This document shows, one piece after another, positions 1-55,228 of a DNA stretch of 55,228 nucleotides. Position 1 is the first letter of the stretch; the number at the start of each line of letters is the position of its first letter. Source of the DNA: Candidatus Methylomirabilota bacterium (GTDB taxonomy: Bacteria; Methylomirabilota; Methylomirabilia; Rokubacteriales; CSP1-6); contig DATFWA010000296.1 of assembly GCA_035259825.1 (NCBI GenBank), forward strand, positions 1-55,228. The letters are read 5' to 3'. A program made the translations under genes and the position numbers. The notes beneath the pieces are model-generated. The model searched no databases. It was not told the origin of the DNA and saw nothing but the letters and a program-made list of their open reading frames with translations.

Positions 1-1013
1 CGGATCAACGCGTACGCAGTGTCGCCGCCGGTGACCGCCACGAGATCAGGCGCGGCGGCCTCGAGGATCTCGGTCGCGGTTTGCGCGAGGCTCCGCAAGA
101 TGTCCTCCCGGGACACCGGTGTCGTCACGCTCGCCACCACCGCGGGGCGGCCGCTCGCCAGCGCCGCGATGGCCGGAGCGGGATCGGTATGGCTCTGCGA
201 GCCGGCGACCACCACCGGCACCGACAGGGCCGCGCCTTCGACGTAGGCACGGCTGGTGGGATGCAGGCTGCCGACCACGATGAGCCATGCGTGCCCGTGC
301 GGCAGCGGCACGATGGGCACGCCACCGCCGAGTGCGCGGCTCAGGGCCCGCCCGAGACCCGCCGATCCCGCGACGAGCGTGCGGGAGACGGTCAGTGCGG
401 CCTCGGCGAGGCCCACCAGATCGGCGTCGGTCTCCGCGTCGGCCGCGACCACCGCGCCTCGGTGCTGCTCGAGCAGGTGCGCGACCTTCTCGCGGCCGGC
501 GCGGACGTGGTCCAGGCGGAGCCGGGCGACGGGACGCACGCCCGCGAGCAGGCCCACCATGTCCGAGGTGGCGGCGCGAAACGCGGGATCGCGGCCGATC
601 GGAGACTCGTGAACCGGGACGGAGTCGACCAGGAGACGACCATCGCGAACCACACGTTGCTGAGCGGGGAAGGCCGGACAGACGAGCGCGCCGGAGAAGC
701 CGTGCTCGAGGAGCACGGCCAGCTCGGCAGCCACCGAGCCGCGCATCGTGGAGTCGATCTTCTTGAAGACGTGCCCGGTCGCGAGCCGCTTGCGCAGCCG
801 CTCTGCGCTCGCGCGCACCGCGGCGCCGGCCGCGTCGGGGGGCAGAATCCGGCTCTCGGTATCGACGGTGATCACCGGCCGGTCCGAGGACGACAGATCG
901 GGCTCGGCGATCACCCCGACCGGCCCGGCTCCCGCGAACAGGCAGCCGGTGTCGCAGGCCCCGGTCAGGTCATCGGCGACGATCGTGACAACCTGGGATG
1001 CGCTTGCCGCCAT
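1..1013 (-). CDS. four-carbon acid sugar kinase family protein (DUF1537, OtnK/DtnK-like); N-terminal 337 codons, C-terminus lies beyond the window edge
   Basis: Absent from the ORF track because there is no stop in the window. Manual minus-strand translation from ATG (1013-1011) gives MAASASQVVTIVADDLTGACDTGCLFAGAG...FKKIDSTMRGSV...VAVTGGDTAYALI and stays open to position 1. The ADDLTGA and KIDSTxRG motifs are typical of this kinase family. Confidence 0.7.
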   Translation of the reverse strand, partial: MAASASQVVTIVADDLTGACDTGCLFAGAGPVGVIAEPDLSSSDRPVITVDTESRILPPDAAGAAVRASAERLRKRLATGHVFKKIDSTMRGSVAAELAVLLEHGFSGALVCPAFPAQQRVVRDGRLLVDSVPVHESPIGRDPAFRAATSDMVGLLAGVRPVARLRLDHVRAGREKVAHLLEQHRGAVVAADAETDADLVGLAEAALTVSRTLVAGSAGLGRALSRALGGGVPIVPLPHGHAWLIVVGSLHPTSRAYVEGAALSVPVVVAGSQSHTDPAPAIAALASGRPAVVASVTTPVSREDILRSLAQTATEILEAAAPDLVAVTGGDTAYALI

Positions 1014-1099
1014 GAGTGGACCACCGTATCACGGAATCCGCGGCTCCCGGACCGGGCCCGACGCGGTGGGTCGGCGGGGGCGCGGTGTATACTGCCTCG

Positions 1100-1648
1100 G
1101 TGAAATATCGCCTCGTCGTGGCGCTGCTGATCCTCGCGGCCGCGCTGGCGTGGGCCTGGCTCCCGAGCCGTGAGGGGATGTCCGCCGAGGATCCGGTGGC
1201 GGCGCTCTCGCTGATCCGCCCCAAGCCGGTCAAGGACGCGCCCGAGTTCCAGGTGCGCACGCCCGACGATCAGACGATACGGCTCGCGGACCTCCGCGGC
1301 AAGGTCGTGTTCCTCAACTTCTGGGCCACGTGGTGCGAGCCGTGCCGGGAGGAGATGCCCAGCATGGAGCGTCTGCATCGCGCCTACAAGGATCGCGGCC
1401 TGGTGGTGCTGGCCATCTCGCTCGACGCGCAGGGCGCGAGCGTGGTGAACCCGTTCGTGAAGAAGTTCGCGATCACGTTCCCGGTCGGACTCGATCCCAA
1501 GATGGCGGTGCGCGAGACCTACGGGGTGTGGGCGGTGCCGTCGACCTTCCTCATCGACAAGCAGGGCAAGCGGGTGCTGTTCGCCAACGGGGCGCGTGAG
1601 TGGGACGGCAAGGCGGCCCACGCGGTGATCGAGTCGCTGCTGAAATGA
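1100..1648 (+). CDS. TlpA/ResA-family thiol:disulfide oxidoreductase (thioredoxin fold, membrane anchored)
   Basis: Contains FLNFWATWCEPCREEMP (WCxxC redoxin motif) and an N-terminal hydrophobic anchor VKYRLVVALLILAAALAWAWL. GTG 1100 is preferred over ATG 1016, which would abut the divergent kinase start at 1013. Confidence 0.85.
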   Translation: MKYRLVVALLILAAALAWAWLPSREGMSAEDPVAALSLIRPKPVKDAPEFQVRTPDDQTIRLADLRGKVVFLNFWATWCEPCREEMPSMERLHRAYKDRGLVVLAISLDAQGASVVNPFVKKFAITFPVGLDPKMAVRETYGVWAVPSTFLIDKQGKRVLFANGAREWDGKAAHAVIESLLK

Positions 1649-2382
1649 GCGAGTCCCTCGGCGTCCTGGTGGCCTTCTCGGCGGGGTTGTTTTCGTTCCT
1701 CTCGCCCTGCGTGCTGCCGCTGTTCCCGTCGTATCTCTCGTTCATCACCGGGATGTCGGTCGACCGGCTCACTCACGAGGTCAGCGCGGGGGCGCGCACG
1801 CGCGTGCTCCTGCACTCGGTGGCCTTCATCGTCGGCTTCAGCGTGGTCTTCGTGAGCTTGGGCGCGTCCTTCAGCGCCGCGGGCCAGTTCCTGCTCGACT
1901 ACCGGGACTGGATCCGGATCGGCGGCGGCGTCCTGATCATCGTCTTCGGGCTCTACATCGCGGGGGTGCTCCGCATCGGGATCTTCGGGCGGACGCAGCA
2001 GATGCAGATCCGGAGCAAGCCGGCCGGGCTGATCGGCTCCTTCCTGGTCGGCTTGACCTTCGCGATCGGCTGGACGCCCTGCGTGGGACCGATCCTCGGC
2101 TCCATCCTGACCCTCGCCAGCAATGACAAGACGATCGGGCAGGGGATCACTCTGCTGCTCTCCTATTCCGCCGGTCTCGGGCTGCCGTTCCTCCTCTCCT
2201 CGATAGCGCTGGGCGCGTTCCTGCGCTTCTTCAAGCGCTACCGCCCGTTCATCCCGACCGTCGAGCGTGCCGCCGGCGTGCTGCTCGTGGTGGTAGGCAT
2301 CCTCGTCGCCACCAACTACTACGTGTTGCTGAACTCCTGGGCCATCAGCCTCACTCCCGAGTGGCTGCTGAAGCGCCTCTAA
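1645..2382 (+). CDS. ccdA: cytochrome c biogenesis / thiol-reductant transporter CcdA (DsbD transmembrane-domain family)
   Basis: MSESLGVLVAFSAGLFSFLSPCVLPLFPSYLSF with a second conserved WTPCVGPILG. It is a multi-TM protein. ATGA start/stop overlap with the upstream tlpA-like gene. Confidence 0.85.
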   Translation: MSESLGVLVAFSAGLFSFLSPCVLPLFPSYLSFITGMSVDRLTHEVSAGARTRVLLHSVAFIVGFSVVFVSLGASFSAAGQFLLDYRDWIRIGGGVLIIVFGLYIAGVLRIGIFGRTQQMQIRSKPAGLIGSFLVGLTFAIGWTPCVGPILGSILTLASNDKTIGQGITLLLSYSAGLGLPFLLSSIALGAFLRFFKRYRPFIPTVERAAGVLLVVVGILVATNYYVLLNSWAISLTPEWLLKRL

Positions 2383-2401
2383 CCCCAGCAGGAGGTCAGG
2401 C

Positions 2402-2680
2402 ATGATCGTCAACCGGGTCGGTCCCCTGTCCTGCGCAAAGGTCGTCGGCCTGCTCTACGTCATCCTCGGGCTGATCATGGGCGCCTTCGTCTCGCTGTTC
2501 GCGGTGACGATGGGAGGTGTCCCGGGTCGCGACCCGGGCAACCCCGTCTTCGGCATGGCCGCGGTCGTGTTCTTCCCGGTGCTCTACGGCGTGGCGGGCT
2601 TCGTGACGACCCTGATCGCAGCCTGGCTCTACAACGGCCTGGCCGGGCTGGTCGGCGGAGTCGAGATCGACCTGCGCTGA
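2402..2680 (+). CDS. small hydrophobic membrane protein, function unknown
   Basis: 92 aa with 2-3 predicted TM segments. AGGAGG Shine-Dalgarno 8 nt upstream. Co-directional with ccdA. Confidence 0.5.
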   Translation: MIVNRVGPLSCAKVVGLLYVILGLIMGAFVSLFAVTMGGVPGRDPGNPVFGMAAVVFFPVLYGVAGFVTTLIAAWLYNGLAGLVGGVEIDLR

Positions 2681-2714
2681 GCGCGTTGGCTCCAGGCTCT
2701 CCGCGGTCGGCCCG

Positions 2715-3389
2715 TCACGGCAGGCTGGCGATCCAGCGAGCGATCAGGTCCTGGACCCGCTCGAACACCTCGTCCTGCCGGAGTGGACCGCGCCGGGCCA
2801 CCTTGAACGAGTGATCGCCGCCCTCGACCACGTGGATCGTCGCTGCCTCGAGCGGCGCGAGGAAGGGCCGCAGCTCCTCGGGCGTGCCGAAGGCATCGCG
2901 CTCGCCCTGCACCACCAGTAGGGGCTGACGGATGCGCGCCAGGTGCTCGACGCGCAGCTGGTCCGGCCTACCCGGCGGATGCAACGGATACCCCAGCACC
3001 ACGACGCCGGCCAGATCCGCGAGCCCCTGAGCGGCCAGGTGAGTGGCCATGCGGCCGCCCATCGACTTGCCGCCGATCACCAACCTGGGTTCCGCCAGCT
3101 CCGTCCGAGTCCGGACCGCGGTGACCACGTCACGGAAGCAGGCCTCGAGCACCGGCGCCCGATCCGGCAGCCGCCGTCGCTGCTCGGTGTACGGGAAGTT
3201 GAACGTGACTGCGTGGCAGCCGCGGCGGGCCAGCGCCTGCGCGAAGTCCACCATGAAGGCGCTGGTCTGAGGCAGTCCAGCTCCGTGGGCGAGGACCACG
3301 GTGGCAATCGCCTGCGCCGCATGCGGAGGCGGGTACACGAGCGCGGTCACGGACGAGTCGCCGACCGCTACCTGCATCGACTCGGGCAC
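2715..3389 (-). CDS. alpha/beta hydrolase (dienelactone hydrolase / COG3571-like)
   Basis: GGKSMGGR nucleophile elbow, VLAHGAG, and C-terminal GGDHSF. Last gene of the 2-oxoacid dehydrogenase operon. Confidence 0.75.
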   Translation of the reverse strand: MPESMQVAVGDSSVTALVYPPPHAAQAIATVVLAHGAGLPQTSAFMVDFAQALARRGCHAVTFNFPYTEQRRRLPDRAPVLEACFRDVVTAVRTRTELAEPRLVIGGKSMGGRMATHLAAQGLADLAGVVVLGYPLHPPGRPDQLRVEHLARIRQPLLVVQGERDAFGTPEELRPFLAPLEAATIHVVEGGDHSFKVARRGPLRQDEVFERVQDLIARWIASLP

Positions 3390-3398
3390 GGCGGTGCC

Positions 3399-4790
3399 CT
3401 AGCCGAGAAGGTTCTCGGCCGCCTCCATCAGAGTCTCGGACAAGGTCGGGTGCGCGTGGATGGTGGCCGCCACGTCCTCGACGAGGGCGGCCGTCTCGAC
3501 CGCCAGCGTGGCCTCCGCGATCAGCTCGCCCGCGCCGGGACCGACGATGCCCATGCCGATGACGCGGCCGGACCGGGCATCCGCGACCAGCTTGGTAAGC
3601 CCGTCCGAGCGGCCGATCGTCGCGGCGCGGCCGGACGCGGCCCACTGAAATTTCGAGACCTTGGGCTCGATGCCCTGCGCCTTGGCCTGAGCTTCGCTGA
3701 GCCCACACCAGGCGATCTCGGGATCTGTGAAGACGACGGCCGGGATCGCCACGTTGTCGAACGCGGAGGGTTGACCGGCCAGGGCTTCGGCGGCCACCTT
3801 GCCCTGGCGCATCGCTCGATGGGCGAGCATCGGCTCTCCGGTGACGTCGCCCACCGCGTAGATGTGGGGGTCGTCAGTGCGGCAGCGATCGTCCACCTGG
3901 ATGAACCCCGTCCGATCGGCCAGGCGCACGCGGGTGGTCTCGAGGCCCAGCCCGGCGCTCTGCGCGCGCCGCCCAACCGCGATCAGCACGCGGTCGAAGC
4001 GCTGGGCGCCCTGGCCCTCCAGGTCCGCCTCGATCCCAGCGCCCGCCTCGCGCAGGGCGGTGACCTTCGTCTTCAGGTGGAGCGCGGTGAAGAGCTTCTC
4101 CACCCGTCGCTGGAGCGGCTGGACGAGGTCGCGGTCAACACCGGGCAGGAGGCCGTCGGTCATCTCGACGAGGGTCACCTGGCTGCCCAGGGTGGCGTAG
4201 ACCGTGCCCATCTCGAGGCCGATGTAGCCGCCGCCGATGACTAGGAGGCGCTCCGGGATGTCGGGCAGGTCGAGGGCGGCCGTCGAGTCCATCACGCGCT
4301 CGCTTGCGAGCCTCACGCCGGGGAGCCCGCTCGGCTGCGAGCCGGTGGCCACGATGGCGTGCTTGAAGCGGACCTTCCGCAAGGCGTCGCCACCCTCGAT
4401 GCGAAGTGTGGTCGAGTCCTCGAAGACGCCGCGCCCGCCCACCACCTCCACCTTCTTCGCGCGGGCCACCGAGGCGAGGCCGCGAGCGAGCTTGCCGACC
4501 ACACGCTCCTGTTTCCACTTCCGGAGTGGGTCGAGGGAGACGCGCGGCTCGCCGAAGTCGACGCCGAACTCCTTCGCGCGCTCCGCCTCGTTCAGCACCG
4601 CGGCCACGTGCAGGAGCGCCTTGCTGGGGATGCAGCCTTCGAAGAGGCAGGCGCCGCCGAGGCGGCTCGCCGCATCGATCACCACCGTCTCGAGGCCCAG
4701 GTCGGCGCAGCGGAACGCAGCCGAGTAGCCGCCCGGTCCGCCGCCCAGCACGGCCACCTCGACCTCGTCCACCAGATCACCCATGACCAT
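3399..4790 (-). CDS. lpdA: dihydrolipoyl dehydrogenase (E3)
   Basis: GGGPGGY FAD motif, redox disulfide CLFEGCIPSK, and C-terminal HAHPTLSE. Confidence 0.95.
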   Translation of the reverse strand: MVMGDLVDEVEVAVLGGGPGGYSAAFRCADLGLETVVIDAASRLGGACLFEGCIPSKALLHVAAVLNEAERAKEFGVDFGEPRVSLDPLRKWKQERVVGKLARGLASVARAKKVEVVGGRGVFEDSTTLRIEGGDALRKVRFKHAIVATGSQPSGLPGVRLASERVMDSTAALDLPDIPERLLVIGGGYIGLEMGTVYATLGSQVTLVEMTDGLLPGVDRDLVQPLQRRVEKLFTALHLKTKVTALREAGAGIEADLEGQGAQRFDRVLIAVGRRAQSAGLGLETTRVRLADRTGFIQVDDRCRTDDPHIYAVGDVTGEPMLAHRAMRQGKVAAEALAGQPSAFDNVAIPAVVFTDPEIAWCGLSEAQAKAQGIEPKVSKFQWAASGRAATIGRSDGLTKLVADARSGRVIGMGIVGPGAGELIAEATLAVETAALVEDVAATIHAHPTLSETLMEAAENLLG

Positions 4791-4793
4791 CGG

Positions 4794-6107
4794 CTACCAC
4801 TCCCAGAGCAGGCGCTCGGGCGCCTCGAGCCGCTGCACGATGTCGGTGGCGAGGCGCGCGCCGTCCGCCCCGTCGGCGATGCGGTGATCGAAGGTCAGCG
4901 TCAGCGGCAGGATCAACCGGGGTACGATCTGGGCTCCGCGCACCACCGGCTCCTGCCGGGCCCGGGCTACGCCGAGGATGGCGACTTCCGGATAGTTGAT
5001 GATCGGGATCGCGGCGGTGCCGCCGAGCGCGCCGATGTTGGTGATGGTGAAGGTGCCCCCGCGCAGATCCTCCAGCGTGGCCTTGCCCTCGCGAACCCGC
5101 TGGGCGAGCGCGCCGAGCTCGCGGGCCACCTCCAGCAGTGGCTTTCGATCGACGTCGCGCAGCACCGGCACGATGAGGCCGCGCTCGGTCGCCACCGCCA
5201 CGCCGAGGTGGTAATAGCGCTTGAGGATCATCTCGCCGGCGGCCGGGTCGAGGCTCGCGTTGAACTGGGGATGGTTCCGCAACGCCAGCGCAGCCGCCTT
5301 GAGCAGGAAACCGGTCAGCGTCAGCGTGACACCCTGGGCGCGCGCGGCCTCGAGGTTGCGGGTGATGATCGCGTCCAGGTCCGTGATGTCCGCGCGGTCG
5401 AAGTGCGTGACGTGCGGGATCAGCGTGGCGGACAACGTCATGCGCTCCGCGATGGTTCGCCGGAGATGCGACAGGGGCGCGCGCTCGACGGGTCCCCACT
5501 GTTCGAAGCGCGGCAGGGGCGGCGGCTCGAGGCCGACACTGGCCAGCGGTTTTGCCGGTCCACCGGGCGTAGCCGGTTTCGCACGATCCGCCCGCGCCGC
5601 GACGGCAGGCTGGCCGGGGCGACCGCCTGCAGCGGCGCGCACATCATCGTCCAGGATCCGACCGCCGGGACCGGTGCCGCGCACGCCCTGGAGCGCGACG
5701 CCAAGCTCGCGGGCGAGTCGGCGCGTGGCCGGGGTGGCGGCCACGGGACCCGCGGCGGAAACCGGGGCCGCGGGCAGTTGAGCCGGTGCCGGGCTCCGGG
5801 ATGGCGCGGCCGCGGGCTTCGGAGCCGCTGCGTGGCCGGAGGGCGTCGCGGCGGGTCGGGCCGGGGCGCCGTCATCGGCGAACGTCACCAGTACGGTGCC
5901 GACCTTCACGGTCTGGCCCGGCGACACGTGGATCTTCTCGACCCGGCCGCCCATCGGGGATGGGATCTCCACCTGGGCCTTGTCAGTCTCGACTTCGAGC
6001 AGCGGCGCGTCCTCGGCGATGACATCGCCTTCGCGCACGAGGACGGCGACGATCTCCGCCTCGGTCAAGCCCTCCCCGAGGTCAGGCAGTGCAAAGGGCC
6101 TGGACAT
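4794..6107 (-). CDS. dihydrolipoamide acyltransferase (E2) of a 2-oxoacid dehydrogenase complex
   Basis: Lipoyl domain LLEVETDKAQVEIPSP, Ala/Pro linker, subunit-binding PATRRLARELGV, and catalytic DHRIADG. Confidence 0.93.
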   Translation of the reverse strand: MSRPFALPDLGEGLTEAEIVAVLVREGDVIAEDAPLLEVETDKAQVEIPSPMGGRVEKIHVSPGQTVKVGTVLVTFADDGAPARPAATPSGHAAAPKPAAAPSRSPAPAQLPAAPVSAAGPVAATPATRRLARELGVALQGVRGTGPGGRILDDDVRAAAGGRPGQPAVAARADRAKPATPGGPAKPLASVGLEPPPLPRFEQWGPVERAPLSHLRRTIAERMTLSATLIPHVTHFDRADITDLDAIITRNLEAARAQGVTLTLTGFLLKAAALALRNHPQFNASLDPAAGEMILKRYYHLGVAVATERGLIVPVLRDVDRKPLLEVARELGALAQRVREGKATLEDLRGGTFTITNIGALGGTAAIPIINYPEVAILGVARARQEPVVRGAQIVPRLILPLTLTFDHRIADGADGARLATDIVQRLEAPERLLWEW

Positions 6108-6114
6108 AAGAAGA

Positions 6115-7095
6115 TTAGAACTTCAGGGTCTCGCGGCAGGCGGCCAGCAGCCGGGGAACGTCGGGCAGGTTGGCGCGCTCGCGGGCAAAGCCCACGAACG
6201 GCACGTCGTGGGCGGTGACCCGGAGGATCGGCGCCTCGAGCGACAGGAACGCGCCCTCCATGATCGACGTGGCGATCTCCGCGCCCGGGCCAAAGCTCTT
6301 GGGGGCCTCGTGCACGATGACCGCCCGTCCGGTCTTGCGGACCGACGCGGCCAGGGTCTCGCGGTCGGGCGGAGAGATCGTGAGCAGATCGACGATCTCG
6401 GTCTCGACGCCGTCTTCCTCGTGAAGCCGGTCGGCGGCCTCGCGGGCCACGCGGACCATCGCTCCGTAGGCCACGACGGTCAGATCGTGACCCGGACGGT
6501 CGATCCGCGCCCGACCGATCTCCATCGTCTCGATCTCGTCGGGCACGTCCTCCTTGGCCGCGTGATAGAGGGCCTTGGCCTCGAAGAAGATGACCGGATC
6601 GGGATCGCGGATCGCCGAGGCCAGGAGCGCCCGGGCGTTGCGGGGCCCAGACGGGATCACCATCTTGAGGCCGGGGATGTGTGCGTAGAACTGCTCCTCG
6701 CTCTCCGAGTGGTGCTCCAGCGCCCGGACACCGCCGCCATACGGCATCCGCACAACCATCTGGCAGCCGAAGCGCCCCTGCGTGCGCATCCGGTAGCGGG
6801 CGGCGTGGTTCTCGATCTGATGGAAGCATTGGAAGGCGAACCCCGAGAACTGGATCTCGCAGATCGGCTTGAGCCCGTAGAGAGCCATGCCCACCGAGGC
6901 TCCGATGATGCCGGCCTCGGCCAGGGGACTGTCCACGACCCGCGTGCTGCCGAACTTCCGGTGCAGATCCTCGGTGACCCGGAACACGCCGCCGTCGACC
7001 CCCACGTCCTCGCCGATGATGAGCACGTCGGGATCGCGCTCCATCTCCTGGAGCAGCGCCAGGTTCAGCGCTTTGACCATGTTCAGCTTCGCCAT
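6115..7095 (-). CDS. 2-oxoacid dehydrogenase E1 component beta subunit
   Basis: MAKLNMVKALNLALLQEMERDPDVLIIGEDVG. The start was chosen at Met-213 of the long track ORF. 13-nt overlap with the E1 alpha stop. Confidence 0.93.
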   Translation of the reverse strand: MAKLNMVKALNLALLQEMERDPDVLIIGEDVGVDGGVFRVTEDLHRKFGSTRVVDSPLAEAGIIGASVGMALYGLKPICEIQFSGFAFQCFHQIENHAARYRMRTQGRFGCQMVVRMPYGGGVRALEHHSESEEQFYAHIPGLKMVIPSGPRNARALLASAIRDPDPVIFFEAKALYHAAKEDVPDEIETMEIGRARIDRPGHDLTVVAYGAMVRVAREAADRLHEEDGVETEIVDLLTISPPDRETLAASVRKTGRAVIVHEAPKSFGPGAEIATSIMEGAFLSLEAPILRVTAHDVPFVGFARERANLPDVPRLLAACRETLKF

Positions 7096-8273
7096 GGCCG
7101 CCTCTGGCCGCGCATGGGCGGACTGGCGGGAGCCGCGTCGTCGCCCCCGGTAGCCGCGCTCTCGTGGGACGGCGGGTCGGGAGCCGCTCCGGCCGGGCGC
7201 TCGCCCGCTGCGTGCTCGAACCGGGCCTGCATCGCAGTCCGCTGCGCTTCCAGCGCGGGCAATCGCTCCGCATAGGCATGGTCGAACATCGTCAAGGGAT
7301 CGGCGCCGGCGGTCGCCTCGAACGAGCGGACCGCGGCGGCGATCTCCCGGTCGACCTGCTCCTCGAGGCCGGGCTCGAGGAGACCGCGCTTCTGCAGGTA
7401 TGCGCTGAAGCGGGTGAGCGGATCCTTCCGCTCCCACGACGCGACCTCCTCGGCCGACCGGTACTTGGTCGGATCGTCCGAGGTCGTGTGCACGCCAAGA
7501 CGATAGGTCACGCACTCGACCAGGGTCGGGCCGTTGCCCTGCCGCGCGCGGCTCACCGCCTCCTGGCTGGCCGCGTACACCGCCAGCACGTCGTTGCCGT
7601 CCACCTGGATGCCGGGGAAGCCGTAGGCCAGGGCCTTCTGGGCGATCGTGCGGGAGTTCGTCTGTTTCTTGAGCGGGATCGAGATGGCCCACTGGTTGTT
7701 CTGGATCACGAACACGACCGGCACGTGCCACACGCCGGCGAAGTTCATCGCCTCGTGGAAGTCGCCCTCCGAGGTCGCACCGTCACCGCAGTACACCATC
7801 ACCACCGCGTCGTCGCCGCGGTACTGCGCCGCGTAGGCCAGGCCCACCGCGTGCGGAAGCTGGGTGCTGACCGGGATACACACCGGCAGGTCGTGCTGGT
7901 CCGCCGTGGGCTGGCCGCCTTCGAGATACCCGGCGAAGAAGAGCAGCATCTTCTCCATCGGCCACCCGCGCCAGAGCATCGACGCGGTCTCGCGGAACGA
8001 GGGGACCATCCAGTCGGTCCGGCGCAAGGTTGCCACGCTCCCGAGCTGCGCGGCCTCCTGACCTTTGATGGGCGCGAAGGTGCCGATGCGCCCCTGGCGC
8101 TGGAGCCGCAGCATGCGCTCGTCGAAGCGGCGCGCCAGCACCATCGACCGGTAGAGCCGCTTGAGCTCGTCGGGGGGAATCGGGGGCTCGACGGCGGAAT
8201 CCAGGTTGCCGTCGGCGTCTAGGACGGACAGGTGCTCGACCGTGAACTGCGGCTCGATGTTGGTCCTCGGCAT
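7083..8273 (-). CDS. 2-oxoacid (pyruvate/branched-chain type) dehydrogenase E1 component alpha subunit, TPP-dependent
   Basis: YCGDGATSEGDFHEAMNFA TPP-binding motif and heterotetrameric E1 architecture. It has a low-complexity C-terminal tail. Confidence 0.92.
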   Translation of the reverse strand: MPRTNIEPQFTVEHLSVLDADGNLDSAVEPPIPPDELKRLYRSMVLARRFDERMLRLQRQGRIGTFAPIKGQEAAQLGSVATLRRTDWMVPSFRETASMLWRGWPMEKMLLFFAGYLEGGQPTADQHDLPVCIPVSTQLPHAVGLAYAAQYRGDDAVVMVYCGDGATSEGDFHEAMNFAGVWHVPVVFVIQNNQWAISIPLKKQTNSRTIAQKALAYGFPGIQVDGNDVLAVYAASQEAVSRARQGNGPTLVECVTYRLGVHTTSDDPTKYRSAEEVASWERKDPLTRFSAYLQKRGLLEPGLEEQVDREIAAAVRSFEATAGADPLTMFDHAYAERLPALEAQRTAMQARFEHAAGERPAGAAPDPPSHESAATGGDDAAPASPPMRGQRRPWRS

Positions 8274-8346
8274 GAGGGCGCCCGTGCACGCATTCTACCT
8301 CCGGATGCATCTAGGCGCGTCCTCGGAAAGCGGGTATTCTCCCGCC

Positions 8347-9258
8347 ATGCGCGTCCGGGTTCGTGTGCCGGCCACTTCGGCCAATCTCGGGCCGGGATTC
8401 GACGCGCTCGGCCTCGCGCTGGCGCTTCACAACGAGGTCATCGCCGAGGCCGCCGCCGACGTGACGGTCTCGATCGATGGCGAGGGCCGCGGCCGGCTCG
8501 ACGATGGCGCGAAGAATCTCGTGGCGCGCGCGGTGGCCCTCGCGCACGAGGTCGCCGGCCGACCCTTTCACGGCGCCCGCCTCCGCTGCATCAACCGGAT
8601 CCCGCTCAGCCGCGGCCTCGGCTCGAGCGCCGCCGCCTGGGTGGGGGGACTGCTCGCCGCCAATGCGCTGATGGGCGAGCCACTCGATCGAGAGGCCCTG
8701 TTGACCGTCGCCGCCCGGGCCGAGGGCCATCCCGACAACGTGGCCGCCGCGCTGCTCGGCGGGCTCACGGTGTCCTGCGCCGATGGCGTGCGGGTCACCG
8801 CGGTGAGTCTTCGGGCCCCGAGCGAGATCGAGTGGGTGGTGCTCCTCCCCGAGACCGAGAGCTCCACCCGCGAAGCCCGGGCGGTCCTGCCCGACACGCT
8901 CGCGCGCGCGGACGCGGTCTTCAACGTGCAGCGGGTGAGCCTGCTGCTCGCAGCCCTCGCGGGCGGCCGCGCCGACCTGCTCGACCGGGCCATGCAGGAC
9001 CGGCTGCACCAGCCCTATCGCCAGCGCCTGTTCCCATGGATGGAGGCGATCGCGACCGCGGGTCGCCGGGCCGGCGCGCTCGGCTGCGTCCTGAGCGGAG
9101 CGGGGCCCTCGATGCTGGCCGCGGTGCGGCAGCGCGACGGCGGGGCGGTGGCCGAAGCGATGGAGCGCGCCCTCCGGGCCGCCGGAATCGGCGGCCGGGC
9201 GATCGCGTTACCCGTCGATCCGGTCGGCGCGACGTGGGAACAGGTGTCCGAGACTTGA
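8347..9258 (+). CDS. thrB: homoserine kinase
   Basis: [25 protein letters not shown] and GHMP kinase motif [11 protein letters not shown]. Confidence 0.9.
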
Positions 9259-9301
9259 CTCTCGCTCGAGGCAGGCAGTACGATCGATCCAAGGTGTATC
9301 C

Positions 9302-9853
9302 GTGATCAAGAGCGACCGCTGGATCAGGCGGATGGCCGTCGAGAAGGGGATGATCAAGCCCTTCGAGGATCGGCAGGTGCGCAAGGGGTCGATCTCGTAC
9401 GGCCTGTCGTCCTACGGCTACGACATCCGGATCGCGGACGAGTTCAAGATCTTCACCAACATCAACACCACCATCGTGGATCCAAAAAGTTTCGATCCGC
9501 GATCCTTCGTGGACTACCAGGGTGACGTGGCGCTGATCCCGCCCAATTCCTTCGCCCTGGGTCGCTCCGTGGAGTACTTCAAGATCCCGCGCAACGTCCT
9601 CACCATCTGCGTGGGCAAGTCCACCTACGCGCGGTGCGGCATCATCACCAACGTGACGCCCTTCGAGCCGGAGTGGGAGGGCTACGTCACGCTGGAGATC
9701 AGCAACACCACGCCGCTGCCCGCGAAGATCTACGCCAACGAGGGCATCGCGCAGGTCCTGTTCTTCGAATCGGACGAGGCCTGCGAGACGTCATATGCAG
9801 ACAGGCAGGGGAAGTACCAGGGCCAGCAGGGGATCGTCCTCCCCACGGTCTAG
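9302..9853 (+). CDS. dcd: dCTP deaminase
   Basis: [12 protein letters not shown]...[13 protein letters not shown]...[11 protein letters not shown]...[11 protein letters not shown] start. Confidence 0.92.
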
Positions 9854-9898
9854 GTCCTGACGCCGGCCTCGCTGACCGGGGCCAGGAGGTGACGTGCC

Positions 9899-10105
9899 AT
9901 GGCTGAGCAGAAGAAGAAGGAGACGAGGCCAACCAAGCCTTCCGAAGGCGGGGGCGAGGAAGGCGGGGCGGGCAGTGCCGAGCTGAGCAAGAAGGGCAAG
10001 AAGATCAAGGAAGAGCTCGACAACCTGCTCGACGAGATCGACGACATTCTCGAGGAGAACGCCGAGGAGTTCGTCAAGAGCTACGTGCAGCGCGGCGGGC
10101 AGTAG
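9899..10105 (+). CDS. pup: prokaryotic ubiquitin-like protein Pup
   Basis: 68 aa with a disordered Gly/Glu-rich N-terminus. The C-terminal half is ELDNLLDEIDDILEENAEEFVKSYVQRGGQ, ending in the characteristic GGQ. AGGAGG Shine-Dalgarno lies 9 nt upstream. Confidence 0.9.
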   Translation: MAEQKKKETRPTKPSEGGGEEGGAGSAELSKKGKKIKEELDNLLDEIDDILEENAEEFVKSYVQRGGQ

Positions 10106-10140
10106 ACCCGCCGGCTGACGTCAGGGAGAGCTGGGGAACG

Positions 10141-10359
10141 ATGCCGATCTACGAGTACGGATGCCTCGCCTGTGGGGCCGAGTTCGAGAAGTTCGTCCAG
10201 GCGCCGACCGTGGTGGCCTGCCCGTCGTGTCAGAGCGATCGGGTTAGTCGTCGTCTGTCCGTCGTCGGGGTGAAGGTCGGTGCTCGCGCGTCCGGCTCGA
10301 CTCCCGCGCCCATGGGCGGTGGGGGCGGGTGCTGCGGAGGCGGATGCGGCTGTCACTGA
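10141..10359 (+). CDS. FmdB-family zinc-ribbon protein (CxxC_CxxC_SSSS) with Gly/Cys-rich tail
   Basis: MPIYEYGCLACGAEFE...CPSCQS and tail GGGGGCCGGGCGCH. Confidence 0.85.
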   Translation: MPIYEYGCLACGAEFEKFVQAPTVVACPSCQSDRVSRRLSVVGVKVGARASGSTPAPMGGGGGCCGGGCGCH

Positions 10360-10384
10360 TCGCTTGAGCGGCACGGCATGATCG

Positions 10385-10409
10385 GGGCCCTTCGGGGCCC
10401 TTTTTGTTT
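10385..10409 (+). terminator. intrinsic terminator ending the thrB-dcd-pup-fmdB unit
   Basis: GGGCCC-TTCG-GGGCCC (6-bp stem, UUCG tetraloop) followed by TTTTTGTTT. Confidence 0.7.
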
Positions 10410-10430
10410 CCCCCGCGCGAGCCCGCCGGC

Positions 10431-10459
10431 TGGACAGCGCACTGCCGGGCTTCTATACT
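10431..10459 (+). promoter_or_regulatory. sigma70-like promoter, TGGACA-N17-TATACT, placing the transcription start at or next to the lysR GTG (leaderless)
   Basis: -35 at 10431-10436 and -10 at 10454-10459. Only 7 nt separate the -10 from GTG 10467, and there is no Shine-Dalgarno. Confidence 0.4.
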
Positions 10460-10466
10460 CAGCGGC

Positions 10467-11360
10467 GTGGATCTGCGCCAGCTCGAGATCTTCGTCAAGG
10501 TCGCAGAGCTGGGCTCGTTTTCCCGCGCCGCCGAAGCGCTGTTCCTGACCCAGCCGACCGTCTCGGAGCACATCCGCACCCTCGAGGATGAGCTGGGGAT
10601 CCGCCTGCTCGACCGCCTCGGCCGCGGAGCCGCGGTGACCCGGGGTGGAGCCTTGCTGCTCTCCTACGCGCAACGCATGCTCGCGCTGTCGCGCGAGGCG
10701 CGACAGGCGATGGAGAGCTTCCAGGGCCGGATGAGCGGCGATCTGCTGGTCGGCGCGAGCACGATTCCAGGCGAGTACATCCTCCCGGCGCTCATCGGCC
10801 GCTTCAAGGAGAAGTTCCCCGACATCGCAATCACCTTGCTGATCGGCGGCAGTCAGGCGGTGACCGAGTGGGTCGCCGAGGGGCGCGCGGAGCTCGGGGT
10901 GGTGGGCGCGCGCTCGGCGCATCGGAGCATCGAGTACCGCGAGCTCTTCCCCGACGACATCGTGGTGATCGTCAGCGCGGCGCATCCGTGGCACGGACGC
11001 AAGCAAGTGACGGTCGAGGAGCTGCGGGCCGAACCCCTCCTGCTCCGCGAGCGCGGCTCCGGCACGCGCGCGGCCCTAGAGAGCGCCCTCGACACGGCCG
11101 GCGTGGATCTCGCGGGCCTCCGGGTGGTGGGCGAGATGGGGTCGACGCAGGCGATCAAGCAGGCGGTCAAGGCCTCGGTCGGGGTGTCGCTGCTGTCGCG
11201 GCGGGCCGTCGAGGAGGAGTGCCGGGTCGGGACCCTGTGGTGCCTACGGGTGAAGAACCTGAAGATCAACCGCGCTTTCTACCTGGTCACCAATCGGGAG
11301 CGCAGCCGCTCGCCGCTGGCCGAGGCATTCCGCGCCTTCGTCGAGGCCGAGGCGGTCTGA
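10467..11360 (+). CDS. LysR-family transcriptional regulator (possibly the selenium-metabolism-associated subgroup)
   Basis: VDLRQLEIFVKVAELGSFSRAAEALFLTQPTVSEHIRTLEDELG HTH. Sits immediately upstream of selD with a 37-nt gap. Confidence 0.9.
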   Translation: MDLRQLEIFVKVAELGSFSRAAEALFLTQPTVSEHIRTLEDELGIRLLDRLGRGAAVTRGGALLLSYAQRMLALSREARQAMESFQGRMSGDLLVGASTIPGEYILPALIGRFKEKFPDIAITLLIGGSQAVTEWVAEGRAELGVVGARSAHRSIEYRELFPDDIVVIVSAAHPWHGRKQVTVEELRAEPLLLRERGSGTRAALESALDTAGVDLAGLRVVGEMGSTQAIKQAVKASVGVSLLSRRAVEEECRVGTLWCLRVKNLKINRAFYLVTNRERSRSPLAEAFRAFVEAEAV

Positions 11361-11397
11361 CGTCCCACCCGCAGTCGACGTCCCTTCCGGAACCGCG

Positions 11398-12474
<1,077 letters not shown>

Positions 12475-12498
12475 GATCGATCGCGTCGGAGCGAAGGA

Positions 12499-12762
12499 CT
12501 AGCCGGCGGCGTCGGAGCGCTTCAGGAAGGCGATCAGCTTCTGGCGTAGCTCGGGCGGGAGCGTGGTCTCCGGATGCTCGCGGAGACGGCGGGCGGCGTC
12601 CACCGTGCCTCGGTACGTGTTGACGAAGGCTACGCAGGGCGGGCAGCCGTCGAGATGCCACTCGAGGAGCTCGGTCTGGTCCGGCGGTAGCGACCCGTCG
12701 ATGTAGTCGGCGAGGAGCTCCACGCATTCCGGACACCCGATCTCTCGCGCCGACCCGCCCAT
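12499..12762 (-). CDS. ZAS-type zinc-finger protein (zf-HC2, RsrA-like anti-sigma factor fold), soluble, 87 aa
   Basis: MGGSAREIGCPECVELLADYIDGSL...EWHLDGCPPCVAFV, i.e. CxxC plus the HxxxCxxC motif. GAGGGGGG Shine-Dalgarno. The rest of the 485-aa track ORF is a shadow of the opposite-strand glycosyltransferase. Confidence 0.7.
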   Translation of the reverse strand: MGGSAREIGCPECVELLADYIDGSLPPDQTELLEWHLDGCPPCVAFVNTYRGTVDAARRLREHPETTLPPELRQKLIAFLKRSDAAG

Positions 12763-12906
12763 CCCGATCCCCCCTCGCCCATGAGGCAACGTGTGGTGTA
12801 GCCAAACCTTAACATACGAATGGCCGGCGGCAAGTCCGTCTTTAGCGCTCGCACCGTGCACGCGGATTGCCTTGACGCGCGGGCTCAGTGTAGGCTCGAC
12901 GCACAC

Positions 12907-13950
12907 ATGCCCGCGCGAGTGGCCGTCGTCAGCCCGTTTGCGTCTCCATCGGTTCGCGGAAATGCCATCACGGTCGAGCGGGTCACGCGCGGTCTCCGAC
13001 AGCGGGACGCGGAGGTGCGCGTCTGGGATCTCTCGACGGTGCCCGAGGGCGCGGTCGAACATCAGATCACTCAGTACGGACCGGCGCTGATCCACGCCTT
13101 TCACGCGTTCCGCGCCGGCCCCGCCGCCCTGCGTGTGGCCCGGCGAGGGTCGGTCCCGCTCCTGGTGACGGTGACCGGCACCGACGTGAACCACGATCTC
13201 ACCGAGCCCGATACTGAGCCGGTCGTGCGGCGCGTGCTCGAGGGCGCGAACGCGGTGAGCGTGTTCGACGAGTCGATGGCCACCGCGATCCTGGCCGCAA
13301 TGCCCGAGATCGCGGCACGGATCGTTGTGGTGCCGCAGAGCGTGTCCTTCGAGCCGGCTACCGGGCACTGGCCGGTCGCCGCCGCGTTGCAGCGCGCTCC
13401 CGGTCCGATCGTCCTCTTTCCCGCCGGACTCCGGAAGGTGAAGCAGCCCTCCCTGCCGCTCGAGCCCCTCGATCGGATCCGGCCGGAGCACCCCGGCCTC
13501 GAGCTGTTGTACGTCGGGCCCCTGCTGGACCCGACGGATGGCGAGGCGTTCGTGCGCTCGCTGGCCGCGCATCCGTGGGCGCGCCATCTGGGCGCGGTTC
13601 CGCACAACCGGATGCCCGCCCTGCTGGAGCTGGCCGACGTGGTGCTCAACTGCTCGCTCTCGGAAGGCGGGATGCCCAATTCCGTGCTCGAGGCGCTGTC
13701 TTTCGGTCGGGCGGTCCTCGCAAGCAATATCCCTGGCAACCGATCGCTCGTGGAGGACGGGGTCACCGGCTTTCTCTTCGACTCGCCGGACGAGCTGTCC
13801 GCCAAGGCGGACCGCCTGCTCAAGGATCCGGACCTCCGAGCCCGGCTCGGCGAGGCTGGACGCGAGCGCGTGAGCGCCCGCTATGGCGCCGACCGCGAGA
13901 TCGACGGCTACCTCGCCGCGTACACGCGCCTGACGCCCGCCTTTCGCTGA
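12907..13950 (+). CDS. GT-B fold glycosyltransferase (GT4/group 1-like); SenB-like selenosugar synthase is a hypothesis only
   Basis: MPARVAVVSPFASPSVRGNAITVERVTRGLRQRDAEV... and C-terminal SEGGMPNSVLEALSFGRAVLASNIPGNRSLVEDGVTGFLF (E-x7-E type motif). Confidence 0.85.
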   Translation: MPARVAVVSPFASPSVRGNAITVERVTRGLRQRDAEVRVWDLSTVPEGAVEHQITQYGPALIHAFHAFRAGPAALRVARRGSVPLLVTVTGTDVNHDLTEPDTEPVVRRVLEGANAVSVFDESMATAILAAMPEIAARIVVVPQSVSFEPATGHWPVAAALQRAPGPIVLFPAGLRKVKQPSLPLEPLDRIRPEHPGLELLYVGPLLDPTDGEAFVRSLAAHPWARHLGAVPHNRMPALLELADVVLNCSLSEGGMPNSVLEALSFGRAVLASNIPGNRSLVEDGVTGFLFDSPDELSAKADRLLKDPDLRARLGEAGRERVSARYGADREIDGYLAAYTRLTPAFR

Positions 13951-14095
13951 GACCACGCGCGGCGCGCGGGCACGGTCCTTGCTCCGCCACTCGTCGAAGG
14001 CCCATTCCCTTGCGCGTCCTTGCTGTCGTTACACGCAGTTCGAATGAAGGTTTCGGCAGCGCGCGCGCCCGACGAGCGGATCGACGGGCAACTAG

Positions 14096-14124
14096 TTGAC
14101 GGGGGTAGACGGCCCCCCTATGAT
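14096..14124 (+). promoter_or_regulatory. sigma70-like promoter TTGACG-N17-TATGAT upstream of the moxR operon
   Basis: -35 at 14096-14101 and -10 at 14119-14124. AAAGGAG Shine-Dalgarno and ATG 14157 follow. Confidence 0.45.
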
Positions 14125-14156
14125 GAGTCAATTCCAAGGCGGGAAAGGAGCCGTTC

Positions 14157-15194
14157 ATGGCGCAGCCTCCCGTGTCGAACCAGCCTCAGGAGCAGCGGGT
14201 CACGGAGTTCGTCAGCTCCTACCAGGCGCTGCGGGCCGAAGTCGGAAAGATCATCGTCGGCCACGCTGACGTCGTCAGCCAGGTCCTGGTCGGACTCTTC
14301 GCGGGCGGCCACGTACTGCTCGAAGGCGTCCCCGGACTCGGCAAGACCCTGCTCATCAAGACGCTCGCCGAGAGCCTCGAGCTGACCTTCTCCAGGATCC
14401 AGTTCACCCCCGACCTGATGCCGGGCGACATCATCGGCACCAATATCATCGTGGAGGACGCCCAGGCCCGGAAGCACTTCCAGTTCCAGCGCGGTCCCAT
14501 CTTCGGCCACATCCTCCTCGCCGACGAGGTGAACCGCGCCACCCCGAAGACCCAGTCGGCCCTGCTCGAGGGCATGCAGGAAGGCGCGGTCACCGTGTCG
14601 GGTGCGGCCCATCCACTGCCGTCGCCGTTCTTCGTGCTCGCGACCCAGAACCCGATCGAGATGGAGGGCACGTATCCGCTGCCCGAGGCTCAGCTCGACC
14701 GGTTCCTGTTCAAGCTGCGCGTCCGGTATCCCGCGCTGGAGGAGCTGACCGAGATCATCGATCGCACGACGCACGTGCGGCAGGTCGAGGTGCGTCGGGT
14801 CCTGACCGGTGCGCAGGTGCTCGGAATGCGTGAGCTGGTGCGGGAGATCCCGATCGCCAGCCACGTGCGCGATCTCGCGTCGTTCATCGTCCTCGGCACG
14901 CATCCGCAGTGGGAGCGGGCGCCGGAGGCTACGCGGCGCTTCATCCGCTACGGGGCGAGCCCGCGCGGCGCTCAGGCCCTGGTGCTGGGGGCGAAGGTGC
15001 GCGCGATCTCGGATGGCCGCTTCAACGTCAGCGTGGAGGACCTCCGGGCCACCGCTCTGCCCGCCCTGCGTCACCGGCTCATCCTGAACTTCGAGGGCGA
15101 GGCGGAGGGGATCGACGTGGATGAGCTGATCGGTCAGATCGTCGAGAACGCGGAGAGCATGAGCGGATCCGGGAAAGAGGTCTTTCTCAGGTAG
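14157..15194 (+). CDS. MoxR-family AAA+ ATPase
   Basis: GHVLLEGVPGLGKTLL Walker A, ILLADEVNRATPKTQSALLEGMQE, and FFVLATQNPIEMEGTYPLPEAQLDRF. Confidence 0.93.
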   Translation: MAQPPVSNQPQEQRVTEFVSSYQALRAEVGKIIVGHADVVSQVLVGLFAGGHVLLEGVPGLGKTLLIKTLAESLELTFSRIQFTPDLMPGDIIGTNIIVEDAQARKHFQFQRGPIFGHILLADEVNRATPKTQSALLEGMQEGAVTVSGAAHPLPSPFFVLATQNPIEMEGTYPLPEAQLDRFLFKLRVRYPALEELTEIIDRTTHVRQVEVRRVLTGAQVLGMRELVREIPIASHVRDLASFIVLGTHPQWERAPEATRRFIRYGASPRGAQALVLGAKVRAISDGRFNVSVEDLRATALPALRHRLILNFEGEAEGIDVDELIGQIVENAESMSGSGKEVFLR

Positions 15195-15209
15195 CGAGAG
15201 GAGTCATTC

Positions 15210-16700
15210 ATGCCCGGTCCCACGGTGATCGAGCGGCTGGTCGCGGACGTTGGCCGGCAGATCCGGCTACGGCGAGCCGAGTTCTACGGCCTGCGCGGGC
15301 TGTTCTGGGGTGCGGTGGCGGCGGTGGTGCCGCTCGTGGTGAAGGAGTCCTTCGGGCTCTGGAGCTATCTCGCGGCCGCCATCCTTCTCATCGGTGGAGC
15401 GACCGCGGGTGCGCTGCGCGGCTTCTTCATGCGCCTGCCGCAGTCCGAGGCAGCCCGGCTGGCCGATCGCGGGTACGGCCTGGCGGATCGGGTCAGCACC
15501 GCACTCGAGTGGTCGAGCCGTCCCGACCGCACGCCGATCGTCGACGCGCTCGTGGCCGACGCCTCGGCCCGCGTCGAGCAGCTCGGTGCCCGGCGCATCA
15601 TCGCCCGCCGCATGCCGCGCGAGGCCAAGCTCGTCCCGGTGCCCTTGGTGATCGGTCTGGCGCTCGCGGCGGCGCCACCGATCCCGTTGCCGGAGGGGCG
15701 CCTCCCCAGCTTCTCGGTCTCCCGCGAAGACGACGAGGAGAAGGCGCCGCCCGACCGCAGCGGAGAGATGCAGGAAGCGGATCGCAAGCAGCCGACGCGG
15801 CGCGATCCGGTGCAGCGCGCCGACGTGCAGGAGCGCAATCTCGCCCCGCGGCTCGGCGGTGGCGGCCAGAGCCAGCCGGGTGATCTCGCGGCGGTCTTCA
15901 AGGACACCTCGCTCGGTGGCCGCGCCCCCGATTTCAACTCCTTCCTGAAGAAGGGCGACGACCGGCTGCGCATGCTCGAGCAACTGGACCGCATCCCGGA
16001 CCTCCAGAGCGACTTCACTCAGAACCAGACCCGCATGGTCTTCCAGAAGGCCAAGGCCCTGCGGGGCGGGCTCGACCCCAATAAGAAGGTATCGCCCGAG
16101 AAGCTACGCGAGCTGCTGAGCGAGATGGAGCGACTCGGCCGGAAGAACGGCGGGCAGGGTCAGCCGGGGAACTGGTCGGGCGACGTCTACGAGGGCATGG
16201 AGGCGCTCGAGGGCGGTCAGAGCGACAAGGCCATGGAGGCGATGGAGCGAGCGCTGAACAAGATGCGCTCGATGGAGGAGCGCGGCCGCGACGGCAAGTC
16301 CCTCAAGGGCGGGCGCGAAAGCGACCGGCGCGGGGGCCGGCGCGGCGACAAGGGCTCGGGTCAGCAGGCTGGCGGGCCGGGCGACGAGGGCGATTTCCCC
16401 GAAGGTGAGGGCCTGCTCCCGGGGCGCGGCAAGAGCGGCTCGCCGAAAGGTGATCCCACCTCGAGGCTCCACGGCAATCCGTTCGACGTCGGCGTGGAAG
16501 GCGAGTCGCGCCCGGGACGCAAGCAGGGCATCGATACCAACATGCTCGGGCGCGGCGCCCAGATGCCGTCGCGCATGCAGTACATGGGCGTGCTCGGGCA
16601 GTACCGGAAGATGATGGAGGAATCCATCGCGCGCGAGCAGGTGCCGCGCGACTTCCAGGGGCAGGTCAAGGAGTACTTCCAGTCACTGGAAGAGAAATAG
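15210..16700 (+). CDS. uncharacterized membrane-anchored, highly charged low-complexity protein
   Basis: TM segments at LFWGAVAAVVPLVV, LAAAILLIGGATAGAL and LVPVPLVIGLALAAAPP. These are followed by about 330 aa of Arg/Glu/Gly/Lys-rich sequence and a C-terminal VPRDFQGQVKEYFQSLEEK. Its position between moxR and the DUF58 gene suggests translational coupling. Confidence 0.7.
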   Translation: MPGPTVIERLVADVGRQIRLRRAEFYGLRGLFWGAVAAVVPLVVKESFGLWSYLAAAILLIGGATAGALRGFFMRLPQSEAARLADRGYGLADRVSTALEWSSRPDRTPIVDALVADASARVEQLGARRIIARRMPREAKLVPVPLVIGLALAAAPPIPLPEGRLPSFSVSREDDEEKAPPDRSGEMQEADRKQPTRRDPVQRADVQERNLAPRLGGGGQSQPGDLAAVFKDTSLGGRAPDFNSFLKKGDDRLRMLEQLDRIPDLQSDFTQNQTRMVFQKAKALRGGLDPNKKVSPEKLRELLSEMERLGRKNGGQGQPGNWSGDVYEGMEALEGGQSDKAMEAMERALNKMRSMEERGRDGKSLKGGRESDRRGGRRGDKGSGQQAGGPGDEGDFPEGEGLLPGRGKSGSPKGDPTSRLHGNPFDVGVEGESRPGRKQGIDTNMLGRGAQMPSRMQYMGVLGQYRKMMEESIAREQVPRDFQGQVKEYFQSLEEK

Positions 16701-16704
16701 CGCC

Positions 16705-17598
16705 GTGACCACGGTCCGCACCGGGCAGGAGCTGCTGTCCGCGGATTTCCTCGTCCAGCTCGAGCGCCTGAGCCTGCTCTCACGCCGCTCCTTCCGCGGC
16801 CGGGTGAAGGGTGAGCGGCGCAGCCCGCGGAAGGGCATCAGCGTCGAGTTCTCCGACTACCGTCAGTACGGCGTCGGCGACGACCTGCGCTACGTGGACT
16901 GGAACGTCTACGCCCGCCTCGATCGGCTGTACCTCAAGCTGTTCGTCGACGAGGAGGATCTCTGCCTCCACCTCCTGCTCGACGCGTCCGCTTCGATGGG
17001 CTTTGGGGAGCCGTCCAAGCTCGAGCACGCGGCCAAGCTGGCCGCGGGGCTGGGCTTCGTGGGCCTGGTGGGCCTCGAGCGCGTCGGAGTCGGCGTGGTG
17101 CGGGAGCGCATGGCCGAGGGCTTCAGCCCCGCCCGGGGCCGGAGCCAGGTGCTGCCCCTCATGGACTTCGTCGGACGGCTGCGGGCGGGCGGGGCCACCT
17201 CGCTCAACGACGGGCTCGCCGCCTATGCGCTCCGGTCGCGTGAAGCGGGACTCGCGGTGCTGATCTCGGACCTGATGGACCCGACCGGATACGAGCGCGG
17301 ACTCAAAGCCCTGCTGGAGCGGCGCTTCGATGTGCACGTCGTCCACGTTCTCGCGCCCGAAGAGATGAACCCGGGCTTCGGCGGTGACCTGCGGCTGCTC
17401 GACGCCGAGACCGACGAGCTGCGGGACCTGACGCTCGACGGCGAGGCGCTGCGCGCCTACCAGGCGCGGCTGCGCGACTTCCTCGATCGGGCCGAGCAGT
17501 TCTGCCGCGGCAACGAGATCACCTACCACCGGGTGGTGACCGACACGCCGGTGGAGGAGTTCATGCTCCGCCAGCTGAAGGGGCTCCTCCTCGCATGA
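16705..17598 (+). CDS. DUF58 domain protein (VWA-like, MoxR partner)
   Basis: EFSDYRQYGVGDDLRYVDWNVYARLDRLYLKLF and LLLDASASMGFG. Confidence 0.88.
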   Translation: MTTVRTGQELLSADFLVQLERLSLLSRRSFRGRVKGERRSPRKGISVEFSDYRQYGVGDDLRYVDWNVYARLDRLYLKLFVDEEDLCLHLLLDASASMGFGEPSKLEHAAKLAAGLGFVGLVGLERVGVGVVRERMAEGFSPARGRSQVLPLMDFVGRLRAGGATSLNDGLAAYALRSREAGLAVLISDLMDPTGYERGLKALLERRFDVHVVHVLAPEEMNPGFGGDLRLLDAETDELRDLTLDGEALRAYQARLRDFLDRAEQFCRGNEITYHRVVTDTPVEEFMLRQLKGLLLA

Positions 17599-20500
17599 AC
17601 TTCCTGAGTCCACTCGCCCTCTTGATGGCCACGCTGGCGGTGCCGCTGCTCCTCCTCTATTTCCTGAAGGTGCGGCGCCGGCAGATGCGGGTCTCGAGCC
17701 TGCTGCTGTGGGATCCCTCGCTCCGCGACCGAGAAGCCTCGACGTTCTTCCAGCGCCTGCAGCGCGACCCGCTCCTCATCCTGCAAATCCTCGCCCTGCT
17801 GGCCCTCACGGTGGCGCTGGCCCGGCCCGCGGTGAACGTGATGGGACAGGGGGCGAAGCGGGTCGCGATCGTGATCGACAGCTCCGCTTCCATGAAGGCG
17901 ACCGATGTGCCAGGGTCGCGCTTCATCCAGGCGCAGCGGGCCGCGCTGGGCTTGCTGGGGCAGCTCGGTGAGGGCGCCGAAGTCATGGTGATCGACGCGG
18001 GCGTGCAGCCCAAGGTGCTGGTGCCGTTCACGCGCGAGCACGATCGCGTGGCCTCGGCCATCCGCTCGATGGAGGCCCACGATCTGCCCAACCGCCTCGC
18101 CGAAGGGCTGCGCACCGCCCGGGCCCTGGTGGGGCCCGATCCGCGGGCCGAGATCCACGTGTTCACCGATGGCGCGCATCCCGACGCCGCGCGCGCCCAG
18201 GGCAACGACGTACGGGTGCGCTGGACCGGCACCGGCCGCCGTTCCCACAACGTGGGCATCACGAGCCTCGCGGTCCGGCGGAACTACTTCGGCGCCTACA
18301 ACTCGCAGGCCTTCTTCTCGGTCGGCAACTTCTCGAGCGAGCAGCAGAGCTTGTCACTGCGCCTCACCCTGGACGACGAGGTCCTGAGCGAGCGCACGCT
18401 CACGCTGGGGCCTCAGGTGCGGCGGGCCATCGTGGTGCCGTTCAGCGAGCAGCGCGGCGGCGTGCTGAAGCTGCGTCTCGACGTCTCCGACGATCTCGAC
18501 GCGGACAACGTCGCCTACGCGGTGATCCCGCCGCCCCGCACCATCGCGGTCCTGCTCGTGAGCCCGGGGAACCTGTTCCTGGAGAAGGTGCTGCAGACCG
18601 ATCCGCAGGTGAAGCTCGAAGTACGCAAGCCGGACGCCTACCAGGGCGGGATGGAAGGCTTCGACGTCGTCGTGGTAGACAGCGTGAGCCCACAGAAGCT
18701 CGGCAACGGCCGCTTCGTGCTCGTGAACACGGTGCCCACGGACGTGCCGATCGAGGTGCTCGGCCGGCTCGATTCGCCCACCATCATGGACTGGGACCGC
18801 ACGCATCCGATCATGCGGCAGGTCGACCTGGCGAAGGTGACGATGGAGGACGCCATGCGCGTCCGGCCCCTCGCCGCGGGCAAGACCCTGGTGGAGGCGG
18901 TCGGCGGCCCCCTGATCTACGCTCTCGAGGAGCGCGACCGCAAGGCGCTCTTCTTCGGGTTCGATCTGTTCCGCAGCGATTTCCCGCTGCGGGTGGCCTT
19001 CCCGCTCATGCTCTCCAAGGGCCTGCGATGGCTGCACCCGGCCGGGCTCGATCAGAGCAGCCTGCAGCTGCAGGCTGGTCAGCCGATCCTGCTCCCGGTG
19101 GAACACGGCGTGACCACCGCCACCGTGCGGACGCCGTCGGGTCGAAGCGTCCGCGCCCAGGTCAATCGGGGCATGGCCAGCTTCACGGAGACCGACGAGG
19201 TCGGCGTCTACGCGGTCGTCACCGCCCGCGGCGAGACCCGCGTCGCCGTGAACCTCATGAACGCCGACGAGTCGGACCTCACGCCGCAGCCGCTGCCCAC
19301 CTACGTCGAGGGCGCACGGCCCGAGTCGCCGCCGGTCCTGATCCAGCGCGAGCTATGGCCGTTGTTCGTCGCGTTGGCCCTTCTGCTGTTCGCGCTGGAG
19401 GGGTTCCTCTACTGGCGGCGGCAGACCGGAGGCCGGCTCGGGCTGCCGCGCGGCCTGGGCGATCGCTGGGCGCTCGGACTCCGGTGCCTGCTGCTCGCGG
19501 TGCTGCTGCTGTCGCTCGCGCGGCCGACGGTGCCGCGCTGGGCCGACCGGCTCAACGTCACGTTCCTCCTGGACGCCTCGGACAGCGTGAGCCTCGCCGC
19601 ACGCGAGAGCGCGTATCGGTTCGCGTCCCAGGCGGTCGGCGCTATGCAACCGGGCGACCAAGCCGGGCTCGTGGTCTTCGGTGAGGAAGCGGTGGTGGAC
19701 CAGCCCTTGCGGCCGATCACGAAGATTGAGCGCCCGCAGGCGCAGGTGCCCGGGCGCGGGACCAATCTCGCCCAGGCGCTCCAACTGGGGCTGGCCACCG
19801 CGCCGGCCGGTCAGGCCAATCGCTTCGTGCTGCTCACCGACGGACGCCAGAACCAGGGCAATGCCCTCGCGGTGGCGCAGGCTGCCAAGGACGCGGGCGC
19901 CGACATCTATTACGTGCCAGCCCCGCTGACCTTCACGCAGGAAGTGGTCGTCGAGTCCATGGTGCTGCCCCAGGAGGTGAAGTTCGGCGAGCCGTTCCAG
20001 GCCAAGGTGGTGGCCTGGAGCCAGGCCGAGGCCCAGGGCCGGCTCTCGCTCTACCGCAACGGCGAGTTCCTCGGGTCACAGGTCGTCCGGCTGTCGCCGG
20101 GCAAGAACGTGTACACGTATCGCCAGTCGCTCGAGCAGAGCGGCATCCACGTGTACCAGGCCGCCCTCGACGTCGACGGCGACACGATCGAAGAGAACAA
20201 CCGCGCGATCGGCACCCTGGTCGTGCGCGGACGCCCGCAGGTGCTGCTCGCCGAGAAGGACCGTACGCAGGCTCAGGCCCTCTCGGCGGCGCTGCGCTCG
20301 CAGCACGTCGACGTCACGGTGGTCGAGGCCGACAAGATCCCGAAAGATATGGCCGGGCTGCAGAAATACGACGGGGTCATCCTGTCCAACGTCTCGTCGC
20401 TCAAGATGACGAAGAAGCAGATGGAGAACATCCGCGACTACGTCCGCGAGCAGGGGGGTGGGCTCATCATGCTGGGCGGGGAGGAGAGCTTCGGCCTCGG

Positions 20501-21986
20501 TGGCTACTACCGCACCCCGATCGAGGAAGCCCTGCCGGTGACCATGGAGGTGAAGCAGAAGATCGAGATCCCGAGCCTGGCGGTGGTGCTCTCCATCGAC
20601 CGATCGGGCTCCATGGCGATGACCACTGACGAGAAGGTGACCAAGCTCGACATCGCCAAGGAAGCGGCGCATCTGGTGGTGGACCTGCTGGACGAGCGCA
20701 ACGAGGTCGGGGTCATGAGCTGGGACACCGAGTTCATCTGGGACTCGCCGCTCCGGCCCGCGCGCGACAAGCAGAGCATCCATCACGCCATCGCCACCAT
20801 CAAGGCGGGTGGCGGAACCGACGGCTACCCGGCCCTGAAGGAGTCGTACCAGGTCCTCTTCGATCGGCCGGCCCTCCTCAAGCACGTCATCTTCCTCTCG
20901 GACGGCCAGATGACCCGCGGCGATTTCGCGGGCCTGCTGCGCCGCATGGCCAAGGACAAGATCACCGTCTCCACGGTGGCCATCGGGAAGGACGCGGACG
21001 TGCCCCTGATGGTGGACGTGGCCAAGTGGGGACGCGGCCGCTTCTACTACACCGAAGACGACTCGACCATCCCGCGCATCTTCACCCTCGAGACCCAGCT
21101 CGCCTCGAAGGCCTCGCTGGTGGAGCAGCCGTTCAAGCCCACGGTGGCGAGCCCGGCCCACGAGGCCATCCAGGAGATCGACTGGAAGGAGGCCCCGCCG
21201 CTCGGCGGCTACGTGGCCACCAGCATGAAGGCCAATGCGGACCTCGTGCTGATGACACACCAGGAGGATCCGCTGCTCGCTACCTGGCGCTACGGGCTCG
21301 GCCGCTCGGTGGCGTTCACCTCCGACGCCAAGGCCAAGTGGGGCGTGCTCTGGGTCCGCTGGGGCGGCTTCAACAAGTTCTGGTCCCAGGTGACGCGGTG
21401 GGCGTTGCGGACGGGCACGCGGAGCGATACCGTGGCCACGGTCTCGCGGACCGACAACGACGGCGAGGTGCTCGTGGACGCCATCGATCCCAAGGGCGAG
21501 TTCATCAACTTCCTCGACTCGCAGGTCGGGGTGGTGTCGCCCGACAAGACCCGGACCGTGATCGATCTCGAGCAGATCGGCCCCGGCCGCTACCGCGGCC
21601 GGTTCCCCGCCGGACAAGAGGGTGTCTACCTGGTGGGCATGGCGCAGCGGCGCGCCGATCAGATGGTGGGGTCCCAGCTGGCCGGGCTGGTCGTTCCGTA
21701 CGGGAAGGAGTTCCGCGACCTCGGCGTCGACGAGACGTTCCTGCGCGAGCTGACCGAGCTGACGGGCGGCGGAATGCTCGCGGACCCGAAGGATGCGTTC
21801 CTCCAGAACCGGCACAAGTCACGGCTTAGCGTGGACATCTGGCCGTGGCTGGTCGGCGCGGTGGCCGTGCTGCTGATCCCGGAGATCGCGCTGCGGCGCA
21901 TCGGGCCGGTCGGCCTGGGCCGGCTGTGGGCCCGCGTGGGACGGCGCAAAGGAGGGGCAGGGCATGAGAACGCTGACCGGAGCTAG
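17595..21986 (+). CDS. 1463-aa multi-domain membrane protein: BatA-type N-terminal double-TM domain, three VWA domains and glutamine-amidotransferase-like modules
   Basis: The N-terminus is MNFLSPLALLMATLAVPLLLLYFLKVRRR. DxSxS MIDAS motifs lie at nt 17877 (DSSAS), 19572 (DASDS) and 20598 (DRSGS). There is an internal TM pair and a C-terminal TM. ATGA overlap with the DUF58 gene. Confidence 0.88.
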   Translation: MNFLSPLALLMATLAVPLLLLYFLKVRRRQMRVSSLLLWDPSLRDREASTFFQRLQRDPLLILQILALLALTVALARPAVNVMGQGAKRVAIVIDSSASMKATDVPGSRFIQAQRAALGLLGQLGEGAEVMVIDAGVQPKVLVPFTREHDRVASAIRSMEAHDLPNRLAEGLRTARALVGPDPRAEIHVFTDGAHPDAARAQGNDVRVRWTGTGRRSHNVGITSLAVRRNYFGAYNSQAFFSVGNFSSEQQSLSLRLTLDDEVLSERTLTLGPQVRRAIVVPFSEQRGGVLKLRLDVSDDLDADNVAYAVIPPPRTIAVLLVSPGNLFLEKVLQTDPQVKLEVRKPDAYQGGMEGFDVVVVDSVSPQKLGNGRFVLVNTVPTDVPIEVLGRLDSPTIMDWDRTHPIMRQVDLAKVTMEDAMRVRPLAAGKTLVEAVGGPLIYALEERDRKALFFGFDLFRSDFPLRVAFPLMLSKGLRWLHPAGLDQSSLQLQAGQPILLPVEHGVTTATVRTPSGRSVRAQVNRGMASFTETDEVGVYAVVTARGETRVAVNLMNADESDLTPQPLPTYVEGARPESPPVLIQRELWPLFVALALLLFALEGFLYWRRQTGGRLGLPRGLGDRWALGLRCLLLAVLLLSLARPTVPRWADRLNVTFLLDASDSVSLAARESAYRFASQAVGAMQPGDQAGLVVFGEEAVVDQPLRPITKIERPQAQVPGRGTNLAQALQLGLATAPAGQANRFVLLTDGRQNQGNALAVAQAAKDAGADIYYVPAPLTFTQEVVVESMVLPQEVKFGEPFQAKVVAWSQAEAQGRLSLYRNGEFLGSQVVRLSPGKNVYTYRQSLEQSGIHVYQAALDVDGDTIEENNRAIGTLVVRGRPQVLLAEKDRTQAQALSAALRSQHVDVTVVEADKIPKDMAGLQKYDGVILSNVSSLKMTKKQMENIRDYVREQGGGLIMLGGEESFGLGGYYRTPIEEALPVTMEVKQKIEIPSLAVVLSIDRSGSMAMTTDEKVTKLDIAKEAAHLVVDLLDERNEVGVMSWDTEFIWDSPLRPARDKQSIHHAIATIKAGGGTDGYPALKESYQVLFDRPALLKHVIFLSDGQMTRGDFAGLLRRMAKDKITVSTVAIGKDADVPLMVDVAKWGRGRFYYTEDDSTIPRIFTLETQLASKASLVEQPFKPTVASPAHEAIQEIDWKEAPPLGGYVATSMKANADLVLMTHQEDPLLATWRYGLGRSVAFTSDAKAKWGVLWVRWGGFNKFWSQVTRWALRTGTRSDTVATVSRTDNDGEVLVDAIDPKGEFINFLDSQVGVVSPDKTRTVIDLEQIGPGRYRGRFPAGQEGVYLVGMAQRRADQMVGSQLAGLVVPYGKEFRDLGVDETFLRELTELTGGGMLADPKDAFLQNRHKSRLSVDIWPWLVGAVAVLLIPEIALRRIGPVGLGRLWARVGRRKGGAGHENADRS

Positions 21987-23310
21987 GAAGGTCGTCGTCA
22001 CCGCACTGCTGCTCACGCTCGCCGGAGCGGCGAGCCCGGAGGCGGCCCCGAAGCCGCGCAACGTCCTGATCGTGCCGTTCGAGGGCGCCGACCTCACGCG
22101 GGAAGAGCAGTGGATCGGTGAAGGGATCGCCCAGTCGCTCATGCTCGCCCTCGTCAACGTGCCGGGTCTCGTGCAGATCGATCGCGACCGTCTCCGTCAA
22201 CTGCCGCAGCCCGAGGCCTGGGACGAGGCGGCCACGCTCGGCGCGGCCAGGAAACTCGCCGCGGACGTGGCGCTCTACGGCGAGGTAAAGCGCACCGGGA
22301 CGGACCTCATCGTGCAGCCGCGCTTCCTCGAACTGCGCGGGGAAAAGGTCGACAAGGGAGCGCTCGATACCTTCACGGTGGCGGAAGGTCAGCTCCTCGA
22401 CCGTCTGCGCCCGCTGCCCGCCGCCTACCTCAAGGCTCTCAACGCGCCCGCCACGGACGCCGAGCAGGCTCGCGCCCAGAAGTGGGCGGCGCCCACCGCG
22501 CAGCTCAAGGCCTACGAGCTGTACGTGCGGGGACGGCAGGCCGGCTATCGCGGGACGCAGGACGGCAACGAGGCAGCGGTGGAGTTTCTGAGCCGCGCCA
22601 TCGAGGCCGATCCTCAGTTCGTGGCCGCTCAGTACGCGCTCGGCGTGGTCCACCAGAACCTGGGCAACCGATGGAAGGCGGCCGCCCAGTTCCGGGCCTC
22701 GGCCCAGCTCGATCCCGCCTACCCCGAGCCGTACAAGGCGCTCGGAGATCTGTACCTGACGGCGCCGCGTCGGCTCTTCGAGGAGGCGATCAAGGCCTAC
22801 GCAAAGGCCATCGAGCTGCGTCCGTTCTTCGCCGATGCACACGTGGGGCTCGGCGACGCGCTGGCCGCGAAGGGTGATATCGACCCGGCGGTGGCCGCGT
22901 ACCGGAAGGGGCTCGAGTTCAACCCGATGAACGCCAAGGTGCACGTGAGCCTCGGGAAGATCTACTACTCCGAGAAGGGTCTCTACTACGAGTCGGTGAC
23001 CGCCTACAAGAAGGCGATCGAGCTCGATCCCACCTATCTGGAGGCGCGGACGGGTCTGGCCGAGGTCTACGAGGACAAGGGTCTCTACAAGGAGGCCATT
23101 GAGGAGTATCGCAAGGTCGTCGACGCGGACGCCAAGAACACGGGTGCGCTCTACAATCTGGCGCTGGTGTACGAGAAGGTGGATCCAAAGGAATCCATCT
23201 CGTTGTGGGAGCGATACATCGGGCTGGCCAGCAGCCTGCCGTCCGAGAAGGACTGGGTGGACGTCGCCAAGCTACACCTGAAGAAGCTGAAGCAGCAGCA
23301 TCCCAACTAA
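21964..23310 (+). CDS. secreted or periplasmic TPR-repeat protein
   Basis: Signal-like VVVTALLLTLAGAASPEAA, then repeated A..Y..AIELDP..A-type TPR units. 23-nt overlap with the upstream gene. Confidence 0.85.
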   Translation: MRTLTGARKVVVTALLLTLAGAASPEAAPKPRNVLIVPFEGADLTREEQWIGEGIAQSLMLALVNVPGLVQIDRDRLRQLPQPEAWDEAATLGAARKLAADVALYGEVKRTGTDLIVQPRFLELRGEKVDKGALDTFTVAEGQLLDRLRPLPAAYLKALNAPATDAEQARAQKWAAPTAQLKAYELYVRGRQAGYRGTQDGNEAAVEFLSRAIEADPQFVAAQYALGVVHQNLGNRWKAAAQFRASAQLDPAYPEPYKALGDLYLTAPRRLFEEAIKAYAKAIELRPFFADAHVGLGDALAAKGDIDPAVAAYRKGLEFNPMNAKVHVSLGKIYYSEKGLYYESVTAYKKAIELDPTYLEARTGLAEVYEDKGLYKEAIEEYRKVVDADAKNTGALYNLALVYEKVDPKESISLWERYIGLASSLPSEKDWVDVAKLHLKKLKQQHPN

Positions 23311-23502
23311 GCGAGCCCGTCTTCACCTCGGGTCGATATCGATCGATCCGGGGCGCTGGCCGGTGGGCCAAAGTTGAGCGGCTCCGCCGGATTCAGTCAC
23401 GTCACTTGACTGAGTGCGTCAGGGGACATCGGCCAACCATCAATGAAATCAAAGGTATGAGAGGCACCTGCTTGTGGCCCCGGTCTTGCTGCGATTGTGG
23501 GC

Positions 23503-23910
23503 ATGTACTGGGTGGCGCGGGCGATCCGGAAGGGGAAGCGCCACGAGCGTGGATTCACGCTCGTCGAGCTGATGGTCGTCGTGGCCGTCATCGGCGTGCT
23601 CGCAACCCTCGCGATTCCTCTCTACACGAACGTCCAGGCGCGCAGCCGCCTGGCGAAGGCCCAGGCCGATTCGCGCACGCTGGCCTCTGCGGTCAGCGTC
23701 TACGGCACTCACATGGGGCAGATCCCGACGGCGCTCACGCAGCTCACCGTCGTTGCCACCAACGCCCAGGGCCTTCATGCTGGTCCGTTCGTCGCGAGCG
23801 TTCCTGCGGCGCCGGGTGGGTGGGTCGCCTACACGTACACGCCGAACACGGTGACCGGGACGTTCACGATCACCACCAGCGGAGACGGCACCACCGTCAG
23901 CATTCCCTAG
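23503..23910 (+). CDS. prepilin-type N-terminal cleavage/methylation domain protein (type IV pilin / T2SS pseudopilin-like)
   Basis: [41 protein letters not shown] (G/FTLxE class III signal peptide). Confidence 0.8.
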
Positions 23911-23958
23911 CGCGCATCGTCTACGGCGCGCGCGGCCGCCGCAACGCCGGGGGCATCC

Positions 23959-23987
23959 TTGACTAACCGGAGTGCATTTTCTATCGT
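23959..23987 (+). promoter_or_regulatory. possible promoter TTGACT-N17-TATCGT that would give a near-leaderless transcript for the GalT-like gene
   Basis: -35 at 23959-23964 and -10 at 23982-23987. ATG at 23997 with no Shine-Dalgarno. Confidence 0.3.
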
Positions 23988-23996
23988 GAACCAATC

Positions 23997-24980
23997 ATGA
24001 GCGATCTGCGAAAAGATCCGACCCGCGGCCGCTGGGTGCTCGTGCGGCCCGGCCGCAAGCGGCCCGCGTCCTCGGTGTGTCCGTTCTGTCCGGGCAACGA
24101 GTCTCTTACCCCGCCGGAGATCTTCGCGTATCGCAAGGAAGGCGCACGTCCGAACGGACCGGGTTGGACGGTGCGCGTGATCCCGGAGGCGGATCCGTAC
24201 TTCCGCATCGAGCAGGAGCTGGTGCGCGAGGGCGTGGGACTCTACGACCGGATCTCTCCACGCGGGGCCACCGAGCTGATCGTGGAGAGCCCGAGCCACG
24301 ACGATACTGCGGCGACCCTCGGTGACGGGCAGTGGGCACAGGTGCTCTGGATGTACGGCGAGCGCATCCGCGACCTCAAGCAAGACCAGAGCATTCGCGA
24401 CATCCTGGTGACCCGGCGGCACCGCGCACCCGGCTCGCAGATCACCCACCCGTACTCCCGGCTCACCGCGATCCCGATCATCTTCGACGAGGTTCGCCGC
24501 AAGCTGCGGGAGTGTCGGGAGCACTACGAGTACAAGCGGCGCTGCGTGTACTGCGACATGATCCGTCAGGAGATCGCCGCCGGCGATCGAGTGGTCCGGC
24601 TCACCGACCACTTCCTCGCGCTCTCGCCCTACGCGGCCCGATCGCCGTTCGAGACGTGGATCCTTCCCCGGCAGCACAGTTGCCTATACGAAGGGTCGCT
24701 GACCGGCGAGGTGGTATCCGATCTGGGCAGCATTCTGGGCGGCCTGTTCCGGACTCTGGCCGGCAAGCTGGGCGATCCCGCCTTCGAGATGACCCTCTAC
24801 ACCGCGCCGAACCTGGCGGCCAAGATCCTGCCGGGTGAGTGGGCCACGATCGCGGACGACTATCACTGGCACATCGAGGTCTGTACTACGCCCGACCGCT
24901 CCAACGGCGTCGGAGGGATCCACGTCAACGACACCCCACCCGAGGACGCCGCCAAGGAACTGCGCGACTCCTGGATGTAG
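23997..24980 (+). CDS. galactose-1-phosphate uridylyltransferase (GalT)-like HIT-superfamily protein with a non-canonical active-site motif
   Basis: The N-terminus is DPTRGRWVLV...CPFCPGNE (zinc/CxxC). The central motif is GSQITHPYSRLTAIP where the family has HPHxQ. The second half contains CVYCDMI, SPYAARSPFETWILP and YHWHIEV. Confidence 0.8.
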   Translation: MSDLRKDPTRGRWVLVRPGRKRPASSVCPFCPGNESLTPPEIFAYRKEGARPNGPGWTVRVIPEADPYFRIEQELVREGVGLYDRISPRGATELIVESPSHDDTAATLGDGQWAQVLWMYGERIRDLKQDQSIRDILVTRRHRAPGSQITHPYSRLTAIPIIFDEVRRKLRECREHYEYKRRCVYCDMIRQEIAAGDRVVRLTDHFLALSPYAARSPFETWILPRQHSCLYEGSLTGEVVSDLGSILGGLFRTLAGKLGDPAFEMTLYTAPNLAAKILPGEWATIADDYHWHIEVCTTPDRSNGVGGIHVNDTPPEDAAKELRDSWM

Positions 24981-25093
24981 GCCCCCGCATGTAGGTCGCC
25001 CCGGCCACCCGGTCAGACCACCGTAAGACCAGACTCCACCAGGCGGATTCGATCCCCCTCCGCCTTGACAAGAGCCACCCGGGCTGGCAAACT

Positions 25094-25124
25094 CCGACCG
25101 TAGGAGTCGGAGACCCGTAGGGTC
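25094..25124. promoter_or_regulatory. candidate IscR/Rrf2 operator(s): two adjacent inverted repeats downstream of a TTGACA box
   Basis: CCGAC-CGTAGGA-GTCGG (25094-25110) and GACCC-GTA-GGGTC (25112-25124). The core resembles the type-1 IscR half-site arrangement YYGAC...GTCRR. TTGACA is at 25065-25070. Confidence 0.3.
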
Positions 25125-25184
25125 GTATATCTGTAGGTCATGGCAGGAGCGGCTAACGGGTCGGCCTGAGTACAGGGGATCGAT

Positions 25185-25625
25185 GTGCTGAGATTCACAA
25201 AGCGGGCGGACTACGGATTGATGGCGATCCACTTCATCGCCTCCCACGGCGACGATGGAGCGGTGAGCGCGAAGCGAATTGCCGAGGAGTTCCACATCCC
25301 GCCCGAGCGGCTGGCCAAGATCCTCCAGCGCCTGGCGAAGAAGAAGCTGATCGCGAGCCACAACGGGCCCAAGGGCGGCTACGTGCTGACCCGGCCGGCG
25401 TCGAAGATCACGGTCGGCCAGGTGGTTCGGGCCCTGGAAGGGCCGCTGAGCGTGGTCAGCTGCATGACGTCTCACGACGACTGCCCGCAGTTCGCGCGGT
25501 GCAACCTGCGCGGGCCGGTGCAGAAGATCCAGGCCGGGATCACCCGGGTGCTCGACGGCATGACGCTCGCGGAGCTGGCCCCGGAACCCACGGTTCCGGT
25601 GACGCCGCTGGCGAGCATTCACTAG
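25185..25625 (+). CDS. iscR: Rrf2-family transcriptional regulator, IscR-like
   Basis: MLRFTKRADYGLMAIHFIA wHTH and a Cys cluster SCMTSHDDCPQFARC. First gene of the isc operon. Confidence 0.88.
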   Translation: MLRFTKRADYGLMAIHFIASHGDDGAVSAKRIAEEFHIPPERLAKILQRLAKKKLIASHNGPKGGYVLTRPASKITVGQVVRALEGPLSVVSCMTSHDDCPQFARCNLRGPVQKIQAGITRVLDGMTLAELAPEPTVPVTPLASIH

Positions 25626-25638
25626 GAGAGAAAGGGCA

Positions 25639-26865
25639 ATGGCGTTGAAGCTACCTATCTTCATGGACAGTCAGTCCACGACCCCGGTGGATCCCCGGGT
25701 GCTCGAGGCGATGATCCCGTACTTCACGGAGAAGTTCGGCCATCCCGCGAGCCGCAACCATCCCTTCGGATGGGAGGCGGAGGGCGGGGTGGACAAGGCT
25801 CGCGAGCAGATCGCGCGGTTGATCGGCGCGCGCGATCCGAAGGAAGTGGTGTTCACGTCTGGGGGCACCGAGGCGATCAACCTGGCCTTGAAGGGCGTGG
25901 CCGAGATGTACCGGGAGAAGGGCAATCACATTGTCACCACCACCATCGAGCAGCGGGCCACGCTCGACGTGTGCAAGCGGCTCGAGCGGCAGGGCTTCGA
26001 GGTGACCTACCTGCCGGTGGGCCGCGACGGCTTGCTGGACGTCGAGGCGGTTCGCGCGGCACTGACCCCCAAAACCATCCTCATCTCGGTGATGTTCGCC
26101 AACAACGAGATCGGGACGATCCAGCCGATCGCCGAGCTGGGCAAGCTGGCCAAGGAGAAGGGGATCATCTTCCACACCGACGCCACCCAAGCGGTCGGCA
26201 AGGTCCCGGTGGACGTCGAGGTCATGGGCGTCGATCTGCTCTCGGCTACGGCCCACATGCTCTACGGCCCGAAGGGCGTCGGCGCGCTCTACGTGCGGCG
26301 GAAGAACCCGCGCGTGCGCCTGGCCCCGATGGTGGACGGCGGTGGTCACGAGCGCGGCATGCGCTCGGGCACGGTGCCGGTGCCCCTCGCGGTCGGCTTC
26401 GGCAAGGCGGCGGAGATCGCCCGCGAGGAGATGGCCGACGAGTCGAAGCGGCTGGCAGCACTGCGGGACCGGCTGCAGGAGCAGATCCTCTCGAAGGTGG
26501 ACGAGGCGTATGTCAATGGCCATCCCACCCTCCGGCTGCCCCACAACTTGAACATCTCCTTCGCCTACGTGGAAGGCGAGTCGGTGCTGATGGGGCTCAA
26601 CCGCGAAGCCGCGCTGGCTTCGGGCTCGGCCTGCACCTCGGCGACGCTCGAGCCCTCCTATGTCATCTCCGCCCTCGGGGTGGACTCGGAGCTGGCCCAT
26701 TCGTCGATCCGCTTCGGGCTGCACCGGTTCACCAGCGAAGAAGAAGTGGACTTCGTGGCGACCAAGACGGTGGAGGTCATCCAGCGCCTGCGGGAGATGT
26801 CGCCGCTCTACGAGCTCGCGAAGGAAGGCGTGGACCTCAAGTCGATTCATTGGAAGGCGGAATAA
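25639..26865 (+). CDS. iscS: cysteine desulfurase IscS
   Basis: FTSGGTEAINLA, the SATAHMLYGPKGVGALY region, catalytic loop SGSACTS, and a C-terminal ...WKAE tail. Confidence 0.95.
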   Translation: MALKLPIFMDSQSTTPVDPRVLEAMIPYFTEKFGHPASRNHPFGWEAEGGVDKAREQIARLIGARDPKEVVFTSGGTEAINLALKGVAEMYREKGNHIVTTTIEQRATLDVCKRLERQGFEVTYLPVGRDGLLDVEAVRAALTPKTILISVMFANNEIGTIQPIAELGKLAKEKGIIFHTDATQAVGKVPVDVEVMGVDLLSATAHMLYGPKGVGALYVRRKNPRVRLAPMVDGGGHERGMRSGTVPVPLAVGFGKAAEIAREEMADESKRLAALRDRLQEQILSKVDEAYVNGHPTLRLPHNLNISFAYVEGESVLMGLNREAALASGSACTSATLEPSYVISALGVDSELAHSSIRFGLHRFTSEEEVDFVATKTVEVIQRLREMSPLYELAKEGVDLKSIHWKAE

Positions 26866-26908
26866 CGGGCGATAGCCCTCAGGCAATCATTCAGGAGGAC
26901 GTGCGGAC

Positions 26909-27325
26909 ATGGCCTACAGCGATAAGGTGGTCGACCATTACAACAACCCGCGCAACGTGGGCTCCTTCACCAAGGACACCCCCGGGGTCGGGACGGGACT
27001 GGTGGGCGCGCCCGAATGCGGCGACGTCATGAAGCTGCAGATCAAGGTCAACGTCGAAACCGGGGTCATCGAGGACGCCAAGTTCAAGACCTTCGGCTGC
27101 GGCAGCGCCATCGCTTCGTCCAGCCTGGCCACCGAGTGGTTGAAGGGCCGGACGGTGGACGAGGCGTCCAAGATCAAAAACACCGAGATCGTGAACGAGC
27201 TGAAGCTCCCGCCCGTGAAGATCCACTGCTCGGTGCTGGCAGAGGACGCGATCAAGGCCGCGCTCCAGGACTACCGCGAGAAGTGGATCAAGAGCGAAGC
27301 CCCCTCGGGGCGGGACGCGTCGTAA
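26909..27325 (+). CDS. iscU: Fe-S cluster assembly scaffold IscU
   Basis: MAYSDKVVDHYNNPRNVGS, CGDVMKL, FGCGSAIASSS and LPPVKIHCSVLAEDAI; all three Cys ligands are present. Confidence 0.95.
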   Translation: MAYSDKVVDHYNNPRNVGSFTKDTPGVGTGLVGAPECGDVMKLQIKVNVETGVIEDAKFKTFGCGSAIASSSLATEWLKGRTVDEASKIKNTEIVNELKLPPVKIHCSVLAEDAIKAALQDYREKWIKSEAPSGRDAS

Positions 27326-27347
27326 GGAGAAAGGGAGAGCGACGTCC

Positions 27348-27674
27348 ATGGCGCTGGCGATGACCGACAACGCGGTGAAGCAGGTCAAGAGCCTCATCGA
27401 GGCCCAGAAGCTGGAGAACGTCTTTCTCCGCATGGGCGTCAAGGGAGGAGGCTGCTCGGGTCTGTCCTATTCACTGGAGTTCGACAACGAGATCGGGCCC
27501 CACGACAAGAAGTTCGACATCGACGGGGTCCAGGTCGTGTGTGACAAGAAGAGCTACCTGTACCTCAACGGCACCACGCTCGACTACGTGATGCAGGGGC
27601 TGACGGGGGGCTTCACCTTCGTCAATCCCAACGCGAAATCGAGCTGTGGGTGCGGCACTTCGTTCTCGGCCTAG
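27348..27674 (+). CDS. iscA: Fe-S cluster insertion protein IscA (HesB family)
   Basis: LRMGVKGGGCSGLSY...NPNAKSSCGCGTSFSA. Confidence 0.92.
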   Translation: MALAMTDNAVKQVKSLIEAQKLENVFLRMGVKGGGCSGLSYSLEFDNEIGPHDKKFDIDGVQVVCDKKSYLYLNGTTLDYVMQGLTGGFTFVNPNAKSSCGCGTSFSA

Positions 27675-27696
27675 GGCCCGGATCGGAACGAGCGAC

Positions 27697-27727
27697 AACG
27701 GGCCCTGACGGGCCCGTTCTTCTTTTC
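27697..27727 (+). terminator. intrinsic terminator/attenuator inside the isc operon, between iscA and hscB
   Basis: AACGGGCCC-TGAC-GGGCCCGTT (9-bp perfect stem) followed by CTTCTTTTC. Confidence 0.6.
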
Positions 27728-27738
27728 AGGGACGATCG

Positions 27739-28335
27739 GTGAGCGACTACTTCACGGTGTTCGGACTGCCCCGCAAGCTGACGGTGGACGGGGAGGCGCT
27801 GCAGCGGCGCTTCTACGAGCTGTCGCGTCAGCATCACCCCGACTTTCACCAGGGGGCGGCGGCAGAGCAGCAGGCGGAGACGCTCGCCCGGTCGGCCCAG
27901 GTCAATCGTGCGTACCGAGCGCTGCGCGATCCGCTCCCGCGAGTGGAGTACCTGATCGCACTCGAGGAGGGGCGCGAGGTGCGCGAGGGCGCGACCGACA
28001 AGCCTCGGGCGCCCCGGGAGCTGCTCCAGGAAATGCTGGAGGTCCAGGAAGCGCTCGAGGAGGCCAAGGCCGAGGGCATGAGCACCGCGGCGGCCGAGCG
28101 CCTGCGCGAGGAGCGCGCGCGGCTCGAGGAGCGTTACGCGGCCGAGGCCGACGCCATCGTGGGCCGGGCGGGGGAGTGGGATCGGCTGATGGACGCCGGC
28201 GGCGATCGCAAGCCGCTGCTCGAGTGGTTCAAGGAGCGCCTCGCCACCCGGGCGTACCTGCGCACCGTCATCGACGATTTGACCGCCGCGCTGGGAGAGC
28301 GCGAGGAGAGCCATGTCTCGCATCGTCGGCATTGA
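27739..28335 (+). CDS. hscB: Fe-S assembly co-chaperone HscB (J-domain)
   Basis: DYFTVFGLPRKLTVDGEALQRRFYELSRQHHPDF (HPD motif). GTG start. Confidence 0.85.
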   Translation: MSDYFTVFGLPRKLTVDGEALQRRFYELSRQHHPDFHQGAAAEQQAETLARSAQVNRAYRALRDPLPRVEYLIALEEGREVREGATDKPRAPRELLQEMLEVQEALEEAKAEGMSTAAAERLREERARLEERYAAEADAIVGRAGEWDRLMDAGGDRKPLLEWFKERLATRAYLRTVIDDLTAALGEREESHVSHRRH

Positions 28336-30148
28336 TCTGGGCACCACCAACAGTCTGGTCGCCCACGTGGAGGGCGGTATCCCGCGGGTGATCCCGGACA
28401 CGGAGGGCCGCGCCCTGCTGCCTTCGATCGTGGCTTGGACGCCCAACGGGGTGGTGGTCGGCGAGGCGGCTCGCCGCCAACTCGCCCGCAACGCCGCCCG
28501 GACGGTGTACTCGGTGAAACGGCTCATGGGCCGCGGCTACGAGGACGTAAAGGACGAGCTGCCCCGGCTGCCGTTCGCGGTGACGCCGCACGCGGAGGTG
28601 GTGTCGATCCGCATCAACGACCGCGAGGTGACGCCCCCGGAGGTCTCGGCCCACGTGCTGCGAGCGCTCAAGCAGCGCGCGGAAGCTCACTTCGGTGAGC
28701 CGGTGGAGCAGGCGGTGATCACGGTGCCCGCGTACTTCAACGACGCGCAACGGCAGGCCACCAAGGACGCCGGACGCATCGCCGGCCTCGACGTCCTGCG
28801 CATCGTCAACGAGCCCACCGCGGCCTCGCTCGCCTACGGGCTCCAGCGGATGGCGGAAGGACTGATCGCGGTCTACGACCTGGGAGGCGGCACCTTCGAC
28901 ATCTCGATCCTCCGAGTGAAGGAGGGTGTCTTCGAGGTGCTGGCGACCAACGGCAACACCCATCTGGGGGGCGACGACTTCGACCAGGCGATGGTGGACT
29001 GGATCCTCGCCGACATCCGGAGCCGTCACGGGGCCGACCTCTCGCGCGACGCGGAGGCCCTCCAGGAGATCCGCCTCGGTGCGGAGGCCGCCAAGTGCCG
29101 GCTGTCCTTCGACGAGCGCACCGTGCTCACGATCCCGTTCGAGCGGTTCACCTACCGCCGGGACATCACCCGGGCCGACCTCGAGGCGCTGGTCGAGCCG
29201 CTCGTGGCCACCACGCTCGGTCCGTGCCGCCAGGCGCTGGCCGACGCCGGGCTGGAGGCAGCTCAGGTCGACCAGGTAGTGCTCGTCGGGGGCTCGACGC
29301 GGATGCCCTTGGTGCGGCGGCGGGTCGAGGAGTTGTTCGGCCGGACTCCGCACAGCCGCCTGAACGCGGACGAGGTGGTCGCCCTCGGCGCGGCGGTGCA
29401 GGCGCAGATCCTGGCCGGCGGCATCACCGATATGCTGCTGCTGGACGTGACGCCGCTCTCTCTCGGCATCGAAACCCTGGGCGGCATCGTGAGCGTGCTG
29501 ATCCCGCGCAACACCACCATCCCGACGCTGGCCAAGGAGTATTTCACGACGTCGGTGGACGGGCAGACCACGATCGATATGCACGTGCTCCAGGGCGAGC
29601 GCGAGCTGGCCAAGGACAATCGCTCGCTGGCCCGCTTCGACCTGGCCGCGGTGGATCCGATGCCGGCCGGGATGCCCAAGATCGAGGTCACGTTCCTGAT
29701 CGACGCCAACGGCATCCTACAGGTGCAGGCCCGCGAGCTGCGGACCGGCAAGGCGGCCAGCATCGAGGTCAAGCCCACCTACGGCCTGACCGAGGCCCAG
29801 GTGGAGCAGATGGTGGAGGACTCGTTCACCCACGCGGAGGCCGACGTCGAGGCGCGGCTCCTCATCGAGACGCGCACCGAGGCCGACACCGTGATCAACC
29901 ATGTCGAGCGCGCGCTCCGCCAGGCCGGCGGCATCGCCACCGCGGAGGAGCGGGCCACCATCGAGGCCGCCCTCGCCGCGCTGCAGGCCGCGCGGGCCGG
30001 TACCGATCGCGACCGCATCCGCGATCTCACGCTCGAGCTCAACGAGGCCACCGCACCGCTCGCGGACCGGATGATGGAGGTGGCCATCAAGGACGCGGTC
30101 ACTTCACGGCGAGCGGACCGGCTGCTGGATAATTCGGAGAATTCATAA
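28313..30148 (+). CDS. hscA: Fe-S assembly chaperone HscA (Hsp70 family)
   Basis: [37 protein letters not shown] and [14 protein letters not shown]. Confidence 0.95.
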
Positions 30149-30471
30149 TGGCGGTGCACAAGGTGACGTTCCTGCCGCTGAACAAGACCGTCGAGGTCGA
30201 CGACAGCAAGTATCCGCTCGCCGACCACGGGCGGCCGGGCTCGCTGCTCGACATCGCCCTGGCCAACGACATCCATCTCGAGCACAACTGCGGCGGCAGC
30301 TGCGCGTGCACGACCTGTCACGTGGTGGTGCGGGAAGGAGAGGAGAACCTCTCGCCCATGGAGCAGGACGAGGAGGATCGTCTCGACACCGCGGAGGGGC
30401 TCACCCTGCACTCGCGGCTGGGCTGTCAGGCGGTGGTCAAAGGCGACGTGGTGGTGGAGATACCCAAGTAA
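30148..30471 (+). CDS. fdx: ISC-type [2Fe-2S] ferredoxin
   Basis: HNCGGSCACTTCHVVV...RLGCQ cysteine pattern. ATGA-type junction with hscA. Confidence 0.92.
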   Translation: MAVHKVTFLPLNKTVEVDDSKYPLADHGRPGSLLDIALANDIHLEHNCGGSCACTTCHVVVREGEENLSPMEQDEEDRLDTAEGLTLHSRLGCQAVVKGDVVVEIPK

Positions 30472-30481
30472 AGGGGCCGAC

Positions 30482-30682
30482 ATGAAGTGGACGGACGCCG
30501 AGGACATCGCGCTGGCTCTGATGGAGGCGCACCCGGACGTGGACCCGCTCACGGTGCGATTCACCGACATGCACAAGTGGGTGGTCGCGCTTCCCGGGTT
30601 CAGCGACGAGGCCAAGAACTCGAACGAAGGGCTCCTCGAGGCCATCCAGATGAAATGGCACGAGGAGTACCAGGACCGCTGA
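30482..30682 (+). CDS. iscX: Fe-S assembly protein IscX (YfhJ)
   Basis: MKWTDAEDIALALMEAHPDVDPLTVRFTDMHKWV..., a 66-aa acidic protein. Confidence 0.88.
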   Translation: MKWTDAEDIALALMEAHPDVDPLTVRFTDMHKWVVALPGFSDEAKNSNEGLLEAIQMKWHEEYQDR

Positions 30683-30683
30683 G

Positions 30684-30914
30684 CTACCAGGTCACCACGT
30701 GATCGTGAGCGAAGATCAAGTCGAGCAGCCCCGCGTAGTCGAGTTCGCCGTCGGCGAGCCGGTGCACCGTCACGTCCGCGGGCAGGGAGGGCGCGGCGGC
30801 GCCGTCGAGCAGGACCACCGTAACACGGGCGTTCGGCTCCCGCCGGTTGGCCTCGATGACCGAGGCGGCGAGCGAGGCCGAGTCGCCCTTGACCAGGTGG
30901 AGGAAGCCGGCCAT
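30684..30914 (-). CDS. TusB/DsrH-like sulfur-relay protein (short, Cys-free)
   Basis: 76 aa, MAGFLHLVKGDSAS...LLDLIFAHDHVVTW (typical C-terminal ...V.tW). Last gene of a three-gene DsrE-family set. Confidence 0.7.
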   Translation of the reverse strand: MAGFLHLVKGDSASLAASVIEANRREPNARVTVVLLDGAAAPSLPADVTVHRLADGELDYAGLLDLIFAHDHVVTW

Positions 30915-31267
30915 CAGAACACGAGGAACCGCGTCGCCCGGGGCACCAGCGCCGCGACCTCCTCCCGGCTCACCGCGACCACCGGGTGGCCGTCCGCGTT
31001 CCAGTCCGGGTCGGTGGGCAGGGCGCCCTCCACGTGGAAGGGCACGCCGAGCTTCTTGAGCGAGGCGCGGAACTTGGCGATGTCGTCGCCGTCGATCAGG
31101 TCGTCGGTGTCCTCGTCGAGGAGGTGGACCGCCGGACCGCTGAGCACTACGCGCACCTCGTTGTCGCCGGCCACGATGCCGAGCGCGATGCGCATGGCCT
31201 CGTTGGCCCGATGCGAGATGCGCGGGTCCTCCGAGATCACGACGAGGGTGGGCTGGCTTCCGCTCAC
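30914..31267 (-). CDS. TusC/DsrF-like sulfur-relay protein
   Basis: 117-aa DsrE-fold pattern LVVISEDP...EAMRIALGIV...VRVVLSGPAVHLL, ending in RFLVF. Confidence 0.7.
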   Translation of the reverse strand: MSGSQPTLVVISEDPRISHRANEAMRIALGIVAGDNEVRVVLSGPAVHLLDEDTDDLIDGDDIAKFRASLKKLGVPFHVEGALPTDPDWNADGHPVVAVSREEVAALVPRATRFLVF

Positions 31268-31280
31268 GGCCGCGCGCGCT

Positions 31281-31616
31281 CTAGTTGAGTGCGATGAAGC
31301 GGTCGGTGCCGTTGATCACGTCGGTGAGCACGACCAGGCCGCAGTTGGTGGCGCGATGCGACAGGGGCAGGCGCCGCTTCTGGCAGCCGTAGGCGCACAC
31401 GAAGAGCCTCAGGCCCCGATCGACCAGGGCCTGCAGGCGGGCGTCCTCCACCGCGGCCACCGCGTCGTCGATCAGGTACAGGTACACGTCCCCGCCCGCG
31501 TCGAGCGCCGCGCGAGACAGTCCGAGCGCGGTGTCGAGATTCGGGTGGTCGGGCGCGGTGGAGACCATCAGGCCCAGCTTCCGACTGGCGAGAGCCATGC
31601 GGGCGAAGCGTAACAT
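31281..31616 (-). CDS. TusD/DsrE-like sulfurtransferase subunit
   Basis: KLGLMVSTAP...DVYLYLIDDAV...LRLFVCAYGCQKRRL, with the conserved Cys in a VCxxxxxxR context, ending in DRFIALN. The start may instead be Met-7 (31598). Confidence 0.75.
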   Translation of the reverse strand: MLRFARMALASRKLGLMVSTAPDHPNLDTALGLSRAALDAGGDVYLYLIDDAVAAVEDARLQALVDRGLRLFVCAYGCQKRRLPLSHRATNCGLVVLTDVINGTDRFIALN

Positions 31617-31634
31617 CGTGAAAGGGGAGCGTCA

Positions 31635-32789
31635 ATGAACCGTCAAGTCTATCTGGATCACAACGCGTCCACGCCGGTGCATCCGGAGGTGGTGGACGCG
31701 ATGCTGCCGTACTTCAGCGAGCGCTTCGGCAATCCGTCGAGCGTGCACGGCTTCGGCCGTGCCGCCCGCGAGGGGCTGGAGACCGCGCGCGAGCAGATCG
31801 CCCACTTCCTGCGGGTCGGCAAGGAAGAGATCGTCTTCACCTCCGGCGGCACCGAGTCCGACAACATGGCGGTCAAGGGCGTGGCGATGGCCCGTCGTTC
31901 CGGGCACATCATCACCAGCAAGATCGAGCACCACGCGGTGCTGCGCGCGGTGCAGAACCTCGAGACGATGGGCTTCGCGGCGACCTACCTGGACGTCGAC
32001 GGCTTCGGGATGGTGGACCCCGACGCCCTGCGCCGGGCCATCCGGCCCGACACCATCCTGATCTCGATCATGCACGCCAACTCCGAGATCGGCACCATCC
32101 AGCCCGCGCGCGAGCTGGGGGCCATCGCGCGAGAGCACAACATCCCGTTCCACATGGACGCGGTGCAGACCTTCGGCAAGGTGCCGATCGACCTCGACGC
32201 CTTCAACATCGACCTGATCTCCTTCTCCGGCCACAAGATCTACGGACCCAAGGGAGTAGCGGGGTTGTACATCAAGAAAGGCACCAAGATGGTATCGGTG
32301 CAGCACGGCGGCGAGCACGAGCGCCGGCGCCGGGCCGGGACCGAGAACGTGGCCAGCATCGTGGGCTTCGGCAAGGCCATCGAGATCCGCGCGCGCGACA
32401 TGGCCGAAGAGGCCCAGCGGCTGACTACCCTTCGGGAGCGCCTCTGGGAGGGCCTGAGCCGCCGGGTGCCCGAGGTGCGGCTGAACGGCCATCCGACCCA
32501 GCGGGTCCCAGGCACCTGCAACGTGTGCTTCCGCCACGTGGAATCCGAATCCATCGTGCTCGGGTTGGATCTGAAGGGCATCGGCGTATCGGCGGGGTCG
32601 GCCTGTACCTCCGGCAACGTGGAGCCGTCGTACGTGCTGGTGGCCATGGGCGTGCCGCTCGACTGGGCGATGGGCGCGGTGCGGCATTCGCTGGGACGAA
32701 GCACGACCGCGGAGGACATCGACTACGTGATCGAGTCGACCGAGCCACTGGTAGCGAAGCTCCGGAGCGCCATGCCGGCGCGGGCCTGA
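31635..32789 (+). CDS. nifS: cysteine desulfurase, NifS-type (class I)
   Basis: MNRQVYLDHNASTPVHPEVVDAM, FTSGGTESDN, SFSGHKIYGPKGVAGLY and SAGSACTS. Confidence 0.93.
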   Translation: MNRQVYLDHNASTPVHPEVVDAMLPYFSERFGNPSSVHGFGRAAREGLETAREQIAHFLRVGKEEIVFTSGGTESDNMAVKGVAMARRSGHIITSKIEHHAVLRAVQNLETMGFAATYLDVDGFGMVDPDALRRAIRPDTILISIMHANSEIGTIQPARELGAIAREHNIPFHMDAVQTFGKVPIDLDAFNIDLISFSGHKIYGPKGVAGLYIKKGTKMVSVQHGGEHERRRRAGTENVASIVGFGKAIEIRARDMAEEAQRLTTLRERLWEGLSRRVPEVRLNGHPTQRVPGTCNVCFRHVESESIVLGLDLKGIGVSAGSACTSGNVEPSYVLVAMGVPLDWAMGAVRHSLGRSTTAEDIDYVIESTEPLVAKLRSAMPARA

Positions 32790-32815
32790 GCCCGGGCGCC
32801 GGGAACGAGCCTCCG

Positions 32816-33208
32816 GTGCGATACAGCCCGACCCTCATCGATCACTTCCGGAACCCGCGGAATGCAGGCATGATGCGGCATCCGGACGGGGTGGGGGAGG
32901 GCGAGTTCAAGGAGTGCATGGATCTGGTCCGCTTCCACCTGCGCGTCATGGCGGGACGGGTGGTGGAGGCCCGGTTCCAGGCCTACGGATGTGGGCCGAC
33001 CATCGCGGCGGCCAGCGCGGCGACCGAGGTGGTGGCCGGCGCGAGCTTGCTCGACCTGCTGGAGCTCTCGGCGGGTGAGGTGGAGGCAGCAGTTGGCGGA
33101 CTGCCCGAGGCGCGCCGTCACGCGGCCGAGGTCGCGACGCTGGGGCTGCGGGCCGCGGCGCGGGACGCGCTGAGCCGGACGGACACAAGGAGCGAGCGAG
33201 ATGCTTGA
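32816..33208 (+). CDS. NifU N-terminal / IscU-like protein, atypical (third Cys ligand replaced by Ala)
   Basis: [28 protein letters not shown] (Cys-x-Asp retained), [11 protein letters not shown] (second Cys retained), and [12 protein letters not shown] where IscU has LPPVKIHCSVLA. GTG start at 32816. Confidence 0.75.
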
Positions 33209-33872
33209 GCAGATGCGGCGGGACGTGAGGACGGTGCTGGAGCGCGATCCGGCCGCACGGTCGGCCCTGGAGGTCGTCTTCTGCACGCCGGGCGTGCACG
33301 CGATCTGGATCCACCGCGTGGCCAACTGGTTCTGGCGCGCGGGCTGGGAGCTCACTGGCCGCTGGCTCTCCCACGTGGGACGATTCCTGACCGGCATCGA
33401 GATCCATCCCGCGGCGGTCCTGGGCCCCGGTCTCTTCATCGATCACGGCATGGGGATCGTCATCGGTGAGACCGCCGAGATCGGGGAGAACGTCAGCATC
33501 CTGCAGGGGGTCACCCTCGGGGGCACCAGCGCCAAGCGCGAGAAGCGCCATCCCACTATCGGCGACAACGTGATGATCGGGGCGGGCGCCGCGGTGCTCG
33601 GCGGCTTCACTATCGGAGCGGGTAGCCGCATCGGTGCCGGCTCGGTGGTGGTGCGCGAGGTGCCGGAGAACTGTGTCGTGGTCGGCGTGCCCGGTCGCAT
33701 CACGTTCCGGAACGGCGAGCGAGTGACCGGCGGTATCGATCTCAACCAGACCGATCTCCCCGACCCGCTGGCCCGCACGCTCGAGCAGATGGCCGACCGG
33801 ATCCATTCGCTGGAGGCGGAGATCGAGCGGCTGAAGAAGGTGGCCGACGCGGCGGACGCACGCACTCACTGA
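33201..33872 (+). CDS. cysE: serine O-acetyltransferase
   Basis: [43 protein letters not shown] and hexapeptide repeats. 8-nt overlap with the upstream gene. Confidence 0.92.
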
Positions 33873-33901
33873 GCTGTTCTTCACAAGGGGGGTCAATCGA
33901 C

Positions 33902-34078
33902 GTGCTGCCCAAGGACACCATGGACGTGAAGGAAGCCTCCCGGTACCTCGCGATGGACGAGAAGGTCGTGACCCAGATGGCGATCGAGCGCCGCATCCCG
34001 GCCGTCGAGCACGAGGGCAAGTGGCTCTTCTCCAAGAAGTCCATCGACAAGTGGCGCGGGCGCACAGCCACCCGCTGA
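33902..34078 (+). CDS. small excisionase-family (HTH_17-like) DNA-binding protein, 58 aa
   Basis: Below the ORF-track length cut-off. Manual translation gives VLPKDTMDVKEASRYLAMDEKVVTQMAIERRIPAVEHEGKWLFSKKSIDKWRGRTATR. AAGGGGGG Shine-Dalgarno upstream. Confidence 0.5.
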   Translation: MLPKDTMDVKEASRYLAMDEKVVTQMAIERRIPAVEHEGKWLFSKKSIDKWRGRTATR

Positions 34079-34100
34079 TCTCCCTCCCCTGAAGCAGGCA

Positions 34101-35291
34101 GTGACGCGGACCATCCTCCACGTCGACATGGACGCGTTCTACGCGTCCGTGGAGCAGCGGGACCGGTCGGAGCTGCGGGGACGGCCGGTCATCGTGGGCG
34201 CGGACCCGTCGGGCCGGGGCGTGGTATCGGCCGCCTCGTACGAGGCCCGGCGATTCGGGGTGCACTCGGCGATGCCCATCGGCCGCGCCGCGCGCCTGTG
34301 TCCCCACGGCACGTTCCTCCCGGTGGACATGGCCAAGTACGCGGCCGTCTCCCGCCAGGTCATGGAGATCCTCGCCGCGTTCACGCCCCTGCTGGAGCCG
34401 CTGTCGATCGACGAGGCCTTCCTCGACGTGACCGGCACCGAGGGGCTCTACGGCAACGGCCCGGCGGTCGCGCGCGCCATCAAAGCGCGCATCGCGGTCG
34501 CGCTCTCGCTGACCGCATCCGTCGGCGTCGCGGCGAACAAGTTCGTGGCCAAGGTCGCCTCCGATCTCCGGAAGCCGGACGGGCTCGTGGTGGTGGAGCC
34601 CGGCGCCGAGGCTGACTTCCTCGCTCCGCTCCCGGTCTCTCGGCTGTGGGGAGTCGGCCGCGTCACCGGCGCCTCGCTGGAGGAGATGGGCATCAGCACC
34701 ATCGGACAGCTCGCCTCGCTGCCTCTGGAGTATCTGGAGGCGCGATTCGGCTCCGGAGGCCGCGCGCTACAAGACCTGGCCTTCGGCCGCGACGATCGGG
34801 TGGTGGAGCCGTTCGCGGCGCCCAAGTCCATGGGCGCCGAGGAGACCTTCGGGCAGGATCACCGTGACGTCGAGCGCCTGGCCGCGACACTGCGCGAGCA
34901 GGCCGAGCGGGTGGCCCGCGAGCTACGCGACGAGGGCTACTCCGGCCGCTGCGTGACGCTCAAGCTCCGCTTCGCCGATTTCTCGACCCTGACGCGCCGC
35001 CACACCGACGACCCGACGCAGGACGGGCTCGCCATCTATCGTCGGGCCCGCACGCTGCTCGATCGGATCCCGCTCCGACAGGCGGTGCGCCTCATCGGGC
35101 TCTCGGTGTCGGGGCTCGGCCCCGCCGCGGCCGGCCAACTCTCGCTGCTGGAACCGGACACCGCGCGCCGGGAGCGCCTGGCGAGGGCGATGGATCGGGT
35201 GACCGCACGCTTCGGCGAGGATTCGCTCCGGCCGGCGAGCCTGCTGCAGAAGCCCCGGCGTGGTCCGCGGCCCTTCGGTCGGAACGCGTGA
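34101..35291 (+). CDS. dinB: DNA polymerase IV (Y-family)
   Basis: ILHVDMDAFYASVEQRD, SIDEAFLDVTG and ASVGVAANKFVAKVASD. Confidence 0.93.
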   Translation: MTRTILHVDMDAFYASVEQRDRSELRGRPVIVGADPSGRGVVSAASYEARRFGVHSAMPIGRAARLCPHGTFLPVDMAKYAAVSRQVMEILAAFTPLLEPLSIDEAFLDVTGTEGLYGNGPAVARAIKARIAVALSLTASVGVAANKFVAKVASDLRKPDGLVVVEPGAEADFLAPLPVSRLWGVGRVTGASLEEMGISTIGQLASLPLEYLEARFGSGGRALQDLAFGRDDRVVEPFAAPKSMGAEETFGQDHRDVERLAATLREQAERVARELRDEGYSGRCVTLKLRFADFSTLTRRHTDDPTQDGLAIYRRARTLLDRIPLRQAVRLIGLSVSGLGPAAAGQLSLLEPDTARRERLARAMDRVTARFGEDSLRPASLLQKPRRGPRPFGRNA

Positions 35292-35373
35292 CGAGTCGCG
35301 CTCGCGTTGCCTTCGCTCCGGCGTTCGGCTAGACTCACTGAATAGCGATTCATTTCGTCGCTCGGAGAGACTC

Positions 35374-36129
35374 ATGGAACGTCCGATCGCCTACGACAAG
35401 CTGGCCCGTGAGGATCGTCTCGTACGCATGCGAGCCCGGGAAGTCGCGCAGCTGAAGGTCGACCAGGGGCTGCCGCCGTTCCCCGACCTGCTCTCGCGCG
35501 ACTCGATCAAGGAACGGGTGCACGGGATCATGGTGGGCGAGCTGCAGGCCATGGAGGGTGCCGGTCGTACCGTCTACGATTTTCCCGACGCGCCGTGGGA
35601 GTTCACCATGGACATGGCGCGCCAGGTGTGGGACGAGTCGCGGCACGTCGAGATCTACGTCCGCCTGCTCGAGCATCTGGAGGGCTACATCGGCGAGTTC
35701 CCGGAGACGACGATCCTGTGGCGCTGCGCCTGCGCGGAAGACGCGGCGGCGCGCGTGGCTGGAGTAAACCGCGGGCTCGAGGGCCTGGCCTGCGACGTGT
35801 TCAACCAGCTGGTGCACATCGCGCGCAAGATGGGCGATCCGATCCTGGAGCGCGCGGTGGATTACGTGCTCGCCGACGAGATCACCCACGTCCGCATGGG
35901 TTCGAAGTGGCTCACCCGGCTCACCGAGGGCGATCCCGAGCGCCGCCGCCGGGCCATCGAGTTTCAGGAGACGATCGACGAGCGCTTCAACCTGGGAGGG
36001 ATCCGCCGCGAGGGCCCGCACGAGGTGGTGCCGATCTCGATCGCCACCGAAGCGCGTCGCGAGGGCGGGTTCACCGACGAGGAGATCGCGCGGCTGATTC
36101 ACACCACCCAGCGGTCGCCCGTCTACTAG
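35374..36129 (+). CDS. ferritin-like di-iron carboxylate protein (DUF455-like)
   Basis: MERPIAY..., with candidate metal ligands VGELQAMEG, WDESRHVEIY (ExxH), GLEGLACDVF and LADEITHVRMG (ExxH). Confidence 0.8.
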   Translation: MERPIAYDKLAREDRLVRMRAREVAQLKVDQGLPPFPDLLSRDSIKERVHGIMVGELQAMEGAGRTVYDFPDAPWEFTMDMARQVWDESRHVEIYVRLLEHLEGYIGEFPETTILWRCACAEDAAARVAGVNRGLEGLACDVFNQLVHIARKMGDPILERAVDYVLADEITHVRMGSKWLTRLTEGDPERRRRAIEFQETIDERFNLGGIRREGPHEVVPISIATEARREGGFTDEEIARLIHTTQRSPVY

Positions 36130-36140
36130 GTCGCGGCGCC

Positions 36141-37118
36141 GTGTCCCACCCGCTGGCCGGCCATCTGGAGGTCGACGATTCGGCGCGGACCGTCCGCCAC
36201 TACCGCTACGCGGTCGAGCGGATGACCCGGATCCTCGGGGGCTGGATCGCGCTGACGCCGGAGATATCCGCCAAGCTGCTCATGGGACGGCATGTCTGGG
36301 ACAACGCCCAGCACGCCGACGCCTGGGGCAAGCGTCTCCCCGAGCTGCGCGCCGCCGCCCAGGTCTCCGAGCCGGCGAGCGAGCGGCTGGTGGCATTCAT
36401 GGACGCGCTGGAAGAAGCCGAGGCGCCCGGGCAGACCATCGAGCGCGTGGTGGCCGTCTACCGGGTTTTGAAGCCGCATCTGCTCGCGACCTACGAGGCA
36501 CACCTCGCCCGGGCCAACGCGGTGTACGAGCCGCCGACCTGCCGCATCCTCGCGCGCTGCATCCAGGACGAGCGACGCCACGTCACCGCGGGCGAGACCA
36601 TCCTCCGTCACCTGCTGCGGTCGCCCGAGCACGAGGAGCGGGCGCGCGCGTGCGAGGCGCGGCTCTGGGCGCTGCTGCAAGGCGCGGGCGGAGTCACCGG
36701 GACGGGGCCGGTCACGCGCGCGTCCGGCGATACCGCACCGTCGCCACTCAGCGACGACGCGTCCGAGTTCGTCCGGCTCGAGCGCTCGACCACCGAGTGG
36801 CGGATCGCTCCGGAGCTGGCCGCGGCCCTCGTGGCGTTCGGTGACGCGCTGGTCGCCGGCGATGAGGCCGCCGTGCGGCAATGGCTCACCCCCGAAGCGG
36901 TGCCGGACCCCGAGGTGACGGCGCGGCTCGGCGAGGCGCGGGGCGGCCGGCATCGTGTCGTGGCGTTCGCCCGCGTCGGCGCCCACCGACTGGCGAAGCT
37001 CCGCGTGGACGGCGCCGGCGCGCCGCTTACCCTGCTGATGCGCTGGGTGCCCGGAAGCGCCGGCTGGCGCATCGCCGCGCTCGAGACCGTCTCCGCCTCC
37101 GCCGCCCAGCCCGCCTGA
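36141..37118 (+). CDS. hypothetical protein: degenerate ferritin-like N-terminal domain plus NTF2/SnoaL-like C-terminal domain
   Basis: The GTG start lies 11 nt after the upstream stop. It contains YRYAVERMTRILGGW, HVWDNAQHADAW and CIQDERRHVTAGE (one clear ExxH). The C-terminal roughly 110 aa reads ...ALVAGDEAAVRQWLTPEAV...WRIAALETV. Confidence 0.6.
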   Translation: MSHPLAGHLEVDDSARTVRHYRYAVERMTRILGGWIALTPEISAKLLMGRHVWDNAQHADAWGKRLPELRAAAQVSEPASERLVAFMDALEEAEAPGQTIERVVAVYRVLKPHLLATYEAHLARANAVYEPPTCRILARCIQDERRHVTAGETILRHLLRSPEHEERARACEARLWALLQGAGGVTGTGPVTRASGDTAPSPLSDDASEFVRLERSTTEWRIAPELAAALVAFGDALVAGDEAAVRQWLTPEAVPDPEVTARLGEARGGRHRVVAFARVGAHRLAKLRVDGAGAPLTLLMRWVPGSAGWRIAALETVSASAAQPA

Positions 37119-37123
37119 GTGAC

Positions 37124-38464
37124 GTGCTCACACGCGTCCTGATCGCCAACCGGGGGGAGATCGCCCGCCGCGTCATCCGCGGCTGCCGCGCGCTGGGCGT
37201 CCACTCGATCGCGGTCTACTCCGAGGCCGACGCGAGCTGGCCGCACGTGGCCGATGCCGACGAGGCGGTGGCGATCGGGCCGGCGCCCGCGCGGGAGAGC
37301 TATCTCGACATCGAGCGGCTGCTCGACGCGGCCCGTCGCACGAAGGCGGAGGCCGTCCACCCGGGCTACGGGTTCCTCTCGGAGAACTGGCGGTTCGCTC
37401 AGGCCTGCGAGACCGCCGGGCTCGTCTTCATCGGCCCGTCGTGGAAAGTGATCCAGCAGATGGGCGACAAGGTCGCGGCGCGCACCCTGATGGCGGCGGC
37501 GGGCGTGCCGGTGGTGCCGGGCAGCGCCGGGCCGGTGGACTCCGTGGATGCGGCTCGCGAGGTCGCCGCCCGCGTCGGGTATCCGGTCATGGTCAAGGCG
37601 GCCGCGGGCGGAGGCGGCATCGGTATGATGCGCGTGCCGGACGAGGCCGGGCTGGCCGCCGCATTCATCGCGGCGCAGCGGAGGGCGCAATCCGCCTTCG
37701 GCTCGGGTGCACTGTTCGTGGAGCGCTACCTGGAGAGCCCGCGGCACGTCGAGGTCCAGGTCTTCGGCGACACGAGCGGTCGGGTCGTCCACCTGCACGA
37801 GCGCGAGTGCTCGATCCAGCGTCGGCATCAGAAGCTCGTCGAGGAGAGCCCGGCTCCCAACCTGTCACCCGCGCTCAAGGTCCGGCTGACCGAAGCGGCG
37901 GTGGCGGGTGCGCGCGCGGTCGGCTACGTGAACGCGGGGACGATGGAGTTCATCGTTCACGGAGAGGAGTTCTACTTTCTCGAGATGAACACGCGCCTGC
38001 AAGTCGAGCACCCGGTGACCGAGGAGGTGACGGGTCTCGATCTGGTGCAGGCGCAATTGCGCGTGGCGTCCGGAGAGCCGCTGCCGTGGACGCAGGAGCA
38101 GGTGCCGCAGCGGGGATCGAGCATCGAGTGCCGCGTCTATGCCGAGGATCCGGCCCGCAATTTCGTGCCGTCGCCTGGACGCATCTCCCGGCTGGCGCTG
38201 CCCGCCGGACCGGGCGTGCGCGTCGAATGCGGGGTGGCCGAGGGCGTGGAGGTCTCGGTGCACTACGATCCGCTCCTGGCCAAGCTCATCGCCACCGGCG
38301 CCACTCGGGACGAGGCGATCGAGCGGATGCGCGGGGCGCTCGCCGCGTTCGTGGTCGAGGGCGTGAAGACGGTGATTCCCTTCCAGCAGCGGGTGATGGA
38401 CAGCCCCGCGTTCCACGCGGGCGCCGTGCACACGCAGATGGTGGAGCAGGGCGCCTTCCGCTGA
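37124..38464 (+). CDS. accC: biotin carboxylase subunit of an acyl-CoA carboxylase (no fused BCCP)
   Basis: VLTRVLIANRGEIARRVIRGCRALG, GYPVMVKAAAGGGGIGM, EMNTRLQVEHPVTE. 446 aa, ending before any biotinyl domain. Confidence 0.93.
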   Translation: MLTRVLIANRGEIARRVIRGCRALGVHSIAVYSEADASWPHVADADEAVAIGPAPARESYLDIERLLDAARRTKAEAVHPGYGFLSENWRFAQACETAGLVFIGPSWKVIQQMGDKVAARTLMAAAGVPVVPGSAGPVDSVDAAREVAARVGYPVMVKAAAGGGGIGMMRVPDEAGLAAAFIAAQRRAQSAFGSGALFVERYLESPRHVEVQVFGDTSGRVVHLHERECSIQRRHQKLVEESPAPNLSPALKVRLTEAAVAGARAVGYVNAGTMEFIVHGEEFYFLEMNTRLQVEHPVTEEVTGLDLVQAQLRVASGEPLPWTQEQVPQRGSSIECRVYAEDPARNFVPSPGRISRLALPAGPGVRVECGVAEGVEVSVHYDPLLAKLIATGATRDEAIERMRGALAAFVVEGVKTVIPFQQRVMDSPAFHAGAVHTQMVEQGAFR

Positions 38465-38491
38465 GGCGTCTCGCTCCGGGCGGCAGGCGCG

Positions 38492-40126
38492 ATGGAGACG
38501 AACCTCACCGACGCGCGGACGCGAGCGATGACCGCGGCGGGACTCTGGCGCAACGAGAGCCTGCTGGCCTATCTCGACCGCTGGGCCCGCGAGCGGCCGG
38601 GCCAGACCGCGCTGGTCGACGGTCGCGGTCGCCTGTCCTGGGGCGAGCTCGCCCGGGCGGCGGATCGCGTAGCCCACGGGCTGCGGTCCCACGGCGTTGA
38701 GGCGGGCGGCGTGATCTCCTGCCAGATGCCGAACTGGAGCGAGGCGATCGTGGTGTTCCTGGCCGCGCTGCGGCTGGGCGCGGTGATCAATCCGATCCCG
38801 CCGGCCTACCGGGCCAGCGAGTTGCGCTTCATGCTGAGGCTGCTCGAGTCGCAGGTGGCGGTGGTGCCCGCCACGTTCCGCGGCTTCGACCACGCGGGCA
38901 TGCTGGCCGGCCTGCGCCCGGAATTGCCGCGCCTCGAGCACGTGTTCGTGGCTCGCGGCGAAGGGCCGGCCGGCACCAAGCCGCTGCGCGCCCTCACCGA
39001 CGAGCCGTGGGAGACGCGCGCGGGCCGGCGTGAGTTCCCGGGCACGCGTCCCAACGCGGTTCACGAGGTGGTGTTCACGTCGGGCACCACCGGCGAGCCC
39101 AAGGGCGTCATGCACACCCAGAACACCACGCTATCCACGCTCCATCTGGCGATCGAACGGCTCGAGATGAGCGAGCGCGAGGTGCTGCTGATGGCCTCCA
39201 CCGTCGGCCATCAGACCGGCTTTCTCTTCGGTCACTGCCTGAACCTGCTGCTGGGCGCCACTGCCGTCTGGATGGACGTCTGGAACGTGGAAGAAGCGGC
39301 CCGCCTGATCGAGTCCGAGGGCGTGACGTTCTCGATGGGCGCCACCCCATTCCTGCGCGATCTGACCGATCTGAAGACCGCCCGCGACCGCTCCGCGCTG
39401 CGCCTGTTCATCTCGGCGGGGGCGCCGATCCCTCGCGCGCTCGTGCGGGACGCGCGAGAGCGCCTCGGCTGCGTCATCTCGGCGGGGTGGGGGATGACCG
39501 AGAACGGGATGGTCACCTGCAACGGCCTGCGCGACGACGAGGAGAAGATCGTCGGCAGCGACGGCTCTCCGCTGGCCGGGATGGAGCTGCGGATCGTCGA
39601 CGACGACGGCGCCCCCGTCCCGCCCGGCGTGGAGGGCGACCTGCTGGCGCGCGGCGCCGCGCTGTTCGTCGGCTACTTCCAGCGGCCGCATTTCACCACC
39701 GAGGCCCACACCGCCGACGGGTGGTTCCGCACCGGGGACCGTGGCACCCTCGATCACGACGGCTACCTGGCGATCACCGGTCGGTCGAAGGACCTCATCA
39801 TCCGGGGGGGCGAGAACATCCCGGTCGTGGAGGTCGAGAACCTGCTCTACACTCATCCGAAGGTCGCCGGCGTCGCGATCGTGGCCACGCCCGATCCCCG
39901 GCTGGGAGAGCGGGCGTGCGCGGTGGTGATCCCGCGCGAGGGACAGACGATCACGTTGGGCGAGATCGTGAGCTTCCTGGAGCGTCACCAGCTGGCCCGC
40001 CAGAAATTTCCGGAGCGCCTCGAGCTGGTCTCCGAGTTCCCCACCACGCCGAGCGGCAAGATCCAGAAGTACAAGCTGCGCGACCTTGTGGCCGAGCGGG
40101 CCCGGCGCGCGGAGAGGCCGACATGA
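38492..40126 (+). CDS. AMP-dependent acyl-CoA ligase (AliA / cyclohexanecarboxylate-CoA ligase-like)
   Basis: FTSGTTGEPKGVMH, GWGMTENG, WFRTGD, GRSKDLIIRGGENI and PSGKIQK. The N-terminal MPNWSEA...NPIPPAYRASELRFML...VPATFRGFDH resembles AliA-type ligases by eye. Confidence 0.9.
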   Translation: METNLTDARTRAMTAAGLWRNESLLAYLDRWARERPGQTALVDGRGRLSWGELARAADRVAHGLRSHGVEAGGVISCQMPNWSEAIVVFLAALRLGAVINPIPPAYRASELRFMLRLLESQVAVVPATFRGFDHAGMLAGLRPELPRLEHVFVARGEGPAGTKPLRALTDEPWETRAGRREFPGTRPNAVHEVVFTSGTTGEPKGVMHTQNTTLSTLHLAIERLEMSEREVLLMASTVGHQTGFLFGHCLNLLLGATAVWMDVWNVEEAARLIESEGVTFSMGATPFLRDLTDLKTARDRSALRLFISAGAPIPRALVRDARERLGCVISAGWGMTENGMVTCNGLRDDEEKIVGSDGSPLAGMELRIVDDDGAPVPPGVEGDLLARGAALFVGYFQRPHFTTEAHTADGWFRTGDRGTLDHDGYLAITGRSKDLIIRGGENIPVVEVENLLYTHPKVAGVAIVATPDPRLGERACAVVIPREGQTITLGEIVSFLERHQLARQKFPERLELVSEFPTTPSGKIQKYKLRDLVAERARRAERPT

Positions 40127-40920
40127 ATCTCAATCTCGCGGGCAAGAGCGTGATCGTCACCGGCGGGGGCTCCAACATCGGGCGGGCGATCAGCCTCGCG
40201 TTCGCGCGTGAGGGCGTTCACCTCACCGTCGCGGAGATCGACGAGGGGCAGGGCACGAAGGTCGCGGCCGAGGCCCAGACGCTCGGCGCCGCCTCCGCCA
40301 CCCTCGTGCCGACCGACGTGACCCGCTGGGAGTCGGTGCAGGCGATGGTGCGCGAGGTCGAGGGCCGCGCCGGCCGCGTGGACGTCCTCGTGAACAACGT
40401 CGGCTGGACGTACGACCGCCTCTTCGTCGAGAAGGAGCGGACGGAGTGGGAGCGCGAGATCCAGCTCAACCTGTGGGGCATGATCAACTGCACGCGCGCG
40501 GTGCTGGACGGCATGATCGCGCGTAAGGCGGGCGCGATCGTGAGCATGGGCTCGGACGCCGGGCGCATGGGCGAATTCCGCGAGGGTGTCTATGGGGCCT
40601 GCAAGGCCGGCGTCATCGCGCTCAGCAAGAGTCTGGCCCGCGAGGTGGGCCGCCACGGGATTCGCCTCAACGTGGTGTGCCCGGGCATGACGATTCCCGG
40701 ATCCGAGGAAGACTTCGGCGACCGCAGCATGTGGGCCGCCGAGGCCAACCGCGCCTGGAGCGCGCCGGACATGCAGGCGCGGATCGCCAAGGCGTATCCG
40801 CTCCGGCGCGTCGGGCGACCCGAGGACGTGGCCCCCGCCGTGCTGTTCCTGGCCTCCGACGCCGCCGGCTTCATCACCGGGCAGACCCTGTCGGTGAGCG
40901 GCGGCTACACCATGATGTGA
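40123..40920 (+). CDS. SDR-family oxidoreductase
   Basis: KSVIVTGGGSNIGRAISLAFAREG, NNVG and YGACKAGVIALSKSLA. ATGA overlap with the ligase. Confidence 0.9.
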   Translation: MNLNLAGKSVIVTGGGSNIGRAISLAFAREGVHLTVAEIDEGQGTKVAAEAQTLGAASATLVPTDVTRWESVQAMVREVEGRAGRVDVLVNNVGWTYDRLFVEKERTEWEREIQLNLWGMINCTRAVLDGMIARKAGAIVSMGSDAGRMGEFREGVYGACKAGVIALSKSLAREVGRHGIRLNVVCPGMTIPGSEEDFGDRSMWAAEANRAWSAPDMQARIAKAYPLRRVGRPEDVAPAVLFLASDAAGFITGQTLSVSGGYTMM

Positions 40921-40931
40921 GCGGGCGCGCA

Positions 40932-42083
40932 ATGGATCTGCAGCTCTCGCCTGAGCAGGACGCCCTCAGCCGGACCCTCCGCCAGTTCGCCCGGAAGGAG
41001 CTGGCGCCGCACTCTGCCGCGTGGGACCGCAGCGGGCGCTTTCCGTCGGAGGCGTGGCGCCGGATGGGCGAGCTGGGCCTCCTGGGTCTTCGGATCCCCG
41101 CCGCCTACGGGGGTCAGGAGTCCGACTTCCTGACCTTCGGTATCGCGATGGAGGAGATCGGGCGCGGCGACTTCAGCTGCACCTACGGAATCCAGCTCGC
41201 GGGGCTGGCCGGCGAGATCCTGGGCCGCAGCGCGCCCGAGGCGCTCAAGGCGCGATGGCTGCCTCCCACCGCGGCCGGCGAGGTGGTGGTGGCCCTGGCC
41301 CTTACCGAGCCGGGCGCCGGCTCCGACGCGGCCAACCTCGCATGCCGCGCCGAGCGCGACGGCGACGGCTACGTGCTCACCGGGGAGAAATCCGGGATCA
41401 GCCTGGGCATGGCCGCGCACGCCGCCATCGTGTTCGCGCGCACGGATCCGGGCGCGCGGGCGCGCGGGATCACCGCGTTCCTGGTGCCGCTCGATCTGCC
41501 CGGGGTTTCGCGGAGCGCGCTGCGCGACATGGGTACGCGTGCGATCGCGCGCGCGGTGCTGACGTTCGACCACGTGCGGATCCCCCGCTCGCATCGTCTA
41601 GGCGAGGAGGGCACCGGCTTCTACCAGGTCATGCAGGGCTTCGACTACAACCGCATCGGAATCGCGCTGGCCTGTTTGGGCGTCGCGCAGCAGTCGGTCG
41701 AGGAGACCATGACCTACGTACGCGAGCGGAAGGCGTTCGGCCAGCCGCTGGCGCGCTTCCAGGGTGTGTCGTTCGCCATCGCGGAGGCGGCGACACACGT
41801 GGAGGCCTGCCGCTGGCTCTGCTATCGGGCGCTCTGGCTCGCCGATCAGGGGAAGCCCCACACCAAGGAATCGGCCATGGCCAAGTGGTGGGGCCCACGC
41901 CTGTCGGTGGAGACGATCCACCAGTGCCTGCTGCTCCACGGCCACTACGGCTACACCGACGAGCTGCCCTTCGAGCAACGCATGCGGGACGTGATCGGCC
42001 TCGAGATCGGCGACGGCGCCTCCGAGGTCATGAAGATGGTGGTGGCCCGCGAGCTGATGGGACGCGAGAGCCTGCCGTACTAG
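40932..42083 (+). CDS. acyl-CoA dehydrogenase
   Basis: LALTEPGAGSDAANL, QVMQGFDYNRIGIA, and C-terminal IGDGASEVMKMVVAREL. Confidence 0.93.
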   Translation: MDLQLSPEQDALSRTLRQFARKELAPHSAAWDRSGRFPSEAWRRMGELGLLGLRIPAAYGGQESDFLTFGIAMEEIGRGDFSCTYGIQLAGLAGEILGRSAPEALKARWLPPTAAGEVVVALALTEPGAGSDAANLACRAERDGDGYVLTGEKSGISLGMAAHAAIVFARTDPGARARGITAFLVPLDLPGVSRSALRDMGTRAIARAVLTFDHVRIPRSHRLGEEGTGFYQVMQGFDYNRIGIALACLGVAQQSVEETMTYVRERKAFGQPLARFQGVSFAIAEAATHVEACRWLCYRALWLADQGKPHTKESAMAKWWGPRLSVETIHQCLLLHGHYGYTDELPFEQRMRDVIGLEIGDGASEVMKMVVARELMGRESLPY

Positions 42084-42188
42084 CGCGGACCGGCCGCGGC
42101 CCGTCACGACTTGCCCGGATGTGAGAGAATGCGGCCGCCTCGAGAGGCGCCGCGCGAAATCCCTCCGCGGAACGACAAGGAGCGCTCA

Positions 42189-42404
42189 ATGTCCGAGGAC
42201 GTCAAGGCCCACATCACCGGTGTGGTCTTCCAGATCACCAGCAAGCCGGGGGACGCGGTGGCCGCCGGAGATCCGGTCATCGTGCTCGAATCCATGAAGA
42301 TGGAGATTCCGGTCGAAGCGCCCCGCGCCGGCAAAGTGCGCGAGATCCGGGTCAGCGAGGGGCAGACGGTGCAGGAGGGAGACACCGTCGCGGTGATCGA
42401 CTAG
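42189..42404 (+). CDS. stand-alone biotin carboxyl carrier protein (biotinyl domain only, 71 aa)
   Basis: GDPVIVLESMKMEIPVEAPRAGKV, with the biotinyl-Lys in an (A/S)MKM context. AAGGAG Shine-Dalgarno. Confidence 0.85.
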   Translation: MSEDVKAHITGVVFQITSKPGDAVAAGDPVIVLESMKMEIPVEAPRAGKVREIRVSEGQTVQEGDTVAVID

Positions 42405-42427
42405 CCCCGGTTGCGGAGGAGACACCG

Positions 42428-42931
42428 ATGGCCGTCGCTCTGATCCGCGAGCTCTACGACTACCACCACTGGGCGAACCGTCGCCTCTTCGACCTCGCGG
42501 CCGGGCTGGGCGACGGGGCCACCCGCGACATGGGCGCGCACTGGAGCTTTCCGACGCTCAAGGGCATGTTCGCCCACGTCTACGGCGCCGACCACTCCTG
42601 GCTGAAGCGTTGGCAGGGCTCGTCGCCGAGCAGGCTGATGGGCGACGGCGACTTCGCCTCCATGGCCGACCTCCGGCAGAAGTGGGACGATCTCGAGACC
42701 GAGCAGCGCGCCTTCGTAGGCGCGGTGAGCGAAGCCGATCTCTCCCGGGTCGTGACCTACCGGAACACCCAGGGCAAGGAGTTCCGCGTAGCGCTGGGCC
42801 CGCTGCTGCAGCACGTGGTCAACCACGCGACCCATCACCGCAGCGAGGCCGCCACCATGATCACGCTGATCAGCGGCTCGCCGCCCGACACTGGGATCAA
42901 CACCTACCGTGTCGCGGTGGTCAAGGGCTGA
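42428..42931 (+). CDS. DinB-family (DinB/YfiT-like four-helix bundle, metal-binding) protein
   Basis: YDYHHWANRRLFD...HVYGADHSWL...LLQHVVNHATHHRSEA (His triad pattern). Confidence 0.8.
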   Translation: MAVALIRELYDYHHWANRRLFDLAAGLGDGATRDMGAHWSFPTLKGMFAHVYGADHSWLKRWQGSSPSRLMGDGDFASMADLRQKWDDLETEQRAFVGAVSEADLSRVVTYRNTQGKEFRVALGPLLQHVVNHATHHRSEAATMITLISGSPPDTGINTYRVAVVKG

Positions 42932-42941
42932 TCCGGTGGGG

Positions 42942-44561
42942 ATGAAGGACCTCGTCGACGACCTGCGCGCGCGCCGCCAGCGCGCGCTGGCGATGGGCGG
43001 CGCCGACGCGGTGGCCAAGCAGCACGCGGAGGGCAAGCTCACCGTCCGCGAGCGGCTCGATCGCCTGTTCGACGCCGATTCGTTCCAGGAGATCGGCGTC
43101 CTCGCGACCCACGCCAACGTCGTCCCCGCGATGAAGGGGCGGGAGACGCCCGCGGACGGCGTGATCACCGGATTCGGCCAGATCGCCGGGCGGCCCGCCG
43201 CGGTGATCGCCTACGACTTCACGGTGATGGCCGGCTCGATGGGACGCACCGCCGAGGTGAAGTGCAACCGAGCGCGCGAGATCGCGCTCGGCAAGCGCAT
43301 GCCGATGATCTGGCTGATCGACTCGGCGGGCGCCCGCATCCAGGAGGCGATCGGGTCGACCTTCGCCGGGTCGGGCTTGCTGTTCCGCGAGGAGTCGATC
43401 ATGTCCGGGGTGGTGCCGATGGTCGCCGCCATGATGGGGCCGGGCGCCGCGGGCACCGCGTACATCCCGGCCCTGGCCGACTTCGTGCCGATGGTAAAGG
43501 GCACGAGTCACATGGCTCTCGGCGGGCCGCCCCTCGTGAAGGCGGTCGTCGGCGAGGACATCAGCGCCGAGGAGCTGAGCGGCTCCAAGGTCCACACCGA
43601 GATCTCGGGCGTGGCGGACCTCGAGGTTCCCGACGATACCGCGTGCATCGCGGCGGTCAAGGAGTACCTGTCGTACTTCCCCGGGTCGAATCTCGAGCAG
43701 CCGCCGCTCGTGCCTTGCGACGATCCGGCTGACCGGATGGACGAGGCGCTGCTGAGCGTCGTGCCGGACTCGGCGCGGCGGGCCTACGACATGAAGAAAG
43801 TGATTGGGCATTTGGCGGACCACGGACGCTTCTTCGAGATCAAGCCCGGCTGGGCTCGCAACCTGATCACCGGCTTCGCCCGGATGGGCGGCCGCCCGGT
43901 GGGGATCGTGGCCAACCAGCCGATGGTGCTGGGCGGCGCCCTCGACGTGGACTCGGCCGACAAAGCAGCGCGCTTCATAATGCTGTGCGACGCCTTCCAC
44001 ATCCCGCTGCTGTTCCTGCAGGACGTTCCGGGCTTCCTGGTGGGCTCCAAGGTGGAGCGCCAGGGGATCATCCGTCACGGCGCCAAGATGTTGTACGCGG
44101 TGAGCGAGGCCACCGTGCCGAAGGTCACGGTGGTGGTGCGCAAGGCCTACGGAGCCGGCTACTTCGTCATGTGCGGGCGTGCCTACGAGCCGGACCTGAT
44201 CGTGGCCTGGCCCACCGCGGAGATCTCGGTAATGGGCCCGGAGGGCGGGACCAACATCATCTTCCGGAAGGAGATCGCGGCCGCCGCCGATCCCGCGGAG
44301 GAGCGCGCGCGCCGCGTGGAGGAGTTCCGGCGGCTCATCAACCCCTACATCGCGGCCGGCGGAGCGCTGATCGACGACGTCATCGATCCTCGCGAGACCC
44401 GACCGGTGGTGATCCGGGCCCTGGAGATGGCCCGAACCAAGAAGGTCGAGCGTCCCTGGAAGAAGCACGGAGTGATGCCGGTCCGACCAAGGAGGACCAC
44501 GCCATGCACATCGGTCTCTGCATGTTCGCTACCGACTACGCCATCCGCATCGACGAGCTAG
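42942..44561 (+). CDS. acyl-CoA carboxylase carboxyltransferase subunit (PccB/MccB/AtuC-like)
   Basis: KLTVRERLDRLFDADSFQEIG, DFTVMAGSMG, PMIWLIDSAGARIQE, PLLFLQDVPGFLVG and VVVRKAYGAGYF. The C-terminal 25 aa beyond the usual KKHG..P. end overlap the next gene. Confidence 0.92.
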   Translation: MKDLVDDLRARRQRALAMGGADAVAKQHAEGKLTVRERLDRLFDADSFQEIGVLATHANVVPAMKGRETPADGVITGFGQIAGRPAAVIAYDFTVMAGSMGRTAEVKCNRAREIALGKRMPMIWLIDSAGARIQEAIGSTFAGSGLLFREESIMSGVVPMVAAMMGPGAAGTAYIPALADFVPMVKGTSHMALGGPPLVKAVVGEDISAEELSGSKVHTEISGVADLEVPDDTACIAAVKEYLSYFPGSNLEQPPLVPCDDPADRMDEALLSVVPDSARRAYDMKKVIGHLADHGRFFEIKPGWARNLITGFARMGGRPVGIVANQPMVLGGALDVDSADKAARFIMLCDAFHIPLLFLQDVPGFLVGSKVERQGIIRHGAKMLYAVSEATVPKVTVVVRKAYGAGYFVMCGRAYEPDLIVAWPTAEISVMGPEGGTNIIFRKEIAAAADPAEERARRVEEFRRLINPYIAAGGALIDDVIDPRETRPVVIRALEMARTKKVERPWKKHGVMPVRPRRTTPCTSVSACSLPTTPSASTS

Positions 44562-45340
44562 CCCGCGCCGCCGAGGAGCGCGGCTTCGAGTCGCTGTTCG
44601 TGCCGGAGCACACCCACATCCCGACCAGCCGCCGTACGCCCTTTCCCGGCGGCGGTCAGCTGCCGAAAGAATACTCGCACACCTTCGATCCCTTCGTGTC
44701 GCTGATGGCCGCGGCCGCCGCGACCAAGCGCCTGAAGGTCGGCACCGGCATCTGCCTGATCATCGAGCGCGACACCATCACCACCGCCAAGGAGGTGGCG
44801 AGCCTCGACCTGCTCTCGGGCGGCCGCTTCCTGTTCGGGATCGGAGCGGGCTGGAACGCGGATGAAATGGAGAATCACGGAACGGAGTTCAAGAGCCGGT
44901 ACAAGCGGATGCGCGAGCAGGTGCTGGCCATGAAGGAGATCTGGACCAAGGACGAGGCGCGGTACCACGGCGAGCACGTGAAGTTCGATCCGATCTGGTC
45001 GTGGCCCAAGCCGGCTCAGAAGCCGCATCCGCCCGTGCTGCTGGGGGGCGAGAGCGGTCACACCCTGCAGCGGGTGGTGGACTTCTGCGAGGGCTGGTTT
45101 CCGCGAGGCCGGGCCGGCGACGTGATCCTGAGTGGGCTCAAGGACCTGCAGGCGCGCGCCGCCAGGGCGGGGCGGGACATGAAGACGATCTCGGTCTCGG
45201 TGTTCGGGGCCAAGCCGGACGAGGCGACGCTCGAGAGCTACACGGGGGCCGGAATCGCGCGCTCGATCCTGCGTCTGCCCTCGGAGGGTCGAGAGGTGAT
45301 CCTGCCGCTGCTCGATCAATACGCCAAGCTGATCCGCTGA
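44504..45340 (+). CDS. LLM-class (luciferase-like) oxidoreductase, probably F420-dependent
   Basis: MHIGLCMFATDYAIRIDELARAAEERGFESLFVPEHTHIP...GGRFLFGIGAGWN. AAGGAGG Shine-Dalgarno. Confidence 0.85.
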   Translation: MHIGLCMFATDYAIRIDELARAAEERGFESLFVPEHTHIPTSRRTPFPGGGQLPKEYSHTFDPFVSLMAAAAATKRLKVGTGICLIIERDTITTAKEVASLDLLSGGRFLFGIGAGWNADEMENHGTEFKSRYKRMREQVLAMKEIWTKDEARYHGEHVKFDPIWSWPKPAQKPHPPVLLGGESGHTLQRVVDFCEGWFPRGRAGDVILSGLKDLQARAARAGRDMKTISVSVFGAKPDEATLESYTGAGIARSILRLPSEGREVILPLLDQYAKLIR

Positions 45341-45358
45341 CCAGCGGCCGGAGGGAAG

Positions 45359-45389
45359 CTCGGGAGGGGGCGTCAGCCCCCCTCCCGGG
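45359..45389. terminator. bidirectional GC-rich hairpin between the convergent LLM gene and rpoD
   Basis: CGGGAGGGGG-(7-nt loop)-CCCCCTCCCG, a 10-bp perfect stem, filling the 49-nt convergent gap. Confidence 0.7.
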
Positions 45390-46916
45390 TCAATTCTCGA
45401 CGAAGGCGCGGAGGGCGCGGCCGCGCAGCGGGTGACGCAGTTTGCGCAGCGCCTTGGTCTCGATCTGGCGGATGCGCTCGCGGGTGACCGAGAAGCGCCG
45501 GCCCACCTCTTCCAGGGTGTGCTCGCCCGCCTCGCCGATACCGAAGCGCAATCTCAGAATCTCCTTCTCTTTGGGCGACAGCGTCCCGAGCGCCCGCTCC
45601 ACCTGATTCGTCAGATCCTGGCTGATCAGGTTGTCGTTGGGAGACTCCGCCCCCTTGTCCTCCAGGAAGTCGCCCAGCTCGGAATCGTCACCGATCGGGG
45701 TCTCCAGCGACAGCGGCTTGCGCGACGACTCCAGGATGAGCCGCACCTTGCGCGCGGGCACGCCGGTGCGCTGGGCCAGCTCCTCGGGCGTGGGCTCCCG
45801 CCCCATCTCGTTGACCAGCGACCGGTTCACTCGAGAGATGCGGTTGAGCGTCTCCACCATGTGCACCGGGATCCGGATGGTGCGCGAATGGTCCGCGATC
45901 GCGCGCGTGATCGCCTGACGGATCCACCACGTCGCGTAGGTCGAGAACTTGAACCCGCGGCGGTACTGGAAGCGGTCCACCGCCTTCATCAGGCCGATGT
46001 TGCCCTCCTGCACGAGGTCCAGCAGCGACAGCTCGCTGCCCAGGTAGCGCTTGGCCACCGACACCACCAGCCGAAGGTTGGCCTCCATCAGCTCCTTCTT
46101 GGCCTGGCGGACGACGCGGTCGTGCTCCTCGATCTCGCCCAGCGAGACGAGCAGCGCCTTGCGGCTCAGCCCCGCGGCCTGCTCCCGCTGCCGTAGCTCG
46201 GAGCGCGACTTCCCGCCGCTCATGCTCTTGGCGAGGCGCCGGATGTCGACGACCAGCTGGTCGACCAGCGCCGGCTTCAGCGGCAGCTTCTCCAGCACGG
46301 TCTGGATCGACTCGCGGTTCTGCGCGATCCACTTGTTGTAGTTGGCGCGGGTGGTCTTGCTGCGCCGCTTGTCGCGGAGGGCCTGGTGCAGGCGGTCGAT
46401 CTCGCGCTCCAGCCGGCGGATGCGCGCGAACGCGGCCAGGCTCGAGCGTACCTCGCTCGGGGTCGGCTCGCCCCCCTCGGGAAGCAGGATCACGTCGTCG
46501 AGCGGAACTTCCTCGCGCCGGACGCGATCGACCAGCGCCAGCAGCTTCGCGGTGGCGAAAGGCACCCGACCCAGCGCGCGCCGCAGCGCGATCTGGCCCA
46601 CTTCGATCCGACGCCCGAGCGCTACTTCCTCCTCGGCCCTCAGCAGCGAGACTTTGCCGATCTCCTTCAGATACAGGCGTACCGGGTCTTCGGCCGGCGA
46701 GGCGGACGGACGCAGCGCCGCCTCGGAGAGGGCGGGGGTCTCGTCCATCTCGACCGCGGAGTCGACGACACGGTCCAATTCGTCATCGACCGGCGGGGCG
46801 GGCTGAACGCTCGTCTTCTGAACCTGGCGTCCCCGCCGCTTGGCCTCACCCTGAGCCGCCTTGTACGGGCTGCTCTCTGTCGCCACCACCACGGTGTCGG
46901 TCTCTCTGAAAGTCAT
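45390..46916 (-). CDS. rpoD: primary RNA polymerase sigma factor (sigma-70 / RpoD)
   Basis: [56 protein letters not shown] and [19 protein letters not shown]. The start was chosen at MTFRETD with a GAGAGG Shine-Dalgarno. Confidence 0.93.
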
Positions 46917-47235
46917 TACGACCTCTCGTATCGTCAGGGGTGCACGTGCGCCCGGTAATTGTTTCCCTGGAGCCGTTCGAGCCCAATGCTTCCAGGCTCC
47001 GCCACATCCGTTTAGATGAGCGACGCGATGCGACCGATGCAAGCCTCCGAAGCCGAGCAGCAACCGTCGAGCCAGAAACCGGCGGCTATCCCGGCTCGTT
47101 CCGCGTCGTCCGGACCTTCAAGACGAGACGTGTCAGCGTGACCGGCTATTCAGCGGGCGGGTGCCTGCTGGCCGACTGCGGGCGCGGTGACCGGATCGGA
47201 CGGCCCGGGCGGGGAACGTTCGCCCTGGCGGTGGG

Positions 47236-47841
47236 TTACTGGGCCTTGTTCAGGATCAGGTCGAACGTGGCGAGAACGTTCTCGCGCACGGTGATCAGCC
47301 AGATCCGGATGGGGTCGACGCCCCAGTCGCGCGGCTTGATCCAGCTCTCTCCCCGCAGCCAGAGCGAGCCACCTGGGCGCAGACGTACTCGACCGGAAAA
47401 ATCGACCGGTCGGGATTCCCCTCTCATGGTCAAGACGCCACGGATAGTCATCAGCACGTCGTTGTTCTCGGCGAGGGAGGTAAAGGAGCTTTCCACCCTA
47501 TCGATCCGGTAACGGATCTCCTGGTGATGCTCCACATCCAGGGTGCGATGGATGGCGCGGTCGCGTTTCTTGTCGGCGGATCGCAAGGATCCTGCGGGCA
47601 CCGCGAACTGGCCTCGAATAGGCTGCTTCAGGTCCGCGATGTCCGCCTCGATCTCGCCGGTCGGTGCCTCGCTGGCGACCGAGAAATTCTCGAATGGGTG
47701 AAAGGCGTCGAATCCAGCCCGGCTCTTGTCCGACTCCACCGTGAATCGCTGCATCTCGGCCGCCACCGGGCCGGCCAGCACCAGGACCCAGGTGAGGCAG
47801 AGGGCTGCCACTCGCGCGGGCATACTGCGGTGGGATACCAT
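47236..47841 (-). CDS. YceI-like periplasmic (polyisoprenoid-binding fold) protein
   Basis: Signal peptide ARVAALCLTWVLVLAGPVAA, then FTVESDKSRAGFDAFHPFENF...G.L.MRGESRPV, a typical YceI layout. Confidence 0.8.
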   Translation of the reverse strand: MVSHRSMPARVAALCLTWVLVLAGPVAAEMQRFTVESDKSRAGFDAFHPFENFSVASEAPTGEIEADIADLKQPIRGQFAVPAGSLRSADKKRDRAIHRTLDVEHHQEIRYRIDRVESSFTSLAENNDVLMTIRGVLTMRGESRPVDFSGRVRLRPGGSLWLRGESWIKPRDWGVDPIRIWLITVRENVLATFDLILNKAQ

Positions 47842-47936
47842 GGGCGCCCACGACGGGTCAATCGTTCCCGGGAAATGTGTTGACTCGAGACCGGAGCCGG
47901 TTCTACCGTCTAAACGCCCGCCATGATGAGCGATTG

Positions 47937-49373
47937 ATGGCCATTGCCCCCAGCGCCTCGTACAGCTTTACGGTCCGGCTCGCGATCCGGAACAAGCCCG
48001 GCATGCTGGGTCGCGTCACCTCTGCCATCGGCAAGGCGGGCGGCGACATCGGGGCCGTCGACCTGGTCGAGATGACCGGGGAGCAGGTCCTCCGCGACAT
48101 CACTATCAAGGCGCGGGACAGCCGCCACGCCAGCGAGATCATCGACCGGCTGCGGACCGCGTCCGGGGTGCGGGTTGCCAACATCTCCGATCGCACCTTC
48201 CTGATGCACCTCGGCGGGAAGATCGAGATCCACAGCAAGGTGCCAATCCGGACTCGGGACGACCTCAGCATGGCCTACACGCCGGGGGTGGCGCGGGTCT
48301 GCCTCGCGATCAAGGACGACCCCAGCCGAGCCTTCACCCTGACCATCAAGCAGAACGCGGTCGCGGTGGTCACCGATGGCACCGCGGTGCTGGGCCTCGG
48401 CGACATCGGGCCGGAGGCCGCGATGCCGGTCATGGAAGGCAAGGCGATGCTCTTCAAGGAGCTGGCCGGGGTGGACGCCTTCCCGATCGCGCTCGACACC
48501 AAGGACCCCGGCAAGATCGTGGACGCGGTGAAGATGATCGCGCCGGCGTTCGGCGGCATCAACCTGGAGGACATCTCCGCCCCGCGCTGCTTCGAGGTCG
48601 AAGAACGGCTGCGCAAGGAGCTGGACATCCCGGTCTTCCACGACGATCAGCACGGCACCGCGGTCGTGGTGCTGGCGGCCTTGTTCAACGCGCTGAAGAT
48701 CGTGCGGAAGGACATCCGCCGGATCAAGGTCGTGGTCTCCGGGGTTGGCGCCGCGGGCACCGCCACGATCAAGATCCTGCTCGCCCTCGGCGCCCGGGAC
48801 ATCATCGGCGTCGACGAGCATGGCACGATCCATCGCGGCCGCACGGTCGGCATGGACTTCATGAAGGCGTGGGTCGCCTCCGCCACCAACCCTCGCGATA
48901 TTGCCGGTCGGCTGTCGGATGCCATCCGGGGCGCGGACGTGTTCATCGGCCTGTCCGTTCCGCGCGTCCTGACGGTCAAGGACGTCAAGAGCATGGCGCG
49001 GGACCGCATCGTGTTCGCGATGGCCAACCCGGTGCCCGAGATCCATCCCGAAGAGGCGGAGCGTCACGTCCGAGTGATGGCCACCGGGCGCTCCGACTAT
49101 CCGAACCAGATCAACAACGTGCTCTGCTTCCCCGGCTTCTTCCGCGGTCTCCTGGACTCCCGCGCCCGGCTCGTCAACGACGAGATGAAGATCGCGGCCG
49201 CCCACGCCATCGCTTCTTGCGTCGGGCGCGGCGAGCTGGGGCCGGAGTACATCATTCCCAGCGTGTTCAACAAGAACATCGCGGCCGCGGTGGCGCGCGA
49301 CGTGGCGAAGGCGGCGCAGAAGACCGGGGTGGCCCGGCGGCGCCGCCGGGCCGACGCCGCGGTGTGGACGTAG
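47937..49373 (+). CDS. NAD(P)-dependent malic enzyme with an N-terminal ACT domain
   Basis: The ACT-like stretch is FTVRLAIRNKPGMLGRVTSAIGKAGGDIGAVDLVE. Malic enzyme motifs follow: DLSMAYTPGVARVC, VVTDGTAVLGLGDIGPEAAMPVMEGKA, FHDDQHGTAVV, GVGAAG and NNVLCFPG. Confidence 0.9.
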   Translation: MAIAPSASYSFTVRLAIRNKPGMLGRVTSAIGKAGGDIGAVDLVEMTGEQVLRDITIKARDSRHASEIIDRLRTASGVRVANISDRTFLMHLGGKIEIHSKVPIRTRDDLSMAYTPGVARVCLAIKDDPSRAFTLTIKQNAVAVVTDGTAVLGLGDIGPEAAMPVMEGKAMLFKELAGVDAFPIALDTKDPGKIVDAVKMIAPAFGGINLEDISAPRCFEVEERLRKELDIPVFHDDQHGTAVVVLAALFNALKIVRKDIRRIKVVVSGVGAAGTATIKILLALGARDIIGVDEHGTIHRGRTVGMDFMKAWVASATNPRDIAGRLSDAIRGADVFIGLSVPRVLTVKDVKSMARDRIVFAMANPVPEIHPEEAERHVRVMATGRSDYPNQINNVLCFPGFFRGLLDSRARLVNDEMKIAAAHAIASCVGRGELGPEYIIPSVFNKNIAAAVARDVAKAAQKTGVARRRRRADAAVWT

Positions 49374-49378
49374 CCGCG

Positions 49379-50104
49379 GTGGCGGGCACGCCGCGCTGGT
49401 CCGTGGTCATTCCCGCGTACAACGAGGCGGCGCGGCTTCCCGGCTACCTGAAGGAGATCCAGGCGTACTTCGAGGGGCGCGACGAGCCCTACGAGATCAT
49501 CGTGGTGGACGACGGCAGCCGCGACGCGACCGCGGAGCGGGTTCGCGAGGTCGCGGCCGGCCGACCCGCGGTCACGGTGCATACCCTCGCCGAGAACCGG
49601 GGCAAGGGGCACGCGGTCCGGGTCGGCATGGCCGACGCGAGAGGGGTGCTGCGGCTGATGGCCGACGCCGACGGCGCCACCCCGATTGTGGAGGTCTCGC
49701 GGCTCGAGGCGGCGGTGGCGGCCGGGGCTGACATCGCGATCGGCTCCCGCGCGCTGCACGATTCCGCGGTGGTCCGGCAGGTGCGCACGCACCGCAAGCT
49801 CGCCGGGCACGTGTTCAACTTCCTGGTGCGGCGGCTCGGCGTCCCCGGGGTGGTGGACACGCAGTGCGGCTTCAAGCTCTTCCGGGGGCCGGTGGCGGCC
49901 GCGCTCTTCCCGCTCATCACCACCGACGGCTTCGGCTTCGATGTGGAGCTGCTCATGCTGGCGGTACGGCGCGGCTATCGTGTCGCAGAGGTGCCGGTGA
50001 ATTGGGCTGACCAGCCGGGCTCGAAGGTCGGCGTGCTGCGCCACGGGCCGCGCATGCTCCGAGAGGCGCTGTCCGCGCGTCGGAAGCTGGGGCGCGGGCG
50101 ATGA
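49379..50104 (+). CDS. family 2 glycosyltransferase (dolichyl/polyprenyl-phosphate glycosyltransferase-like)
   Basis: WSVVIPAYNEAARL, IIVVDDGSRDAT, MADADGATP and QCGFKLF. GTG start; the alternative GTG at 49364 is possible. Confidence 0.85.
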   Translation: MAGTPRWSVVIPAYNEAARLPGYLKEIQAYFEGRDEPYEIIVVDDGSRDATAERVREVAAGRPAVTVHTLAENRGKGHAVRVGMADARGVLRLMADADGATPIVEVSRLEAAVAAGADIAIGSRALHDSAVVRQVRTHRKLAGHVFNFLVRRLGVPGVVDTQCGFKLFRGPVAAALFPLITTDGFGFDVELLMLAVRRGYRVAEVPVNWADQPGSKVGVLRHGPRMLREALSARRKLGRGR

Positions 50105-51243
50105 TCGCGCGGCGCACCCAGGAGATCGAGCCGTTCCTGGCCGTCGAGGTCTTCCAACGGGCCCAGGTGCTCGAGCGCGAGGGCGCCGACGTGATCCATC
50201 TGGAGTTCGGCGAGCCCGACTTCGACACGCCGCCGGTCATCCGCGAAGCGGCCGAGAAGGCGCTGAAGGACGGGCGCACTCGCTACGCGCACCCGCTGGG
50301 CATCCTGCCGCTGCGCGAGGCGATCGCCGAGCACTACCACGCCCGCTACGGGGTAACCGTCTCACCGGACCAAGTCCTCGTGACCGCGGGCAGTTCGCCG
50401 GCGCTGCTCATGCTCTTCAGCGCGCTGCTGGATCGTGGGGACCAGGTGATCCTCTCCGATCCCTACTACGCGTGCTATCCGAAGTTCGTGAAGTTCGCCG
50501 AGGGACAGCCGGTCTACGTGCCGGTCGAGGAGTCGGACGCCTTCCAATTCCGCCCGGAGGCGGTGGCCGCGCGCGTGGGTCCGGCGACCAAGGCGCTCCT
50601 GGTGAACTCGCCCGCCAATCCCACCGGCACCGTGCTGACCGCGGATCGCCTGGCCGCGCTGTGCCGGCTCGGCCCCTGGGTGGTGTCGGACGAGATCTAC
50701 CACGGGCTGACCTACGAGGGGCCCGAGCACACCGTGCTCGAGTTCACCGATCGCGCCTTCGTGCTGAACGGGTTCTCCAAGGCCTTTGCGATGACCGGGT
50801 GGCGGGTGGGCTATCTGATCGCCCCGCGTGAGTTCATGCCCGCGCTGACCGCCATGCACGGCAACTTCTTCATCTCCACCAACGAGTTCGTGCAGTGGGC
50901 CGCGCTCGCCGCGCTGCGCGAGGCGGTGGAGGACAGCGCGCGCTTCCGCCGCATCTTCGACGAGCGACGCCACGCCATGGTGGACGGCTTGCGGGCCATC
51001 GGGCTGGGTGTAGGCGCTGTGCCCACCGGGGCCTTCTACGTGCTCGCCAACGCCCGGCGCTACACCGCCGACTCGCTCGCCTTCGCGTTCGAGATCCTCG
51101 AGCAGACCCACGTGGGCGTCACCCCGGGCGTGGACTTCGGGCCCAACGCGGAAGGCTACCTGCGCTTCTCCTACGCCCAGTCGCTCGAGCGGATCGAGGA
51201 GGCGATGCGCCGGATCGGTCCCTTCCTGGCCGCCCGCCGGTGA
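50101..51243 (+). CDS. class I/II pyridoxal-phosphate-dependent aminotransferase (aspartate aminotransferase-like)
   Basis: LEFGEPDFDTP, NSPANPTG and NGFSKAFAMTGWRVGY (PLP Lys). ATGA overlap with the upstream gene. Confidence 0.9.
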   Translation: MIARRTQEIEPFLAVEVFQRAQVLEREGADVIHLEFGEPDFDTPPVIREAAEKALKDGRTRYAHPLGILPLREAIAEHYHARYGVTVSPDQVLVTAGSSPALLMLFSALLDRGDQVILSDPYYACYPKFVKFAEGQPVYVPVEESDAFQFRPEAVAARVGPATKALLVNSPANPTGTVLTADRLAALCRLGPWVVSDEIYHGLTYEGPEHTVLEFTDRAFVLNGFSKAFAMTGWRVGYLIAPREFMPALTAMHGNFFISTNEFVQWAALAALREAVEDSARFRRIFDERRHAMVDGLRAIGLGVGAVPTGAFYVLANARRYTADSLAFAFEILEQTHVGVTPGVDFGPNAEGYLRFSYAQSLERIEEAMRRIGPFLAARR

Positions 51244-51671
51244 CCGCGCCCGGCTGCGCGATGTGCGGCAAGTACGGCGCCGGCGGGGGCGACCTGCACA
51301 TCGTCGACCTCGAAGGGTCGCGCGTCTTTCTGCACGACGATCAGTTCTTCCCCGGCTACGTGCTGCTCGTGTTGCGGCGCCACGCGACCGAGCTGTACGA
51401 GCTGTCGGCCGCGGAGCGCCTAACCCTGATCGAAGAGGTGAGCCGCGTGGCGGAGGCGCTCGCCCGCGTATTCCAGCCGGTGAAGATGAACTACGAGCTG
51501 CTCGGCAACCAGGTGCCGCACATCCACTGGCATCTGGTCCCGCGCCTGTCCACGGACCCCGAGCCGCACGCGCCCATCTGGCGGGTCGCGCACGAGCCGG
51601 CGCCGCTTCCGCCCGCGGCCGTCCGCGAGCGGATCGATCTCATCCGCCGCGCCCTCGCCACCGCCGCCTGA
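51240..51671 (+). CDS. HIT-family (histidine triad) hydrolase
   Basis: CAMCGK N-terminal CxxC, PGYVLLVLRRH, and QVPHIHWHLVPR histidine triad. GTGA overlap with the aminotransferase. Confidence 0.85.
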   Translation: MTAPGCAMCGKYGAGGGDLHIVDLEGSRVFLHDDQFFPGYVLLVLRRHATELYELSAAERLTLIEEVSRVAEALARVFQPVKMNYELLGNQVPHIHWHLVPRLSTDPEPHAPIWRVAHEPAPLPPAAVRERIDLIRRALATAA

Positions 51672-51716
51672 CCGCGTGACCGCCGCCGCCGATCGTCCAA
51701 CCGAGAACTGACGCCG

Positions 51717-52415
51717 ATGGCGGAGAGCTTGCCCGCGAAGAAGGCGCGCGCCCGGAAGATCCTGGCTCGGCTCGCGAAGGCCTATCCCGATGCGCGGACC
51801 GAGCTGCACTTCACCACGCCGCTCGACCTGCTCGTCGCGACCATCCTGTCCGCGCAGTGCACGGACGAGCGGGTGAACGCGGTCACCGCCGAGCTCTTCA
51901 GGCGGTATCGGACCGCGCAGGATTGGGCGGAGATCCCGCTGCCGACCCTCGAGCGCCTGATCCACTCGACTGGCTTCTTCCGCGCCAAGGCTCGCTCCCT
52001 CAACGGCATGGCCCGCGCGCTAGTCGAGCGCCACCGCGGAGAGGTGCCGAAGACGCTCGACGACCTGGTGGATCTTCCCGGGGTCGGCCGGAAGACCGCG
52101 AACGTCGTGCTGGGCAACGCGTTCGGGATTCCGGCGCTGGCGGTGGACACCCACGTGTTCCGGGTGTCGCAGCGGCTGGGGCTCGCCCGCGCGGACGATC
52201 CGGAGAAGATCCACGATCAGCTCTGCGAGGTGATGCCGAGGCCCCGCTGGACCCAGGCCAGCCACCTCCTGATCCTGCATGGGCGACGCGTCTGCTTTGC
52301 CCGCAAGCCGGCCTGCCCGACCTGTCCGGTGGCGAGCCTCTGTCCCTGGCCCGACAAGACCCGGGCGACGCCCACGCCGCCGGTGCGCCGTGCCGTATCA
52401 GGGCGGAGCAGTTGA
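51717..52415 (+). CDS. nth: endonuclease III
   Basis: [16 protein letters not shown], Hh[14 protein letters not shown], and the [4Fe-4S] motif [17 protein letters not shown]. Confidence 0.93.
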
Positions 52416-52494
52416 CCGGCTGGGGTGTTTCCTCTATGATTACCCGTTGCCAATTCAGGGCACGGTCGACGTGGCGGAGGGGTCCCCATTCACG

Positions 52495-52566
52495 CCGCGC
52501 TGGGCGGGCACACCTCGCTGGGCGGGCAGACCTCGCTGGGCAGGCGGACCTCGCTGGGCAGGCGGA
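52495..52566. repeat. tandem direct repeat, 18 bp x 4 (CCTCGCTGGGC[G/A]GGC[A/G]GA)
   Basis: The copies lie at 52495-52512 (2 mismatches), 52513-52530, 52531-52548 and 52549-52566; the last two are identical. The array ends 9 nt before the rplM ATG. Confidence 0.85.
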
Positions 52567-52575
52567 CGGAGAACG

Positions 52576-53019
52576 ATGACGACGGTGATGCCGAAGGAAA
52601 GTGATGTGGAGCGCAAATGGTACCTGGTCGACGCCCAGGACAAGGTGCTGGGACGTCTGGCCACCCAGGTCGCGACGCTGCTGCGGGGCAAGCACAAGCC
52701 CCAGTTCTCGCCGCATCTCGACGTGGGGGACCACGTGGTGGTCATCAACGCCGAGAAGGTACATCTCACCGGCCGCAAGATGACCGACAAGATCTATCGC
52801 TGGCACAGCGGATACATCGGAGGACTGCGTGAGGTCAGTGCGGAGCGCATGCTCAAGACGCATCCCGAGCGCATGATCGAGTGGGCGGTGCAGGGCATGC
52901 TCCCGAAGGGCCGCCTCGGCCGCGCGATGGCCAAGAAGCTGAAGGTCTACAAGGGCGCGGAGCACCCGCACGCCGCCCAGAAGCCCGAGCCGCTCGCGAT
53001 GCGCGAGCGCGCCCGCTGA
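52576..53019 (+). CDS. rplM: 50S ribosomal protein L13
   Basis: [37 protein letters not shown]...GYIGG...MLPK. The start could also be ATG 52588. Confidence 0.93.
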
Positions 53020-53027
53020 GGAGCCCC

Positions 53028-53423
53028 ATGGCCGTCGTCACTCGCTTCTACGGAACCGGACGCCGCAAGACCTCCGTGGCCCGCGTCTGGCTCAGCGCCG
53101 GAAGTGGCCGCATCCTGATCAACCGGCGTCCCTTCGAGGAATACTTCCCGCGCGAGACGCTGCGGATGGTGATCTCGCAGCCGCTCCAGCTCACGAACAC
53201 CATCGGCCAGTTCGACGCGGTCGTGAACGTGGGCGGCGGCGGCCCGACCGGCCAGGCGGGAGCCGTGCGCCACGGCATCGCGCGCGCCCTGCTCCAGTTC
53301 GACGAAAAGCTGCGCCAGACCCTGAAGCGGGCCGGTCTCCTCACGCGCGACCCGCGCATGAAGGAGCGCAAGAAGTACGGCCAGCCCGGCGCGCGCTCCA
53401 AGTTCCAGTACTCCAAGCGGTGA
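53028..53423 (+). CDS. rpsI: 30S ribosomal protein S9
   Basis: [16 protein letters not shown]...[19 protein letters not shown]...[25 protein letters not shown]. Confidence 0.95.
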
Positions 53424-53430
53424 CCGGCCG

Positions 53431-54480
53431 GTGCTGAAGGTCGCGGTCACCGGGGCCAGCGGCTACATGGGCGCGGAGCTGCTGCGCCTGCTCTCCGTCC
53501 ATCCCAAGGTGCGGATCACCGCCGTGACGTCCGAGCGGCTCGCCGGCGAGCGCCTGGACAAGAGCTATCCGCACCTGCGTGGGTTGAGCGATCTCGTCTT
53601 CCAGGAGATCTCAGCCGAGCGGCTGGCCGACGAGGCGGAGCTCGTCTTCCTCGCGCTCCCGCACATGGAGTCACAGCGGCTGATGCCCGCGCTGCGGCGG
53701 CACGGCCGGAAGGCGATCGATCTCTCGGCGGACTACCGCTTGAGAGATGCCAGGCTGTACACGACATGGTACAAGGCGCCCCACGAGGACGCGGCCGGTC
53801 TCGCCGAGGCGGTGTACGGGATGCCGGAGCTGCACCGCAAGGACATCGCGGGCGCCTCGCTGGTCGCCTCGCCCGGCTGCTATCCGATGGGGGCGGTGCT
53901 CGCCACCGCTCCGCTGCTCAAGAGCGGCCGGGGCGGCACCGACGGCATCGTGATCGACGGCAAGTCGGGAGTGACCGGAGCCGGCGCGCAGGGCCGCAAG
54001 GCCGATCCGATGTACCTCTTCACCGAGGCCAACGAGAACGTGCAGGCCTACAGCATGGCTACCCACCGCCACACCCCCGAGATCGAGCAGGAGCTGTCCG
54101 CGCTGGCGGGGCGTCCGGTGGTGGTGAGCTTCACACCGCATCTCGTGCCGCTCAACCGCGGTCTCTTCACCACCGCCTCGGTGCCCCTCACGAAGCCCGC
54201 GACCACCGCGGAGCTGGTGGCGCTCTATCGTGAGTTCTACGCGGGCGAGCCGTTCGTGCGCGTGCTCGACGAGGGCCAGCGGCCGACGACGCGCTCGGTG
54301 GTGGGCTCGAACTACTGCGACGTCACGGTGGTTGCCGACCCGCGGACGCAGCGCGCGGTGTGCGTGTCCGCGCTCGACAACCTGGGCAAGGGCGGGTCCG
54401 CCAACGGTATCCAGAGCCTCAACATCATGATGGGGTGGGACGAGCGCACCGGCCTCGACGCGCCTCCGGTGTACCCGTAA
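53431..54480 (+). CDS. argC: N-acetyl-gamma-glutamyl-phosphate reductase
   Basis: VAVTGASGYMGAELLRLL, active site ASPGCYP, and LDNLGKGGSANGIQ. GTG start 7 nt after rpsI. Confidence 0.93.
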   Translation: MLKVAVTGASGYMGAELLRLLSVHPKVRITAVTSERLAGERLDKSYPHLRGLSDLVFQEISAERLADEAELVFLALPHMESQRLMPALRRHGRKAIDLSADYRLRDARLYTTWYKAPHEDAAGLAEAVYGMPELHRKDIAGASLVASPGCYPMGAVLATAPLLKSGRGGTDGIVIDGKSGVTGAGAQGRKADPMYLFTEANENVQAYSMATHRHTPEIEQELSALAGRPVVVSFTPHLVPLNRGLFTTASVPLTKPATTAELVALYREFYAGEPFVRVLDEGQRPTTRSVVGSNYCDVTVVADPRTQRAVCVSALDNLGKGGSANGIQSLNIMMGWDERTGLDAPPVYP

Positions 54481-54485
54481 GCGGC

Positions 54486-55228
54486 ATGCCCGACGTCCAG
54501 TGGCTGGAGGGTGGGATCACCGCCGTCCCCGGCATCCTCGCCTCCGGAATCGCGGCCGGCATCAAGCCCAGCGGCAAGAAGGATCTGGCCCTCATCTACT
54601 CGTCCTCACCCGCGCGGGCTGCCGCGGTGTTCACCACCAACCAGATCAAGGGCGCGCCGGTGCTGGTCTCGCAGGAGCACGTGCGCGACGGCCGGGCCCA
54701 GGCCATCCTGGCCTCGGCGGGCTGCTCCAACGTCTGCACCGGCGAGCAGGGCATCAAGGACGCGCGCGAGATGACCCGCATCACCGGCGAGCTGCTGCGG
54801 GTCGCGCCGCGCCAGGTGCTCATCGCCTCCACCGGAGTCATCGGTCAGCCGCTGCCGATGGACAAGATCCGCGCCGGGCTGCCGAAGCTGGTGAAGGGGC
54901 TTTCCCCGCAGGGCGGGCGTCTCGCCGCCGAGGCGATCATGACCACCGACACGAAGCCCAAGGAAGCCGCGCTGCGGGTCGACGTGGCGGGCCGGCCGGT
55001 GACCATCGGAGGGATCGCGAAGGGCGTGGGCATGATCGAGCCGCACATGGCGACGATGTTCTGCTTCCTCGCCACCGACGCGATGGTGGCGAAGGATTCG
55101 CTGCCGCGGGTGCTGCGGCGGGCGGTGGACCGTTCGTTCAATCGGATCACGGTCGACAGCGACCAGTCCACCAGCGACACGGTGGCGGTGCTGGCCAACG
55201 GCCTCGCCGAGAACGCCTCGCTGGAGCG
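54486..55228 (+). CDS. argJ: bifunctional glutamate N-acetyltransferase / amino-acid acetyltransferase ArgJ; N-terminal 247 codons, continues beyond the window
   Basis: Not in the ORF track because there is no stop in the window. Manual translation gives MPDVQWLEGGITAVPGILASGIAAGIKPSGKKDLALIYSS..AAVFTTNQIKGAPV...MTTDT...GMIEPHMATMF. Confidence 0.9.
   Translation, partial: MPDVQWLEGGITAVPGILASGIAAGIKPSGKKDLALIYSSSPARAAAVFTTNQIKGAPVLVSQEHVRDGRAQAILASAGCSNVCTGEQGIKDAREMTRITGELLRVAPRQVLIASTGVIGQPLPMDKIRAGLPKLVKGLSPQGGRLAAEAIMTTDTKPKEAALRVDVAGRPVTIGGIAKGVGMIEPHMATMFCFLATDAMVAKDSLPRVLRRAVDRSFNRITVDSDQSTSDTVAVLANGLAENASLE

What the first reader, a model, noticed from the sequence alone, without database searches (positions are those of the whole stretch)
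9899..10359. Pup gene decoupled from the pupylation/proteasome locus, embedded in a thrB-dcd-pup-fmdB unit
**Seen in sequence**
- A 68-aa ORF with a strong Shine-Dalgarno ends in ...LLDEIDDILEENAEEFVKSYVQRGGQ, the hallmark Pup C-terminus.
- GGQ implies a need for Dop deamidation.
- Its neighbours are homoserine kinase and dCTP deaminase upstream, and an FmdB zinc ribbon with a GGGGGCCGGGCGCH tail 35 nt downstream.
- A UUCG-tetraloop terminator follows.
- No dop, pafA, mpa/arc or prcAB gene is present anywhere in the 55-kb window.

**Established knowledge**
In Actinobacteria and Nitrospirae, pup normally sits between dop and prcB.

**Inference**
Three readings are possible:
- the pupylation genes are dispersed in this lineage;
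- pup has a different partner, and the tightly linked zinc-ribbon protein is an obvious candidate;
- this is a second, orphan copy.
Basis: partly seen in the sequence, partly recalled or inferred. Interest (0 to 1): 0.6.

Follow-up and report, generated by a model that had tools for sequence, protein, structure and literature searches.

The report
Relocated Pup gene with zinc-ribbon partner
This is the genuine, only gene for the bacterial protein-degradation tag Pup in a soil Rokubacteria genome; it looks orphaned because this lineage keeps its ligase, deamidase, ATPase and proteasome genes in a separate operon, and its phylum-wide pairing with a small zinc-ribbon gene is an untested lead rather than a new system.

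Summary
The 68-aa ORF (9899-10105) is a bona fide Pup: Pfam 74 bits, TIGR03687 64 bits, E=2e-14 to crystallised M. tuberculosis Pup. It is the only pup in the genome and is under strong purifying selection (pN/pS about 0.07).

The lineage is Methylomirabilota, order Rokubacteriales. In same-genus genomes the partners form a compact mpa-dop-prcB-prcA-pafA operon that lacks pup (1 nt between dop and prcB) and lies on another contig, or 1.2 Mb away. The window's own MAG is 64% complete and holds only an mpa fragment that runs off a contig end.

- pup-fmdB is a phylum-wide pair: 40/41 relatives and 68 of 70 named loci.
- The gap is 10 nt or less in 50 of 69 loci, and the Pup RGG(E/Q) codons look like the fmdB ribosome-binding site.
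- In Methylomirabilales the order is pup-fmdB-mpa-dop-prcB-prcA-pafA, so Rokubacteriales differ by one breakpoint.
- A dCTP deaminase gene precedes pup in 61/62 Rokubacteriales loci, and one clade has swapped in a non-orthologous long type in the same slot.
- The Cys-rich-tail FmdB subtype also occurs in many phyla with no pupylation gene within about 8 kb, so any role in pupylation is unproven.

Verdict: a new gene-order variant of a known system.

The parts
8347..9258 (+). thrB (homoserine kinase, GHMP kinase family), conserved upstream flank of the unit
   Evidence: PF00288 and PF08544. thrB lies upstream of dcd-pup in most Rokubacteriales loci that reach far enough.
9255..9284 (+). Promoter-like site (TTGACT-N18-TACGAT) just before dcd; candidate start of a dcd-pup-fmdB transcript
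   Evidence: Consensus scan, 9 of 12 matches; 2 sites found against 0.1 expected in shuffles. This is a consensus match only, with no expression data.
9302..9853 (+). dcd, short (183-aa) dCTP deaminase; the genome's only dcd, directly upstream of pup
   Evidence: PF22769, 123 bits. A dcd gene precedes pup in 61 of 62 Rokubacteriales loci: short type in 27, long DCD_N+DCD_C type in 34. There is one dcd type per genome, beside pup.
9884..9889 (+). Shine-Dalgarno AGGAGG, 9 nt before the pup ATG
   Evidence: Read directly from the sequence.
9899..10105 (+). pup, prokaryotic ubiquitin-like protein, 68 aa, C-terminus GGQ
   Evidence: PF05639 74 bits; TIGR03687 64.3 bits. E=2.4e-14 to M. tuberculosis Pup 7px9_G, aligned over residues 11-68. 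Only hit in the genome. pN/pS 0.069 over the last 32 codons in 62 Rokubacteria sequences.
10141..10359 (+). fmdB/Ruc-family zinc-ribbon protein, 72 aa: CxxC-N15-CxxC ribbon, probably disordered linker, conserved tail GGGGGCCGGGCGCH
   Evidence: PF09723 51 bits; TIGR02605 49.9 bits. AlphaFold2 gives pLDDT about 90 for residues 1-40 and below 50 for residues 41-72. It lies directly downstream of pup in 40 of 41 relatives and in 68 of 70 named Methylomirabilota loci. It is the only paralogue with the Cys-rich tail.
10384..10410 (+). Intrinsic-terminator-like hairpin (7-bp GC stem, TTCG loop) plus T-run; likely end of the dcd-pup-fmdB unit
10404..11360 (+). LysR-type regulator (context, own promoter-like site at 10431-10459), followed by selD at 11482-12474; conserved downstream flank in most Rokubacteriales
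   Evidence: PF00126 and PF03466; promoter-like site; synteny.

Best explanation
The ORF is the single, functional pup gene of a Rokubacteriales (phylum Methylomirabilota) bacterium. It serves a normal Pup-proteasome system whose other genes (mpa-dop-prcB-prcA-pafA) lie in a separate operon elsewhere on the chromosome.

Proposed mechanism. Pup is made with a C-terminal Gln. Dop deamidates it to Glu. PafA ligates that Glu to lysines of target proteins. Mpa binds the Pup helix, unfolds the target and feeds it to the PrcAB 20S core, and Dop can also remove Pup.

Proposed history. The phylum's ancestral order is pup-fmdB-mpa-dop-prcB-prcA-pafA, as still seen in Methylomirabilales. One break between fmdB and mpa left pup-fmdB downstream of the housekeeping gene dcd in Rokubacteriales. 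There the three genes probably form one transcript, running from a promoter-like site before dcd to the terminator after fmdB.

The zinc-ribbon partner. In most relatives fmdB is probably translationally coupled to pup, because the gap is 0-5 nt and the codons for Pup's RGG(E/Q) end form the ribosome-binding site. In the window's clade the gap is 35 nt and fmdB has its own ribosome-binding site. The FmdB protein belongs to the family of the redox-activated holdase Ruc. Its co-expression with Pup most likely links two arms of protein quality control.

Shown: identity, single-copy status, selection, the partner operon in relatives and the conserved linkage. Inferred: every biochemical step, co-transcription, translational coupling and any role for FmdB.
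For: Identity: Pfam and TIGRFAM scores above cut-off and alignment to crystallised M. tuberculosis Pup through the Mpa- and PafA-binding region.

Single copy: one hit in the own genome and one in 19 of 20 same-genus genomes.

Selection: pN/pS 0.069.

Partners exist: 14 of 14 high-quality relatives have two Pup-ligase-family genes. In G012 these and their neighbours score as equivalogs: Mpa 755 bits, Dop 626, PrcB 302, PrcA 323, PafA 630, all above cut-off. The dop stop codon ends at 9758 and prcB starts at 9760, leaving no room for pup. G034 has the same operon 1.2 Mb from pup on one contig.

Own genome: an mpa fragment at C143:14927-15542 runs to the last base of a 15,542-bp contig, with 77% nucleotide identity to G012 mpa. 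The MAG is 63.5% complete.

Ancestral order: G041 contig reads pup-fmdB-mpa-dop-prcB-prcA-pafA on one strand.

Pairing. Junction sequences. Promoter-like site and terminator.

Ruc link: the Ruc N-terminus, rebuilt from the cloning primers printed in the paper, scores 58 bits against TIGR02605 (PMC7448276). The model shows a zinc ribbon plus a low-confidence tail.
Against: In the window's own MAG, dop, pafA, prcA and prcB are not assembled, so the complete system is inferred from relatives. Co-transcription rests on consensus motifs only.

The functional tie to FmdB is weak for three reasons. The Cys-tail FmdB subtype is found in Acidobacteriota, Binataceae, Verrucomicrobiota and Actinomycetota with no pupylation gene within about 8 kb and no consistent neighbour. 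Nitrospirota and Actinomycetota pup loci have no zinc-ribbon neighbour. The more Ruc-like paralogue, with a Ser/Lys-rich tail, lies elsewhere in these genomes.
Confidence: 0.85

Rival explanations
1. FmdB is a dedicated extra component of the Pup system in Methylomirabilota. It would act as a zinc/thiol (redox or metal) switch or adaptor that binds Pup, Mpa, PafA or damaged proteins and so gates or directs pupylation. This extends the main explanation rather than replacing it.
For: - The pair is kept in 40 of 41 relatives and 68 of 70 named loci while both flanks change several times. Upstream is short dcd, long dcd or a MoaB/MogA-like gene; downstream is lysR, selD, mpa or others.
- fmdB lies inside the pupylation locus in Methylomirabilales.
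- The gap is 0-5 nt, with the ribosome-binding site inside the pup codons.
- Only this paralogue has the conserved CC-GGG-C-x-C-H tail, and the tail is under purifying selection (pN/pS 0.22).
- The Ruc family is a proteostasis family, and Ruc induction depends on the Pup-proteasome system in M. tuberculosis (PMC7448276).
Against: The same tail subtype is widespread in other phyla with no pupylation gene within about 8 kb and no fixed neighbour. Canonical Pup systems work without it. Adjacency within one phylum may reflect one ancestral operon that was simply never broken. No interaction data exist.
Confidence: 0.3
2. The pup-fmdB and dcd-pup adjacencies are historical accidents of operon structure with no functional meaning. 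Pup merely borrows a housekeeping promoter, and FmdB is an unrelated small protein.
For: FmdB with the Cys-rich tail occurs alone in many other lineages. Pup has also been relocated independently in a Nitrospirota subgroup, between H+-pyrophosphatase and a RecJ-like gene, without any zinc ribbon. The dcd swap maps to essentially one event on the thrB tree, so the constant dcd slot is weak evidence of selection.
Against: The tight translational-coupling geometry is conserved across two orders. The pair survives several independent changes of both flanks. The only Methylomirabilota pup loci seen without an fmdB downstream are divergent second pup copies or loci cut by a contig end or frameshift.
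Confidence: 0.5
3. This pup is an orphan or decaying second copy, or it acts without ligase and proteasome, for example as a free Mpa-independent peptide with FmdB as its only partner.
For: No dop, pafA or prcAB gene is found in the window's own assembly.
Against: The MAG is only 63.5% complete and carries an mpa fragment cut by a contig end. All 14 high-quality relatives have Dop and PafA. The canonical operon has no pup of its own. The C-terminal 32 codons are under strong purifying selection, and the ligation motif GG(Q/E) is invariant.
Confidence: 0.03

Closest known systems
Actinobacterial Pup-proteasome system (M. tuberculosis Pup Rv2111c with Dop, PafA, Mpa, PrcBA; locus mpa-dop-pup-prcB-prcA-pafA)
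   Same: The same six protein families are present. Pup's C-terminal 28 residues are almost identical to M. tuberculosis Pup and include the GGQ end that needs Dop. Dop, PafA, Mpa, PrcA and PrcB of relatives score as equivalogs. The canonical order was confirmed here in Actinomycetota loci and in 22 of 30 Nitrospirota loci.
   Different: pup is not between dop and prcB and is not adjacent to any PafA/Dop paralogue. [quoted passage not shown] Here it sits with dcd and fmdB hundreds of kilobases away. No pafBC genes are seen next to pafA; glgB follows instead.
Methylomirabilales (NC10) compact locus pup-fmdB-mpa-dop-prcB-prcA-pafA
   Same: The same pup-fmdB pair heads the system and the same five downstream genes follow. 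Pup is 60-62% identical to the window's Pup.
   Different: In Rokubacteriales the pair is cut off from mpa and placed after dcd. The FmdB tail is ...GG(S)CxxC(S)SGG in Methylomirabilales against ...GGGGCCGGGCGCH here. Upstream is a MoaB/MogA-like gene, not dcd.
Ruc (Rv0991c), redox-regulated zinc-ribbon holdase of M. tuberculosis (PMC7448276)
   Same: Same curated family, TIGR02605: Ruc N-terminus 58 bits, window protein 49.9 bits. Both have an MPxYxYxC..C start, four zinc-ligand Cys and a tail of low predicted order. The family is associated with proteostasis genes.
   Different: The spacer between the CxxC pairs is 15 residues rather than 17. The tail is short and Gly/Cys-rich with a conserved CC-GGG-C-x-C-H end, instead of a long Ser-rich hydrophilic tail. 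A more Ruc-like paralogue exists elsewhere in these genomes. The neighbour is pup, which is not among the neighbourhoods listed in the section of the Ruc paper read here. Holdase activity is untested.

Membership tests
Pup (PF05639 / TIGR03687) | Profile score above the curated cut-off | tested here: met
   PF05639 74 bits (cut-off 27); TIGR03687 64.3 bits (cut-off 41.45).
Pup (PF05639 / TIGR03687) | 50-90 aa protein ending in G-[EQ], preceded by the conserved helix that binds Mpa and PafA | tested here: met
   68 aa ending YVQRGGQ. It aligns with M. tuberculosis Pup (7px9_G, 3m9d_G, and the PafA-Pup fusion 4bjr_A) over residues 11-68, E=2.4e-14.
Pup (PF05639 / TIGR03687) | Co-occurrence with PafA ligase, and with Dop when the end is Gln | tested here: inconclusive
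   The own MAG (63.5% complete) has no PF03136 hit, only an mpa fragment at a contig end. All 14 high-quality relatives have both Dop and PafA.
Pup (PF05639 / TIGR03687) | Gene adjacent to a PafA/Dop paralogue (a neighbourhood rule stated in PMC2588565, not a property of the protein) | tested here: not met
   No PafA/Dop gene in the 55-kb window. In relatives it lies on another contig, or 1.2 Mb away.
Pup (PF05639 / TIGR03687) | Covalent attachment to substrate lysines and delivery to Mpa and the 20S proteasome | not testable with these tools
   Needs proteomics or reconstitution.
Pup-proteasome system locus (Mpa TIGR03689, Dop TIGR03688, PrcB TIGR03690, PrcA TIGR03691, PafA TIGR03686) | All five partner genes present and scoring as equivalogs | tested here: met
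   In same-genus G012 (L106): 755, 626, 302, 323 and 630 bits, all above cut-off. The same order is seen in G034 and G041. In the own genome only mpa residues 73-277 are assembled.
FmdB / Ruc zinc-ribbon family (TIGR02605, PF09723) | Profile score above cut-off and two CxxC pairs at the N-terminus | tested here: met
   TIGR02605 49.9 bits (cut-off 31.3); PF09723 51.2 bits (cut-off 34.4). C8, C11, C27 and C30 are invariant in 46 sequences.
FmdB / Ruc zinc-ribbon family (TIGR02605, PF09723) | Zinc-ribbon fold followed by a disordered C-terminal region | tested here: met
   The AlphaFold2 model has three strands with pLDDT about 90 for residues 1-40 and pLDDT below 50 for residues 41-72. Foldseek returns only generic zinc ribbons, none significant.
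FmdB / Ruc zinc-ribbon family (TIGR02605, PF09723) | Redox-activated holdase activity and DnaK interaction (Ruc function) | not testable with these tools
   Known only for M. tuberculosis Ruc (PMC7448276).
FmdB / Ruc zinc-ribbon family (TIGR02605, PF09723) | Neighbourhood with chaperone, protease or HrcA genes, as reported for part of the family | tested here: not met
   The neighbours here are dcd, pup and lysR. pup and mpa are not among the neighbourhoods listed in the section of the paper read here.

The most novel reading that the evidence does not exclude
The Cys-tailed FmdB zinc-ribbon protein is a previously unrecognised seventh component of the Pup-proteasome system in Methylomirabilota. 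It would be a small zinc/thiol or metal switch, made in fixed proportion to Pup by translational coupling, that gates or targets pupylation under oxidative or metal stress.
Probability: 0.25. Interest if true: 0.7.

Novelty: new variant of a known kind. Interest (0 to 1): 0.42.

Why it matters
Pupylation is the only bacterial ubiquitin-like degradation tag, and it has been studied almost entirely in Actinobacteria. There pup is part of one locus, and its position next to a PafA/Dop gene was described as invariable (PMC2588565).

This finding shows a whole phylum in which pup heads the locus with a zinc-ribbon gene. In one large soil order, pup has been detached altogether and tied to a nucleotide-metabolism gene.

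Three consequences follow:
- Automatic annotation and 'orphan pup' calls in metagenomes need care.
- Pup supply can be regulated separately from the ligase, deamidase and proteasome.
- One small, easily expressed protein (FmdB with a CC-GGG-C-x-C-H tail) becomes a concrete candidate accessory factor that can be tested in vitro.

Tried and rejected
- The search for homologous proteins with FmdB returned only Rokubacteria-like hits among the best 120 and gave no information beyond the phylum. I replaced it with a DNA pattern scan for the tail.
- The look-up of encoding contigs for the Binataceae-like or 'delta' FmdB (L204) found nothing on record.
- An HMM built from pup-linked FmdB N-termini found only the pup-linked copy in the own MAG. 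The broader TIGR02605 search showed 1-9 paralogues per relative genome.
- The Foldseek PDB search with the FmdB model gave only generic, non-significant zinc-ribbon matches: MCM zinc subdomain, RNA polymerase subunit P/Rpb12 and ribosomal proteins.
- Literature searches for Rokubacteria plus proteasome, UBact plus Nitrospirae, and pupylation plus Methylomirabilis found nothing on this arrangement.
- I considered and rejected a RiPP (microcin B17-like) reading of the Gly/Cys tail. No modification enzymes are adjacent in any lineage, and the gene stands alone in other phyla.
- I considered a functional dcd-Pup link on the strength of the in-place swap of two dcd types. The thrB tree shows essentially one swap event, so I give it little weight.

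Full report
**1. Observation**

The window holds, on the + strand, five elements in order:
- thrB (8347-9258);
- dcd (9302-9853);
- a 68-aa ORF (9899-10105) preceded by AGGAGG 9 nt upstream;
- after a 35-nt gap, a 72-aa ORF (10141-10359);
- a GC hairpin with a TTCG loop and a T-run (10384-10410).

The 68-aa product ends ...LLDEIDDILEENAEEFVKSYVQRGGQ. It scores 74 bits on Pfam Pup (cut-off 27) and 64 bits on TIGR03687. It aligns with crystallised M. tuberculosis Pup over residues 11-68 at E=2.4e-14.

The 72-aa product is an FmdB-family zinc ribbon (PF09723, TIGR02605) ending GGGGGCCGGGCGCH. No Dop/PafA-family gene is in the window or elsewhere in the assembly, and tblastn with same-genus Mpa, Dop, PrcB, PrcA and PafA finds nothing on the window contig.

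**2. Organism and completeness**

The closest Pup loci in named genomes are almost all Candidatus Rokuibacteriota / Methylomirabilota MAGs. The window's genome is a MAG of 304 contigs, 63.5% complete, so absence of a gene from it means little.

The MAG does contain the start of mpa. C143:14927-15542 matches same-genus mpa at 77% nucleotide identity and 75% protein identity, and the match runs to the last base of the 15,542-bp contig. The rest of the locus is simply not assembled or not binned.

**3. Where the partners are**

- All 41 related genomes have Pup.
- All 14 high-quality ones have two Pup-ligase-family genes about 3 kb apart, never next to pup.
- In same-genus G012 the locus reads mpa (TIGR03689, 755 bits) - dop (TIGR03688, 626) - prcB (TIGR03690, 302) - prcA (TIGR03691, 323) - pafA (TIGR03686, 630) - glgB.
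- There the dop stop codon ends at 9758 and prcB starts at 9760, so no pup is hidden in the locus.
- G034 has the same operon 1.2 Mb from pup on one 4-Mb contig.
- In G012 pup lies 418 kb into a 964-kb contig and the operon is on a different contig.
- Nineteen of 20 same-genus genomes have exactly one pup.
- Across 62 Rokubacteria sequences the last 32 pup codons have pN/pS = 0.069.

The 'second orphan copy' reading is therefore rejected. This is the working pup of the lineage.

**4. How the arrangement arose**

In Methylomirabilales (G041 contig, L189) the order is pup-fmdB-mpa-dop-prcB-prcA-pafA, co-directional over 7.2 kb. L169, L171, L173 and L178 show the same head of the locus. Actinomycetota loci, and 22 of 30 Nitrospirota loci, have the textbook dop-pup-prcB-prcA order and no zinc ribbon.

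So the phylum Methylomirabilota has pup at the head of the locus with fmdB, and Rokubacteriales differ by one breakpoint between fmdB and mpa. Iyer et al. [quoted passage not shown] This order breaks that rule.

The order is not alone in this. Seven of 30 Nitrospirota pup loci have no pupylation gene within 1.5 kb. Two were examined, and in both pup lies between an H+-pyrophosphatase gene and a RecJ-like DHH gene.

**5. The pup-fmdB pair**

An FmdB-family hit lies immediately after pup in 40 of 41 relatives. The exception, G017, has pup near position 900 of its contig. The pair is also present in 68 of 70 named Methylomirabilota loci; the two misses are a contig end and a frameshift.

The flanks vary while the pair stays intact:
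- upstream: short dcd, long dcd, or a MoaB/MogA-like gene;
- downstream: lysR, selD, mpa or others.

In 50 of 69 loci the gap is 10 nt or less, usually 0-5. The purine-rich codons of Pup's RGG(E/Q) end (for example cgg gga ggc gag TAG) then sit where a Shine-Dalgarno for fmdB would be. This points to translational coupling, which is an inference. In the window's clade the gap is 32-36 nt and fmdB has its own GGGAGAG/GGGGAA element.

Pup's last residue switches between Gln and Glu among close relatives, so the need for Dop deamidation is clade-specific. The window's genus has Gln, and its complete genomes all have Dop.

**6. What the FmdB protein is**

The alignment of 46 sequences has invariant Y4, E5, C8, C11, C27, C30 and S40. 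AlphaFold2 gives a confident three-stranded ribbon for residues 1-40 (pLDDT about 90) and low confidence for residues 41-72. Foldseek finds only generic zinc ribbons.

The family includes M. tuberculosis Ruc (Rv0991c). I rebuilt the Ruc N-terminus from the primers printed in PMC7448276, and it scores 58 bits on TIGR02605. Ruc is a zinc-binding, oxidation-activated holdase with a disordered tail. Its family clusters with chaperone and protease genes, and its heat induction needs the Pup-proteasome system. pup and mpa are not among the neighbourhoods listed in the section of that paper read here.

Rokubacteria genomes carry 1-9 FmdB paralogues. In two same-genus genomes the others have Ser/Lys-rich (Ruc-like), acidic or very short tails. 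Only the pup-linked one ends in G(3-5)-CC-GGG(G)-C-x-C-[HR]. That tail is under purifying selection (pN/pS 0.22).

This tail subtype is not specific to Pup-bearing lineages. A pattern scan found it as the end of FmdB ORFs in Acidobacteriota (Acidoferrales), Binataceae, Verrucomicrobiota, Rubrobacteraceae, Gaiella and other Actinomycetota. None of those roughly 8-kb loci contains a pupylation gene, and the neighbours are inconsistent.

The linkage to pup is therefore a feature of the phylum, not of the protein family. I rate a direct role of FmdB in pupylation at about 0.25-0.3.

**7. The dcd link**

A dCTP deaminase gene lies directly upstream of pup in 61 of 62 Rokubacteriales loci.

Two non-orthologous types fill the slot:
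- the 183-aa short Dcd, as in the window, in 27 loci;
- a 385-aa two-domain type (PF06559 + PF22569) in 34 loci.

Genomes have one type or the other, and it is the one beside pup. G021 and G022 have only the long type. Most others have only the short type. G005 has both.

On a thrB tree the long type falls in one well-supported clade (25 long plus 1 short, support 98/99) and needs only 1-2 changes. This was essentially a single in-place displacement. It is therefore weak evidence for a functional dcd-Pup link; sharing a promoter is the simplest reading. A promoter-like site lies at 9255-9284, none was found between dcd and pup, and the terminator follows fmdB.

**8. Verdict**

This is a known system (pupylation with an Mpa-20S proteasome) in a new, lineage-wide gene arrangement, with one new and testable lead: the zinc-ribbon partner.

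Earlier notes of this scan on other Methylomirabilota genomes reach the same core reading, and I re-tested those points here.
- the in-place dcd swap;
- the wide distribution of the tail subtype with no pupylation gene nearby;
- the tails of the other paralogues;
- the fmdB ribosome-binding site inside the pup codons;
- the independent pup relocation in Nitrospirota.

Noticed in passing
L115:2736-3893 (and 33 other Rokubacteria loci); window 9302-9853: In-place non-orthologous displacement of dCTP deaminase. One Rokubacteriales clade replaced the short Dcd with a 385-aa two-domain DCD_N+DCD_C enzyme in exactly the same slot between thrB(-MFS) and pup. Genomes with the long type have no short type.
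   Followed up: yes
L198-L316 (for example L198:1328-1549, L260:4944-5162, L225:2848-3069, L238:2709-2966): An FmdB zinc-ribbon subfamily with a strictly conserved C-terminal ...GGGGCCGGGC-x-CH end is spread over Acidobacteriota, Binataceae, Verrucomicrobiota and Actinomycetota as a stand-alone small gene. The function of this Cys/His tail (metal site or redox sensor?) is unknown.
   Followed up: partly
L340:1495-1692 and L341:1498-1695 (Nitrospirota genomes G077, G153; also L336, L342, L343, L345, L346): A Nitrospirota subgroup also has pup away from dop/prcBA. In the two loci examined it lies between an H+-pyrophosphatase gene and a RecJ-like DHH/DHHA1 gene, with no zinc ribbon. This is an independent relocation of pup.
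   Followed up: partly
L179:1-6195: A divergent locus: an mpa 84% identical to Rokubacteria Mpa, followed by two very divergent Pup-ligase-family genes (220 and 271 bits; 28-34% identity to Dop and PafA) flanking a pup, then a glycosyltransferase. The record is labelled Saccharibacteria, probably mislabelled or misbinned. It may be a second, distinct Pup-type system.
   Followed up: partly
G029:C92:1944-3197 and 8910-9044; G032:C55, G034:C4, G036:C10, G038:C18; G035:C289:9039-9176: Genomes of one genus (g10) carry a third Pup-ligase-family paralogue at 500-525 bits. In G029 a Pup C-terminal-like segment lies on the same contig inside a long open frame. G035 (genus g12) has a similar Pup C-terminal-like segment in a long open frame. 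These may be a second pupylation-like module or a Pup-domain fusion.
   Followed up: no
L180:4001-4198 with 4208-5344 and 5411-6592; also L002, L006, L010, L172: Some Rokubacteriales genomes have a second, divergent pup (47-56% identical) with no dcd, fmdB or pupylation gene detected in the held flanks. In L180 it is followed by a DUF6062 protein and a Na+/H+ exchanger.
   Followed up: partly
loci L109-L183: Pup's last residue alternates between Gln and Glu among closely related Rokubacteria, so dependence on Dop deamidation has flipped repeatedly within the order.
   Followed up: partly
G037:C89:167-1113 and G037:C190:2-743: One relative has two dcd-pup-fmdB units on different contigs. This is either a duplication or a mixture of strains in the bin (5% contamination).
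   Followed up: no
window 10431-10459: A strong promoter-like site (TGGACA-N17-TATACT, 10 of 12 matches) lies just after the fmdB terminator and before lysR. This fits lysR being a separate, possibly leaderless, transcription unit.
   Followed up: no

Follow-up and report, generated by a model that had tools for sequence, protein, structure and literature searches.

Metallosphaera sedula AccC/AccB/PccB is a three-subunit acetyl/propionyl-CoA carboxylase with a separate biotin carboxylase (BC), a separate BCCP and a single PccB-type carboxyltransferase (CT), whereas the actinobacterial carboxylases (Streptomyces coelicolor AccA2-PccB-PccE; Mycobacterium tuberculosis AccA3-AccD5-AccE5) have a BC-BT-BCCP fusion as alpha subunit and an additional epsilon subunit. 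Other described systems that resemble parts of the locus reported here are the Pseudomonas atu cluster (AtuC/AtuF, AtuD, AtuE, AtuG, AtuH), the ali/bad genes for cyclohexanecarboxylate of Rhodopseudomonas palustris (AliA, AliB, BadH, BadK, BadI), and PaaA/PaaC, the catalytic and structural ferritin-like subunits of phenylacetyl-CoA epoxidase. Here, we document gene identities, module boundaries, order of events and purifying selection for a ten-gene string in a 55,228-nt stretch of DNA (the window, meaning the whole stretch analyzed) whose chromosomal context is that of Rokubacteria (Methylomirabilota), an uncultured soil bacterium. The region is probably a composite of four evolutionary modules, centered on a carboxylase of the familiar propionyl/acetyl-CoA type, rather than a single new pathway.

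Ten co-directional genes on the + strand were called by GC3 frame analysis and start-codon inspection, and their domains were assigned with Pfam and NCBIfam, which bore out the gene content and order proposed in an earlier sequence-only reading, including a BC without a BCCP domain and a stand-alone 71-aa BCCP with ESMKME. The features are as follows.

35374..36129, + strand: fer1, DUF455 ferritin-like protein (PF04305)
36141..37118, + strand: fer2, fusion of a degenerate DUF455-like and an NTF2-like domain, distant fer1 paralogue
37124..38464, + strand: BC, AccC-type, 446 aa, without BT or BCCP domain (Pfam, NF006367)
38492..40126, + strand: AliA-like acyl/aryl-CoA ligase (AMP-ligase), first cassette gene (TIGR03208 best)
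40123..40920, + strand: BadH-like SDR, cassette (TIGR03206 best; adh_short_C2)
40921..40931, no strand: SDR-ACAD junction, site of the crotonase gene in relatives (comparison with locus L001)
40932..42083, + strand: AliB-like acyl-CoA dehydrogenase (ACAD), cassette (TIGR03207 best)
42189..42404, + strand: stand-alone 71-aa BCCP (NF004547, ESMKME)
42428..42931, + strand: DinB-family four-helix-bundle protein (PF05163)
42942..44561, + strand: CT, PccB/12S/MmdA-type beta subunit (PF01039)
44504..45340, + strand: LLM-class oxidoreductase, F420-dependent type (TIGR03619)
45358..45390, no strand: GC-rich hairpin where the convergent LLM and sigma-70 genes meet (sequence reading and folding)

The string lies in a housekeeping neighborhood, in the order ISC Fe-S operon, DNA polymerase IV, the ten genes, and then an rpoD-like sigma-70 gene on the opposite strand. 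The genes are co-directional and tightly spaced, as first read, with the SDR start overlapping the ligase stop by 4 nt, but the widest intergenic gap is 105 nt (ACAD to BCCP, using the 71-aa BCCP start) and not 85 nt. All ten genes are under purifying selection (dN/dS 0.02-0.31 against five relatives). No consensus promoter or terminator was called above shuffle expectation in the interior of the string and, together with the spacing, this suggests that all ten genes may be co-transcribed. A hairpin does follow the LLM gene, where a strong 10-bp GC hairpin (45359-45389) had been taken as the end of the operon; it spans ~45358-45390 with a stem of ~11-13 bp and -33.2 kcal/mol, a value with a z-score of only -2.4 against shuffles of this GC-rich sequence, and it has no T-tract and was not called by the terminator scan.

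The comparison covered ~100 related loci, and synteny was compared over 56 species-level loci, all from Rokubacteria; a few automated soil-MAG records named as other taxa were regarded as binning errors. Across the 56 loci, a core of fer1-fer2-BC-BCCP-DinB-CT is found phylum-wide, with BC adjoining BCCP, while the ligase, SDR, ACAD and a + strand LLM gene are confined to one clade, which is monophyletic and nested in a neighbor-joining tree of a single protein, fer2. The same architectures were seen in ~40 independent metagenome loci of at least 6 kb. In clades without the cassette, BCCP abuts the BC stop, and the alpha subunit looks split in the window, by ~3.7 kb, because the cassette was inserted between BC and BCCP in one nested clade; the distance first reported is correct, but the split is an artefact of the insertion, the two genes being direct neighbors in most Rokubacteria. 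Di-iron and DinB genes had likewise been read as additions to a carboxylating pathway, and both are phylum-wide and older than the cassette. The LLM protein, which had been counted as a further added redox protein, scores 261.5 bits against TIGR03619 (cut-off 166.9; F420 use predicted), and it became a neighbor through rearrangement: in other clades its orthologues, with 76-83% identity, are encoded on the opposite strand at a distance of 1-1.5 kb beyond CT.

Among the cassette genes, the ligase, present only in that nested clade, has AliA (TIGR03208) as its best family at 590.6 bits, below the cut-off of 792.3, and its nearest solved relatives are salicylate- and DHB-AMP ligases (~250 bits). 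BadH (TIGR03206) is the best model for the SDR at 229.2 bits (cut-off 431.2), which also matches adh_short_C2, and AliB (TIGR03207) for the ACAD at 444.3 bits (cut-off 575.35), with short-chain ACADs as nearest solved relatives (267 bits). The Ali-like character first proposed for these genes therefore holds at the level of best models and not of equivalogs. Nor does the window contain a BadK/BadI crotonase-family gene, so that these genes were not assigned to the Ali/Bad pathway; they differ from it further in having no ring-opening hydrolase and in being embedded in a carboxylase operon. Substrates can be suggested from family similarity only, and the cassette may act on a small acid.

As first noted, a crotonase-type hydratase is missing: none of the ten genes matches PF00378, and tblastn with a relative's crotonase was empty across the whole window. 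In L001 and most cassette loci, a 258-aa crotonase gene lies between SDR and ACAD (in L001 at 14782-15558, PF00378 at 1e-60), flanked in L001 by an 11-nt direct repeat, CCCGCCATGGA. It is a generic crotonase, with EchA19-like enoyl-CoA hydratases as best match, below cut-offs, and BadK and BadI are not among its 25 best matches; with it, the cassette of the relatives comes closer to the ali/bad gene set. The gene is absent in the window and in L015, L057, L060 and L065, where the SDR-ACAD junction measures 11-19 nt, and L001 is, in the fer2 tree, the crotonase-bearing sister lineage of the window and its nearest relatives L057, L060 and L065. The crotonase was cleanly and secondarily lost in the sub-lineage of the window, so hydration would have to come from elsewhere in the genome. 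We found no sign of the proposed replacement of hydration by oxygenase chemistry: the di-iron and DinB genes predate the cassette, and the crotonase was an original cassette member whose loss is secondary. The exact crotonase-less ten-gene order is syntenic in the nearest relatives, L057, L060 and L065, and this part of the sequence-only reading holds.

The locus encodes the parts of a short-chain acyl-CoA carboxylase, with an ATP-grasp BC, a BCCP with the MKM biotinylation motif, and a two-domain Carboxyl_trans CT of the ~510-530 aa class closest to PCC/ACC/12S. BC has Biotin_carb_N, CPSase_L_D2 and Biotin_carb_C domains and exceeds the NF006367 cut-off (616 bits; cut-off 597), as BCCP does that of NF004547 (87.9 bits; cut-off 75). 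CT matches PF01039 at 570 bits over residues 26-512 and was placed by bit-score ranking against PDB entries. PCC/ACC/12S-type beta subunits score 480-512 bits overall, namely 512 for the PCC beta 1vrg, 504 for an ACC beta chain, 501 for a 12S transcarboxylase subunit and ~482 for the S. coelicolor PccB entries (1xnv series), against 301-304 for methylcrotonyl-CoA carboxylase (MCC) beta, 254 for geranyl-CoA carboxylase (GCC) beta (5ikl) and 243 for LCC. Its solved relatives are 1vrg from Thermotoga maritima, 1x0u from Sulfolobus tokodaii, 7w5u, and 1on3, which is the 12S subunit of Propionibacterium shermanii transcarboxylase. The residue aligned with D422 of S. coelicolor PccB, which is I, L, V or D in reference enzymes, is a Phe here and gives a residue-level hint as to the substrate. 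It belongs to an unusual AGYF motif (reference enzymes, G(G/A/S)Y then I, L, V or D); we counted this motif against the mosaic reading. CT is 73-92% identical across the phylum (dN/dS 0.04-0.10). Its 58-nt overlap with LLM goes back to one substitution that turned the CT stop codon TGA into CGA and adds a 25-aa tail after a native end at ~44486; in relatives the stop is intact, 17 nt ahead of the LLM start, and CT has its native length of 514 aa.

By these scores, CT does not belong to the GCC/MCC (AtuC/LiuB) clade, contrary to the Atu-like CT first proposed, and it falls instead into the grouping that had been named in advance as counting against that proposal. The locus shares with the atu cluster the categories of ligase, ACAD, SDR and biotin carboxylase, but it has neither an AtuF-like BC-BT-BCCP fusion, BC being 446 aa with BCCP in a separate gene, nor an AtuE-type hydratase in the window, and we did not assign it to that type. 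The actinobacterial CTs are homologous (~420-482 bits), but PccB has D422 where the window has Phe. The three-subunit acetyl/propionyl-CoA carboxylases are closest, with separate BC and BCCP, one ~515-aa CT, the MKM motif, the best CT scores (498-512 bits) and a hydrophobic residue at the D422 position in both. The Rokubacteria locus differs from them in a short, TB7.3/PRK05889-like BCCP of 71 aa, a DinB-family gene that invariably separates BCCP from CT, a cassette of four genes in the clade (three in the window) that parts BC from BCCP, AGYF in place of G(G/A/S)Y then I, L or V, and the frequent loss of CT from the locus.

These results bear on the original proposal that all ten genes serve one dedicated, undescribed pathway of the Atu/Ali kind, with a branched, isoprenoid or alicyclic acid as substrate; redox chemistry of the di-iron, DinB and LLM proteins would replace enoyl-CoA hydration, and the three-piece carboxylase would act on an intermediate. 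Although the co-directional and tightly spaced genes, the AliA, BadH and AliB best models, and purifying selection on the crotonase-less order in L057, L060 and L065 agree with such a pathway, the CT is PccB/12S-type and not AtuC/MccB-type, the di-iron pair and DinB are older than the cassette (the di-iron pair also occurring elsewhere without it), the crotonase arrived with the cassette before its secondary loss, CT has gone from the locus in many cassette-bearing relatives, and LLM is on the other strand in other clades. We regard this proposal as highly improbable.

Loss from the locus also bears on a plainer explanation, that BC-BCCP-CT is the housekeeping acetyl-CoA carboxylase for fatty-acid synthesis and that the other genes are functionally unrelated neighbors. 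Throughout the phylum the set occupies the same place between polIV and rpoD, CT is strongly conserved, and BC scores above its AccC subfamily cut-off. However, CT is gone from about one third of complete relative loci, many cassette-bearing relatives among them, and BC survives only as remnants in L025, L036 and L095, with no BC at all in L038; a sole essential enzyme would hardly be lost in this way unless paralogues are encoded elsewhere. The insertion and retention of the cassette inside the operon and the invariable position of DinB also speak against this explanation, which we consider unlikely. Because many loci have no CT, one BC/BCCP may serve several CTs, as in actinobacterial carboxylases.

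The ferritin-like genes form a pair with a wider distribution. Fer1 scores 97.1 bits against PF04305 (gathering cut-off 34.3) and has the full E / ExxH / E / ExxH ligand set (E56, E88/H91, E136, E169/H172), invariant in three phyla; most Rokubacteria orthologues are 81-98% identical, with one value of 66% from a long-read bin prone to frameshifts, and dN/dS is 0.02-0.05. Fer2, 24% identical to fer1 and with homologues of 325-326 aa, has neither a gathering-level score (no Pfam match above threshold; DUF455 weak, E = 0.006-0.016) nor the complete ligands, since two carboxylates are replaced (E88 to N55 and E136 to K111, fer1 numbering first). Its degenerate DUF455-like helical domain (~1-190) is followed by a domain (~205-318) that matched NTF2-like folds in Foldseek. 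The AF2 model of fer1 (mean pLDDT 72) is fairly confident for the helical core but not for the termini; the best fold matches (TM ~0.5) are aldehyde-deformylating oxygenase (cyanobacterial), R2lox and PaaA/C. PaaA/PaaC also share the layout of neighboring ferritin-like paralogues in catalytic and structural roles, of which one has a complete di-iron site and the other a degenerate one, but they have no significant sequence similarity to fer1/fer2, PaaB, PaaD and PaaE partners are missing here, and fer2 carries an NTF2-like domain.

We found no characterized member of DUF455; the pair is probably an O2-dependent oxidase or oxygenase, with fer1 likely the catalytic subunit of an autonomous two-protein module and fer2 likely its non-catalytic partner. 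In Binataceae, the two fer2 domains are encoded by separate genes, in loci where a TetR gene is accompanied by a homologue of the fer2 N-domain (52% identity), two NTF2-like genes and either one or two copies of DUF455 (54-59%), and no BC, BCCP, CT or DinB gene lies within 10 kb. In an Acidimicrobiales locus, a 4Fe-4S ferredoxin gene stands beside DUF455 (50%) and a homologue of the fer2 N-domain (38%). As the pair stands in these two other phyla without carboxylase or beta-oxidation genes, it is an independent unit.

DinB (PF05163 at 8e-15; H50, H129, H133 and H136 invariant) occurs in 2-3 tandem copies in some relatives and remains at loci that have lost CT or BC. No other pair is retained as persistently as BCCP and DinB, and the BCCP ESMKME is found in every locus examined, including those without BC or CT. 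The phylum-wide core could accordingly be seen as one system in which DinB, and possibly the di-iron pair, is accessory to the carboxylase, for example as an adaptor or epsilon-like protein for the missing BT domain. DinB's fixed place and multiple copies, its retention with BCCP, a BC without BT domain and a BCCP of only 71 aa fit this idea, but the association of the core with DinB is not evident outside Rokubacteria (the metagenome scan gave close relatives only), the di-iron pair is autonomous in two other phyla, DinB is the fastest-evolving core gene, with dN/dS ~0.2-0.26 and identities as low as 48%, which does not resemble the tight co-evolution of a subunit, and the unrelated polIV and sigma flanks are about as conserved in position as the core. 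We therefore find it very unlikely. An extended form, in which the Rokubacteria-wide core is a functional unit, DinB a new accessory subunit or adaptor of a BT-less carboxylase, the di-iron pair active on the same acyl-CoA pool, and the Ali-like cassette recruited, in the clade of the window, so that a small alicyclic or aryl acid would be carboxylated by a new route, appears quite unlikely.

In the composite of four modules that we favor, the fer1/fer2 pair would be the first, independent module. In the second, BC would use ATP and bicarbonate to carboxylate the biotin of the 71-aa BCCP, and the PccB-type CT would hand the carboxyl group on to an acyl-CoA of short chain length (acetyl, propionyl or butyryl being the probable size), with the putative DinB-family metalloprotein encoded between BCCP and CT. 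The third, a beta-oxidation-type cassette of ligase, SDR, crotonase and ACAD inserted between BC and BCCP in one nested clade, would convert a small acid, possibly one with a ring, into its CoA ester, which would then be desaturated, hydrated and oxidized to a 3-oxoacyl-CoA. The fourth would be LLM, brought beside CT by local rearrangement. Against a mosaic, the crotonase-less order is under purifying selection in several diverged contigs and is therefore not a decaying accident, and the conserved adjacency of the core genes throughout an order or phylum could be due to function as well as to inertia. Tight spacing allows a single transcript, and new functional coupling could therefore have arisen after the modules were joined; cassette and carboxylase may be coupled, for example through carboxylation of propionyl-CoA released by the cassette pathway.

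Genes were called in the window (about 69% GC) by GC3 frame analysis and start-codon inspection. These calls confirm the ten co-directional genes claimed in the sequence-only reading, and Pfam and NCBIfam bear out all of its domain names, with fer2 alone matching no family above threshold:

35374-36129, plus strand, fer1, DUF455 di-iron protein
36141-37118, plus strand, fer2, degenerate ferritin-like partner and distant paralogue of fer1 (24% identity)
37124-38464, plus strand, biotin carboxylase (BC)
38492-40126, plus strand, AliA-like ligase
40123-40920, plus strand, BadH-like SDR
40932-42083, plus strand, AliB-like acyl-CoA dehydrogenase (ACAD)
42189-42404, plus strand, biotin carrier protein (BCCP)
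42428-42931, plus strand, DinB-family protein
42942-44561, plus strand, carboxyltransferase (CT)
44504-45340, plus strand, LLM protein

Intergenic distances run from -58 to 105 nt, slightly exceeding the maximum of 85 nt first given, with the largest before BCCP. The 58-nt CT/LLM overlap arises from one substitution, TGA to CGA, that removes the CT stop; in relatives, CT ends in ...KKHGVMPV, 17 nt ahead of the LLM start. At window positions 44484-44561, the TGA kept in the nearest relatives (loci L057, L060 and L065) and in the sister lineage (L001) reads CGA and a 25-aa tail is added, either as a real read-through variant or as a base-call error. The terminal hairpin is real (-33 kcal/mol) and sits where the LLM and sigma-70 genes converge, with a z-score of only -2.4 in its GC-rich context and no T-run. 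A consensus promoter/terminator scan gave nothing above shuffles and missed this hairpin, and an Rfam search of the window returned no RNA families. Tight co-directional packing in a high-GC genome is insufficient alone to define a pathway.

The twelve proteins of the string and its flanks (ten genes, DNA polymerase IV and sigma factor) were compared with 56 loci by tblastn, which was repeated, with the relatives' crotonase and extra SDR added to the queries, against the first 60 loci and against 80 further metagenome loci. The interpretation first given holds only in part. The gene set is syntenic in close relatives. The claim of a single pathway was not upheld: the ten genes are a mosaic of an older operon, an autonomous di-iron module, an inserted cassette and a relocated LLM gene. 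The phylum-wide order is polIV, fer1-fer2-BC-BCCP-DinB-CT, sigma, with 1-2 nt between the BC stop and the BCCP start. Ligase, SDR, ACAD and a CT-adjacent plus-strand LLM are confined to one clade, which is monophyletic and nested in a neighbor-joining tree of fer2 alone. The 3.7-kb separation of BC and BCCP, previously taken for a three-piece enzyme with a split alpha subunit, thus exists because the cassette was later inserted into the older operon. Other clades have an LLM orthologue (76-83% identity) on the opposite strand, 1-1.5 kb beyond CT and with other genes intervening. A sub-clade (loci L010, at 13990-14754, L004, L012, L013 and L068) has a second SDR, FabG-like, that separates the ligase from the BadH-like one, and cassette content therefore varies within the clade.

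Most cassette-bearing loci encode a 258-aa crotonase (PF00378, 1e-60) between SDR and ACAD. It is absent from the window and its three nearest relatives, present in sister lineage L001, and also missing from a group of three other loci (L015, L079 and L085). Its reported absence was verified by Pfam on the ten genes and tblastn with a relative's crotonase, which found none encoded anywhere in the window. In the window, SDR and ACAD are cleanly joined over 11 nt, and in L001 an 11-nt direct repeat stands on both sides of the crotonase gene, suggesting that the loss took place by simple deletion. The di-iron pair and DinB occur throughout the phylum and are older than the cassette. The crotonase came in together with the cassette and disappeared later; the proposal that oxygenase chemistry replaces hydration is therefore unsupported. 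Another part of the genome presumably provides the hydration step. A decaying cassette was rejected, as dN/dS is 0.04-0.25 for ligase, SDR and ACAD (0.02-0.31 across all ten genes).

The best family models for ligase, ACAD and SDR are AliA, AliB and BadH, each under its equivalog cut-off. Of the Atu/Ali-likeness first proposed, the Ali-like flavour of these three genes stands and the Atu analogy does not. Among solved structures, the ligase is closest to enzymes that adenylate aryl acids (salicylate- and DHB-AMP ligases, about 250 bits), and ACAD to short-chain ACADs (267 bits). The cassette substrate can only be guessed at; a small acid, possibly with a ring, would be reasonable. A reading similar to the 3-hydroxypropionate cycle (ligase, dehydratase, acryloyl-CoA reductase, ACC/PCC) was considered and set aside, since ACAD scores 444 bits with AliB and 321 bits with acryloyl-CoA reductase; the evolutionary history of the module also disfavours it.

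CT was placed by bit-score ranking against all PDB chains, in place of a full phylogeny.

Bit scores of the window CT against PDB chains
PCC beta, 1vrg (Thermotoga maritima): 512
ACC beta chain, 7w5u: 504
12S transcarboxylase subunit: 501
1x0u homologue (Sulfolobus tokodaii): 498
PccB, 1xnv series (Streptomyces coelicolor): about 482
AccD1: 318
Methylcrotonyl-CoA carboxylase beta: 301-304
Geranyl-CoA carboxylase beta: 254
Long-chain acyl-CoA carboxylase: 243

The sequence-only reading had named in advance grouping with propionyl-CoA carboxylase as counting against its Atu-like pathway, and CT groups with the PCC type (512 bits) versus 254 bits for geranyl-CoA carboxylase. At the specificity position that corresponds to S. 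coelicolor PccB D422, it has Phe, in AYGAGYFVM, where I, L, V or D is found in reference enzymes. BC scores above the AccC subfamily cut-off and the 71-aa BCCP above that of the PRK05889 carrier-protein model, with the ESMKME motif kept. CT is missing at the locus in about one third of complete loci, many of them cassette-bearing, and in CT-less cassette loci LLM directly follows DinB. L025, L036 and L095 retain BC only as recognisable remnants, and L038 has no BC at all. The BC relics (EMNTRLQVEH motif, BC C-terminus) lie in the spacer before an intact BCCP at L025 10940-11085 and L095 5630-5774. Because CT or BC has been lost at many loci, the local carboxylase is dispensable or redundant in many relatives, which argues against a sole housekeeping ACC. 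The losses would fit an arrangement in which one BC/BCCP serves CTs encoded at other sites.

DinB invariably lies between BCCP and CT. It is the fastest-evolving core gene, its histidines are conserved, and it is retained at loci without BC or CT. Some Rokubacteria genomes have two or three DinB-family paralogues in tandem between BCCP and CT, as at L022 9019-10098 and L042 7634-9237. A metagenome scan for DinB-BCCP-CT linkage outside Rokubacteria, seeded with a DinB alignment, gave only relatives at ≥60% identity.

An exhaustive profile search recovered only about 1,300 clusters (50% identity) related to fer1, the nearest outside Rokubacteria being in Binataceae (54-60% identity) and Acidimicrobiales (about 50%). 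The Binataceae order is TetR, a homologue of the fer2 N-domain (52% identity), two NTF2-like genes (about 32% identical to the fer2 C-terminal domain), and one or two DUF455 genes. At two Binataceae loci (L062 7006-10765 and L061 8199-10768), the counterpart of fer2 comes as separate proteins, a helical one of 206 aa and NTF2-like ones of 128-132 aa. The Acidimicrobiales order is 4Fe-4S ferredoxin, DUF455, fer2 N-domain homologue and a 100-aa protein; at L063 9672-11930, the ferredoxin gene overlaps the DUF455 gene start and the fer2-like gene is next. This gene order hints that the ferredoxin may be the electron donor of the di-iron module. No BC, BCCP, CT or DinB was found within 10 kb of the Binataceae or Acidimicrobiales pair, and the di-iron pair is an autonomous module.

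The fer1 ligand set E / ExxH / E / ExxH is invariant, fer2 has Asn and Lys at two of these ligand positions, and the fer2 C-terminal domain has an NTF2-like fold. The AF2 models are moderate (pLDDT 70 and 72), usable only for the NTF2-like domain and a generic ferritin-like oxygenase fold; in that of fer1 (mean pLDDT 72), confidence is fair for the helical core but not for the termini. The modelled likeness of fer1 to aldehyde-deformylating oxygenase, R2lox and PaaA/C is at fold level only. The fer1/fer2 layout resembles PaaA/PaaC, which pairs a catalytic with a degenerate ferritin-like subunit. PDB sequence searches with fer1, fer2 and DinB gave no usable homologues, and a literature search on DUF455 gave only incidental or prefix matches, with no study of function among them.

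Homologues of fer2 are abundant in soil metagenomes, with source labels Rokubacteria or Methylomirabilota, and a scan that took one genome for each GTDB species yielded 56 loci, all of the Rokubacteria lineage. Other taxon names on a few automated soil-MAG bins are regarded as binning errors. SMAG MAGs with the locus (L001, L006, L011, L012, L013, L027, L040, L054) are labelled Nitrosotalea, Nitrosocosmicus, Acidoferrum, Dormiibacterota, Limnocylindria, Deferrimicrobiaceae or Verrucomicrobiia, which are probably binning or labelling errors on a Rokubacteria-specific locus. A literature search on Rokubacteria and carboxylase found no description of this locus.

In the window, the string is surrounded by housekeeping genes (2-oxoacid dehydrogenase, Pup, MoxR/DUF58/BatA, ISC operon, DsrE-like), with DNA polymerase IV directly upstream and a convergent rpoD-like sigma factor downstream; further genes are malic enzyme, an aminotransferase and a probable argC. 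Names for 2-oxoacid dehydrogenase, argC and individual ISC and DsrE genes come from translations and a relative's annotation, not family models. A 68-aa Pup (9899-10105, plus strand; PF05639, 2e-20; GGQ C-terminus) implies a pupylation system in this genome. At 14157-21986, a MoxR AAA+ ATPase, a 496-aa gene, a DUF58 protein and a 1463-aa BatA/VWA/GATase1-like protein resemble an aerotolerance (Bat)-type operon. A complete ISC operon (IscR, IscS, IscU, IscA, HscB, HscA, Fdx, IscX), three minus-strand DsrE-like genes, a second cysteine desulfurase and a hexapeptide acyltransferase occupy 25185-33872, adjoining polIV on its upstream side and syntenic in relatives (L060).

The string is best seen as built on a conserved PccB-type three-subunit acyl-CoA carboxylase operon of Rokubacteria, with the autonomous DUF455 module sitting ahead of it. 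A beta-oxidation-type cassette, which later lost its crotonase, interrupts this operon in one clade, and a relocated F420-type LLM gene follows on the downstream side. Biochemical work could reasonably be aimed at the DUF455 protein with its degenerate-partner/NTF2 module, kept in at least three phyla, and at DinB, whose place between BCCP and CT is invariable in an abundant soil lineage that is uncultured; neither bears directly on any long-standing question. What looked like an exotic ten-gene pathway can be explained by its history: a carboxylase operon, a di-iron module, the insertion of a cassette and the later loss of the hydratase gene.
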